Shown in pieces: positions 1 through 45,842 of a stretch of 45,842 nucleotides of DNA. The first letter of the stretch is position 1; each line of letters starts with the position of its first letter. The notes under the pieces are model-generated. The model saw nothing but the letters and a program-made list of their open reading frames with translations, made no database searches and had not been told where the DNA came from. The position numbers were made by a program, and so were the translations under genes. The stretch is taken from assembly GCA_035530455.1 (NCBI GenBank), contig DATKUU010000172.1:1-45842 (forward strand), given 5' to 3'. Source of the stretch: Phycisphaerae bacterium (GTDB lineage Bacteria > Planctomycetota > Phycisphaerae > FEN-1346).

Positions 1-122
1 GCAAGGAACCGAAGCAACAAGGCCCCCTGTTGCCGCCACCGTGCCAGAAGCCAGAGCAAGACCGCTGCGGAGGCCCCGAGGGCTCCGCCAAGCAGAGGAC
101 CACTCCAGATCGGCAACTCCAT
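1..122 (-). CDS. N-terminal fragment of a putative membrane protein; the gene continues past the left window edge
   Basis: ATG at 122-120 on the minus strand. The translation MELPIWSGPLLGGALGASAAVLLWLLARWRQQGALLLRFL is hydrophobic and TM-like, has mostly G/C third positions, and stays open to base 1. No clear SD. A TGTAGAAT box lies about 200 nt upstream at 332-325 (minus). Confidence 0.3.
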   Translation of the reverse strand, partial: MELPIWSGPLLGGALGASAAVLLWLLARWRQQGALLLRFL

Positions 123-408
123 CAGGAGAATGGGTCGCAAACGCCTTCCCCACGTGATAGTGGATGCCCGGACGGCATCATAGGAACGTCCGCGGGAGGC
201 TGTCTAGCGAAAAGACGGTCGCGGACTGTCCGGCGGGGGGAATTCGGGGCTGCGGCAAGGGTTCTGTGCCGGGGTCCCCCGATCAGATTCTCCGGCAAAA
301 ATTGGGTTGCAATGCCTGTTGGCGATTCTACAATGCACGGGTTGGGAGGAAGGCGACTCGGCCCCGGTGCGCCGGCCCCGGTTTCGTTCGCTTGCGCGAA
401 CGAAAGCC

Positions 409-882
409 GTGGTAAGCGAAGCGGTGCGGCGCTGGGCGCAAAAGCGGCGGGAGGTGGCGGCTATTTCTCGTTTACGCGCTCGAGGATGTGTCGCGCTCGG
501 ACTCGGCGCCATCGGGTTGGCGGGTTTGGGCGTGGTGCTCGTGATGGCGCAGGGGTCGCCCCGCGCGGCGGATGCGGCGGAGTGGGCGGCTGCGGCGACG
601 GACGACGTGGTCGTGGCCGTGACGCCGATGGGCGATGGAAGCGTCCTGGTGTGCCTCGTGGATCGGACGAAGGATCGCCTGGCGGTGTATGTGGCGGACG
701 CGCGGCGGAGCCGATTGAAACTCCTGGCCGTGCGCGACATTTCCGCCGACTGGGCGCTGACGGATTACAACAACGACCCGCCGTTGCCCAAGGACATCCG
801 GGCGCGCGTGGAAGCCGTCACGGAGAAACCGGCGGCCCCGGCTGCGGCGGAAGAATCGGACGTGTCGCCGCCGTCGCCGTAG
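409..882 (+). CDS. hypothetical membrane-anchored protein
   Basis: Frame with strong GC3. One TM-like segment (CVALGLGAIGLAGLGVVLVMA) is followed by a soluble domain (VVVAVTPMGDGSVLVCLVDRTKDRLAVYVADARRSRLKLLAVRDISADWALTDYNND) and a Pro/Ala/Glu tail. The start is uncertain: GTG 409 is chosen, and the track ORF begins at TTG 307. No family recognised. Confidence 0.5.
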   Translation: MVSEAVRRWAQKRREVAAISRLRARGCVALGLGAIGLAGLGVVLVMAQGSPRAADAAEWAAAATDDVVVAVTPMGDGSVLVCLVDRTKDRLAVYVADARRSRLKLLAVRDISADWALTDYNNDPPLPKDIRARVEAVTEKPAAPAAAEESDVSPPSP

Positions 883-945
883 CGGTATAATGGGACATGG
901 AGCGGCCGCGCGGTGCGGACGCGCCGGAAGCGAGGAGGGCACGTT

Positions 946-1782
946 TTGGAATTCGTCACGTTCGAAGAAGCCAAAAAACGCCTTGGCAAAACCGATGAGC
1001 AGTTGCAGGACATGATCAAGAACGGTCAGGTCCGGGCGTTCCGTGACGCAGGGACGTGGAAGTTCCGCCAGGAAGACGTCGCTGCGCTCGCCGGCGGGGC
1101 GGCGCCCGCCGCGCCCCCGGCCGGAGAAAAGGAAGAAGACGCCGGCGACACCCTCATGAGCATTGATGCGGACATCCTCTTTGCGGAAGAGGAAGAGGTC
1201 CCCGCCGACAGCGCCGCAGAGACCTGGATTGCCGCCGACACCGAAGGCGTTTTCCCGGGCGAGGCGGCCCCGGGCGAAGAGAAACCGATCGGCGTGGAGG
1301 CGGCCATGGCCGCCCCTGAGGCCGAACCCGCACCCCTGGCCCTCAGTCCCGAAACCGACGAGTCCAGCCTCCAGGAAGTCTTGAGCGAGGAAGAGGTGGC
1401 CGGCGAGGCCGGCGTCTTTGCCGAGGAGCCCGTCATCGCGGTGGACACCGAGAGCGGGGTGGCGGCGGTGGTTGCCACGTCGTCCACGAAGTCGGGCATC
1501 GCCGTCAGCCGCACTCGCATCGTCACCCTCGTGGAAGGGCCTGCCCATCACGGTTCCTTCACGGTGCTGCTGGGGATGACGGCGGCGGCGCTGGGGTTCA
1601 CGATGTTCGCCCTGCTGGCGCTGCTGGCGGGCGCGAGGCCTGGCGTCGTCGTCAGCATCGGCGAGGGCAACGCGGGCGTCGTCATCCTGTTCGGCGGCGC
1701 GGTGGTCGCCGCCGTCGTGGCCGTCATCGGGTACGTGCTGGAAAAGCAGCGGGGCGCCCGCGAGGCCGCGGGCGGGCAGTAA
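946..1782 (+). CDS. membrane-tethered helix-turn-helix (excisionase/MerR-like HTH_17-type) protein
   Basis: TTG 946 lies 6 nt after GAGGAGGG (932-939). The N-terminus (M)EFVTFEEAKKRLGKTDEQLQDMIKNGQVRAFRDAGTWKFRQEDV fits the short HTH_17 pattern. A long acidic Ala/Glu/Pro linker follows. There are two C-terminal hydrophobic helices (FTVLLGMTAAALGFTMFALLALLAG and VVILFGGAVVAAVVAVIGYVL). The track ORF starts at GTG 913. Confidence 0.65.
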   Translation: MEFVTFEEAKKRLGKTDEQLQDMIKNGQVRAFRDAGTWKFRQEDVAALAGGAAPAAPPAGEKEEDAGDTLMSIDADILFAEEEEVPADSAAETWIAADTEGVFPGEAAPGEEKPIGVEAAMAAPEAEPAPLALSPETDESSLQEVLSEEEVAGEAGVFAEEPVIAVDTESGVAAVVATSSTKSGIAVSRTRIVTLVEGPAHHGSFTVLLGMTAAALGFTMFALLALLAGARPGVVVSIGEGNAGVVILFGGAVVAAVVAVIGYVLEKQRGAREAAGGQ

Positions 1783-1882
1783 GCGGGAACGCATTCGGCT
1801 GCACGACGCACGCATGGCCGGGCACCCGGTCGCGTGCACAGATCTGCGGGACGAAATGGCTCACCCAGAAAAGGAGATTGCG

Positions 1883-2686
1883 ATGCGACGCTCTTTCGTG
1901 GCGGCGGGATTGGTGCTGCTCGGTGTGCTGGCCCTGGCAAGCACGGGATGCGTGGACCAGGCCAAGTACGACGCTGTTCTCCTGAGGAACCGCGAGCAGG
2001 ACAAACTGCTCGTGGAAAAGGACGCAGACATCGCGCGCCTCCTGGAACGCGTGGACGCGATGCAGGCCCGCGCGGGCGACGCCCAGCGGATGCTCGATGA
2101 AAAGGAGCGGCTCCTCGCCGCGGTTAGCCAGGAACGCGATGAGGTCCGCAAGGCCTTCAACGAACTGATGGAGGCGTGGAAGAAATGGGCCGCCGCCGGG
2201 AGCGGCGGTGCCATTCCCGCAGAGGTCGCCATGGAGATCGAACAGTTGGCTCGCGAGTATCCCAACCTGTTCGAGTTCGACAAGGCGAGCGGCCGGCTGC
2301 GCTTCGCTTCGGACATCACGTTCGACTCCGGCTCGAACGCCGTCAAGCCCGATGCGCGGACAGCCCTGACGAAACTGGCCGCCATCCTCTCCGGCGACGT
2401 GGCCAAGAAAGTCCACGCGACTATTATCGGCCACACGGACTCCGACCCCGTCAAGAAGGCGGCGACTGTCGCGCTGCTGCAGCAACTCGGCAAGCCGACG
2501 AACAACATGGGCCTTTCGGTGGCCCGCGCGGAGGCCGTGGCCGAGATTCTGAAAGCCGGCGGCGTCGAAGCGACGCGCATCATCACCCAGGGCATGGGCG
2601 AAGGCCAGCCTATCGCCGATAACCGGAGTGCTGAAAGCAAGGCCAGGAACCGTCGCGTCGAAATCTTCCTCGCCATGGGAGCCTGA
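1883..2686 (+). CDS. OmpA-family lipoprotein with coiled-coil N-terminal half
   Basis: ATG 1883 is preceded by AAGGAG (1871-1876). Signal peptide with lipobox LASTGC. C-terminal OmpA_C-type motifs: GHTDSDP, NMGLSVARAEAV, NRRVEIFL. Confidence 0.85.
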   Translation: MRRSFVAAGLVLLGVLALASTGCVDQAKYDAVLLRNREQDKLLVEKDADIARLLERVDAMQARAGDAQRMLDEKERLLAAVSQERDEVRKAFNELMEAWKKWAAAGSGGAIPAEVAMEIEQLAREYPNLFEFDKASGRLRFASDITFDSGSNAVKPDARTALTKLAAILSGDVAKKVHATIIGHTDSDPVKKAATVALLQQLGKPTNNMGLSVARAEAVAEILKAGGVEATRIITQGMGEGQPIADNRSAESKARNRRVEIFLAMGA

Positions 2687-2718
2687 AACGCGGTTGGGTT
2701 GAGACGTTGGAGAAAATG

Positions 2719-2753
2719 AGCGGCCCGCTCACCGAAGAGTGGGCCGCTTTCTT
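2719..2753. terminator. bidirectional rho-independent terminator between convergent genes
   Basis: Stem AGCGGCCCGCTC / GAGTGGGCCGCT (1 mismatch) with loop ACCGAA. It is followed by TTCTT on the plus strand and by CATTTTCTCC when read on the minus strand. It sits between the stops at 2686 (+) and 2775 (-). Confidence 0.7.
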
Positions 2754-2774
2754 GGCATGAACCGGACGGCCTTT

Positions 2775-4007
2775 TCATCGCGACGGAAGAAGTGCCGGAA
2801 GCAGTTTTTCGAGGACCGGTTGTCCCTGGAACGGCTCAGCCGTCGTCCACAGGATCGGCACCTCTTCGCCGAAGAGGTTGGTCACGAGGAGTGGAGGCGA
2901 ATCGTCGCCCTTGGTCAGACGGCCGAGCCCCTCGGCCGTTGTGCGGAAGTTCAAGGCCAGCCCTTCGTATCCGATGGAGTTCGTGAGCAGCCAGCCGTAG
3001 CCGCGGACCGGCGGCAATGTCTCCTCGATCCATCGCAGCGTCTCGGCGCTCACCATCCCGCCTTCGTTGCCTTGGAGGTCGCACGTCAATATCGCCGACG
3101 GGGCGCCGGCCAGCTTCACGTATTTAACCTCGAACTGAACCTTGCCTGTGATGGGACCGCCGGGAACGCTTCGCGTCCAATCCGCCAGGTCTATCTCGCT
3201 GCCGTTCACGGTGACGGCGGCCATGTCTAGGAGGTACCCCGGACAGTGCCAGTGGACATTCACGTCGAATGTTCCCGCTGTTTGGCTTGCCTCGTTCCCC
3301 GGTTCGCCGAGAAGTTGTCGGATTGCGTCCGCCGGCACGTCTTTTGCCTTCACCCACAACCCGCCGAACACGCCCCGGTCGGACGCCGGATCGAGAAGCA
3401 GGGTCACCCTCCACTTCGGAGCGAGGAGAGTATCTGTGCTCAACAGGACAGCGTCCGCGCTGAGCGGCGGGCGAAAGGTGACGCGGAAAACTTTGGTGTC
3501 GCCGTCGGCGACGGCGACGGCGACGGTTTCACCCGACAGCCGCGCCAGGCCCAGGTCGAGGTCCGCCTCCAGGCGCTCGACGACGACCGACGCAATCGCC
3601 GGCGCCTGCGCAGACTCAGCCTGGACGAGACGCTGATTGACGGCCGCCAGCGTGGCCATCGGCTCGGGGCCGGCGATCTTGACGGACCCCCGTGCTGCGC
3701 GGACGGACCACCCGCTCGCGATCGCCTCGGCCTTAAGATCCTCCAGGACGACCAGAAGGCGCCCCTCGCCGGCCTGCCAGAGGAGTTCGACTTCATCGGC
3801 GACGGCCGTTTGGAGGCCGGTGGGGTGGGCGCCGCGCACGAACGCCTTGCACCGCAGGCGCGAGGCAAGGTCCCTCTCCAGCCGGGCATCCATTCCGCCC
3901 GTCCGCAGCCAGACGCCGTAGAGCACGAGGGCCGCGAGCGGGCCGAGGACGCAAAGGAAGAGCAGGGCGAAAACCGAGCGGCGAACGTGCTTCTTGCGCA
4001 GGGCCAT
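2775..4007 (-). CDS. hypothetical protein with N-terminal membrane anchor
   Basis: ATG 4007 gives MALRKKHVRRSVFALLFLCVLGPLAALVLYGVWL, a TM anchor. The longer track ORF (to 4553) would overlap aroC in another frame, so the internal start is preferred. High GC3 throughout. It lies 17 nt downstream of the aroC stop and is likely co-transcribed. No family recognised. Confidence 0.7.
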   Translation of the reverse strand: MALRKKHVRRSVFALLFLCVLGPLAALVLYGVWLRTGGMDARLERDLASRLRCKAFVRGAHPTGLQTAVADEVELLWQAGEGRLLVVLEDLKAEAIASGWSVRAARGSVKIAGPEPMATLAAVNQRLVQAESAQAPAIASVVVERLEADLDLGLARLSGETVAVAVADGDTKVFRVTFRPPLSADAVLLSTDTLLAPKWRVTLLLDPASDRGVFGGLWVKAKDVPADAIRQLLGEPGNEASQTAGTFDVNVHWHCPGYLLDMAAVTVNGSEIDLADWTRSVPGGPITGKVQFEVKYVKLAGAPSAILTCDLQGNEGGMVSAETLRWIEETLPPVRGYGWLLTNSIGYEGLALNFRTTAEGLGRLTKGDDSPPLLVTNLFGEEVPILWTTAEPFQGQPVLEKLLPALLPSR

Positions 4008-4024
4008 GGGGGCTCGCGGATGAA

Positions 4025-5170
4025 CTACAGTTCCTGTGCCGACCGACGCCACGCGTCGTAGGACGCCTTCATTTCGCCGAGCGAATCGCCGCCGAACTTC
4101 TCCAGCATCGCGCCGGCCAGTTCCGTCGCCACCGCCGCCTCCACCACGACGCTGGCGGCAGGCACGGCGCAGACGTCGCTCCGCTCGTACGCCGCCTCCT
4201 CGGCCTTCTTCGTCGCGAGGTTGACCGATGCGAGCGCCTTGCGGAGCGTCGAGATGGGTTTCATCGCGGCGCGCACGAGGAGCGGCTGGCCCGTCGTCAT
4301 CCCGCCCTCCAGACCGCCGGCCCCGTTCGTCGGGCGCACAAACCCTAACGTCGGCCCGTCGCGCTTCGAGGGGTCGTATGTAATTGGGTCGTGGACCTCG
4401 CTTCCGCGCTTGGCGGCGGCGGCGAAGCCCAGACCGATCTCGACCCCCTTGATGGCCTGGATGCTCATGACGGCCCGGGCGAGTCGGCCGTCCAGTTTCC
4501 GCGTCCACTGGACGTGGCTGCCCAGGCCGGGCACGAGGCCGGTCGCCACGCACTCGATGACGCCGCCGAGCGTGTTGCCTGCCTCGCGCGCCTCATCAAT
4601 CGCCGCCTTCATCGCGCGGTCGGCCTTCGGGTCGGGCGAGTATAAGTCACTTGCATCGCGGCACTTACGGCGCTCCTCCATTTTCTCCGGCACGTGCGAC
4701 TCCACCGCCCCGATCCGCACCACGTACGCCAGCACCTCGACGCCGAACTCCGCCAGGAGCGCCTTGGCAAGCGCACCGGCGGCGACGCGGCCGGCGGTCT
4801 CGCGGGCGCTGGCGCGCTCGAGGATGTCGCGGCAATCGCGCGTCAGATACTTCAGGGCCCCCGCCAGGTCGGCGTGTCCCGGCCGAGGACGCACGAGTGC
4901 CTCCGCCTCCTCCAGCCGCACGTCGCGGTTCCGCACGAGCAGCACCACTGGGCTGCCGAGCGTCCGCCCGCGCCGGACACCGGAGAGAATTTCGACGCGG
5001 TCGCTCTCGATTTTTTGCCGCTCGCCGCGACCGTATCCGCCCTGGCGGCGCGCCAGGTCGGCGTCTATTGAGGCCGCGTCGGCCGGCACGCCGGCCGGGA
5101 GGCCTTCGACGATTGCCACCACCGCCGGGCCGTGCGATTCGCCCGCCGTCCGCACCTTCAGTTTGCTCAC
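4025..5170 (-). CDS. aroC: chorismate synthase
   Basis: Hallmark motifs [40 protein letters not shown] 5170 is preceded by GGAGAGGAG. The track start at 5326 adds a non-homologous Arg/Pro-rich extension. Confidence 0.92.
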
Positions 5171-5358
5171 CGCTCCTCTCCTTGCGTCAAGTCCCTGTCC
5201 GGAAACACCTCTTGGGTGGTGGCCTTCCCAGGCCGCCACCGCCTTCCGTGCCCTGCGCGGTGGGCAGGAATGCCCACCGCGCTTTTCATTCACTGGCCCT
5301 CGAATCGGGGATAGCGCGGCGGCCATTCTTGGCCGCCGCGCGGCTTCTCAGACAGAGA

Positions 5359-6246
5359 CTAGCGGAACTTTTTCCCTGTCAACCGCTCGTACGCCTCGAC
5401 GTACCGCGCGCGTGTGCTCGAGACGATGTCGTCGGGCAGGTCGGGTCCCGGCGGCTTCTTGTCCCAAGAGAGCGTGTCGAGCCAGTTGCGAAGGAACTGT
5501 TTGTCGAAACTCGGCTGGTCGTGTCCGGGCTCGTACGAGTCGGCCGGCCAGAAACGCGACGAGTCCGGCGTCAGCGCCTCGTCCACGAGGAGGATCTTAT
5601 CGTCGGCCCGGCCCCACTCGAACTTCGTGTCCGCGATAAGGATGCCGCGCTCCCGTGCAACCTGGGCCGCCTTCGCGTACACCGCGACGCTCCGCCGACG
5701 AAGTTCCTCGGCCGTCTCCGCCCCGACGATTTCCCCGGCGCGCTCCAGCGAGATGTTCTCATCGTGCCCGCTCTCGGCCTTGGTGGCGGGCGTAAAGAGC
5801 GGCTCCGGCAGGCGGTCGCACTGCCGTAGGCCCTTCGGCAAAAGCGTCCCGCACACCGTCCCGTGGGCCTCGTACTCGCGCCACCCCGACCCTGCCAGGT
5901 ACCCTCGCACGACGCACTCGACGGGGAAGACGTCCGCCTTGCGGCAAAGCATCGAGCGGCCCTCGAGGGTCTCGGCCTGGTCGCGGACCGCCTCCGGCAT
6001 CTTGCGCACGTCGGCCGTCACCAGGTGGTTCGGCGTCACGTCGGCCAGAAACTCGAACCACCAGAGGCTGATTTGCGTCAGGAGACGGCCCTTGTCGGGG
6101 ATGCCGGTCGGCATGACGACGTCGTAGGCGCTGATGCGGTCGGTGGCGACGATGAGGATTCGGTCGCCGAGGTCATAGACGTCTCTGACCTTGCCTCGGC
6201 GGACCGCGAGGCCTTCCAGATGCGTTTCACGGACGACGGGTTTCAT
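5359..6246 (-). CDS. purC: phosphoribosylaminoimidazole-succinocarboxamide (SAICAR) synthase
   Basis: MKPVVRETHLEGLAVRRGKVRDVYDLGDRILIVATDRISAYDVVMPTGIPDKGRLLTQISLWWF matches the PurC N-terminal pattern. ATG at 6246. Confidence 0.92.
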   Translation of the reverse strand: MKPVVRETHLEGLAVRRGKVRDVYDLGDRILIVATDRISAYDVVMPTGIPDKGRLLTQISLWWFEFLADVTPNHLVTADVRKMPEAVRDQAETLEGRSMLCRKADVFPVECVVRGYLAGSGWREYEAHGTVCGTLLPKGLRQCDRLPEPLFTPATKAESGHDENISLERAGEIVGAETAEELRRRSVAVYAKAAQVARERGILIADTKFEWGRADDKILLVDEALTPDSSRFWPADSYEPGHDQPSFDKQFLRNWLDTLSWDKKPPGPDLPDDIVSSTRARYVEAYERLTGKKFR

Positions 6247-6475
6247 AACAGGCTCCCCGGACCGGATGGGCGCGCGCGGGCGGATCACCCGCCTACGGGT
6301 TTCCTTTTAGCCTTTGGCGGCACGGGGCGTCAAGACTTATCCGCGTCGCAGGCGCGCGGGCGATGGGGCGGTTTTTCGGTTGAGGCGCGCGCGGCCGGGG
6401 GCCTATAATGCCGCCCCGCCGCGAGACCAAGGGGGTTCCGGCGCCGGACCGGGTCAGGAAGGAGCAGGGGACCGC

Positions 6476-8029
6476 GTGCTTTCGTTTCGCGTGTTGGTCA
6501 ACGGCAAGCCGCCCGAGCGGCTCGATCTGGATCGGATGTACGTGACGAGCCTGGAGGGCCAGCCGATCCGGGTGCGGTTCCGGTACGTTCCGGAGGAGGC
6601 GCTGCTGTTCTGCGACCGTCGGGCGCAAGGCCTGGCGGCGCTGAACCTGCCTTGGGCGGTGCGCGGCGGGGGGCAACTGATGCTTCGGACGGCGCTCTTG
6701 CCGGACGCCCCCGAACCGTATCTGCTTCCCCTGGAACTGGCGCGCGGCCGGGTGGCCGACGTCTGGCGCCAGAAAGAGAACTGGGGGTACGTCTATGGCG
6801 GCCCGACGGAAGACATCGAGGCGGAGTTGGGGGAGGTGAAGTTAACCCTGGCCCGGGCGATGGCGCTGGCGGACGCGCCGAGGGCGTCGGCGGACTTGGC
6901 GGAAGACGCTCTGGGTCGCGCCGTGGCGCTGGGTGAGAAACTGGCGCTCGGGGATGCGCACCGGGGGATCGAGTTGCGGCGGGAACGGGGGGAACTGAAG
7001 CGCGTGGACTTCGGCTGCCACTGGGAACTCTTCGGCGACCAGCCCGTCGTCCAGAAACGCTTCGTCGAGGCGTTCAATCACGTAACGCTCCCCTTCACGT
7101 GGCGCCAGATTGAGCCCCGCGAGCAGGAGTTTCAATGGGGCTGGCACGACGGGTGGATGCATTGGTTCGAGGCGAAGGGCATTGCGATCAAGGGCGGCTC
7201 GCTCGTCCGCTTCGCCGAGCCTTATCTGCCGGACTGGCTCTGGATCTGGGAGAACGACTTCGACGCCATCCGGGACTACCTCTTCGACTACGTCGAGCGG
7301 TGCGTGCAGCGGTACCGCGGGCGGGTGGACCACTGGGACGCCATCACCGGCCTGCACGTTGAGAATTGCATGAACTTCCCGCTCGACCGCATTCTGGAGG
7401 TGACGCGCGTCTGCGCCCGGGCCATCAAACGGACCGACCCCGCCGCCAAGGTCGTCCTGGACCTGGTGTACCCGTGGGGCGAGTACTTCAGCGTCAACCA
7501 GCGGTCCATCTGGCCGTACCACTACGCGGAGATGTGCATCAACGCGGGCATCCAGTTCGACGCCGTGGGGCTACAGATTTTTTTCGGCACGGCGGGCGAG
7601 GGCCTCTATTGTCGCGATATGCTGGCCGTTTCCGAGATCCTCAGCCTCTTCGGCGGCCTGGGCAAGCCGGTGCATGTGACCGCGGTCGGTGTGCCGAGCG
7701 CGGGTTACCCTGACGCGTCGGCGACGGTCGGCGGCCAGGCCCACCAGCCGGGCGCCGGCGGCGTGTGGCGAAAGCCCTGGGACGAAATCGTCCAGTCCGA
7801 CTGGCTCGACGAGTTCTACCACATTGCCATCGCCAAGCCCTTCGTCACCGCCATCTCCTGGCGCGACTTTTCCGACCACCAGCCCCATTACTTCCCCCAC
7901 AGCGGCCTTCTGCGCAAAGACCTGCATCCGAAGATCGCCTATCGGAAACTGGTGGGACTGCGGCAGGAGATCTGGCCGGCGGGCGGCCCGCAGGGCGCCG
8001 AGACGAACGTCCTCTGGCCGGAAATCTGA
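6476..8029 (+). CDS. glycoside hydrolase family 10-like TIM-barrel protein (catalytic status unclear)
   Basis: GTG 6476 lies 11 nt after AGGAAGGAG. The central region follows the GH10 layout: FNHVTLPFTWRQIEPREQEFQWGWHDGWMHWFEAKGIAIKGGSLV, then RYRGRVDHWDAITG, then GKPVHVTAVGVPS. No signal peptide seen. Confidence 0.6.
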   Translation: MLSFRVLVNGKPPERLDLDRMYVTSLEGQPIRVRFRYVPEEALLFCDRRAQGLAALNLPWAVRGGGQLMLRTALLPDAPEPYLLPLELARGRVADVWRQKENWGYVYGGPTEDIEAELGEVKLTLARAMALADAPRASADLAEDALGRAVALGEKLALGDAHRGIELRRERGELKRVDFGCHWELFGDQPVVQKRFVEAFNHVTLPFTWRQIEPREQEFQWGWHDGWMHWFEAKGIAIKGGSLVRFAEPYLPDWLWIWENDFDAIRDYLFDYVERCVQRYRGRVDHWDAITGLHVENCMNFPLDRILEVTRVCARAIKRTDPAAKVVLDLVYPWGEYFSVNQRSIWPYHYAEMCINAGIQFDAVGLQIFFGTAGEGLYCRDMLAVSEILSLFGGLGKPVHVTAVGVPSAGYPDASATVGGQAHQPGAGGVWRKPWDEIVQSDWLDEFYHIAIAKPFVTAISWRDFSDHQPHYFPHSGLLRKDLHPKIAYRKLVGLRQEIWPAGGPQGAETNVLWPEI

Positions 8030-8057
8030 CGCCCAGGCCGCGTGCGGATTCCTCCCC

Positions 8058-8534
8058 ATGGTATTTGCGGCCTTGCCGGGGCGGCGGGCCGTCGGCATAA
8101 TGGCGGCCATGGCCGAACCGCCCGAAGCGAAGCCGCCCGCGCCGCCGCCCCTGGTCGCCCGCGCCGAGCAGGTGGTGCTCGTGGTGCTCGCGCTGGCGGT
8201 CGTGGCGGGCGTCGCATGGCGGATCGCCGACACCTATCGCCTCGGCGCCGACCCGCTTGAAACGGTCCCCCCGTCCGAAGGGCCGAACTTCCAGGTCAAC
8301 GTCAACTCGGCCGACTGGGTGACGTTGTCGCTCGTCCCCGGCCTGGGTAGGGGCCTTGCCAGCGCGATTGTCGAGGCGCGCACGAAGCACGACGGCCAAC
8401 GCTTCGACTCCCTCGATGACCTCCTCAAAGTGGATGGCATCGGGGAGAAGACGCTCGCGAAACTTCGCCCTTACCTCTTCGTCGGCGACTCCGCCGGCGA
8501 CGAGGAGCCGATCCGGATGCTCGGCGCTCCCTGA
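8058..8534 (+). CDS. ComEA-family helix-hairpin-helix DNA-binding protein
   Basis: TM segment VVLVVLALAVVAGVAW, then VNVNSADWVTLSLVPGLGRGLASAIVEARTKHDGQRFDSLDDLLKVDGIGEKTLAKLRPYL (tandem HhH, ComEA-type). The start is uncertain: ATG 8058, 8100 or 8109, none with a good SD. Confidence 0.75.
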   Translation: MVFAALPGRRAVGIMAAMAEPPEAKPPAPPPLVARAEQVVLVVLALAVVAGVAWRIADTYRLGADPLETVPPSEGPNFQVNVNSADWVTLSLVPGLGRGLASAIVEARTKHDGQRFDSLDDLLKVDGIGEKTLAKLRPYLFVGDSAGDEEPIRMLGAP

Positions 8535-8607
8535 CCCCCCTTCGCGCCGTTGCCGATGCGGCCCCGCGATGGTATGATGTATCTTCTGCGAGAGGGCCGA
8601 AGAACCC

Positions 8608-10587
8608 ATGGACCGCTTTGAACTCGTCTCCGATTTCGAGCCGAAGGGCGACCAGCCAGCGGCCATCGAGGCCCTCGTCGGCGGCCTGGAGGCCGGCAAG
8701 CGGTTCCAGACGCTTCTGGGCGTCACGGGAAGCGGCAAGACGTTTACGATGGCCAACGTCATCGCCCGCGTCCAGCGTCCGACGCTCGTCATCAGCCACA
8801 ACAAGACCCTCGCCGCCCAACTCTATAGCGAGTTCCGGGAGTTCTTCCCCTCGAGCGCCGTCGCCTATTTCGTTTCCTACTACGACTATTACCAGCCGGA
8901 GGCGTACATTCCGGCCCGCGACATCTACATCGAGAAGGACGCCTCCATCAACGACGACATTGACCGGCTGCGGCTCCAGGCCACGAGCGCCCTGGCCCGC
9001 CGGCGCGACGTCATCATCGTCGCCAGCGTCTCGTGCATTTACGGCCTGGGCAGCCCGAAGGACTACGCGGAGATGGTGGTGGACTTGAGCGTCGGCGATC
9101 CGGTGGAGCGCGACGACCTTCTGCGCCGGTTCGTGGACCTCCAGTACGAGCGGAACGACGTGGGGTTCGGGCGCGGCAAGTTTCGTGTCCGGGGCGACTG
9201 CGTGGACGTCCAGCCCGCCTACGAGCAGTTTGCCTATCGCATCGAGTTTTTCGGCGACCGCGTGGACCGCATCGCCCTCCTCAACCCGACGACCGGCGAA
9301 CTCCTCGGCGCCGAGGACTCGCTTTTCCTCTACCCGGCGAAGCACTTCGTCATGCCCGAGGAGCGCGTCGAACAGGCCTGCGCCTCCATTGAGGACGAGT
9401 TGACCGAGCGGCTGGCGGAACTGCGGCGCCAGGGCAAACTGCTGGAGGCCCAACGTCTGGAGGCCCGCACGAAGTACGACCTCGAGATGCTCCGCGAGGT
9501 CGGCTACTGCGCCGGCATCGAGAACTATAGCCGCCATCTCTCCGGCCGGGCGGCCGGCGAGCGGCCGTACTGTCTCCTCGATTACTTTCCCGACGATTAC
9601 CTCCTCTTCGTGGACGAGAGCCACGCCACCCTTCCTCAGATCCGCGCGATGTACGCCGGCGACCGCAGCCGAAAAGAAGTCCTGGTGGAGCATGGGTTCC
9701 GCTTGCCGTCGGCCCTGGACAACCGGCCGCTGCGGTTCGACGAGTGGCTCGGTCTGGTGCGTCAGGGGGTGTTTGTCTCGGCCACGCCCGACGACTGGGA
9801 GGTCGGTGAGTCGGGCGGCGAGGTGGTCGAGCAAATCATCCGCCCCACGGGCCTGGTGGATCCCGACATCCGCATCGAACCGGCCGGCGGCCAGGTGGAG
9901 CACCTCCTCGGCGAAATCCGGAAGCGCGCCCAGGACAACCAGCGCACGCTTGTGACGACCCTCACCAAGCGACTCGCCGAGGACCTCGCCGAGTACTTGC
10001 GCCGCGCGGGCGTCAAGTGCGAGTACCTCCACAGCGAAATCAAGGTCTTCGAGCGGAGCGAAATCCTGCGAGACCTCAGGCTCGGGAAGTTCGACGTGGT
10101 CGTCGGCATCAACCTCTTGCGCGAGGGCCTGGACTTGCCGGAGGTCAGCCTCGTCGCTATCCTCGATGCCGACCGCGAAGGGTTCCTTCGCTCGGAGACG
10201 AGCCTCTTGCAGACCATCGGCCGCTGTGCCCGCCACGCCAGCGCCCGCGTTATCCTCTATGCCGATACCGTGACGCCGAGCATGCAGAAAGCCATCGAAG
10301 AAACGGGCCGCCGCCGCGACGCGCAAGTAGCCTACAACCGCGCGCACGGCATCCGGCCGGAGACGATCCACAAAGCTGTCCGCGCCGGCATCGAGGCCGA
10401 GGTCCAGGGCCGCCGCACCGCACGCGAGGCCGTCCACCTGTCCGAACACCAGTTCGCCCGGTCCGAACTCGTCCGTGAACTTGAGGCCGAAATGCATCGC
10501 GCGGCCGAACGTCTCCAGTTTGAACGGGCCGCGCTCCTCCGCGACCGCATTGAAGGACTCCTCCATGAAACCCAAACGTCCCATTAA
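8608..10587 (+). CDS. uvrB: excinuclease ABC subunit B
   Basis: Full-length match by eye. It has [17 protein letters not shown], the Walker A motif [15 protein letters not shown], the helicase motifs, and the C-terminal UVR domain ([15 protein letters not shown]). Confidence 0.97.
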
Positions 10588-10597
10588 CACTATCCCC

Positions 10598-11485
10598 ATG
10601 GAGCGACTCAAACGCCTCGCGCTGGAAAGCCTCCAGCCGCTGCTCACCCTTGCCCTCGACGAGGACATCGGCCCGGGCGACCTGACGACCGACGTCCTCA
10701 TTGACACCCAGGCCGAGGCCGAGGGGCGGCTCCTGGCGTGTGCCGACGGCGTCGTCGCGGGGTTGCTCTTTGTCACGCCCATCCTCCATCGCGTCCACAC
10801 AGGCCTGCGCTTTAAGCCCCTCGTCCGCGACGGCGCCCGCGTCCGCGCCGCCAAACTCCTCGGGCGCATCAGCGGCCCGGTCCGCCCGCTCCTGACGGCC
10901 GAGCGGACCATGCTCAATTTCGTCCAGGGCCTCTCCGGCATCGCCACCCTGACGCGCCGATACGTGGATGCCGTCAAGGGCACCGGCGCCGTCATCCTCG
11001 ACACGCGCAAGACCACTCCCGGATGGCGCTACATCGAAAAGTACGCCGTCCGTGTCGCCGGTGGTGTCAACCATCGCACCGGCCTGCACGACGGCGTCCT
11101 CATCAAGGACAACCACCTGGCCGTCCGCGCGCCGAACCACGGCGGCGAGACCATCGCCGAACTCGTGCGCGAAGCACGCCGACGCATCTCACCCGAAATC
11201 CCTATCCAGGTCGAAGCCGAACGCACCGATTACCTCGAGGAAATCCTCAAGGCCGGGCCCGACGTCGTCCTCCTGGACAATATGGATTTGGAAAGCCTGC
11301 GCCGGGCCGTTGCCCTGCGCGACCGAATTTTCGGCAACGCGGGACCCGCCCTCGAGGCGTCCGGCGGCATCACGTTGGCCAACGTCCGCCAGGTCGCCGA
11401 GACCGGCGTGGACCGCATCAGCATCGGCGCCCTGACGCACAGCGCCCCCATCCTCGACCTCTCGCTGGAGATCCACCGGGCCTGA
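10598..11485 (+). CDS. nadC: nicotinate-nucleotide diphosphorylase (quinolinate phosphoribosyltransferase)
   Basis: Motifs EDIGPGDLTTD, AERTMLNFVQGLSGIATLTRRYV, ILDTRKTTPGWRYIEKYAVRVAGGVNHRTGLHDGVLIKDNH. ATG 10598 was chosen. The in-frame ATG 10565 would overlap the uvrB stop by 23 nt. Confidence 0.92.
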   Translation: MERLKRLALESLQPLLTLALDEDIGPGDLTTDVLIDTQAEAEGRLLACADGVVAGLLFVTPILHRVHTGLRFKPLVRDGARVRAAKLLGRISGPVRPLLTAERTMLNFVQGLSGIATLTRRYVDAVKGTGAVILDTRKTTPGWRYIEKYAVRVAGGVNHRTGLHDGVLIKDNHLAVRAPNHGGETIAELVREARRRISPEIPIQVEAERTDYLEEILKAGPDVVLLDNMDLESLRRAVALRDRIFGNAGPALEASGGITLANVRQVAETGVDRISIGALTHSAPILDLSLEIHRA

Positions 11486-11498
11486 CACCGGGGGTGCG

Positions 11499-11538
11499 CG
11501 CCGTTTACGTTTAGCCGTCGCCGTTCACGCTTAGCCGC
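11499..11538 (+). repeat. 2 x 20-nt tandem direct repeat upstream of birA
   Basis: CGCCGTTTACGTTTAGCCGT (11499-11518) is followed directly by CGCCGTTCACGCTTAGCCGC (11519-11538), with 3 T/C differences. The perfect 16-nt palindrome TCCCGGCGCGCCGGGA follows at 11541-11556. Confidence 0.8.
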
Positions 11539-11588
11539 GATCCCGGCGCGCCGGGAGAGCGCGCCTTCCGACCGGAAAGGGGCTTCGC

Positions 11589-12572
11589 ATGGACCCTCGC
11601 GTCTCCTTGGCGCTTCGTCGGCGGGGCGGCCGGCCCATACAGCCGGAGGAACTCGCCCAGGCCCTGCATTGGTCGCGCCGCCAGGTGGATAAGGCGCTGG
11701 CGGCTCTCCAGGAGGCGGGGTTCGCCCTGGAGTCCCATCCGATGCTCGGTGTGCATCTGGCGGGAGTCCCCGAGAGCCTGTCGCAAGCCGAAATCGCCTG
11801 CGACCTGGACGTCGCTCGCATCGGCCGCCGCGTTGTGTGCGCTCGCGCGACCGACTCGACCAACGATTTGGCGTGGGAGGCGGCCGGCGAGGGCCGCGAT
11901 GCCGCCGACGGCCTAGCCGTCTTTGCCGAGCAGCAGTCGCAGGGTAGGGGGCGCCGCGGGACGCGATGGCTCGCGCCGCCCCACAGTTCCATCCTCTGCT
12001 CGGTCCTCGTGTGGTGGCCGGCGGGGGGCGCGGAGGCCGCCCTCCTGACGCGCGCCGCAGCCGTAGCCGCCGCCGACGCCGTCGAGGAACTCTCGGACCT
12101 GGACGTCGGCATCAAGTGGCCGAATGACGTCGTTGTGGACGACCGCAAAGTCGGTGGGATCCTGGTGGAGGTGCGAGGGGGCGGGGAAGCGGAAGCCCCC
12201 GCCGTCGTCGGCATCGGACTGAACTGCTGCCAGGGCCCGGAAGCGTTCCCGCCGTCCATCCGGCCCGGGGCCGCCAGCCTGGCGATGCTCGGCGCGGAGG
12301 TGGACCGGACGCTCCTCGCTCGCGCGCTCCTCGCGCGCCTCGACCGCCGGTTTGCCGAGGCCGTCGAGCGGCCGGACGACGTCCGCCGCGCCGCCGCCGC
12401 CAGGTGCCGGACCATCGGCCGGGAAGTGGGAATCGTCGAGGGCGCCGCGACCTACCGCGGCACCGTCGCCGACCTCGATGCGGACTATGGCCTGATAGTG
12501 CGCCTCGCCGACGGATCGCTCCGGCGATTCGGCGCCTTCATCGCCCATGTCGGCCAACCGGAGAACCTCTGA
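11589..12572 (+). CDS. birA: bifunctional biotin-[acetyl-CoA-carboxylase] ligase / biotin operon repressor
   Basis: N-terminal winged-HTH (IQPEELAQALHWSRRQVDKALAALQEAGFALES). Catalytic core motifs AEQQSQGRGRRGTRW and VGIKWPNDVVVDDRKVGGILVE. Confidence 0.9.
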   Translation: MDPRVSLALRRRGGRPIQPEELAQALHWSRRQVDKALAALQEAGFALESHPMLGVHLAGVPESLSQAEIACDLDVARIGRRVVCARATDSTNDLAWEAAGEGRDAADGLAVFAEQQSQGRGRRGTRWLAPPHSSILCSVLVWWPAGGAEAALLTRAAAVAAADAVEELSDLDVGIKWPNDVVVDDRKVGGILVEVRGGGEAEAPAVVGIGLNCCQGPEAFPPSIRPGAASLAMLGAEVDRTLLARALLARLDRRFAEAVERPDDVRRAAAARCRTIGREVGIVEGAATYRGTVADLDADYGLIVRLADGSLRRFGAFIAHVGQPENL

Positions 12573-12638
12573 ACCCCGCGCTCGTCCCCCCGTTCGCCGC
12601 CCACGAATCCGCCCCGCGCGCCGTTTCCGGCGCGGGTG

Positions 12639-12663
12639 GCACTGGCGGCTTGCCCGCCAGTGC
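12639..12663 (+). terminator. strong hairpin after birA (possible terminator, no U-tract)
   Basis: Perfect 10-bp stem GCACTGGCGG / CCGCCAGTGC with loop CTTGC, 67 nt after the birA stop. It is followed by ACAAAATT rather than a T-run. Confidence 0.35.
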
Positions 12664-12690
12664 ACAAAATTCCGGAGTTCCGTGGGAGTT

Positions 12691-12902
12691 CCGGTGACAT
12701 AGAACTTAATTGGATTGACTCAAGAAGGTCAGCGGGGTAGCGTGCGGTTATGACCCGTCTGGCCCGAGTGGTAGTCGAAGGAATGCCGTACCCCATCACC
12801 CTGAGCTTCGTAACCGATCCGGAACAGCGCCTGTCCCGTCCGCTCTCCCCCCGCAAGCCGGGGCCGAAGCCGGGAATGAGGAGATAAGTTCTATGTTACC
12901 GG
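12691..12902 (+). mobile_element. MITE-like element carrying an internally deleted Y1 (IS200/RAYT, COG1943-type) transposase relic
   Basis: 18-bp terminal inverted repeats CCGGTGACATAGAACTTA (12691-12708) and TAAGTTCTATGTTACCGG (12885-12902), 1 mismatch. The internal 45-codon ORF 12750-12887 reads MTRLARVVVEGMPYPITLSFVTDPEQRLSRPLSPRKPGPKPGMRR. Its ends resemble the N-terminus (RLARVVVPG.PHH.TQRG) and C-terminus (GRPL.P.KPGPKPK) of COG1943 transposases as I recall them. Confidence 0.5.
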
Positions 12903-13035
12903 GAATTGCCGTCCCGGCGCGCCGGGACTACGCCGTGGCAAAAGGCAAAAGGCAATGACCAAGAGGAAGGCAAGGGAGAGGCTATGAGAACTGCAAGGCG
13001 GTGGGTGGGTCTGGTGGGGTGCAGCATAAAAAAGT

Positions 13036-14679
13036 GGGTAACCGTTCACGGCCTTGTGGCCGGCCAGGCTAACGTTGAGCCTTATCAGTAGTATGTACGC
13101 CCCCCCCCCCCGCACAATAGCAAGGAAAAAATCCAGAAAAGAAAGATGGACGTGTGCCTGCCGACAGTCCGATAAGTATTCCAAATCCACCCGCACGCTT
13201 CCGCGAGTTCGACCATGGAACCGGACCACCGGCAAATCATCCGCCAGCAGGCCGAGACCATCCGGCGACAAGAGCAGATCATCGCGCGGCAGCAGGCGCG
13301 CATCGCCGAGTTGGAGCAACGGGTCGCCCAACTGACGGCCCGGGTTGAGGAACTGTCGGCCCAGGTGGCCCAGTTGTCGAAGAACTCCTCCACCAGTTCC
13401 AAGCCCCCTTCCAGCGACATTGTCAAGCCGCCCAAGCCGCCGGCCCCGACGGGCGGCCGGCGTCACATCGGCGGCCAGCCGGGACACCGGCGGCATGAAC
13501 GCCTCCCCTTCGCCCCAGACCAGATCGACCACCTGGCTGATTATCGCTTGGACCGCTGCCCCGACTGCGGGGCTCGTCTGCGGCCGATGAAGCGGCCACC
13601 GCGGACGCTCCAGCAGGTGGAGATTCCGGAGGTGCCCCTGACCGTCACCGAGCACCAGGCCCACGCCGCCTGGTGCCCGCGCTGCCAGAGAATCCACTAC
13701 GCCCCGTTGCCGCCGGAAGTGCAAGCGGCCGGCCTGGTCGGCCCGCGGCTCTCGGCCCTGGTGGCCTGGCTCAAGGGGACCGGCCACGGCTCGTTCTCGA
13801 CCCTTGCCAAGTTTTGCCGCGACGTGCTGGGGCTCAGCCTCTCGCGGGGGCAGTTGGCCAAGGTGATCGCCAAGACCAGCGCGGCCATGCAGACGGCTTA
13901 CGAGGCCCTGGCGGCCCGGCTGCCCGAGGAGCCGCGGCTGAACGTGGACGAGACGGGCCACAAGGAAAACGGGCGCGGGCTGTGGACTTGGTGTTTCCGG
14001 GCCGAGCCTTACACGCTCTTTCGGATCGCCCCGTCGCGCGGCTCGCAGGTCCTGGTCGACCTTCTGGGCCGGGAGTTTGCCGGGGTGCTGGGCTGCGACT
14101 ACTTCTCGGCCTATCGCAAGTACATGGGCGACTTCGACGTGCTGGTGCAGTTCTGCCTGGCCCACCTGATCCGCGACGTGAAGTTCCTGACCACGCTGCC
14201 GGACCGGGTGACGGCCGCCTACGGCCGGCGGCTGCTGGCGGCCCTGCGGCGCCTGTTCCAGGTGATTCACCGGCGAGAACGGATGGACGCCGTGCGTTTT
14301 CAGCGAACCCTGGAGCGCGCCCGGGACCAGGTGCTGGCCGTGGGCCAGCGCGCCCCGCCGCGCGCGGAGGCCCGGAACCTGGCCGAACGGTTCCGTTGGC
14401 ACGGCCGCGACTACTTCCGCTTCATCACCACGCCGGGGCTGGAGCCGACCAACAACCTGGCCGAACGGGCCATCCGCTTTGTGGTCCAGGACCGCCACGT
14501 CACCCAGGGCACCCGGAGCGAACGCGGTCGCCGCTGGTGTGAACGCATCTGGACGGCCACCGCGACCTGCGCCCAGCAGGGCCGCAGCGTCTTCGACTAC
14601 CTGCATCAGACCCTCCTGGCCCACTTCGCCCATCAACCCACCCCCACCCACTTACCCGCCGGGCCGTGAACGGTTACCC
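13036..14679 (+). mobile_element. IS66-family insertion sequence (single-ORF type)
   Basis: Perfect 18-bp terminal inverted repeats GGGTAACCGTTCACGGCC (13036-13053) and GGCCGTGAACGGTTACCC (14662-14679) bracket one transposase ORF. The GTAA-start ends resemble the IS66 GTAAGCG-type termini. No flanking 8-bp direct repeat was found. Confidence 0.85.
13215..14669 (+). CDS. IS66-family transposase
   Basis: N-terminal leucine-zipper-like region (IARQQARIAELEQRVAQLTARVEELSAQVAQL) and SKNSSTSSKPPSSD. Zinc-finger CPDCG...CPRCQ. DDE core NVDETGHKENGRGLWTWCF...LGCDYFSAYRKY...FCLAHLIRDVKF. C-terminal LEPTNNLAERAIR. Confidence 0.9.
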   Translation: MEPDHRQIIRQQAETIRRQEQIIARQQARIAELEQRVAQLTARVEELSAQVAQLSKNSSTSSKPPSSDIVKPPKPPAPTGGRRHIGGQPGHRRHERLPFAPDQIDHLADYRLDRCPDCGARLRPMKRPPRTLQQVEIPEVPLTVTEHQAHAAWCPRCQRIHYAPLPPEVQAAGLVGPRLSALVAWLKGTGHGSFSTLAKFCRDVLGLSLSRGQLAKVIAKTSAAMQTAYEALAARLPEEPRLNVDETGHKENGRGLWTWCFRAEPYTLFRIAPSRGSQVLVDLLGREFAGVLGCDYFSAYRKYMGDFDVLVQFCLAHLIRDVKFLTTLPDRVTAAYGRRLLAALRRLFQVIHRRERMDAVRFQRTLERARDQVLAVGQRAPPRAEARNLAERFRWHGRDYFRFITTPGLEPTNNLAERAIRFVVQDRHVTQGTRSERGRRWCERIWTATATCAQQGRSVFDYLHQTLLAHFAHQPTPTHLPAGP

Positions 14680-17304
14680 CTAGCCCTCAGCGGCTCGTCG
14701 GCGAAATACCTGGCTCGGACACTCAACCAAAGCGGCGGCGCGACACTCACCGGCAGCAGCCTGTCGAGCGCCGCCGGCGCCGTGCCAGTCTTCAACAACC
14801 TCGCCGGGGCGATGTTCGACGTGCAGGCGGATTACGGTCTCGCCGGCACGGAGGCCGCCACGTTCAACAACGCCGGCACGTTCAAGAAATCCGCAGGGAC
14901 CGCCACGACGAGCATCACAAGCGCCTGGACGTTCAACAACACGGGGCTTTTCGAGGTGCAAAGCGGCACGGTCAGCGCGGCGGGTCCGTTCAACAACAGC
15001 GGCACGGTGGACGTGTGGGCGGGACGGACGCTCACTCTGTCCGGAGGGGGTACGTCCAGCGGGGGGTTCGTCCTGGGAAGCGGGGCAGCGCTCCAATTCA
15101 CGGGCGGCGAACACGCCTTCAACACAGGGGCCACGGTCACCGGCGGCGCGATGACCGCAAGCGCAGGGACTTTGCGGTTCGACGGAACTACCCTTCTGAG
15201 CCTCCCCGTTGCATTCAGCGGGGGGACGTGGACGGGGGGCGGAGCAGTGACCGCCGAGGCCCTGTCGTGGACAGGCGGCACCATGACCGGGACGGGAACG
15301 ACGGAGGTTCCGGCTGACCGGTCTTTGAGCATCAGCGGGTCGTCAACCAAGTCTCTTGGGAGGACAATCACGAGCGGGGGAATGGTCACGTTTATGCCGA
15401 GCACGAACCTGTCCAGCGCGGCGGGCGGCAGCGGGGCGGTGATCAACAACCTGGCCGGAGGCATGTTCGACGTGCAGGTCAATTACGGCCTGGACGGTAC
15501 CGCGCCGGCGGTCTTCAACAACGCTGGCACGTTCAAGAAATCCGCGGGCACGAGCACGACGACCATCGGCAGTGCCTGGACGTTCAACAATACGGGCATA
15601 TTTCAGGTACAGACCGGTGCGCTGTCCGTTGCGGGTCCTTTTAATAACACCGGAACCGTGGAGGCTGCGGCAGGAACCACGTTGAGACTCTCTGGGGGCG
15701 GCACGTCGAACGGTGCCTTTACGGTCGCCACGAACGCGAGTCTCGACTTCGCCGGAGACCATCTGCTCCGGGCAGGGGTCACGGTTACCGGTGCGGGCAG
15801 CGCAACGTTCAGTGGGGGTACGACCACGCTGAACGGCTTGTGCTCTGTGGCAGGCGGCATTACGATCAGCGGCGGAATAGTGAACTTCGACACTCCCTGG
15901 GGGCTGAGCGGCACGGCCATCCGCTTGTCGAGCGGCACGATTGCCGGTAACCAGCCGCTGGTGAACGACACATCTTTCACGGGTTACGGTACAATCGGAG
16001 GCAACGCCGGATTTACCAACCGAGCGCTCCTTTCGGTCACTTCCGGCAGTCTCACCCTTTCCAATACGGGCAGCAACTCCAACATGGGGACGGTCACCCT
16101 AGGGACCGGAATGCAACTGCGCCTGACGGGTGGCCCGCTCGGGAACGCAGGGACGTTCAACCTTAATTCCGGTGTCGTCGCGGGGACGGCAGCCTTTGCC
16201 AATATCACCGGGGGCACGCTGAACGGAGGCGGGACGATCCTTTCCCCCTTCAGCAACACCGGCGGAACGGTGCGCGTAGCGTCTGACACGCTGAACATCG
16301 CCGAAGCCTTCTCGAACACGGGGCTGATCCGCATCGAAGCCGGGATGGGACTGGCGGGCGGCGCAATGTCAAATCTGGGCACCATCCAGGGGGACGGAAG
16401 CATCGCCAATGCCGTGATCAACCACGGGCAAATCGAATGCAGCGATGGGATACTTCTGTTCGGCGGGCCCGTCACCAACACATCGAGCGGTTCTGTCACG
16501 GCGGGGGCAGGAGGCAAGGTCCTCTTCAACGCCGCCGTGGCAGCCAATCAGGGAGCCCTGCATCTGTCCGGCGGAACGTTCCAGTTTGCGCAGGCGTTCA
16601 TCAACGGTAGTTCGGGGAGAATCAGCGGGCGCGGGACGCTACTGTTTGGCGGAGGTATGACCAACGAGGGTCTGATGCAGTTTTCGGGCGGGCTGACCGA
16701 CATCCGCGGTCCCGTCAGTCTGACCGGGGGGATCACCGGCGGCAAAGTCATTAACTCGGGCACGGGGAACCTCGTGACCTTATACGACCGGATCATGCAC
16801 AATGGCGCCGAGATACGAACATCGGCCACCAATACGACGGTTTTCTTTGGAGACGTGAGCGGAACGGGCGGATTTACCGGCGGCGGTACCGTCCGCTTTG
16901 AGGGGACGTATTCCCCTGGGGGAAGCGCGGCTGAGGTCTTGTTTGAGGGAGACGCCGAGTTTGCGAAAGGCTCGTGGCTCCTTATGGAAATCGGCGGGAG
17001 GACACCGGGAACCGAATACGACGTCATCCGCGTTTTGGGCAACCTCTCGTTGGCCTGCTCGCTTGAGATGACACTGATCGACGGGTTTGGACCGCGGTTT
17101 GGCGACAGGTTCGACCTTTTTGACTGGGGAACGCTCTCGGGCACCTTTGAAACCGTTCGTCTCCCGACCCTCAATGGCCCCCTGACGTGGGACACATCCT
17201 CACTGTACGCGACGGGCGAGATTGCGGTCATGCCCGAGCCCTCGACGCTGTTCCTCTTGGCCTTAGGCGGCCTGGGCGTTCTATCTCGCCGCAGAGGGAA
17301 GTAG
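14680..17304 (+). pseudogene. PEP-CTERM-anchored repetitive beta-helix/adhesin-like surface protein, 5' end removed by the IS66 element
   Basis: The reading frame runs straight out of the IS right end and begins in the middle of a repeat unit (compare LSGSSAKYLARTLNQSGG with the later ISGSSTKSLGRTITSGG). No signal peptide or start codon is available. Gly/Thr/Asn/Ser-rich repeats (FNNAGTFKKSAGT..TS.WTFNNTG). The C-terminus VMPEPSTLFLLALGGLGVLSRRRGK is a PEP-CTERM sorting signal (PEP at 17233-17241). Confidence 0.65.
14690..15760 (+). repeat. internal tandem duplication (period 651 nt = 217 codons) inside the PEP-CTERM gene
   Basis: TTCAACAACGCCGGCACGTTCAAGAAATCCGC at 14863 recurs as TTCAACAACGCTGGCACGTTCAAGAAATCCGC at 15514. 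The surrounding roughly 400 nt align with many substitutions. The boundaries given are approximate. Confidence 0.75.
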
Positions 17305-17616
17305 CCAATCACACTCACGAGGCGGGCGGCGTTGGGTGGGTCGCTCGATTCCTTGCCGCCAGCCGCGCCGAGGGTCTACATCTGGTACCATTTCGGCTTC
17401 CGGACTGAAGTCCTTTGCTTGCCTCCGGCGCGCGTGGGGGAATAGTAGGCGATAGGAATGGCCGGGCGGTCCGTGGGTTGATCACCTGCGGGCCGTAGCC
17501 GAGAAGACCAAGGCTGTGCAGGAGCCTGCATCCTCTGCACGTTATTTTGCCTGTGCAACCACACAATGGACGAATTGCCGACCGTCCGAACCGGCCAGAT
17601 GCTATCATCAAGGGGT

Positions 17617-18393
17617 ATGGACCCCGCATCGATATTCCGCATCGGCACGAGCGGCTACTCGTTTCCTGACTGGGTGGGTCCGTTCTATCCGCCCGGCACG
17701 CGGCGGCAGGAGATGTTCGCCCAGTACGTGCGGCAGTTCCGCACGGTCGAACTCAACTACACCTTCTACCGGATGCCCGCAGCCCGGACGCTGGAACGGT
17801 TGGTCCAGGCCAGCCCGCCGGACTTTCTGTTCTGGGTCAAGGCCAACCAGCGGACGACCCACGAGCATGACCGCACGGCGGCAGCGGAGTTCCTGGCGAA
17901 CCTGGAGCCGCTGCGCGCCGGCAGACGACTGGCCGGGGTCTTGATGCAGTTCCCGCAGAACTTCCATCGGACGGTGGCCAACCGCCAGGTGCTTCGGGAT
18001 ACGGTGGAGGATTTCAAGGCCGTGCCGCTGGCCGTGGAGTTCCGGCACGGGTCCTGGGACCACCCGGCCACCTACGAGGGGCTGCGCGAGCGCGGCCTGA
18101 CGCTGGTGGTGCCCGACGTGCCGCCGCTGGGGGACCTGTTTCATCCCGAAGCGACCGTGACCAGCCGCATAGGCTATTTGCGGCTGCATTCCCGAAATGC
18201 CGCTCAGTGGTACGCCGGGGGCGTCCAGCGGTACGACTACGATTACAGCGACGCGGAGTTGACGGCCATCCGCGGGGTGTGGAACCCGCTGGCCGAGTGG
18301 GCGGATTGCGTCTTCGTGTTCTTCAACAACTGCCGTCATGGCCAGGCGGCCAAGAACGCGCGGCGGTTCGCCGAGATCACCCAGGCTGGATAG
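17617..18393 (+). CDS. DUF72 (UPF0759, YecE-like) family protein
   Basis: MDPASIFRIGTSGYSFPDWVGPFYPPGTRRQEMFAQYVRQFRTVELNYTFYRMP matches the DUF72 N-terminal signature. ATG 17617 is preceded by AAGGGG. TGcTATCAT (17600-17608) is an extended -10-like box just upstream. Confidence 0.85.
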   Translation: MDPASIFRIGTSGYSFPDWVGPFYPPGTRRQEMFAQYVRQFRTVELNYTFYRMPAARTLERLVQASPPDFLFWVKANQRTTHEHDRTAAAEFLANLEPLRAGRRLAGVLMQFPQNFHRTVANRQVLRDTVEDFKAVPLAVEFRHGSWDHPATYEGLRERGLTLVVPDVPPLGDLFHPEATVTSRIGYLRLHSRNAAQWYAGGVQRYDYDYSDAELTAIRGVWNPLAEWADCVFVFFNNCRHGQAAKNARRFAEITQAG

Positions 18394-18535
18394 GGGCATA
18401 GTGATCATTTACCGTCGGGTTGAGGACCCGATGGCCGCGTGTCCAGAAGCGGCGGTACTGGCTTCCCACTTCGAATGTGTCCCATCGAACCTGAAGCCGG
18501 ACGTGCCGAGGCGGCGGGGCTGCACGAGCATCTCC

Positions 18536-18564
18536 TTGCTCTTTCGTGCTCCCTCCTGTAGCAT
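18536..18564 (+). promoter_or_regulatory. candidate sigma70-type promoter for the HU-family gene
   Basis: TTGCTC (18536-18541), a 17-nt spacer, then TAGCAT (18559-18564) preceded by TG. It lies about 55 nt upstream of the GTG start. Confidence 0.4.
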
Positions 18565-18620
18565 GCCGCCGCGTGGAACGGCTGTTACCTGGTCTTCGAA
18601 CCCTCTTAAGGAGCCGCATC

Positions 18621-18938
18621 GTGGCCGCAAGTGCCAAACCCGCGACGAAGAGTGAGATTCTATCCAACATCGCAAAGGCGACGCAACTGTCGCGCAAGCA
18701 GGTGGTCTCCGTCCTTGAGGCCCTTTCCGGCCAGATCAAAGCCGCCGTGGGCAAGAAAGGCCCGGGCGTCTTTGCTTTGCCGGGCCTGCTGAAGATCATG
18801 GTCATTCATAAGCCCGCCACCCCGCAGCGCAAGGGCATCAATCCCTTCACCAAGCAGGAGCAGATATTCAAGGCCAAGCCCGCCCGCAAGGTCATCAAGG
18901 TCCGGGCCCTCAAGGCCCTCAAAGACATGGCGAAGTAA
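18621..18938 (+). CDS. HU/IHF-family DNA-binding protein
   Basis: GTG 18621 lies 7 nt after TAAGGAG (18607-18613). KSEILSNIAKATQLSRKQVVSVLEAL...RKGINPFTKQEQIFKAKPARKVIKVRALKALKD fits the HU fold pattern (DNA-binding arm RxGxNPxT). Confidence 0.85.
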   Translation: MAASAKPATKSEILSNIAKATQLSRKQVVSVLEALSGQIKAAVGKKGPGVFALPGLLKIMVIHKPATPQRKGINPFTKQEQIFKAKPARKVIKVRALKALKDMAK

Positions 18939-19065
18939 AGGGACAATCGGCCGCGGCTCGCCGTGCGGATACGCGATCGGGGCGGCCGGGTGCAAGGGCC
19001 GTACTTGCATGGCTCAAAGTATTGCAGAATTCACGGGCCTCTCTTGAAACGCGAAGGAGACTCAA

Positions 19066-19134
19066 ATGGGGAAAGGCAGCAACGTTCGTCGCAAGGAAGT
19101 CAAGAAGCCCAAGAAAAACGATGGCAAGAAGTAA
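19066..19134 (+). CDS. 22-aa highly basic small protein (MGKGSNVRRKEVKKPKKNDGKK)
   Basis: ATG 19066 lies 5 nt after GAAGGAGA (19053-19060); TAA at 19132-19134. It is below the size cut-off of the ORF track. The strong SD is the main argument. Confidence 0.4.
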   Translation: MGKGSNVRRKEVKKPKKNDGKK

Positions 19135-19329
19135 GGCGACCGTTGTTCGGCGGGGCGATCAGGTTCGGCTTCGAGATCAGCCAACCCGCGCGGCCCCCGG
19201 CCTCGTGCCGGATGGCACGGTGATGCTTCGCCTAGCACAGGGCTTAGTAGCGGGTGATCGCCGGATCGGCCAGGGCCACACAGGCCGCCCCGGGGGCGTT
19301 GCCACCGGAACCGGAGTGAGGATTTCGGC

Positions 19330-19635
19330 ATGAGTTCCTGGCAGGTCTACATCCTCCGCTGTGCCAACGACACGCTGTACACGGGCATAACGAACCGGCT
19401 GGCGGCCCGACTGAAAACACACAACGGTGCCAGGGGCGCGAAATACACCCGGGCCCGACGACCGGTCGTCCTGGCCTGGAGCACGCCCTGCAAGAGCCGT
19501 GGCGCCGCTTTGTCGCTAGAGTACGCCATCAAGCAACTGACCCGTCGTCAGAAACAAACCTTAATAGTCGTCGCAGGATCCGCCCGAAAACAGATGGTCA
19601 ACAGGTTAAAGGCTAGGGCTGCCGGCAAGACGTAG
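19330..19635 (+). CDS. GIY-YIG nuclease family protein (UPF0213/YhbQ-like)
   Basis: WQVYILRCANDTLYTGITNRLAARLKTHNGARGAKYTRARRPVVLAW is the canonical GIY-YIG small-protein pattern. GGAGTGAGGA lies upstream of the ATG. Confidence 0.85.
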   Translation: MSSWQVYILRCANDTLYTGITNRLAARLKTHNGARGAKYTRARRPVVLAWSTPCKSRGAALSLEYAIKQLTRRQKQTLIVVAGSARKQMVNRLKARAAGKT

Positions 19636-19911
19636 CGGTCACACCTGATCCAGCGATTTTTCACAGCAGCCTTTGTAAAGGGCGGAGCAAAACCGCGGCG
19701 GATGGCGGACGGCTGATTCGAGGTTCCACCCGCCGGCACGGAACCTTCGGAAAGTTACCGCCGCTTCTTCCGGCCCCTGGTTCTTCCCTTGGCCTCCGGC
19801 TGCACTTCCGCGGCCTTCGTGGCAAGGATTCCCTGCACCTCGCGCTTCCCCAGTTTCCGAAGGGCGACCAAGGCTTCTCTGTTGTGGCCTTCGGGCTTGG
19901 CCTTCCCGTAC

Positions 19912-19948
19912 TTGTCCCTCCCAAATATTCCGTCCGCCTTATTCTACA
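19912..19948 (-). repeat. partial copy (A) of the TGTAGAAT-headed repeat
   Basis: The minus strand reads TGTAGAATAAGGCGGACGGAATATTTGGGAGGGACAAG. By eye it is about three-quarters identical to the first ~38 nt of copies B and C. Confidence 0.55.
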
Positions 19949-20045
19949 AGCGCTTACCTGTCTTGTCCGTGAGGCTTCCCTGCTTTACGATTGCCGCTTG
20001 GGTCCGATGTGCGATCGTCTCCCAGAAACCACGTCTTCCAAAGAA

Positions 20046-20864
20046 CTACTCCTGAAGCAGTCGTTCCCGCTGAAGCCGGGCTTGACGGTGAATGTCTTCG
20101 ATCAGGCTCGGCGGCAGCCCGTGTTCCGGAGCGGAAAGTCCACGAGTGGTTTTCTCCAGCACCTGTAGTTCGTCGACCGTGTAGAGCACATCTATCTGCT
20201 GCAACGTGGCGTGCAGTTTGCTTGCCAACCGAAGCGGCAGGTGTTCTCGGAACACTTTCTCGCTCACTTCAAGGACTTCGGGATTCTCAGTTCCCAAGAG
20301 ATGAATCGGACGCCGGGGCAGCAACTCCGGGCAAAGGTCTCGCAGGCAATCCCAGAACTCCTCTAACGGCCAGATGGTGTCCTTCCGGCCGCCTCGTGGG
20401 GCGGCGTTCAGCTGATGCTCGATCCGGGAAACCATAAGCGTGTTGCCTCGACCCACATACGGTTCAGGAGCATCCAGCATGAACTCCATTTCGCTGATGA
20501 CGGCGTTGAGATGGCCCAGGGTCTTGCGGCAGGTCGTCTTGGCCAGAACCGCCCCTGCCAAGTATGCCGACAGAACGCGATGGGCGGATTCCGGCGGAGT
20601 TTCCAGTTCGATGAGTCTGCCCAGAAAGTGCGTGCAGAAAGCGGTCACGAGGCCTTCGGCGTCTATAACCGGCTTGATCGGGACGAGCAGGACATATCGG
20701 CTTCTGGCATGCAGAAACGCCGTTAGCAGATTGCCACCATTAAGGAAGTCAATGGTGTTCACATACCACTCGCCGAACGTCGGGCCGGCATGAACGACCT
20801 CGGCGGCCTGCGGTCTGCTGCCGACCTTCCGGAAGACCTTGGTGGTGCATCGCAGTATAAGCAT
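20046..20864 (-). CDS. uncharacterised 272-aa protein
   Basis: ATG 20864 gives MLILRCTTKVFRKVGSRPQ.... From memory this resembles a widespread DUF whose members begin M-x-I-x-(R/H)-C-T-K-K-L; I cannot confirm the family. An in-frame ATG at 20915 (MLGRPFS...) is an alternative start. The track start at 21047 is implausible. Confidence 0.7.
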   Translation of the reverse strand: MLILRCTTKVFRKVGSRPQAAEVVHAGPTFGEWYVNTIDFLNGGNLLTAFLHARSRYVLLVPIKPVIDAEGLVTAFCTHFLGRLIELETPPESAHRVLSAYLAGAVLAKTTCRKTLGHLNAVISEMEFMLDAPEPYVGRGNTLMVSRIEHQLNAAPRGGRKDTIWPLEEFWDCLRDLCPELLPRRPIHLLGTENPEVLEVSEKVFREHLPLRLASKLHATLQQIDVLYTVDELQVLEKTTRGLSAPEHGLPPSLIEDIHRQARLQRERLLQE

Positions 20865-20894
20865 GGCGAATCTCTCATCGCACGCAGTAGGATC

Positions 20895-20981
20895 GCTGAA
20901 GGGACGGCCAAGCATGCGCCCGCACCGTCCAAATTTTGGGCCAGCTGCCCCTCCTGTAAATCCCGGCGGCCTTATTCTACA
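20895..20981 (-). repeat. copy B of an 87-nt repeat (TGTAGAAT box plus leader) upstream of the 20046-20864 gene
   Basis: 20895-20981 aligns base-for-base without gaps to 25890-25976, with about a dozen substitutions. Read on the minus strand it starts with TGTAGAAT and ends with ATGCTTGGCCG.CCCTTCAGC. Confidence 0.85.
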
Positions 20982-21353
20982 CGCACCTACAGAACTTGTC
21001 TGCAACGGTCTCTTCGGCCTGACCCTCGATGGCACCTCGCCAGTCAAACGCCCGCGATGAGCTGCCTTGCTGACCGACGAAGGGGAAAGGGTTCAGAACA
21101 GTTCGCCCTGAACCCCGCCGGAGAGATCGGGGTCGGCGACGGACTCCAGGACCGGGAAAGCAGCCCGTAAGGGCCGTCCGAGCAGTCCCGGCGGTCAAAA
21201 GGTTTTCCAGCGCGGTCCCCGGCCGCGAGCGGCCGCAGCGGACGTTGTGTTTACGGAGGCAGCCCCTTGCGGGTGCCTCCCGTGAGCATCAGGAACTTGA
21301 AGCGCAGAGGTTCTGTGCGGATAAGGCCCGCTTGCCAAAGGGCTTGGGACACC

Positions 21354-21382
21354 TGGAATTAAACGCCCAAGCCCGGTAGAAT
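21354..21382 (+). promoter_or_regulatory. candidate promoter for the EEP-family gene
   Basis: TAGAAT at 21377-21382 with a weak -35 TGGAAT (21354-21359) at 17-nt spacing. It lies about 54 nt upstream of ATG 21436 and overlaps the 3' arm of the 9-bp hairpin GGGCTTGGG/CCCAAGCCC (21340-21374). Confidence 0.35.
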
Positions 21383-21435
21383 CGTGAACATCACTGACGG
21401 CGGTCGTCAGCGAGTAGTCATCTGGGAAATGTCGG

Positions 21436-22284
21436 ATGACACGTAAAGCCACATCCCCCGGCGGTGTGATGTTGACAATCACGGGGCTTTGTGCGGCGCT
21501 CGCCGGCTGCCTTTGCCTCTTGGCGTGTTCGGGGCCGGCGCGCCGGCCGCGCAAGGCGCCCGAGGGGGTGCCGGCCCTGGCGGTCATGACGTTCAACGTG
21601 AACTTCGGCTTGGCGGGCGACTCCGGCACGCTGGCCGCGGTGCGCGGCGCCGGGGCCGACGCCGTTTTTCTCCAGGAGACGACGCCCCTTTGGGAATCGG
21701 CCATCCGGCGGGAACTTTCGGACGCCTATCCATACATGGAATTCCGCCACTGCCGCGGCGCGGGCGGGATGGCGGTCCTTTCGCGGCGCCCCTTCCAGGT
21801 CCGCGATTACGTCCCGTCACCGTCGGGGTGGTTCCCCGCAATGCGGGTCGTTCTTCAGTCGCCCCTCGGCCCCGTCCAGGCACTCCAGGTACACCTGCAC
21901 CCGCCCGTGAGCGAGCGAGGAAGCGTCGCCAGCGGCTACCTGACCACCGGCCCGGTCCGCAAGCGCGAGATCGAGGCGTTCCTCGAACGGCTCGAACCGG
22001 GGATGCCGACCCTGGTCCTCGGCGACTTCAACGAGAACTACGACGGGCAGGCGGCGGGGGTGCTTTACGAGCGCGGCATACAGAGCGTGCTCAGAGAGTA
22101 CGAACCCTCGGCCAGGACCTGGCGCTGGCGGACGGGCGTGGGGACGCTCCGAAAGACGCTCGACCACATCTTCTACGGGCCGGGGCTTGAGCCGCTGGAG
22201 GCGCGCGTCATTGACCGTGGCGCGTCGGACCACCTGCCGGTCCTGGCCGTCTTCGGCCCGGCCGGAGTCCAAACGAAAAACTAG
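21436..22284 (+). CDS. endonuclease/exonuclease/phosphatase (EEP) family lipoprotein
   Basis: Signal peptide with lipobox LLACSG. EEP motifs VMTFNVN, DAVFLQE, LGDFNE, SDHLPV. Confidence 0.85.
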   Translation: MTRKATSPGGVMLTITGLCAALAGCLCLLACSGPARRPRKAPEGVPALAVMTFNVNFGLAGDSGTLAAVRGAGADAVFLQETTPLWESAIRRELSDAYPYMEFRHCRGAGGMAVLSRRPFQVRDYVPSPSGWFPAMRVVLQSPLGPVQALQVHLHPPVSERGSVASGYLTTGPVRKREIEAFLERLEPGMPTLVLGDFNENYDGQAAGVLYERGIQSVLREYEPSARTWRWRTGVGTLRKTLDHIFYGPGLEPLEARVIDRGASDHLPVLAVFGPAGVQTKN

Positions 22285-22348
22285 TGCTCTGTCGCTACTC
22301 AAGTGACGGATAGAGTCTCTTCAGTTTGATCCGGGCAAGGAGAACCCC

Positions 22349-23278
22349 ATGGGGCGACTGATTCTGCTGGCAATCGGGATCGTCCTCTCCGCGCAGGGTG
22401 TGCGTCCGGAGACGTCGTCCACGCCGCGCCCGGTAGACCGCAAGGCTGCCCGAGCCTTCTGCAGAACGATCCAGGACGCGCTGCGCACCCAGAAGTACGA
22501 TGGATGCAAGGAATCCTTCGCCAAGGATGTCGCCGGGCAAGGGCAGACGTCGCTCCAGGAGACGGTGGCGATGGCGGGCGACCGTCGGGGGTGGGTGTTC
22601 TTCACAAGCCCGGGAGATAGCAAGAATCCCGCGGACCCCGCCGTCATCGAGATCCGATCCACGTGGATCGCCATACCAATGAAAGGCGTCCGCGAGAAAC
22701 GTGAGGTGCACATCACCGAGGAGACGTTCCGCTTTGTCGACGTCAACGGCAAGACGCTGGTGGACCAGTACGCCTGCCGCGACGTCACCGAGGAATGGCG
22801 GAACAAAATGCTGACGCAGGTATCCAAACAGGAATCGCAACTCGCGGACCGCTCCCTGCCGGAGGCCAAACGGCTGAAGGCGGGCATATGGGCCTACATC
22901 GAAATGTGGCAGATCGGAGAGTTTCCGCATATGTGGCTCCTCCTCGACAGGCTTCTGGACGAGGGGATCGCACAGGAGCCAAAGGCTATGCAGGGCCTCC
23001 AGAACCTCACCCGCCGGGTGATCGAGGAGGTCGGCGTCCCCGAGGATCACACGCCCGCCGTTGAGAAACTGCTGAAGTGGGCACCGCCTCCGAACAAGCC
23101 GGAGCCCGAAAAGAAGCCGGAGGCCGAGAAGAAGCCCGAAAGCCGAGCGCAGCGCGTCACTCCAGCCGCATCGGGACCGTCCTCAATGTGTTCGGACACA
23201 TCGGCCGCCGCCTGCGGCCGCGAGAGGAACGTCTCGACGTGGTCGTCCGCGAGCGGTCATCTGGAAAATATCGGGTAA
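22349..23278 (+). CDS. exported hypothetical protein with Lys/Pro/Glu-rich C-terminal linker
   Basis: ATG 22349 lies 4 nt after AAGGAGA. Signal-like MGRLILLAIGIVLSAQG. A globular part is followed by PPPNKPEPEKKPEAEKKPE. The last ~50 codons are of uncertain reality. Confidence 0.65.
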   Translation: MGRLILLAIGIVLSAQGVRPETSSTPRPVDRKAARAFCRTIQDALRTQKYDGCKESFAKDVAGQGQTSLQETVAMAGDRRGWVFFTSPGDSKNPADPAVIEIRSTWIAIPMKGVREKREVHITEETFRFVDVNGKTLVDQYACRDVTEEWRNKMLTQVSKQESQLADRSLPEAKRLKAGIWAYIEMWQIGEFPHMWLLLDRLLDEGIAQEPKAMQGLQNLTRRVIEEVGVPEDHTPAVEKLLKWAPPPNKPEPEKKPEAEKKPESRAQRVTPAASGPSSMCSDTSAAACGRERNVSTWSSASGHLENIG

Positions 23279-23295
23279 GACAGGAGGACCCAACC

Positions 23296-25842
23296 ATGTG
23301 CCGCACCCTGTGGCTTGGTTTCGCTTGTCTGCTCTGCGTTGCCCTCGCACCGGTTGCCGTCGTAGGGGCCTCAGCCCCTCCGGCGCTCGACGACGCCGCC
23401 CTGTGCCGGCAGATCGCGTTAGCCGGTTCGTCCGGCGGGCGCCGGGCCGAGGCGATCGCGGCACTGGTTCGCCAGCCGGCCGCCACGCTCGAGACGTTCA
23501 AGCGGCATTTCGCGACCAGGGAGCAGAACGCCCGCTTCAGCTTCGGGAAGGAGGTCCTCCCGAAACTCCCCCCCGACGAGGTCAAGCGGTTCCTCCTGGC
23601 CGAGTTCCGCGCAGGCCTGCCCGCCCACTACAAGATGGCGGACCTCATCCAGTCGGCCCGCCTCCAGGCCGCGGCGCGCGTCAAGAAGGAGGGCCTGTCG
23701 TCCTGGGAACTGGATCGGCAGATTGCCCGCGAGGCGGAGACCCGCGAACTGCTGGTGGCCGTTGCGCCGCTGGAGGAGGCAAACCGCTGGTTCGAGTGGG
23801 TGGCGCGCCTTGCGGCCGAGTGCATCGACTCGTACGACGAGGCCCGCGACCTCTTCCTGCGCGAGCCGACCTTCGACTACAAGGCCGGCCGATGGGCAGA
23901 AACCATGGCCCGCCTGGACCGGCCGGGCGCCGTCGCCGAGTTTTCGCGGCTCCTGCAATCGGCCGACGCGAACGACCGCCAGCGAGGCGTGTGCGGGTTC
24001 CGCGCCATCCGGCAGGCGCCCGACCCGGAGACGTGGCGCTACCTCTTCGCCCACACCGACGGCATGAAGATCATCGACGTATGCCAACTCATTTACGTTA
24101 CGGACCGCTCGCACCTGGACCTGATTCTTCCGCTGCTGGAACACCCCGAGAAGGAGGTCCGCGGTGCCGCGGAGTATCAACTCGGCGGCCTGGCCTATTT
24201 CCGCCAGAAGCAGCTCGCGGAACTGCGCGAGAGCCCGCGCGGCCCCGCCGAGCGCGCGGCGTGGTGGAAGGACTGGTGGAAGGACCGCCGCAGCCTCTCA
24301 GAGGAGGCATTCCTGGAAGAGCGGCTCAAGGCGTTCCTGGCGGAACCTCCCGGCCAGATGGACGACGAGGACGTTCGCAAAATCAGCCGCTGGTTCCCCG
24401 ACCGCCCGGAGGTCGTTCCCCTCTTGGCGGCTTTGCTCGACTCTCCCGAGAAAATTGTTCGGCTCAACGTGATGGGAACGCTGGCCTCGATGACCGGCCC
24501 GGCGCGCGGCCCGGCCGTTGAGGCCTTGCTGGAGTTCTGCCGCACGCAGCCGCCGGCCAAGGCCGCGCTGCTGTGCAGCGCCCTGGCCCGGACGAAGGAC
24601 CCGCGGGCCGTCGAGATGGTGCTGAAACTCATGGAGACCGAGCCGGCCGCCGCCCACCTATGGAACGATCCCTTGTCCCTGGCGCAGTCCCTGTCGCTTG
24701 GCCCGGAAGGCGACCGGCGGGCGGTCGAAATCCTGGCCGCCAACTGGGTCATTGCCAAGGGAGACCAGAGGGCCGCCGCGGGCCTGGCGCAGATCGAGGC
24801 AGCCGGGGTTGTCCTGCCCCGCCTGTTGGAAGCCCTCGTCAAGGAACCCGACCACAACAAGCGGGTTGCCATCCGCAAGGCCATTGAGAGCGTGGCCGAC
24901 AGTCGCGTGGCGCCGGAACTGACCCGCCTCCTCCCGCAGGCCAAGGGAGGGACCGACGACGTCGAGGGACCCCGGTCCGACGTGCTGAAGTTGATGGCCC
25001 TTTTTCCCGACCCCGCCGCCCTTCCGGCCTTGCTGGAACTCCTGAAGGCCGACGACCGTTGGACACGCGTCCATGCCACGGCGGCCCTCGGGCCCCTGGG
25101 CGACACCTCCGGCGCCGCCGTCCTCATCCGCGATGTGACCTCCGCCGAGAAGTTCTTCCAGGGTACGTACTCCTACAGCGTCAGCGGGGCACTCAAGGCC
25201 ATTGCAGCGCCCGAGACCCGCCGGCAACTCATGGACGCCTGCCGGGAGGCGACCGGCGAGACCCGCCGCAACCTGCTCATGCTGATCGCCCAACAGCGGG
25301 ACGCCGCGTACCTCGACTTCCTGGATACGCTCCTCCGCGACCCCGACAAGGCCACCGTCCGGCTGGCCGCGGCAACTATCATGGCTTCCCTGGCCGATAC
25401 GAAGAAGAAACCGACCTCCCGAATCTCCGCGGTCGTTGCAACGATGCCGGACAACCTGCTGCCGCCCATCCGGTCGCTGCTCGCGTATGCCTTTTTCGGC
25501 GAGAAGATCCAGCCCGACGACGACCCGTTCCCCAACGGCGGCGACCTGAAGGACCTCCAGGGCGGCGTCTTCGCCTTGCCCACCTTGCAGTGCCTCCACT
25601 ACAAGAAGGAGAACCGGTCGCTGACGGTCGTGAACCTGGGTCCTCACGATCAGCCGAAGGCCCCCGACGGCTCGGACCTGCGCCCCGGCGGCCCTTTTGT
25701 CTCCGGCCGCCTGGACTGGGGCACCACGGACCGGCACCTGGTTCTGACCTTGAGCCTCGGCTCCGGCGGCACCATCTACCTCTTCCGCCGGGACGGTGAC
25801 GACTGGAAACCTGTGTGCTCGACCGATGGATGGATGTACTAG
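23296..25842 (+). CDS. exported HEAT/armadillo-like repeat protein (848 aa)
   Basis: ATG 23296 lies 7 nt after AGGAGGA. Signal peptide MCRTLWLGFACLLCVALAPVAVVGASA. Recurrent HEAT-like units (HPEKEVRGAAEYQLGGL, SPEKIVRLNVMGTLASM, DDRWTRVHATAALGPLGD, DPDKATVRLAAATIMASL). The C-terminal ~120 aa are non-helical. Confidence 0.75.
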   Translation: MCRTLWLGFACLLCVALAPVAVVGASAPPALDDAALCRQIALAGSSGGRRAEAIAALVRQPAATLETFKRHFATREQNARFSFGKEVLPKLPPDEVKRFLLAEFRAGLPAHYKMADLIQSARLQAAARVKKEGLSSWELDRQIAREAETRELLVAVAPLEEANRWFEWVARLAAECIDSYDEARDLFLREPTFDYKAGRWAETMARLDRPGAVAEFSRLLQSADANDRQRGVCGFRAIRQAPDPETWRYLFAHTDGMKIIDVCQLIYVTDRSHLDLILPLLEHPEKEVRGAAEYQLGGLAYFRQKQLAELRESPRGPAERAAWWKDWWKDRRSLSEEAFLEERLKAFLAEPPGQMDDEDVRKISRWFPDRPEVVPLLAALLDSPEKIVRLNVMGTLASMTGPARGPAVEALLEFCRTQPPAKAALLCSALARTKDPRAVEMVLKLMETEPAAAHLWNDPLSLAQSLSLGPEGDRRAVEILAANWVIAKGDQRAAAGLAQIEAAGVVLPRLLEALVKEPDHNKRVAIRKAIESVADSRVAPELTRLLPQAKGGTDDVEGPRSDVLKLMALFPDPAALPALLELLKADDRWTRVHATAALGPLGDTSGAAVLIRDVTSAEKFFQGTYSYSVSGALKAIAAPETRRQLMDACREATGETRRNLLMLIAQQRDAAYLDFLDTLLRDPDKATVRLAAATIMASLADTKKKPTSRISAVVATMPDNLLPPIRSLLAYAFFGEKIQPDDDPFPNGGDLKDLQGGVFALPTLQCLHYKKENRSLTVVNLGPHDQPKAPDGSDLRPGGPFVSGRLDWGTTDRHLVLTLSLGSGGTIYLFRRDGDDWKPVCSTDGWMY

Positions 25843-25889
25843 TGTAGTGTCTCACTCGGATTGCGTATTATGGAGCGCTGCGCGGGCCT

Positions 25890-25976
25890 GCTGAAGGGGC
25901 GGCCAAGCATGCGCCAGCTTCGTCCGAATGTTGGGCCAGCTGCCCTTCCCGTAAATCCCGTCGGCCCCATTCTACA
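25890..25976 (-). repeat. copy C of the 87-nt TGTAGAAT-headed repeat, between convergent gene ends
   Basis: See copy B. Here the repeat is followed only by a 23-codon ORF (25910-25839, MLGRPFSRPAQRSIIRNPSETLH) that overlaps the stop codon of the HEAT-repeat gene on the opposite strand. Confidence 0.85.
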
Positions 25977-26017
25977 TGCTTTTCGAAAGGCACCCTACAT
26001 CCGCCCCGTGGACACGA

Positions 26018-29000
26018 TCAATCTTCGATACGAAGCTTGATCTCGTCGGAGTTCGCCCTCAACTCGGGGGCGTACATGGCGCTGGCACGGGTCGGCAGGG
26101 CGCTGAACCGGCCCGGGATCTCGGCCCGCATGCGGTAACTCACGCTGTGCTTGCCGCGCGCCAGCCACCGCACAAAGAAGCAGACGCGCTCGTCGCGGAG
26201 TTCCATGTAAGCGCCCAGCCCGCGGCCGCCGTAGCCGCTCTGGAGGTCCACCGGCTCGAAGCCCGCCGCCTTCATGTCCTCGAACATGATGTACTCATAA
26301 TCATTCTTCGACTCGATCTCCAATTCGATCTCCACGAGGTCGCCGCTCTTGAGGAGCGCCAGGTCCTTCAGCGGCTCGCGCTCGAACTTTTCGACCTTCT
26401 GGTCCACGGCCTGGCCGCGCGCGCCAGCGGCCTTGATCGTCTTGTCAACCGGGACCAGGCGATAGTACTTGCGGTCTACCTTGATCTCCAGGCCGGCCCG
26501 CGTGATCGGGTCCTCGAGGGTGAAGTTCGTCAGGTACGCGTTGAAATAGAGGGGGCCGCGGCCGTTCTTGCGGAACTCCAGCGTGTGTTTGCCGTCGGTC
26601 ACGCCCTTGCCCTCCAGCACCACCGTCCCGTCGAAGGTAAAGAGGTTGGTCTTATCGATCTTGACCTCGCGGACGGCCTTCCCATCCAAGAGGATCTGGA
26701 CGGTCATGTCCGAGACATCCTCGCCGGAGGCCTTGATGTAGTCGGCGAAGGCCTCGATGCAGAGGGCCGTGTCGCGCGTGCTGTTCCAGTAGGTGGCGTG
26801 CTTGCGGTTGTTGAGGAGGTACTTGACCAGGCGCGACGCCTTCTCGCCTTTCGGGTCGGTCGCGACGAGGAGTTTCAGGTAGGTGGCGTCGGCCTCGATT
26901 TCGCTGCCGTACCAGCACCACCACCAGGTGCCCTCGGGCAGTTTGAGATAGGCGGTCTGGTTCTCCTCGTCCTGGACAAGGTACTGCTCGACGTTGCGGA
27001 TGAGCATGTCGCGCTCGGCCTGGTGCCCGAGTTTGTGCAGGGCGAGGCCGAACATGGCCTTCGCATAGACCGAGAGGTCGTTGCGGTCGCGATAGAGAAA
27101 TTCGCGCATGTCCTTGTCATCCGACTTCTCGTCCGCCAGGACCATGTAGACGAACGCATCGAGGTTGTCGGCATGGTCCTTCCACGAATGCGGCGGGTCC
27201 TTCTTCATCCCGTTCTTGAGTTTGACGACTTCCTCCGCCTGGTACCGCTTGAGCCACGCGATGCCGCGCTCCAAGACGCCCGGCACGATCGCCACATCGT
27301 TTTCGCGGGCGACCTGGAGTCCGTGGACCACGACGGCGGTCGTGTGCGGCCAGGACCGCTCGCGCCATCCGCTGAACCATCCCCATCCGCCGTCGGAGCA
27401 CTGCATGCTGCCGAGGCGCTCGACGCCCGCCTTGACCATGTCGGCCAGGAGTTTCTCGTCGAAGACGGGGTTGCGGCCGAACCGCTGCCACTGCTTGGCC
27501 CGCTCCGCCGGGTCGCCGATTTCCTGGGCGTTCAGGTTCGTCCGCTTCTTCTCGATGTCCTTAAGGTCCAGGCCCATCCGCATCAGGGCCTTCTGCGTGA
27601 TGACGCTCGGCAGGAACCGGTTCAGCGTCTGCTCGGTGCACCCGTAGGGATACTCCGCCATGTACGGCAGGGCGTCCACCATGGCGGCCGCCAGGGTCGG
27701 CGAGTAGCGGATCTCCAGGCGCGTCTCGTCGGGCCGGCGCTCGGCCGGGACGCGAAGGTCAATCGTCGCCGCGGTCTTCTCCGGCCGGATCACGCCGCAG
27801 AAACTCTCGGTCTTCAGCATCCCATGGACGTAGACCGGGAACTTCATCTCCATGGCGTCGGACTCTTCGTCCGTGAGAGCCTTCATGCGGACGATGGCCT
27901 CGCCGGGCTGGACGACCTTGACGCGCCAATCGACGCGGGCCTCGCCGCCGGCTTCGATGTCGACGATCTTTCCATAAGAGCCAACTGGTTGATCCTGTCC
28001 CACGTGTTCCAAGCAGCCACCAAACATTTCGAGAACCACGTTGACGTTCTTCTTCATCTTCAGATAGTTATGGACGTTGGCCGATAGGACCACCTCGTCC
28101 TTCTGGACGAAGAAGCGGGGCGCCTGGAGGCGTACGAGGAGGTTCTTGGCGGTGACGACTTCGGCCGTGCCTTCGCCGCATCGCGCCCCGCCGCCCATCG
28201 CCCACACGCGGGCTTTCCAGGTGGTGAGGTTTTCGGGCATCGTAAGTTCAACCTCGGCCTCGCCCTTCTCGTTGGTCTGGAGGGCCGCCACCCAGAGGGC
28301 TGTGTCGGCAAACTTCGTCCGGACGGTCGGCTCCAGGAGCGGCGGGGGCGGCCCCTCGCCGCCCATCCCGCTGCCGACGCCGGCCCCCAGTGCATCGGTC
28401 GCCTTATCCCCTGCCACTTCCGCCATGCGTGCCCCGCGCATTGACATGGTTGTGGCCGGCGCCGCGAACGGTACCCCGGCAAAAAGTCCCCCACCGCCGC
28501 TTTCTCGCCTGGCGCCGTTCCAATCGGCTCCTGCTTGCTCCTGGCCCTCACCGGTCTCCTCCGGCACAAGGTATCCGAACACGCCGAGGATGCCCATACC
28601 CCTCTTCCCCGGCGGGACCACGTTGTGGCCGCCCTTGGTGAGGCTGGTCTCGCTCGCGGGCTGATGGCGGCGTCGCCATTTCCAGAAGAACGCCTTGATC
28701 TCCGGGACGTTGGACCCGCCGGAGATGTATTCGACGCTCTTATCGTAGAGCGCGAGGACCGTGGAGCCGCTGTACGGTTCGCCCGTCGGGTCCGTGAGGC
28801 GGACTTTGATCTTGGCCTTCTCGCCGGGCTTGAACTTCTCGGCCGACGGCTTCACGTCAACCTGGAGGACGCGGCTTTCGGGCGGGACGACGATCTCGCG
28901 CATCTCGCTATAGACCTTGCCGCCGCTCACCGTGAGGGCCTCGACGAAGAAGTTCGGCATGTCCTTCTTCTCGACCTCGATCGCCTCAAGAACGCTCTTC

Positions 29001-32000
29001 CCCTTGAGGCGGAGGACCTTGGGCGGCAGGCAGATGTTGTTCGAGGGGCGGATGAAAAGGAGAACGGTGCTCTCGGCCCGGTTCGTGTTGACCATCAGAT
29101 TGACCTTGTCGCCGGGCTTATACTCGCGCTGGTCGGTGACGAGTTCGATGTCGTTAAAGCGGAACTGGCCGCCGTCGAACCCTTCGCCGCGGATGCAGAA
29201 GACGTAACCGCCCTCGATGGCATGCTTCTTCGAGTCGGTGACGGTGTAACTCAGGCGATACTGGCCGGCCTCGGATGCTTTGAGTTGAATCTGTGCCCGC
29301 CCTTCCTCGTCGGTCGCGAGGTCCCACTTCTGGACCTCCGACTCCACGGGCTTGGCGTCCTTGCCATAGGTCACCTTGAACAGGCGCAAGGTCCCCTCGC
29401 CCTGGACAGGCTTCGAGTCGAGGGTCTGGGCCGAGAACGAGGCCCGGACGACGTCGCCGGCGCGGTAGTGGCCGCGATCCACCCAGGCATAGACCTTGAA
29501 CGGACGGCGGGCCACGAGGACGCGGCCCTGGCCGACGATCGTCCGCCGCGACGCGTCGGTCACTTCGACGGTGATGTCGTAGCGGTGGTCCTGGTCACCG
29601 TGAATCAACTTGGCGGGGGCGGTGTCAATCGGGAGTTTGAAAGAGCCGTCCTTATCGAGCGCGGCTTCGCCCTCGGCGACGATCTCGGGCTGCTCGCGCT
29701 GCCAGCGCGGCCACCACCACAGGATCGGCCGGCGGCATCCCCAGTCGCGCCAGCCCGGCCACCACGTGTAATCGTAGGCGAACCACCAGTACCCCGGCTC
29801 GTAGAACCAGTCCCAGAGGCCGAACGGGTACCACGTGGCCGCGTGCTCGGACCGGAGGACCTTGTACTTGACCTTGGCCTCCGTGACAGGCGCGCCGAAA
29901 TAGTATTTGGCCTGGACGCGGGCCTCGATTTTTTCGCCCAGGGCGACCGGCTCGGCGGGGGCCTCGACCTTGACCTCGAACTCAGGCTTCTTGTACTCCT
30001 CGACGCGGAACGAGCCGATCCCAGCACGGCCCGGCAGGCTGACCCCGTAGACGCCGAGGGTGGCCTGGTCGGGGATCTCGAACTCGCCATTGAACCCGCC
30101 GTACTCGTCGGCCGTGTAGGCGTTCTCGAAGACCTTCTCGCCCTTGGGATTATTGATTTGGACGGCGAACTTCTGGCCGGCATACGGCGACTTCCCTTCG
30201 CGGTCGTATTGGGCCTGGTTGGCCCAGACCTTGAACCGGACCTTCTGCTTGGGCCGATAGACCGGCCGGTCGGTGATGAGAAAATACTTGGCCTCGTTGT
30301 ACTCGCGGTCGCGGTAATCGTTGAACCAGATGCCCGTGAAGCCGAGGTAGGCCAGGCGTCCCTCGGGCGTCGTCGCGATGATGAGCCACTGGTAACCCGG
30401 GTCCTGCTGATGCTGGGCGGCGCTAAGGATGAGTTGGCCGTCGGCATCGGCGAACTCGGCAAAATCGCGAGTGAGGATTTCGTAGCGGACGGTGCGATTG
30501 TTCGGCCCCTCTACGGAGTTCTGCGCGTAGCCGAAGAACTCCAGGTTGGCCTTGGCGACCGGCCGGCCGGTGGCGGCGTCGGCCACGAAGTAGTACGTCC
30601 CCTTGTCGAGGGCCTTTTTGACAATGGCCGTGTCGGCCACCCAGAGGACGATGTGGCTGGTGTTGCCGCCGTCCATCTCGGCCGTCACCCAGTACGCGCC
30701 GGCCTTCTGGAGCGGGGTCGCCACGGTGATGCGCTTGTCGAAATGGGCCGGCCGCGGCTCAAGGTCCAGGTCCCACGCGGCGACCTCTCGCCCGACGTAC
30801 TGCTTCTGGTTCTCCTGAAGCAGGCGCTGGCCGATATCCTCGATTTGCATCCTCTTCCCATCGAGTTGCTTGGGGCTGGACTTGAGGTACGCCTTCACGT
30901 CGTCGAGGAGTTTGCGGACGTCAATCTCGTGGGCGGTGAAGCGGACCTTGCGGCCGTTGCGGAACCGGAACTCGACCGTCGCGCCCTGGCCGGCCGGCTG
31001 GGTCATGACGGATTCAAACTGGCCCCAGTTGCCGACGATCTGGTCGACTTGGTATGTCATGTTGGTGCTTTTGTAATACTCGGCCGCCTTGGGATATTGG
31101 CGGCGGTTCTGAAAAATCTCGGCGAGTTTTTGTTTGCTCAGGGTATCATTTATCTCCTTCAAGATGCGGATATAGTTGAACTCCTCCGGCAACTTGAACC
31201 GCTTGATGCCCGTCGCGAGGCGCGCAATCGTCTCGTCCTCGCCGAGCGTGTGGAGGGCCCACGTGCCGCTCTCGTCCTTCTTCGTCTCGTCGGCCTCCCC
31301 GGCGCGGCCGAAGAACCACCGATACTCCGCCATCGTCTGGACGCCAAACTGGTGCCAAAGGAAAATCGCGAAATGCCAATCGGCCGAACGTTTCTTGCCG
31401 GGACCACACTCCGCGGCCTGCATCAAGGCCCAGCGCCACCGCTCGCCGTCGCTGGCGGCGGCCTCCCAACTCTTCGGAATGTGGTAGAAGACGGGGTTCC
31501 CGTCGGCATCGACCGGCGCCCCGCGCGGGCCTCTCCCGCCGTACCCGCCGTAATACCCTTCCTCGTAATCCGGCAGGGTCGCGAGGTCCGTCAGATACTG
31601 GAGCCGCCACGCCTCGTAATAGTTGCGCTGGCCCATAAGCATCAGGGCCAGGTCCAGGTAGAAGTCGCCCACGGCGGCCTTGTTCGCATCCCTGTCGGCG
31701 GCCTTCATGGCGTCGCGCATGAGTTGGAGGGCGCGGACGCGGTCGCGCTCGTAGGCGCTGGCATACGTGCCGCCGCCCCGATGCCCGCCGCGCTCGAAGA
31801 CGCCGGCCACGATGAAGCCTTCATGGCCCACATTCATATATTCCCTGGCCGCAGCCCTCAGAAGTCGCCAGTTCGCGCGGTGTGCGGCAATGACCTTTTC
31901 GCGGAAGGCGTCCATCTCGTTCTGCCGGCCGAGGTTCGCGAGGCAGTTAAGGGCGTGGGCCAGGTCCTCGCCGACCTTCATCGGATCGTCGGCCGGGTCC

Positions 32001-32170
32001 AGCGCCAGGCGAGAGAAGCCCTCGTAGGCATCCTTCCAGTTGCCATCCTTCATCTGCTTGGCGGCCGTCTCGCGGTCGGGCGGCGCGTCCTTGGCGCCGA
32101 ACGCGCTTAAGACCAACAGGGCCGATAGGGTGGAAGCCGCCAAGAGATAGCCCAGCCTTGACCGTATCAT
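26018..32170 (-). CDS. thioester-containing alpha-2-macroglobulin family protein (2050 aa)
   Basis: ATG 32170 gives the signal peptide MIRSRLGYLLAASTLSALLVLSAFGA. A long series of MG-type beta-sandwich regions follows. The thioester motif is EYPYGCTEQTLNRF (CTEQ codons at 27640-27629). The C-terminal part is A2M-receptor-like. Confidence 0.9.
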   Translation of the reverse strand: MIRSRLGYLLAASTLSALLVLSAFGAKDAPPDRETAAKQMKDGNWKDAYEGFSRLALDPADDPMKVGEDLAHALNCLANLGRQNEMDAFREKVIAAHRANWRLLRAAAREYMNVGHEGFIVAGVFERGGHRGGGTYASAYERDRVRALQLMRDAMKAADRDANKAAVGDFYLDLALMLMGQRNYYEAWRLQYLTDLATLPDYEEGYYGGYGGRGPRGAPVDADGNPVFYHIPKSWEAAASDGERWRWALMQAAECGPGKKRSADWHFAIFLWHQFGVQTMAEYRWFFGRAGEADETKKDESGTWALHTLGEDETIARLATGIKRFKLPEEFNYIRILKEINDTLSKQKLAEIFQNRRQYPKAAEYYKSTNMTYQVDQIVGNWGQFESVMTQPAGQGATVEFRFRNGRKVRFTAHEIDVRKLLDDVKAYLKSSPKQLDGKRMQIEDIGQRLLQENQKQYVGREVAAWDLDLEPRPAHFDKRITVATPLQKAGAYWVTAEMDGGNTSHIVLWVADTAIVKKALDKGTYYFVADAATGRPVAKANLEFFGYAQNSVEGPNNRTVRYEILTRDFAEFADADGQLILSAAQHQQDPGYQWLIIATTPEGRLAYLGFTGIWFNDYRDREYNEAKYFLITDRPVYRPKQKVRFKVWANQAQYDREGKSPYAGQKFAVQINNPKGEKVFENAYTADEYGGFNGEFEIPDQATLGVYGVSLPGRAGIGSFRVEEYKKPEFEVKVEAPAEPVALGEKIEARVQAKYYFGAPVTEAKVKYKVLRSEHAATWYPFGLWDWFYEPGYWWFAYDYTWWPGWRDWGCRRPILWWWPRWQREQPEIVAEGEAALDKDGSFKLPIDTAPAKLIHGDQDHRYDITVEVTDASRRTIVGQGRVLVARRPFKVYAWVDRGHYRAGDVVRASFSAQTLDSKPVQGEGTLRLFKVTYGKDAKPVESEVQKWDLATDEEGRAQIQLKASEAGQYRLSYTVTDSKKHAIEGGYVFCIRGEGFDGGQFRFNDIELVTDQREYKPGDKVNLMVNTNRAESTVLLFIRPSNNICLPPKVLRLKGKSVLEAIEVEKKDMPNFFVEALTVSGGKVYSEMREIVVPPESRVLQVDVKPSAEKFKPGEKAKIKVRLTDPTGEPYSGSTVLALYDKSVEYISGGSNVPEIKAFFWKWRRRHQPASETSLTKGGHNVVPPGKRGMGILGVFGYLVPEETGEGQEQAGADWNGARRESGGGGLFAGVPFAAPATTMSMRGARMAEVAGDKATDALGAGVGSGMGGEGPPPPLLEPTVRTKFADTALWVAALQTNEKGEAEVELTMPENLTTWKARVWAMGGGARCGEGTAEVVTAKNLLVRLQAPRFFVQKDEVVLSANVHNYLKMKKNVNVVLEMFGGCLEHVGQDQPVGSYGKIVDIEAGGEARVDWRVKVVQPGEAIVRMKALTDEESDAMEMKFPVYVHGMLKTESFCGVIRPEKTAATIDLRVPAERRPDETRLEIRYSPTLAAAMVDALPYMAEYPYGCTEQTLNRFLPSVITQKALMRMGLDLKDIEKKRTNLNAQEIGDPAERAKQWQRFGRNPVFDEKLLADMVKAGVERLGSMQCSDGGWGWFSGWRERSWPHTTAVVVHGLQVARENDVAIVPGVLERGIAWLKRYQAEEVVKLKNGMKKDPPHSWKDHADNLDAFVYMVLADEKSDDKDMREFLYRDRNDLSVYAKAMFGLALHKLGHQAERDMLIRNVEQYLVQDEENQTAYLKLPEGTWWWCWYGSEIEADATYLKLLVATDPKGEKASRLVKYLLNNRKHATYWNSTRDTALCIEAFADYIKASGEDVSDMTVQILLDGKAVREVKIDKTNLFTFDGTVVLEGKGVTDGKHTLEFRKNGRGPLYFNAYLTNFTLEDPITRAGLEIKVDRKYYRLVPVDKTIKAAGARGQAVDQKVEKFEREPLKDLALLKSGDLVEIELEIESKNDYEYIMFEDMKAAGFEPVDLQSGYGGRGLGAYMELRDERVCFFVRWLARGKHSVSYRMRAEIPGRFSALPTRASAMYAPELRANSDEIKLRIED

Positions 32171-32411
32171 AGTTACCCTTTCTGTGGCAGATTGGATGCC
32201 GCCTATCATAAACCAGAAACTTGTCTGCCCCCAAGTGTTTCCTCGCTGCCTTAGACGTTGTGGAAAGCCGGAAGTTCCGCACGTGCCTCCGAAAACTGTT
32301 ATCGCTGCCCGGACCGCCGGACTTTCAGGTGCGCTCCAGCAGGAGGCTGACGGCATGGACATTTTCCCATCTTGCCGGTTTCCTGGCGGCGTCACCAACC
32401 CACGGCACCAT

Positions 32412-32786
32412 ATGCCCGCCTTCGCGGAAAAGGGGCTTCACATGCTCCATCGCTCTCCCCCGACCTCGACCACCCTCGGCCTTCTCGCCACCGCCCTGGC
32501 CCGCGCGGCTTGTCTGCCCTCTCCTTGCGGGAGCGGGTGGCCGAAGGCCGTGTGAGGGAACCGCAGCACCCTGCGCAGGCAATTCGCCCGGGATCAGAAG
32601 TTCCGCGTCAAGAACGTCGGCGCCGAGCCTGTCTTCTCCGAGTTCCACATCACGAATCCCCAGAGCGGCAAGACCTACCGTGTAGCCATCCGGGGCGGCA
32701 ATCCAGACGGCCGACAGGAGAATCGCCAGGGGAATAAAATGTGCTCGGACTATAACCTTACCTCGACTGGATGGCGCCTTCTTTGA
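32412..32786 (+). pseudogene. possible gene relic with in-frame TGA (product unknown)
   Basis: One plus-strand frame keeps G/C-rich third positions across the whole interval but is broken by TGA at 32553-32555. The distal part (GNRSTLRRQFARDQKFRVKNVGAEPVFSEFHITNPQSGKTYRVAIRGGNPDG...) has no start codon of its own until ATG 32751-32753, 11 codons before the stop. Confidence 0.3.
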
Positions 32787-32796
32787 TGGTCCTGCT

Positions 32797-35700
32797 TTAC
32801 GGTTGGTTTGACTGGTTCGGTGGGGGCTTCTCTGTCGCTGTGTCACCCGCAGACACGGTCACCCCGAACTTGGCCATTGCCTCTGCGCCCTGCGGGCCAT
32901 GGAGGAATCGAAGGAAGTCGTTGAGTACCACATACGTGCCTCTGCCGGGCGGGGCTACGATCAAGATTTCTTGCGGTGCCGAATCGGGCGCATCACGGAA
33001 CAGTCCGAGCCTGTGTACCGGCAAGTCGCCGTCGTAGAGATCTTTGAATTTCAGAAGCTCTTTGGTTGCCACGTCGCCGCTATAAAGTTCCTTGATGGCC
33101 GGGAGTTCATCGGCCGGCAAGGGGCCGACGGCCACGAGGATGTATCCTGATTGGAGCGCGTGATGCACGGAAGAGAACGTGTTAAACCCGCGCGACACGT
33201 GTGGATGCAGTTGGGTGTATTCATACGATGTGCGGGAAATGGCATCGTAAACCTTCTTCGGGACATTCGCCGTCATAAACCCCAGGCTTTCCGTGCACGG
33301 CTGTTCGTCCAGTTCCGGGTTGTAACCTGCCCAGGGCAGATCGCCGATGCCGCGCTCCCCGCGCAGCCATTGGGCGAAACTGTTGCGTTTCGTATCGACG
33401 CGGAAAAGTTGCCCGACCGCACTTTGGAAATACAAGCCCATGAACATAAGTTGCCACTGGGGATGGTTCGGATCGGGCCAGCGCTCCTGAAGCCGGCGGA
33501 GCCGCCCCAGAAACGCCGCCTTGTCGCTCCGCAATTCGTCAACCATCAGGCGTACGAACTCACTGTGCAAGACCTTGTCGGGATGATCGTCGTACCGCCG
33601 CGACCAGTCCTGCACGAGAGGTTCGACCACGGCCGGGTCCGGCCGGCCGTAACGATAACGCAGGTACTGGCGAAGGATGTGCAAGTGGTTGAAGAAGTTA
33701 TAGTAGGCGTAGTCGCGGTGCTCCTTGCCGTTCAGGGTGAACCGCTCGTGATACGCGTGAAGCGCCCCCAGGAGGCGCTGGTAGTAGAGGGTGTCCACGG
33801 CGCTCTCGCCCGCGCGCTTGGACCGTCCGCGTTCTCCCACTATTTGCTGGAGCGCGATGCGGTACGGCGTCAGGACCTCGATGTATCGGTTCGAGCGCTG
33901 GAACATATTGAGGTACCGCTCGGCGGCCCGCAGGAAGGCCGGCAGGTCGTCCATGGCCTGGCACGCATCATTGTAGTTGATGCGGTAGGCCATGGCGGCC
34001 CCGTAGGCGGCGTCCTCCCAGGTCGGATCGAGTTGGGCGGCGCGTTCCAGGTGGCGGATCCGCTCCTGGCTGAGGCGATGCCTTTGCCACTGATCCTCCG
34101 GCGGGCGCTGGAACCCGGAGTGCTGGTAGATGCCGAGGGCCATTAGCTCGCGCGACTTCCGGAGGTACTCCTGTTCCCATCGCTGGTCGAGTAGTTCGAT
34201 CTGCCGGCCGAGGGCCTCGGCCTTGTCGAACTCGATACGGTACTGCTCGGCCGCCCACTCATCCGGCCACTCGGGACCGGCGCTCGGCGGAAGAGGTTCC
34301 TCGGCGGCCGCGCGCAACCCGGTCCGCGCCCAGGCCAGCGCCTGGCTTGCCAGTTTATCGTCGGTCGGGCCCGTCACCAGGGCCGTCGCCATTTCGCGCC
34401 CGTCGCAGGTCCGGCAGAGATGGAGCGAGAGTCGTTGCGGCGAAACGAGTCGGCCTTCCAGGACGTAATCCGCCGCCGGAGTGAACCGCGCGGCGCCTGT
34501 CCGCGAGAGTCCCATCAGGCGAAGCAGGACTTCGATCCGCGCATCCTCCGCCGGCTCGTACGTGGCCAGGAAGAAGCCGCGGTCGTCCGCCAGCCCTCCC
34601 TCCAGCCGGTGCCGCACCCTCTGGGCCCGCTCCAGGTCCGACTCGCCCGGATAGATTCCGCGCACCGTCACGACCAGCCGCGTTCGGGCCTCGTGCAGCC
34701 GGCCCAGGACCGTCGGCCACCACGCGGCCACGCGGTCCCGAAGCGTCGGCTCGAACTCCGTCGGCCGGACCGGGTCCGCCGGCAGCGCCAGCCGGCCCAG
34801 CAAGGTGCCCGTCGCTGCGTGCACGGCCTGGACCTCCAGGTAGTCGCGGTGCCCGATCGTGACCCGCGCGGGGCGGACGAGCACCTCCGCGGTCAGGATC
34901 GCTCCGACCGGTTCCCGAGGCGCTTCGCCGAGCAGGAGCGTCACGTGCTCGTCCAGGACCCGGACCAGTTCCGCCCGATCTACGAGCGTGACGCGGCGGC
35001 TTGCCTCGATGCCGGCCAGGATCTCGCGCTCCCACGCGTCGAGAAACGCGTCCCCCCCGAGCGGGCGGAAACCCGTCAGGTCAAGCGTGGGCAGGAGCGC
35101 CACCACGGCCGTCAGGTTGTCAGGCGGAAGGGGCGCACCCGGCGCGGGCGAGACGACCTCCTCGGCCGGCGCATCGTCCTTGGCCGCAATGTGTCCACAC
35201 CAGTAAAATACCTTCAAATGGTACCGCCCGCCCACGAGCAGGCGGTCTCGAACGAACTGCGCGAAGGCCCGCGCTGTCGCCGAAGCGCCGGGCCGCACCC
35301 CCAGCCAGATCCGGTCGTTGAACGGGTTCCGCCGTTCCTCGCCCTGCGACGACCGGACGGTGAGGATGCGCAGCCCGGAGTCCAGCACGTCCACCGGACG
35401 TTCCGGAAACAGGAACCCGATGGCTTCCGGGTCGGACGCCACCGCCGTCATCGCGCCCCACGAGTCATTGAAACCGTCCATCTTGGGAGGACGAGTGCGC
35501 CGCCCGGCGGCGTCCAAAAGTTCCTTCAGCGGCACATAGAGGTTGAAACTTTGCCCGCCGCGCACCAGGTGGAGAGGCCGGTCCGGACCGCCCAGCGCCT
35601 TCCAGGAGGTGATCTCCCCCGCAACGACGGCGGCCAGCGTGTCGGTGTCAATCTCGTGGAGCGGGGAGTCCGGATGGACCACCACACAGCCGCGCCACCC

Positions 35701-36186
35701 CGCGATGGCACGTCCCAGAAACACCTGCTCGTAGCCGCGCGACCGCAAGCCGTCGATCGCCTCGGCGTCAACTCCGAACAGGCACACGACGTCCGCCCGG
35801 TCGTTCTCCCCCCAGGCGTTGAGGAACTCTATTCCGTCCAAGCCGAGAGCTTCGGGCATCACCTCGAAGGCCTCGCCCAGGGTTCCCAGGAACTCGGTCG
35901 CCGGAGGGGTGCAGGCGACGCGAACCCGGGGCCCTTCGTCCTCAGCAGCGGCGAGTGGTTCCGCCCTGGCTTGGGAGGGGACGGAGGTCGAATCCTCGGC
36001 GAAGGCCCGGGCGCCCCCGAGGACCAACCAGAGGCCCGGCAGGATCGAAGCCAACGCCATCAACAACCAGCCAATCCGGCGACGTTGCACGCGCCACATG
36101 CTAGGATTCATCCCGCGGCTCAGCGACCGTTCAGACGACTCCGAAGCCCAAACATCGCCCTGACCCCCTATCGCCGGACCGGCCAT
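32797..36186 (-). CDS. exported 1129-aa protein: PstS-like periplasmic-binding domain, two CsgG/LpoB-like modules and a large helical C-terminal region
   Basis: ATG 36186 lies 6 nt after AAGGAG, which sits in the end of the upstream gene (stop TAA 36192-36190). TM/signal segment IGWLLMALASILPGLWLVLGGARAFA. PBP_like_2-type motif IAGWRGCVVVHPDSPLHEIDTDTLAAVVAGEITSWKALGGPDRPLHLV. Module example: VVALLPTLDLTG...ILAGIEASRRVTLVDRAELVRVLDEHVTLL. Confidence 0.8.
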   Translation of the reverse strand: MAGPAIGGQGDVWASESSERSLSRGMNPSMWRVQRRRIGWLLMALASILPGLWLVLGGARAFAEDSTSVPSQARAEPLAAAEDEGPRVRVACTPPATEFLGTLGEAFEVMPEALGLDGIEFLNAWGENDRADVVCLFGVDAEAIDGLRSRGYEQVFLGRAIAGWRGCVVVHPDSPLHEIDTDTLAAVVAGEITSWKALGGPDRPLHLVRGGQSFNLYVPLKELLDAAGRRTRPPKMDGFNDSWGAMTAVASDPEAIGFLFPERPVDVLDSGLRILTVRSSQGEERRNPFNDRIWLGVRPGASATARAFAQFVRDRLLVGGRYHLKVFYWCGHIAAKDDAPAEEVVSPAPGAPLPPDNLTAVVALLPTLDLTGFRPLGGDAFLDAWEREILAGIEASRRVTLVDRAELVRVLDEHVTLLLGEAPREPVGAILTAEVLVRPARVTIGHRDYLEVQAVHAATGTLLGRLALPADPVRPTEFEPTLRDRVAAWWPTVLGRLHEARTRLVVTVRGIYPGESDLERAQRVRHRLEGGLADDRGFFLATYEPAEDARIEVLLRLMGLSRTGAARFTPAADYVLEGRLVSPQRLSLHLCRTCDGREMATALVTGPTDDKLASQALAWARTGLRAAAEEPLPPSAGPEWPDEWAAEQYRIEFDKAEALGRQIELLDQRWEQEYLRKSRELMALGIYQHSGFQRPPEDQWQRHRLSQERIRHLERAAQLDPTWEDAAYGAAMAYRINYNDACQAMDDLPAFLRAAERYLNMFQRSNRYIEVLTPYRIALQQIVGERGRSKRAGESAVDTLYYQRLLGALHAYHERFTLNGKEHRDYAYYNFFNHLHILRQYLRYRYGRPDPAVVEPLVQDWSRRYDDHPDKVLHSEFVRLMVDELRSDKAAFLGRLRRLQERWPDPNHPQWQLMFMGLYFQSAVGQLFRVDTKRNSFAQWLRGERGIGDLPWAGYNPELDEQPCTESLGFMTANVPKKVYDAISRTSYEYTQLHPHVSRGFNTFSSVHHALQSGYILVAVGPLPADELPAIKELYSGDVATKELLKFKDLYDGDLPVHRLGLFRDAPDSAPQEILIVAPPGRGTYVVLNDFLRFLHGPQGAEAMAKFGVTVSAGDTATEKPPPNQSNQP

Positions 36187-36189
36187 TGG

Positions 36190-39100
36190 TTACTCCTTGT
36201 CGTCGTCGGCCTGGGAGCGGAGGGCTTCTTCAGATTTCGCACGCTGACCGGCTTTTTGCATCCGCTCTATCTCTGCAAGCATTTCCTTCACCTTGTCCGG
36301 GGCGATGCCGGCGCCGAGCGCCTCCAGGAGGTGTTTCCTCGCCCGGTCAAAACCCTGATCGAAAAGGGCTTGCGACGCGCGGCCCAGGGGCGTGTCGGGG
36401 CAATGCACTCGGACCGGCTGGTCCCCCGCGGGTGCGGGTTGGTCGAGGACCCACGTCGTCTTGGGAATGCGGCCGAACTCCTTCCCGGTCACGTACAGAA
36501 AATCACCGAAGGGCTGGGCGTGAAGGAAAGGAGCCGTCGTTCGGACCGGGGCCGAGAAAGCCCCCTTCTTCACATCAAAGGCTGTGATGAACGTGGCTGC
36601 ATCCTCGGCCTGGCTGAGATAATAGTCGATGTACCCGACGGGGCTCTGGTCGCGGCGGGGGTAACTCACATCGCGTTTGCTGACGATCCATACCAGATCG
36701 GGATTCCGGTCATCGGCGATGACTTCCTTGACGATACACGGCGGCAGGGGGCAGTTGCCCTCGACCCACGTCACCAGGCTTTTCCAGTAGCAGAAGCCCG
36801 CCGGGTACCACAGCCGCTGCGGCTTGCCGTCGCTAGCGATGAGGACAAGGCCCCGTTCCGTCGCCACATAGAGGCCCTCCGGCCGCGCCAGCAGGCGGCG
36901 CCGGCCGACACGGCCGGCGTTGTAGTGGCGCGAGGGGGGCCGGAAAAATTCCGGCACGGGATACAGACGCCGCAAGTCATCTTCTGTCACCATACGCTGG
37001 GGCTTCTTGCCGGCCGGATCGAGGATCGTCAACTCCGTCGGCTCGTAACGCAGGAAGCACAGGTCCCCCGCGACCATCGCCAGCCCTTCGGTCCATCGGG
37101 GCACTTTGTCCTTATGGAGGAAGACCTTGCCGGCCGTATAGCGGCTGAGGAACCCGTCGCCGGTCACCCAGACGTCGGGGCCGTCGGCGGCCAGGCCCCA
37201 GACCCAGTCCGAGCCCAGGCCTTCTTTCATGCCCAGGAACTGCCAGGAGTCGGCCTCGACGTCGTAGATGGCCACGCCTTGCTGATAGGAGAGGGCGAAG
37301 AACACCTCCTTGCCCACCTGGGCGGCGTCAATGATGAAGTGGGCGACGTCCTGCATTCTCTCGGGCAGCGCGATGGGCCGCCACCGACCCTGAGCCGGCA
37401 AGAGAGCAAGCGTGAGGTTCTTGTCGGCCGTGATCCCTTGCATCCAGAGGCCCGCGGCCGTTCGGCGCACCACGAAACTGTAGAGAAGGTCGCCCGGCGC
37501 CCCTTCGACCGGCTGGGGCGTGATAACGGGGCACTCGAGACGCCCGAGTAGAAACCGGTCGGCGCCCCCGAGATAGTATCCCCAGACGTCCTCGCCGCCG
37601 GCGTCCGGATCCTCAAAGGCCTGGCCGTAGAGTTCGGCGATCTTCGGCCCGCCCTTCCAGCGGCGCTCCTGCCATTCGATGCGGGCGATGACCCGGTCGC
37701 GCTGCTCAGGGTCCAGTCGCTCGGCCGCCTGGCGCCACCAGCCTCCCCGGTTCGCGGCGGTGATGGAGTTGAACTCGTATTCACCCGGCGCCTGGGTCAC
37801 GAACGCGTCGTAAAGGTACGGGGCCGCTTCGTCGAGGTTCCCCAGTTGGGCGTATGCGGCAGCCACTTTGTAAGGGAAGAGCGAGAGGTACTTTTTCTCG
37901 GTGTACAGTCCATCCATCCACTTCAGGAAGGCGAGCCGCCCGGCCGGATGCGCATCCCACCAGTCTGAGAAACGGTATTTCGGCCAACAGATTTCCGGCG
38001 GGTTGACCGGGTCCAGGCTGTGGCGCCATCGGACGCAGTCCGTCATGAGTGCGCGGTGCTCCTCCCACGGCTCTTGTTGAAACTTCGCCGCCAAGTGAAT
38101 CATGGCGTAGCGGTAGGCCCATTTGCCCTTCTCGGGGGCGATGTCCGGGAACCTCAGGTAGGTCTTCAGGACGTCAACGACCTGCCTGGAGGCCTGGGGC
38201 GTCCATGGAAATCCCGCCGGATCGCCACGGATGAGGGCGTCCAAGGAGATGCCGAGGCAGTAGTACGCCTCCTTGGCCGAGGGGTCCAGGTAGATGATGC
38301 GTCGGGCGGTTTCGACCTGCCGCCGATGGTCTTCCAATGATGCGATAAACGCGAGCGGCTTGAGGTCGGCCATGAGGCGCGCCGCTTCGATCTTCTGCTC
38401 GGCGAGCATCCAGTCCTGGCCCGGCCCCTTTGCGCCGCTCGAAGGAATAATTCGCTCCAGTTCCGGCAAGAGGTCCTTCATGCCGGCAAGCGTAAACGGG
38501 ATGACGCGGTCGGCCGCCGCACCGCCCTTCGGAGCGACGGTCAGGCGGAGTCGGATGGGCGTGCGTTCGAAGGGCGTGTCGCCGGAGGGCGTCTCGGTGA
38601 GCGTGGCGGCGACCACCAGGTCGGCGGCCTCGGCCAGGACGGCGGCGTCGGGCCGCACCAGGCCGGAGACGCCCAGCGCCGTCTCGCCGGCCAGGACGCC
38701 TGCATAGCGGCGCCGCAGGACGCGGTAGCCCTTGGCCTCGAGCATGTCCTCCAGGATGCCGCGCAGCGAGTCCTCCAGGAATTCCAGCCGCCGGGACTCG
38801 CTCTTGTTGGTCACCGAGAGGACTGTTGCAGAGGGCCGGTCCCTGGACTGTTCGGCCTCGTGGATGCAGGCCTTCAGGCCGGCCACGATCTCCGGAACCC
38901 ATGCCGGGGCCGCGGCGTCGTCCTGGGGCAGGCCCAGGGCGACCGCTTTTTCGTACAGCACATTCCCGCTGCCGACCTCGATGCACAGCAGGCCGAGCGT
39001 CGGGCGAGGTCCGCCGGTCTGAGGCACGGCATAGACCAGATAACTCGCGCCGAGCATGCGTCCTGTCTGCACGGGCGCCCGGACCGCGCCGGAAAGCGAC

Positions 39101-39330
39101 AACGCGTGCTCGCGGAGGACCTTCGAAATGTGATCGCGGTCGAGGACCCGGAACTCGGCGTCGGCCTCGAGCGCCGTGGCCAGACGAGCGCGGATGGCCT
39201 CCGCCTCGGCCCCTGCGGGCTCGATGAGGATCGCCAGCGTCACGGCCGGGCGAGACGGCGTTTCCTCGGCTGCGGCCCCCGTCGCGGCCAGGACGAGAAT
39301 CGCCAGCCAAACACCGCCGCGTCGGACCAT
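36190..39330 (-). CDS. exported 1046-aa protein: two CsgG/LpoB-like modules, a helical region and a beta-propeller-like region
   Basis: ATG 39330 lies 5 nt after GAGGAG. Signal MVRRGGVWLAILVLAATGAAAEE. Module 1: VTLAILIEP...LEADAEFRVLDRDHISKVLREHALSLSG...GRMLGASYLVY. Module 2: TVLSVTNKSES...LEAKGYRVLRRR. Propeller-like repeats: GLWMQGITADKNLTL, GVAIYDVEADSWQF, DVWVTGDGFLSRY, GLYVATERGLVLIASDG. Confidence 0.8.
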   Translation of the reverse strand: MVRRGGVWLAILVLAATGAAAEETPSRPAVTLAILIEPAGAEAEAIRARLATALEADAEFRVLDRDHISKVLREHALSLSGAVRAPVQTGRMLGASYLVYAVPQTGGPRPTLGLLCIEVGSGNVLYEKAVALGLPQDDAAAPAWVPEIVAGLKACIHEAEQSRDRPSATVLSVTNKSESRRLEFLEDSLRGILEDMLEAKGYRVLRRRYAGVLAGETALGVSGLVRPDAAVLAEAADLVVAATLTETPSGDTPFERTPIRLRLTVAPKGGAAADRVIPFTLAGMKDLLPELERIIPSSGAKGPGQDWMLAEQKIEAARLMADLKPLAFIASLEDHRRQVETARRIIYLDPSAKEAYYCLGISLDALIRGDPAGFPWTPQASRQVVDVLKTYLRFPDIAPEKGKWAYRYAMIHLAAKFQQEPWEEHRALMTDCVRWRHSLDPVNPPEICWPKYRFSDWWDAHPAGRLAFLKWMDGLYTEKKYLSLFPYKVAAAYAQLGNLDEAAPYLYDAFVTQAPGEYEFNSITAANRGGWWRQAAERLDPEQRDRVIARIEWQERRWKGGPKIAELYGQAFEDPDAGGEDVWGYYLGGADRFLLGRLECPVITPQPVEGAPGDLLYSFVVRRTAAGLWMQGITADKNLTLALLPAQGRWRPIALPERMQDVAHFIIDAAQVGKEVFFALSYQQGVAIYDVEADSWQFLGMKEGLGSDWVWGLAADGPDVWVTGDGFLSRYTAGKVFLHKDKVPRWTEGLAMVAGDLCFLRYEPTELTILDPAGKKPQRMVTEDDLRRLYPVPEFFRPPSRHYNAGRVGRRRLLARPEGLYVATERGLVLIASDGKPQRLWYPAGFCYWKSLVTWVEGNCPLPPCIVKEVIADDRNPDLVWIVSKRDVSYPRRDQSPVGYIDYYLSQAEDAATFITAFDVKKGAFSAPVRTTAPFLHAQPFGDFLYVTGKEFGRIPKTTWVLDQPAPAGDQPVRVHCPDTPLGRASQALFDQGFDRARKHLLEALGAGIAPDKVKEMLAEIERMQKAGQRAKSEEALRSQADDDKE

Positions 39331-39383
39331 GACTTCTCCTCGATCGGATGGCGCCTCGTTAACGCCCGCGACCTGCGGCCGGC

Positions 39384-42300
39384 TCAGTCCGGTTTGCTGA
39401 ACAGCGGGTTGCCTCGGATTTCGTCGCCGCGGCCTTCTTTTTCCAGGTACCAGCGGAGGATGCCCGCGGCTTCGTCGTGGACATACCTGCCAAGGTACTT
39501 TAGGTAGGGTTTCTCTCGCCAGTTCTCCTGGAGTTCGGGTATCTCTCCGTGTACGTACGCCCAGGCCGCTTTCTCGAACGCCTCCTTCTGGTTGGTGTAG
39601 TACAGCGCCCGCAGGTACGCCTTCACACGTGGAGGCGCCACATGATAGAGAGTGACGTTGCGCAGGGGGCTTTCTTTCCAGAGGCGCGGCACGAGTTCGG
39701 CCAGTTCCTTCCATTGGCCTGCTTGCTGCATATAGTAAAGCATGGTGCATTCCGCACTGGGCCGGTCCAATTTGCCGGGGTCTTCGGTGAAGGGCATGAA
39801 CACTGCGGCGGCTTCGTCGTAGGCGCCGAGTTCGCCCAAGGCAGTGCTCAGACGAATCGCTTTTTCAGGCGAGCCCTGCGCAGTCGCTTCAACGGCCGCT
39901 TGCTTATAAGCATCCAGGACACGGCGCCGCAGGTCGGGATTGGCGCGGGCATCGGCAAACCTCATCAGATACGCAGCCTGTTGAAGGGGCGGCTGCTGGT
40001 CAAGCCAAGCCTCCAGGCGCCGCCGGACCTCCTCGCGGATCTCCTCGGAACTGCGAAACGCGTCGGGCCGGCGCACGAGACCCCGCAGCGTTTCCATCGG
40101 CACAAGGACCACCGTGTCCTGGTTGCTTACGAACAGCGTGTCCGTCGTGCGGGCGAGGCTGTGGCCCGAGGGGGCCACCTTCAGCGGCCCGAGGAATGAA
40201 TCCCCGTCCCGGGTGGCGCTCAGGCACCCGCTCGCGTCCAGCACCCACAACGCATCGCCGTCGCTGAACACGTCGGTAGGATAGCCCTGGAGGGGGGCCA
40301 TCCGCATCGTCCGGCAAATCTTCGGGTTCCAGAGCCATTCATGCCTATCCGGTGTGTACACGGAAAGGTTCGCCGGCGGGAAATAAAGAGGCGAATAATC
40401 CCCCGTCGCCTCGTCGAGCAAGTACAACGGGTCCTGGGAGTCCCAGTACCGCTCGTGGAAGAGCACGAGCCGTTCGGTTGCCGCCACAAGCGAGGGCTGG
40501 AAAGAATAGGCGCCGATGACCCGGTCCTCTTCCCACTGGCCGGAGGCCGGGTCGAACCGGCTCAGGCGATCGGGGCGGTTCCCGTCGCCCGTGCACTCCG
40601 GGTGGAAGACGCGCCACGGTTCCGCGTCGCGCGGAAGGAGGCGGCGGACATAGCCGCACGACTTCGGCGCCATCCAGACCGTCCACTGGTTCCGGCCTTC
40701 CGTCAGCCGCGCGATGTAGCCCGCCTTCTCCCCTCCGCCGGCGGCATACAACGCGCCGTCGCGCACGACCAGGGAATAGACCGACCCGTCCGGAAAACCG
40801 TCGGTTACCTTCGTCGTTTTCCCCGTCGCGGGATCAACGGCGTACAGGCCGTGCTGTTCGGCCCCGACGTACACGCGCCCGCCGAACGACGCGATCGGCG
40901 GCCGCATGACGTAACTTATATAGATCGTGCCGGGCGGGTAGAGCGGAGGAATCCCGTCGAGGGCGATCGGCTCCGAGTCACCGATCCGCCACAGGAAGTA
41001 CTCCTGACCGTTTCGCAGGACTGCCCACGGCGTCCCCCCTTCAGCCGAGACGGACATAGCACGGCCCTTGGGTACGCGATGGCTGACGAGGCCCTCCAGG
41101 GGCCTGGCATCCACGAGGACGGTCGAACCCCAGGGCGGCAGGACAAGTTGACTTTCGATCCCTTGGGAGGTCTCTTTTTCCTGCGCCGCTTTCCGCGCCG
41201 CCCCTTCGATGATGGGGCGCCACCGGTCGCACTGTTCCGACGCTTTCAGGACGTCGACGCGTTTGTTCAGGTGCAGGTCCCCCACATCATAGCCGGGGTA
41301 CATTTCCTGCATGAACTCCGCCGCCTTCAAGGCCCATTCGAACTGTCCGTAATCAATGGCCATCCAAACCAGACAACTGAACGGGGACCAGCCGCACAGT
41401 TGTGCGTCCGGCATTGCCGCCACGCACAGGTCGAATGCCTTGTCGGGCCGACCCGCCATCACCAACACGCGGACAGCCGGCTTGATGTCACCCGAGCGGG
41501 CGTCGCCGATTCGGTTACGCCCCTGAATGAGGCTGTCAGCCAAGCGTATGGCCAGCGCGGCCGCTCGCTGAAAATCGTCCTTGTTGATCTTTTCGAGGTC
41601 GGAGAAGCCATGAGTGAGGAACACCAGTTCGCGCCCGACCGCTTCCGGCCAGAGCGGGTGCTCAGGGAAGGCCTCGATGAATTGCCGGCGAATCACGACA
41701 GCCGGGTCGTCCGGCTCGCGCCAGACTAGACCCTTGGTCGGCACCCGCTTATGTATCCAACTGCGCATCACCTTGCAGGTCACCTCGTAGGGCTCGGGGG
41801 AATCGGGAATGAGGATGGCGGCCTTGAGGACCAGGGCGCTCGCCACCTCGGAGTTAGCCTGCAGCAACTCGTACGTGGCCGTCATTTGCTTCGCCAGCAC
41901 GAGGTATTTCTGGGCCTCCCAGTACCGCCGCGCCCGATCGTCCGTCTCGACGGCCGGCGGGGCGGGCGTGCCGGTCAGCGCGGCTATGGCCTCCGCGAGG
42001 CGCTGGACGGCCTCGGTCTCCATCGCCGCCGCCCCGGCCAAAATGCCGGCGACGCGGATTTCCTTCTCCTCCCCGCCGCGCGAGACCTTCAGTTCCAGCG
42101 CGAGTTGCGACTGGTCCACCGCCTTGCCGCTCGGAAACGTCTGCGTCAGGTTTCCGTGGACGGCGATTGCGCCGGCGACGGGGGCGAATGTGCGCTCCGG
42201 GTCCACCAGGCCCGCCGCCGCCAGCGACGCCTCGACCAGGACGAACTCCCCGAGCTCGCGGTGCAGAATGCGCACGTTAGGCATCGCCGCCAGCCGTTCG

Positions 42301-42986
42301 GCCAGGCGGGTGCGAAGCCCCTCGGCCAGCCCGCCCTCCCCGGGAAACGGACTCTCGTGCTCGATCGGCAGCAGGGCGACGTCCACGGCCTCCGGCCGGC
42401 GCACCAGGTGCTCCGGCAGCGCCCGGACGAAGCGTCGCACGGCCTGCCGCACGTCCGCCTCGTCGGAGACCGTGGCGGAGTGCGACAGCGGCACGTTCCC
42501 GGTCGCGGTCTCCACGGCGTCGAGCGTCAGGCGAACGCCGTCGGCCTGGGGCGCGAGGCGCGAGGCGATCAGGATTTCGGCCCCGACGATCCGGCCGGCC
42601 TGAAGGTCCTTGCGGCCGAGGTGGCTGAGGACGATCTCGTCCAAAATCCGCCCGAGCTGCGTCCGGTCAACGATCTCGGCGTTGGGGAGCGAAGCGGTCT
42701 CGGCGTCCAGGGTCTGTTCGACCGCGCCGCGAAGGTTCTCATCGGCGCCGGGCAGACGGACTGTCACCGGCAGCAACCCGATGGACCACGCGCGGTCGGC
42801 CCCGGGTTCGGTGCCGGCCGGGGTTGCTGCCCGCACCGGCGGCACCGCCAGAGCGCCTGCGGCCACGGCGCAGACCAGACGTTCCGGCGCGGCCTCCTGT
42901 GCCGGCGCCGCCTCGGCCCGGGCCGCCAACAGCACCAGCGCTGCGCCAACCCACCAGGCCGGATGCTCTGGCCCGCGACGTATCAC
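39384..42986 (-). CDS. exported 1200-aa protein: two CsgG/LpoB-like modules, a helical region and a beta-propeller-like region
   Basis: GTG 42986 overlaps the upstream stop (GTGA, 42986-42983). Signal VIRRGPEHPAWWVGAALVLLAARAEA. Module 1: WSIGLLPVTV...LPNAEIVDRTQLGRILDEIVLSHLG...GRIVGAEILIASRL. Module 2: VDVALLPIEHES...MPNVRILHRELGEFVLVEASL. Propeller-like repeats: HGLYAVDPATGKTTKV, SVYSLVVRDGALYAAGG, DALWVLDASGCL, DTLFVSNQDTVVLV. Confidence 0.8.
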   Translation of the reverse strand: MIRRGPEHPAWWVGAALVLLAARAEAAPAQEAAPERLVCAVAAGALAVPPVRAATPAGTEPGADRAWSIGLLPVTVRLPGADENLRGAVEQTLDAETASLPNAEIVDRTQLGRILDEIVLSHLGRKDLQAGRIVGAEILIASRLAPQADGVRLTLDAVETATGNVPLSHSATVSDEADVRQAVRRFVRALPEHLVRRPEAVDVALLPIEHESPFPGEGGLAEGLRTRLAERLAAMPNVRILHRELGEFVLVEASLAAAGLVDPERTFAPVAGAIAVHGNLTQTFPSGKAVDQSQLALELKVSRGGEEKEIRVAGILAGAAAMETEAVQRLAEAIAALTGTPAPPAVETDDRARRYWEAQKYLVLAKQMTATYELLQANSEVASALVLKAAILIPDSPEPYEVTCKVMRSWIHKRVPTKGLVWREPDDPAVVIRRQFIEAFPEHPLWPEAVGRELVFLTHGFSDLEKINKDDFQRAAALAIRLADSLIQGRNRIGDARSGDIKPAVRVLVMAGRPDKAFDLCVAAMPDAQLCGWSPFSCLVWMAIDYGQFEWALKAAEFMQEMYPGYDVGDLHLNKRVDVLKASEQCDRWRPIIEGAARKAAQEKETSQGIESQLVLPPWGSTVLVDARPLEGLVSHRVPKGRAMSVSAEGGTPWAVLRNGQEYFLWRIGDSEPIALDGIPPLYPPGTIYISYVMRPPIASFGGRVYVGAEQHGLYAVDPATGKTTKVTDGFPDGSVYSLVVRDGALYAAGGGEKAGYIARLTEGRNQWTVWMAPKSCGYVRRLLPRDAEPWRVFHPECTGDGNRPDRLSRFDPASGQWEEDRVIGAYSFQPSLVAATERLVLFHERYWDSQDPLYLLDEATGDYSPLYFPPANLSVYTPDRHEWLWNPKICRTMRMAPLQGYPTDVFSDGDALWVLDASGCLSATRDGDSFLGPLKVAPSGHSLARTTDTLFVSNQDTVVLVPMETLRGLVRRPDAFRSSEEIREEVRRRLEAWLDQQPPLQQAAYLMRFADARANPDLRRRVLDAYKQAAVEATAQGSPEKAIRLSTALGELGAYDEAAAVFMPFTEDPGKLDRPSAECTMLYYMQQAGQWKELAELVPRLWKESPLRNVTLYHVAPPRVKAYLRALYYTNQKEAFEKAAWAYVHGEIPELQENWREKPYLKYLGRYVHDEAAGILRWYLEKEGRGDEIRGNPLFSKPD

Positions 42987-44047
42987 TTCTGCCCCCCCTG
43001 GCCGGCGGCAAACCGGGTGATGACGGCGTCGCAGGCCTGGACGCCGGCGTCTTCGAGGGCCGCCTTGGCGGCCAGGGCTTCCACCAGGTCCACGCGTGCG
43101 GCCACGCCCTTGTCGCTGATTGTGACGGTTCTGCCTGGGACGGCGATCAGGCGCAGTTCCACGCGGGCGCGGCAGGAGATCAGGCCCTCCATCGCGGCCG
43201 CATAGGCGCTGGTGCCTTCGCCCTCCAGCAGGAGGTCCACCTTTTGCTCGCCGTAGCGGCCGGTCTCCAGCAGCGCCTGCTTCCAACCGTCCACCGGGTC
43301 CTTGGGCACGATCACCTCGATCCCCAGCGCCTTGAGGCGGTTGGCGACGGCCATCTGGGCGGCGGGGTCGGCCAGCGGACGGTTCACGTGCGTTTCCGTC
43401 ACGTCCACGAGAATCACCTTGCCGATCAGTGCCTTGGCGGCCTCGCGGACCTTGGCCAGGGCGGCATCGTCCTCCGCTTCCAGGGGCTTCTGAAGTTCAC
43501 GGACCTGGGGCGTCAGAGAGTCCTTGAGCCGCTCCACCAGCGCCTCCAGGCCTTTCTCGGCGACGGCCTTGGCCGAGACGGTCGTCTGGACGGTCGTGGC
43601 CACGTCGACGATCTTGAGCACCAGGTAGTTGGTCTGCCCGATGCGGCTGGCCCGGCCGACGATGACGTAGTTGGCCGACAGGAACTTGCCGAGTTGCGCG
43701 GCGGAGGCGTTGTCCACCAGGCCCGCGAGCACCATCTTGTGCTCGTCGGCGATCTTCTTGATCTGGTCGCGATTGACGATCGTCACGTTGGGCATTTCCG
43801 CCAGCATCGTGTTGACCTGGTCGGTCAGAGCGGCCGGCTCCAGGTCCACGCCCTTGAGCACGTCGAAGTCGAATACGGCCACTCGGATGGCTCGCAGGTC
43901 TGCTTTGTCGGCTGCCTCGGTCGTGCTTTTGGCCGACGGGGCGGCAGCAGGCGTATCCTTTTCCTGCGCCCGTGCCTGGGCCACTCCCAACAGCAGGGCT
44001 GCGATGGCGATGCATGCGACACAAACGGAACGCCTGTAGGTAATCAT
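42983..44047 (-). CDS. exported 354-aa protein made of CsgG/LpoB-like alpha/beta modules
   Basis: ATG 44047 overlaps the upstream stop (ATGA, 44047-44044). Signal MITYRRSVCVACIAIAALLLGVAQARA. IRVAVFDFDVLKGVDLEPAALTDQVNTMLAEMPNVTIVNRDQIKKIADEHKMVLAGLVDNASAAQLGKFLSANYVIVGRASRIG..YLVLKIVDVATT matches the N-terminal domain pattern of CsgG/HfaB/LpoB-type proteins. The second half is similar but weaker. Confidence 0.85.
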   Translation of the reverse strand: MITYRRSVCVACIAIAALLLGVAQARAQEKDTPAAAPSAKSTTEAADKADLRAIRVAVFDFDVLKGVDLEPAALTDQVNTMLAEMPNVTIVNRDQIKKIADEHKMVLAGLVDNASAAQLGKFLSANYVIVGRASRIGQTNYLVLKIVDVATTVQTTVSAKAVAEKGLEALVERLKDSLTPQVRELQKPLEAEDDAALAKVREAAKALIGKVILVDVTETHVNRPLADPAAQMAVANRLKALGIEVIVPKDPVDGWKQALLETGRYGEQKVDLLLEGEGTSAYAAAMEGLISCRARVELRLIAVPGRTVTISDKGVAARVDLVEALAAKAALEDAGVQACDAVITRFAAGQGGQK

Positions 44048-45447
44048 TTTCTCTCCTCCTCTTGGTCCGGGGGCGCCAGAGGCACCCCGAGTTCAGTCAG
44101 TGCCAACATCAGTCGTATTTGACTCTCCTTTGAAGGCGGAAGGCCATCGTCCGGCAACCATTGGACGCCGGCGGCGCCGATTTGTTTCTTCGCGCGGTCG
44201 AGTTTCAGCCATTCCCACTCGTCCAGCATCGGGTCATCGCCCAGGATCACCAGACTGTCGGCATCCGCGCCGATTCGCCTCTCCAGGGCCTTCAACTCTT
44301 CGCGAAGTCCTTCAGGCAGGCGATCGGTTCCGCGGACATCCAACACATACGCCGCCCACGGCAAGTCCTTGAAGGCGACGAGCGTCGAAGCGGCTGCCGC
44401 GAGCACCGGCCGATCCTTGCGGTCTATTCTGTCCCGCTTCGGGTGGACGAAGTTCAGGCTGCGCCATGCGACATTCGAAAGAGACGCTTCGGCCGCTGCG
44501 ACCAGCGTTGCCCGCAGCAGTTCGTCGGCCTCCTCCCTCCGGCCGAGTTGCTCCGCCCAGGGCAGGTAACTCAAGACCACGGGACGCATCGCCGCCGGGG
44601 GGCTGCCGGCCACGGCAACCGCCTCCACCAGCGGCAGGCTGTCCCTGTCGGCGATCCATGCCCATCGGTTGGCTATCATGCCGCAGGGCTGCCGACGCGA
44701 GCGGAACTCCAGCGCGCCGGCCCACGTTTGCTTGCCGGTGATTGCCAGCAAATCTCTTCGCATCTGCCCCCCTCCGACAGCCACGGGGCTAGCGGAATCG
44801 CCGCCCCCCTTACTGAACCACTCGGTAAAGAAATCGAGGAAGAGAATGTTGACGGCTTTCTCGTTCGCGAGTTTCACCACGTGAACCGGATCTCTTCTGC
44901 CGGTTGCGTTTGGGCTGAGGATCAAGAGCGTCTTAGTGTCCTCGCCAACCTGGCCGAGTTCGGCGGTCGGCAACCCCGCCGGCGTGATGGTCTTCAACGG
45001 GAGTCCTGTGGCCGTCGCCCACTGGTCGAACCAGGAGGGCACCCCGCAGGAGTAGAGAACGATCTTTTCGTCCCACGCCACGTCCTGGTCGGGGTAGGCG
45101 ACGAGTTCGCCCACGATGTGCCTGCTGTTTTGCTCGATGATCGAGAAAACGGTCGGCACGCGCACCTTCGGCACGGCCATGTCGGCCGAGGCGGAGGCCG
45201 AGGAGACCGCGACAGGAGCGGGCTTCGACCACGTTCGGCCGAAGGCGCTCAGGACAACGTTCAACTTCGCCAGCCCCGGATGCGGCCAGCCGAAAGGATG
45301 CAGCCAGACGCGCATCTCCTGTCCGCCCCGTGCGAACGTCACCGGCGGCGGAGGCGGCTTGACTTCCATATCCACGGCCTGGGCGCGAGCGACCGTGAAC
45401 GGCATCGCAACCATCACCGCCAGCAACATGGAACCCAGTGGCCGCAT
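44044..45447 (-). CDS. exported hypothetical protein (467 aa)
   Basis: ATG 45447 lies 8 nt after AGGAG. Signal MRPLGSMLLAVMVAMPFTVARAQA. High GC3. No family recognised. Confidence 0.75.
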   Translation of the reverse strand: MRPLGSMLLAVMVAMPFTVARAQAVDMEVKPPPPPVTFARGGQEMRVWLHPFGWPHPGLAKLNVVLSAFGRTWSKPAPVAVSSASASADMAVPKVRVPTVFSIIEQNSRHIVGELVAYPDQDVAWDEKIVLYSCGVPSWFDQWATATGLPLKTITPAGLPTAELGQVGEDTKTLLILSPNATGRRDPVHVVKLANEKAVNILFLDFFTEWFSKGGGDSASPVAVGGGQMRRDLLAITGKQTWAGALEFRSRRQPCGMIANRWAWIADRDSLPLVEAVAVAGSPPAAMRPVVLSYLPWAEQLGRREEADELLRATLVAAAEASLSNVAWRSLNFVHPKRDRIDRKDRPVLAAAASTLVAFKDLPWAAYVLDVRGTDRLPEGLREELKALERRIGADADSLVILGDDPMLDEWEWLKLDRAKKQIGAAGVQWLPDDGLPPSKESQIRLMLALTELGVPLAPPDQEEERK

Positions 45448-45458
45448 CAGTTCCGCTC

Positions 45459-45842
45459 CTACCGCATCGGCCAGGCGGACGCCTCGACGTTCAGCACCTT
45501 CTCGCCCAAGGCCAGTTGGCCCAGCGAGGTCTCGGCCAGGCCGATGCGGCGCCGGCCCGCGAGGCTGGCGACGGTCGGCTGCCGCCCGTCCCCATCGACG
45601 GCAATGGCGTACTGCATCTCCACCTTGCCGTTGACGGTGCGCGGCGCGAGGTACACCCGCAGGCCCGCTCGGCCGGGCGATTCGGCGGGCAGTTCGATGA
45701 CGGCCGACCGGTCCTCCCGACAGACGATCACAAGCGTCCGCGCGGCTTGCCCTGAGCCTGTCGAACGGGCTGCGTCGGGGCCGGCGGGCCCCAACTTCAA
45801 CAGCACGGCGATGGGTGTTTGGCCGGCCTCCGTCCCCCCGGC
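45459..45842 (-). CDS. 3' part of a hypothetical protein gene; first visible gene of the operon, 5' end outside the window
   Basis: The frame stays open from the right window edge to TAG at 45461-45459, 11 nt before the next start. Translation: ...LVIVCREDRSAVIELPAESPGRAGLRVYLAPRTVNGKVEMQYAIAVDGDGRQP.... No family recognised. Confidence 0.6.
   Translation of the reverse strand, partial: AGGTEAGQTPIAVLLKLGPAGPDAARSTGSGQAARTLVIVCREDRSAVIELPAESPGRAGLRVYLAPRTVNGKVEMQYAIAVDGDGRQPTVASLAGRRRIGLAETSLGQLALGEKVLNVEASAWPMR

Follow-up and report, generated by a model that had tools for sequence, protein, structure and literature searches.

What do the six closely packed genes at one end of this Planctomycetota contig encode, and do they belong to a single system? 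All six lie on the minus strand between positions 32797 and 45842 of the window, i.e. the whole 45,842-nt stretch of DNA analysed, and the outermost (g6) is cut by the window edge. Listed 5' to 3' on that strand, these are:

45459..45842, minus strand: g6, last 127 aa of a putative 284-aa single-pass anti-sigma factor, within its periplasmic domain
44044..45447, minus strand: g5, exported 467-aa core protein with a novel predicted fold
42983..44047, minus strand: g4, exported 354-aa core protein with two LpoB/LptE/CsgG-N-type alpha/beta domains
39384..42986, minus strand: g3, 1200 aa, exported; module pair in tandem, helical region, beta-propeller, helical C-terminus
36190..39330, minus strand: g2, 1046 aa, exported; module pair in tandem, TPR-like region, Reg_prop-like beta-propeller, helical C-terminus
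32797..36186, minus strand: g1, 1129 aa, exported; PstS-like binding domain, module pair in tandem, helical C-terminal half

Direct reading of the sequence showed an 11-nt gap between g6 and g5, an ATGA overlap between g5 and g4 with GAGGAGGAG just before it, a GTGA overlap between g4 and g3, a 53-nt gap containing GAGGAG between g3 and g2, and a 3-nt gap between g2 and g1 with AAGGAG inside g2; all five junctions are exactly those given in a preliminary description of this DNA. No terminator-like site was found at any junction from g6 to g1, and the count of such sites in the region was below the shuffle expectation. A heuristic based on charge, hydropathy, and cleavage site assigned signal peptides to all five complete products (g1 to g5), as previously proposed, each with a positively charged N-region, a hydrophobic core (11-aa hydropathy 2.2–3.1), and small-x-small cleavage sites. 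Neither a conserved lipobox nor a recognisable enzyme domain was detected in the exported products. These observations support the earlier view of a tightly packed operon of exported proteins, which is probably co-transcribed. With a GC content of ~66% and many long overlapping ORFs on both strands, the packing and repeats could be imagined as chance ORFs among unrelated neighbours. However, homologs of every ORF in other genomes retain its length and its place in the gene order, independent gene callers concur (the same genes were called on near-identical metagenome contigs), the AlphaFold2 (AF2) folds of g4 and g5 are confident, and a conserved promoter motif stands ahead of the operon. Such an artefact is already refuted by the conservation data, and we give it essentially no weight.

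The six genes form the distal end of a longer operon headed by a stress-type (ECF) sigma factor and a membrane anti-sigma factor. A contig 99.4% identical to the window (L001) reaches past the window edge, and there the 284-aa anti-sigma gene overlaps, at its start, the stop of a gene for a 173-aa protein with Sigma70_r2 (59 bits) and r4_2 (42.7 bits) Pfam domains. This sigma gene and its promoter are located beyond position 45842, just outside the window. Among solved structures, the sigma factor is closest to E. coli sigma-E (E 2e-19), with RNA polymerase sigma-H factor 6in7 and SigW next. The anti-sigma factor has a single transmembrane segment at aa 80–103 and an N-terminal LSQLxDGEL motif; HMM support is weak, with faint RseA_N matches in 3 of 13 family members, so that g6 is, as judged from its sequence, the putative periplasmic end of a single-pass anti-sigma factor. 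Looking rightward for the operon start, as had been suggested, by way of L001 uncovered an RpoE-like ECF sigma gene, and the initial impression that the cluster includes no regulator no longer holds. From its start, the complete operon of this lineage comprises a promoter, a gene for a 1015-aa module protein, a second promoter, and then the genes for ECF sigma, anti-sigma (g6), g5, g4, g3, g2, and g1; apart from the sigma factor and the anti-sigma factor's cytoplasmic N-terminus, all products are exported.

The conserved ECF promoter motif, GAAAC-N15-17-CGTCTAA, had 28 strict matches in 1.18 Mb compared to 0.1 expected. It was found 25–94 nt upstream of the sigma start in 23 of the 27 loci having a sigma gene, and the other 5 matches were just upstream of the giant gene preceding sigma. 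No exact copy occurs in the window, nor before any of the genes from g5 to g1, and these genes are therefore probably read from the sigma promoter.

Comparison across loci, all derived from metagenome-assembled genomes (MAGs), revealed that the conserved unit consists of sigma, anti-sigma, g5, and g4, and not of the giant paralogs. This order recurs in ~40 Planctomycetota MAG loci, and core gene order is thus conserved in relatives, a point the preliminary description had proposed to check. Almost all g4-seeded loci with enough flanking sequence keep it; in L039 and L040, however, g4 is divergent relative to sigma, anti-sigma, and g5, and in L015, L019, L020, and L038 the ORF scan did not detect one core gene. 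Four additional loci, obtained with the anti-sigma factor as seed, all show the order. Nearly all loci include at least one adjoining module protein of 700–1650 aa; even close relatives differ in how many of these giants they have, in their order, and in their type. A stringent pattern search recovered the system from only ~40 species, with most sampled Planctomycetota genomes lacking it. The most conserved protein of the system is g4 (57% identity to its L007 counterpart, compared to 50% for sigma, 43% for anti-sigma, and 44% for g5), which is consistent with a role as a hub. The operon is thus real, conserved in uncultured Planctomycetota, and apparently undescribed, and its function is what we infer below.

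The two exported core proteins, g5 and g4, are unrelated to each other. The AF2 model of g5 (pLDDT 88, pTM 0.87) comprises an Ig-like beta-sandwich (aa 36–118) followed by two alpha/beta domains, with no convincing full-length match in the PDB by Foldseek (best TM 0.23), no PDB sequence match, and no Pfam match in any of 60 family members. Its homologs form 116 clusters, unnamed or "hypothetical" and assigned to Planctomycetota wherever the organism is labelled; the family has many invariant Trp and no invariant Cys or His. The first impression of a cluster consisting entirely of paralogous scaffold-like proteins is not supported: g5 has this unrelated novel fold, and neither g5 nor g6 contains a module.

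By contrast with g5 and g6, the four other proteins share a repeated module, distributed as follows:

43493..43900, minus strand: g4 domain 1 (aa 50–185), the canonical module by Pfam, module HMM, AF2, and Foldseek
42995..43435, minus strand: g4 domain 2 (aa 205–351), same predicted topology as domain 1 (DSSP order of the AF2 model)
42462..42797, minus strand: g3 module 1 (aa 64–175), HMM seed; BLASTP to g2, E 2e-9
41952..42404, minus strand: g3 module 2 (about aa 195–345), HMM match at aa 200–265, E 1.2e-6; aligns with g2 module 2
38932..39264, minus strand: g2 module 1 (aa 23–133), Pfam CsgG 20.1 bits
38416..38853, minus strand: g2 module 2 (aa 160–305), hhalign against g2 module 1
34777..35112, minus strand: g1 module 1 (aa 359–470), HMM seed; BLASTP to g4 (E 2.5e-4) and g2 (E 1e-7)
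34267..34674, minus strand: g1 module 2 (about aa 505–640), predicted from a 288-aa alignment of g1 375–652 with g2 38–315

This ~110-aa module is real and scores as Pfam CsgG/LpoB, as first recognised: g4 matches CsgG at 27.3 bits (gathering score 20.8) and LpoB at 21.8 bits, and CsgG is also matched by 8 of 13 g2 orthologs. A module HMM finds the first module in g4 50–164, g3 64–175, g2 23–133, and g1 359–470, with E-values of 1e-40 to 1e-47 that are circular because these four segments were its seeds; independent support comes from pairwise BLASTP (E 1e-4 to 7e-10) and from Pfam. The first module of g2 aligns with g4 domain 1 (hhalign probability 97%, E 1e-10), g1, g2, and g3 mutually align over ~270 aa covering both modules, and the (D/N)R...E and G..hGA motifs reported earlier are visible in the alignment. 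For second modules, g2 module 2 alone has no Pfam match and its profile aligns with that of module 1 over 107 columns (probability 90%, E 1.7e-6), while g1 module 2 has no match by itself. Sequence similarity between the two domains of g4 is not detectable; in the AF2 model (pLDDT 79), both halves follow the order beta-alpha-beta-alpha-beta-beta-beta-alpha, and domain 2 holds most of the invariant residues (E218, H220, D227, E275–A281, S291–L298). The count of about eight copies in four proteins was thereby reproduced: sequence supports seven, and predicted topology supports the eighth, which is the latter half of g4. Up to five tandem Pfam CsgG/LpoB stretches occur in distant g2 relatives (P0283, P0315), and elsewhere modules are joined to FGE-sulfatase, VWA, or ankyrin repeats; the operon thus shares its repeated-module architecture with other proteins.

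The fold of the module bears on what these proteins could build. The g4 model superimposes on the LpoB C-domain (TM 0.67–0.70, rmsd 2.5–2.8 Å) and also matches CsgG, LptE, PelC, and GNA1162 by Foldseek; in the sequence searches, TIGR02722 scores 22.6 bits (cutoff 110.6). Among 311 g4 homologs, the 120 matches listed range from 60 to 95% identity; a 95%-identical protein is named "CsgG/HfaB family protein" by NCBI, and Pfam LpoB is recorded for most homologs. As CsgG and PelC form rings, the operon might encode stacked CsgG-type rings in a device that spans the envelope and serves secretion, anchoring, or polymer export, in the manner of CsgG, PelC, or HfaB; the high conservation of g4 would suit an oligomer, and a few g4 and g5 homologs carry at their N-terminus Secretin_N, a ring-building motif. 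Against this, few homologs carry Secretin_N, LpoB and LptE share the fold yet are monomers, and we found no lipobox and no outer-membrane beta-barrel or transmembrane hairpin. The CsgG profile is matched only at positions 39–97 of 210, which excludes the channel-forming part, and identity with the CsgG channel was accordingly rejected. Pfam and profile searches including the L001 extension also identified no substrate, polymerase, glycosyltransferase, porin, or ATPase gene in the operon, and partner genes of the curli, holdfast, or Pel type are likewise missing. The ring analogy initially drawn from CsgG is thus not supported, and we regard such a device as improbable.

Beyond the modules, each giant protein includes a region resembling a ligand-binding-type domain, as delimited by the matched part only:

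40680..40898, minus strand: g3 beta-propeller blades (aa 697–769), PDB 8prj E 3e-6, Kelch
37075..37320, minus strand: g2 Reg_prop-like propeller segment (aa 671–752), ortholog profile against PDB
35344..35709, minus strand: g1 PstS/PBP_like_2-like segment (aa 160–281), Pfam and PDB matches

These sensor-type matches are short (~60–120 aa, E 1e-5 to 1e-6). The g2 ortholog profile matches the propellers of Bacteroides sensors (4a2l, E 2e-6; 3v9f, 5e-6; 3ott, 3e-4), and g2 orthologs also match TPR families. The g1 segment reaches 26.1 bits for PBP_like_2, below the cutoff of 27, and matches the phosphate-binding protein 4n13 (E 7e-6), with the PstS-like SGT motif reading SFN. Profile matches thus agree with the Reg_prop, TPR, and PBP_like_2 guesses made at the outset. 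All three giants are rare or divergent: g2 had 98 matches among 1.84 billion cluster representatives, about a dozen of them full-length, the g1 family comprises 4 clusters in a word-filtered search of 5.8 billion sequences, and the C-terminal part of g3 has no relative in the 37 other loci examined.

Taken together, we estimate at about one in two the probability that the window holds the distal part of an autoregulated, Planctomycetota-specific operon for envelope signalling, built around an RpoE/RseA-type sigma/anti-sigma pair. By analogy, g5 and g4, which occupy the RseB/RseC or MucB position, would probably target the anti-sigma factor's C-terminal domain in the periplasm and couple an envelope signal to sigma release; this role is suggested by gene position and cellular compartment only, with no resemblance to RseB in either protein. 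In known proteins, the LpoB/LptE fold docks on envelope machines or binds LPS. Each giant would join a tandem LpoB-like pair and TPR-like helices to a ligand-binding-type domain, i.e. a Reg_prop-type beta-propeller (g2), a beta-propeller (g3), or a PstS-like domain (g1), and the giants would most likely serve as exchangeable periplasmic receptors or adaptors feeding a g4/g5/anti-sigma hub. Their rarity and fast divergence are consistent with variable inputs. Giant genes preceding sigma would be sigma targets, and downstream giants are probably read from the sigma promoter. A precedent for a receptor role is FecA, both sensor and target in FecIR signalling. Promoter evidence cannot tell sensors from effectors, as a regulon member may be pure output.

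It is possible, if doubtful, that the sigma/anti-sigma pair senses envelope stress alone, with g5, g4, and the giants as its regulon. These would then be non-enzymatic scaffolds or chaperone-like adaptors in the periplasm that serve the biogenesis of the outer membrane or peptidoglycan, merging in single polypeptides the separate lipoproteins of Proteobacteria, LpoB/LptE (alpha/beta), BamD (TPR), and BamB (beta-propeller). Bam, Lpt, and chaperone genes predominate in the sigma-E regulon, and the sigma factor here is nearest to sigma-E; an ECF promoter lies directly upstream of giant module genes in an operon with no other cargo, g4 resembles LpoB, LptE, and PelC, and the weak PQQ_2 (BamB) match in g3 and TPR matches in g2 orthologs point in the same direction. 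Yet one would expect core biogenesis factors to be conserved and present in single copy, whereas the giants are very rare and variable and the system is missing from most genomes sampled by the pattern search, and the g2 propeller fits sensor-type Reg_prop better than BamB.

Known systems resemble this signalling operon in parts. In structure, g4 domain 1 best matches LpoB, which activates the peptidoglycan synthase PBP1b (with Pfam LpoB near threshold), but the proteins here are not lipoproteins, lack a long disordered linker, and carry the domain as tandem pairs, also inside 1000-aa proteins. CsgG (the curli channel), HfaB, and PelC share the alpha/beta periplasmic domain and the (D/N)R...E and G..GA signature, whereas only the N-terminal part of the CsgG model is found here, with no lipobox, channel-forming hairpins, or partner genes. 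Uncharacterised tandem CsgG/LpoB/FlgO-module proteins have repeated modules in common with the giants and differ in the added domains. Propeller blades of Bacteroides hybrid two-component sensors (4a2l, 3v9f, 3ott) match g2 orthologs over ~80 residues only, and g2 is free-standing in the periplasm, without kinase, receiver, or DNA-binding domain. Compared to FecI-FecR-FecA, there is no TonB-dependent receptor or FecR domain, the putative receptors are soluble periplasmic proteins, and Secretin_N (not STN) occurs only in a few homologs; nevertheless, FecI-FecR-FecA and other cell-surface signalling systems likewise pair an ECF sigma with a membrane anti-sigma factor and place binding-domain envelope proteins under the sigma's own promoter, in a "sensor equals target" logic. 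Finally, unlike in rpoE-rseA-rseB-rseC of E. coli and algU-mucA-mucB-mucC-mucD of Pseudomonas, g5 and g4 share neither sequence nor fold with RseB/MucB, the operon has no DegS- or MucD-type protease gene and runs on into three or four giant multidomain proteins, and the promoter consensus differs (GAAAC-N15-17-CGTCTAA). What it shares with these operons is a sigma-E-like ECF sigma factor, an autoregulatory AAC/CGT-type promoter before it, a single-pass anti-sigma factor whose gene overlaps that of sigma and whose N-terminus is RseA_N-like, and genes for periplasmic proteins thereafter.

The six minus-strand genes at the right end of the window follow one another closely, with g6 (cut by the window edge) leading and g1 at the distal end.

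Genes at 32797-45842 in coding order, with their junctions
45459-45842, minus strand: g6, cut by the window edge
junction g6/g5: 11-nt gap
44044-45447, minus strand: g5, 467 aa
junction g5/g4: ATGA overlap, preceded by GAGGAGGAG
42983-44047, minus strand: g4, 354 aa
junction g4/g3: GTGA overlap
39384-42986, minus strand: g3, 1200 aa
junction g3/g2: 53-nt gap containing GAGGAG
36190-39330, minus strand: g2, 1046 aa
junction g2/g1: 3-nt gap, with AAGGAG within g2
32797-36186, minus strand: g1, 1129 aa

All five junctions were read directly from the sequence and agree exactly with the preliminary description. Gene callers gave the same six genes on near-identical metagenome contigs, and the N-terminus of g5 in the window strain differs from the recorded 473-aa form. 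Terminator-like sites were absent from every junction, their count falling below the shuffled-sequence level, and a scan for sigma-70 promoters returned nothing above shuffle expectation (window GC, ~66%).

We found g4 encoded on 14 public contigs. One of these, L001 (99.4% identical to the window over 12.9 kb), runs 8.2 kb past the right edge, and this extension indicates that the window holds the distal part of a longer operon comprising a 1015-aa protein, an ECF sigma factor, its probable anti-sigma factor (g6), g5, g4, g3, g2, and g1. The sigma gene, which lies outside the window, encodes a 173-aa protein with matches to Sigma70_r2 (59 bits) and Sigma70_r4_2 (42.7 bits), whose closest PDB relative is E. 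coli sigma-E (E 2e-19). Its stop is overlapped by the start of the anti-sigma gene, whose 284-aa product in L001 combines an N-terminal LSQLADGEL motif (LSQLxDGEL across the family), a single transmembrane segment at aa 80-103, and a periplasmic C-terminal domain of ~180 aa. Family HMM matches of the anti-sigma proteins were weak: 3 of 13 matched RseA_N, at best with E 0.004, and 2 of 13 matched zf-HC2. The impression from the visible genes that the cluster includes no regulator is not borne out by the L001 extension, in which the sigma gene precedes g6, the probable anti-sigma gene. Lying 22 nt ahead of the L001 sigma gene is the gene for the 1015-aa protein, which carries the same pair of ~110-aa CsgG/LpoB-like modules as g1, g2, and g3; these four large proteins and their counterparts in other loci are hereafter called giants.

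Seeding with the g4 family yielded 35 genome loci and seeding with the anti-sigma family 22, four of them new; in each locus, six-frame ORFs were searched with the window proteins and a module HMM. These loci come from Planctomycetota MAGs (Thermoguttaceae, Planctomycetaceae, and Phycisphaerae), with the exception of a single bin. This bin (JBLMWR010000437.1) is labelled a Deltaproteobacteria MAG and has the full order of anti-sigma, g5, g4, and module protein; it was probably mis-binned or mislabelled, with transfer the less likely explanation. Conservation of gene order among relatives had been proposed as a check on the cluster, and the order sigma, anti-sigma, g5, g4 is indeed kept in almost all loci with sufficient flank. 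In two loci (L039 and L040), g4 and its downstream giant lie on the opposite strand, divergent from sigma, anti-sigma, and g5, while the ORF scan left one core gene undetected in each of four others (L015, L019, L020, and L038). Almost all loci also encode module proteins next to the core, one to five per locus and 700-1650 aa long, which differ between loci in number, order, and type: the g2 type recurs in L009 and L016, the g1 type in L009 and L012, and the 1015-aa type in seven loci (L014, L016, L019, L024, L027, L043, and L045); for the g3 C-terminus, none of the other loci scanned encodes a relative. The g2 family is rare, with 98 matches among 1.84 billion cluster representatives, as is the g1 family, with 4 clusters in a word-filtered search of 5.8 billion sequences. 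The most conserved component is g4, which is 57% identical to its counterpart in the related locus L007, compared with 50% for sigma, 44% for g5, and 43% for the anti-sigma factor; the best 120 g4 homologs are 60-95% identical. On a 493-kb contig (L008), a second sigma-like gene with a weak Sigma70_r2 match was observed at 18949-21065, 8 kb downstream of the core, followed by a gene for a 1520-aa Ser/Thr kinase that also matches Poly_export.

Downstream of g1, on the same strand and after 400-620 nt, lies a very large bacterial alpha-2-macroglobulin gene within an ORF of 2126 aa, whose start is likely at the signal peptide MIRSRLGYLL, near 32170. We considered this gene as a member of the system and rejected it, as the neighbour differs in L009, the only other locus whose gene table reaches past the module genes. 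GC content dips to 0.61 at 32001-34000, against 0.65-0.70 around it; this interval takes in the 3' portion of g1 as well as the spacer ahead of the alpha-2-macroglobulin gene. Rfam returned no family over the whole window, this dip included. Positions 1-26000 look like ordinary chromosome, in which several long ORFs had no Pfam match and no tRNA genes were found.

Annotated genes in the rest of the window
4025-5326, minus strand: chorismate synthase
6314-8029, plus strand: GH10-like protein
20046-21047, minus strand: DUF6933 protein
23077-25842, plus strand: HEAT-repeat protein
26018-32398, minus strand: alpha-2-macroglobulin (Pfam MG2, MG3, A2M_BRD, A2M, TED, bMG10)

A search of 27 loci for bipartite words within 290 nt ahead of sigma recovered GAAAC...CGTC(TAA) in 16 loci, compared with at most 5 in shuffled sequences. 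In its strict form, GAAA[CT]-N15-17-CGTCTAA, the motif has 28 matches in 1.18 Mb, where 0.1 would be expected; among the 27 loci that contain sigma, 23 carry it at a distance of 25-94 nt before the sigma start. Each of the remaining five matches lies shortly before the giant gene located ahead of sigma (L001, L009, L016, L027, and L028). An AAC/CGT character is typical of ECF promoters, and we infer that this motif is a conserved ECF promoter whose -35 element is AAC-type and whose -10 element is CGT-type. Its placement supports autoregulation of sigma, would put the giants that precede sigma in the regulon, and implies that the sigma promoter also drives g5 to g1. In L001, the sigma-proximal copy falls within the 3' end of the 1015-aa gene, and the first copy (4037) lies 20 nt past the stop of a called 240-aa gene. 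This call (L001 3295-4017), flanked by a divergent TPR gene on one side and the 1015-aa gene on the other, has no Pfam match, and its sequence is of low complexity; the call is probably spurious, and the ~960-nt stretch probably represents the regulatory region. The strict motif was found neither upstream of sigma in L039 or L040 nor within the window. A one-mismatch copy, GAAACAAATCGGCGCCGCCGGCGTCCAA, is present on the minus strand at 44161-44188, within g5, and ends 114 nt before g4 begins. As it occurs in this lineage alone (1 of 34 loci), we dropped it as a conserved internal promoter; it could be a chance match or a lineage-specific internal promoter.

The preliminary description had counted about eight CsgG/LpoB-like modules in four proteins, and this estimate stands, with seven modules recovered by sequence and one, in g4, by predicted topology. 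BLASTP among the products related g2 13-283 to g3 51-318 (E 7e-10), g2 38-315 to g1 375-652 (E 1e-7), and g4 70-163 to g2 42-131 (E 2e-4). An HMM made from the first modules detected a second copy in g3 at aa 200-265 (E 1e-6), and a profile of the second g2 module matched the first with 90% probability (E 1.7e-6). Taken in isolation, the second modules and the second g4 domain had no relevant Pfam match, the former being defined by profile-profile or transitive alignment only and the latter by predicted topology only.

The fold assignment likewise holds. Pfam CsgG (PF03783) matched g4 at 27.3 bits (gathering score 20.8), covering just profile positions 39-97 of 210, g2 at 20.1 bits, under the same threshold, and g3 at 10.2 bits, with no match in g1; 8 of 13 g2 orthologs matched it. 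For LpoB, g4 scored 21.8 bits with PF13036 (cutoff 22.3) and 22.6 bits with TIGR02722, far under its cutoff of 110.55, and many g4 homologs carry a precomputed PF13036 match. An AlphaFold2 model of g4 (45 sequences, pLDDT 79) consists of two consecutive compact domains, each beta-alpha-beta-alpha-beta-beta-beta-alpha, which Foldseek aligned to the LpoB C-domain (4q6l, 4q6z) with a target TM of 0.67-0.70 and an rmsd of 2.5-2.8 Å over 111-113 columns; further matches were to CsgG, LptE, PelC, GNA1162, and DUF330. The g4 family profile had no PDB match at E ≤ 10.

Based on these modules, the cluster had been read as a possible ring or channel device. The CsgG-type fold is shared, but the defining features of CsgG are missing. 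CsgG forms its channel by transmembrane beta-hairpins and a constriction loop, whereas the g4 model comprises compact alpha/beta domains, and the C-terminal 110 positions of the Pfam model, which correspond to the channel part, have no match in g4. Neither the operon products (Pfam, NCBIfam) nor the gene tables of related loci include csgE/F/A/B, hfa, or pel genes. The N-termini of all five complete products do show a positive stretch, a hydrophobic core, and small-x-small sites, in line with the signal-peptide-like starts described earlier, and in the window proteins these are signal peptidase I-type sites. A conserved lipobox is absent, lipobox-like motifs being found by a regular-expression heuristic in 4 of 45 g4, 2 of 60 g5, and 1 of 13 g2 family members, which also argues against an LpoB-type outer-membrane lipoprotein. 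Overall, we regard a ring or channel device as improbable. In a small subset of homologs, an extra N-terminal Secretin_N domain (PF03958) follows the signal peptide (g4 homologs P0015, P0041, and P0019; g5 homolog P0195); this could be a ring-building motif or an anti-sigma contact domain, and P0019 and P0195 may be encoded on one contig, the longest contig of both being 44,919 bp.

The AlphaFold2 model of g5 is of high confidence (pLDDT 88, pTM 0.87) and comprises an Ig-like sandwich and two alpha/beta domains. Foldseek against solved structures returned only domain-level or badly superposed matches (GMP synthase at TM 0.23, Ig-like domains), the family profile had no PDB match at E ≤ 10, and Pfam gave nothing consistent over 60 family members. 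Trp, Arg, and Asp make up most of the invariant residues, and neither Cys nor His is among them; we therefore rejected an amidotransferase reading and regard g5 as more likely to bind than to catalyse.

Outside their modules, the giants resemble several domain types. A profile of g2 orthologs picks out the Reg_prop propellers found in hybrid two-component sensors of Bacteroides (E 2e-6), as well as a TPR protein, and g3 matches beta-propeller blades (E 3e-6). Residues 160-281 of g1 resemble PBP_like_2 (26.1 bits, cutoff 27; PDB 4n13 at 7e-6), and g1 scored 22.6 bits with the PstS-type TIGR02136, whose cutoff is 206.6. This match is partial: the usual SGT motif of PstS-type phosphate-binding proteins (Ser/Thr-Gly-Thr) is apparently changed in g1, where the motif region reads R-G-G-Q-S-F-N by eye. 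The main rival explanation is that g5, g4, and the giants are all outputs of the sigma factor, namely envelope-biogenesis scaffolds combining LpoB/LptE-, BamD-, and BamB-like folds, an account to which we give appreciable but minority weight. Distant g2 matches (P0283, P0315, P0304, P0300, P0317, and P0332) are uncharacterised proteins with up to five tandem CsgG/LpoB/FlgO-type modules, which also occur in fusions with an FGE-sulfatase domain, a VWA domain, or ankyrin repeats. Architectures of this repeated kind extend beyond this operon.

Taken together, these results show an operon with an ECF sigma factor and a probable anti-sigma factor of RpoE/RseA type, a conserved predicted promoter, and a conserved core of four genes; the giant periplasmic proteins, which vary between loci, are all exported and non-enzymatic. 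By analogy with known systems, we give a probability of about one half to a reading in which the target of g5 and g4 would be the anti-sigma factor, through its periplasmic domain, with the giants as exchangeable ligand-binding adaptors. A more elaborate form, which we consider rather unlikely, would be a new type of ECF input: g4 and g5, soluble and highly conserved in the periplasm, would form a hub bound to the anti-sigma factor, on which interchangeable giant receptors, each with its own ligand-binding domain (beta-propeller or PstS-like), would dock via their tandem LpoB-like domain pairs. Several envelope or nutrient signals would thereby converge on a single sigma factor, and the complex might be oligomeric or ring-shaped.

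Full-text literature searches linking ECF, CsgG, LpoB, and Planctomycetes turned up no account of this system, with incomplete coverage that makes this no proof of novelty. ECF operons of unknown function are common, and tandem modules occur in other proteins, so that categorical novelty is not claimed on present evidence. To our knowledge, Planctomycetota have very many ECF sigma factors, but for almost none of them is the signal or a partner known. As a well-defined and conserved unit that lends itself to testing, this operon comes with a promoter prediction (GAAAC-N15-17-CGTCTAA) and a core that includes two uncharacterised periplasmic proteins, one of which, g5, is predicted with confidence to have a fold for which no relative has been solved. 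In its variable giants, the LpoB/LptE/CsgG-N domain recurs as tandem pairs, and its use extends beyond lipoproteins, as a unit repeated in large periplasmic proteins both inside and outside this operon. If true, the hub-and-receptor model would represent a new route of signal input into an anti-sigma factor; the output model, if correct, would hint at the way in which Planctomycetota arrange envelope biogenesis without proteobacterial accessory lipoproteins. Compared with known systems, g4 shares the C-terminal fold of LpoB but does not reach the curated LpoB HMM cutoffs, and by their position in the operon, g5 and g4 would correspond to RseB/RseC or MucB. For the giants, the proposed logic is that of FecA, which is both sensor and target.
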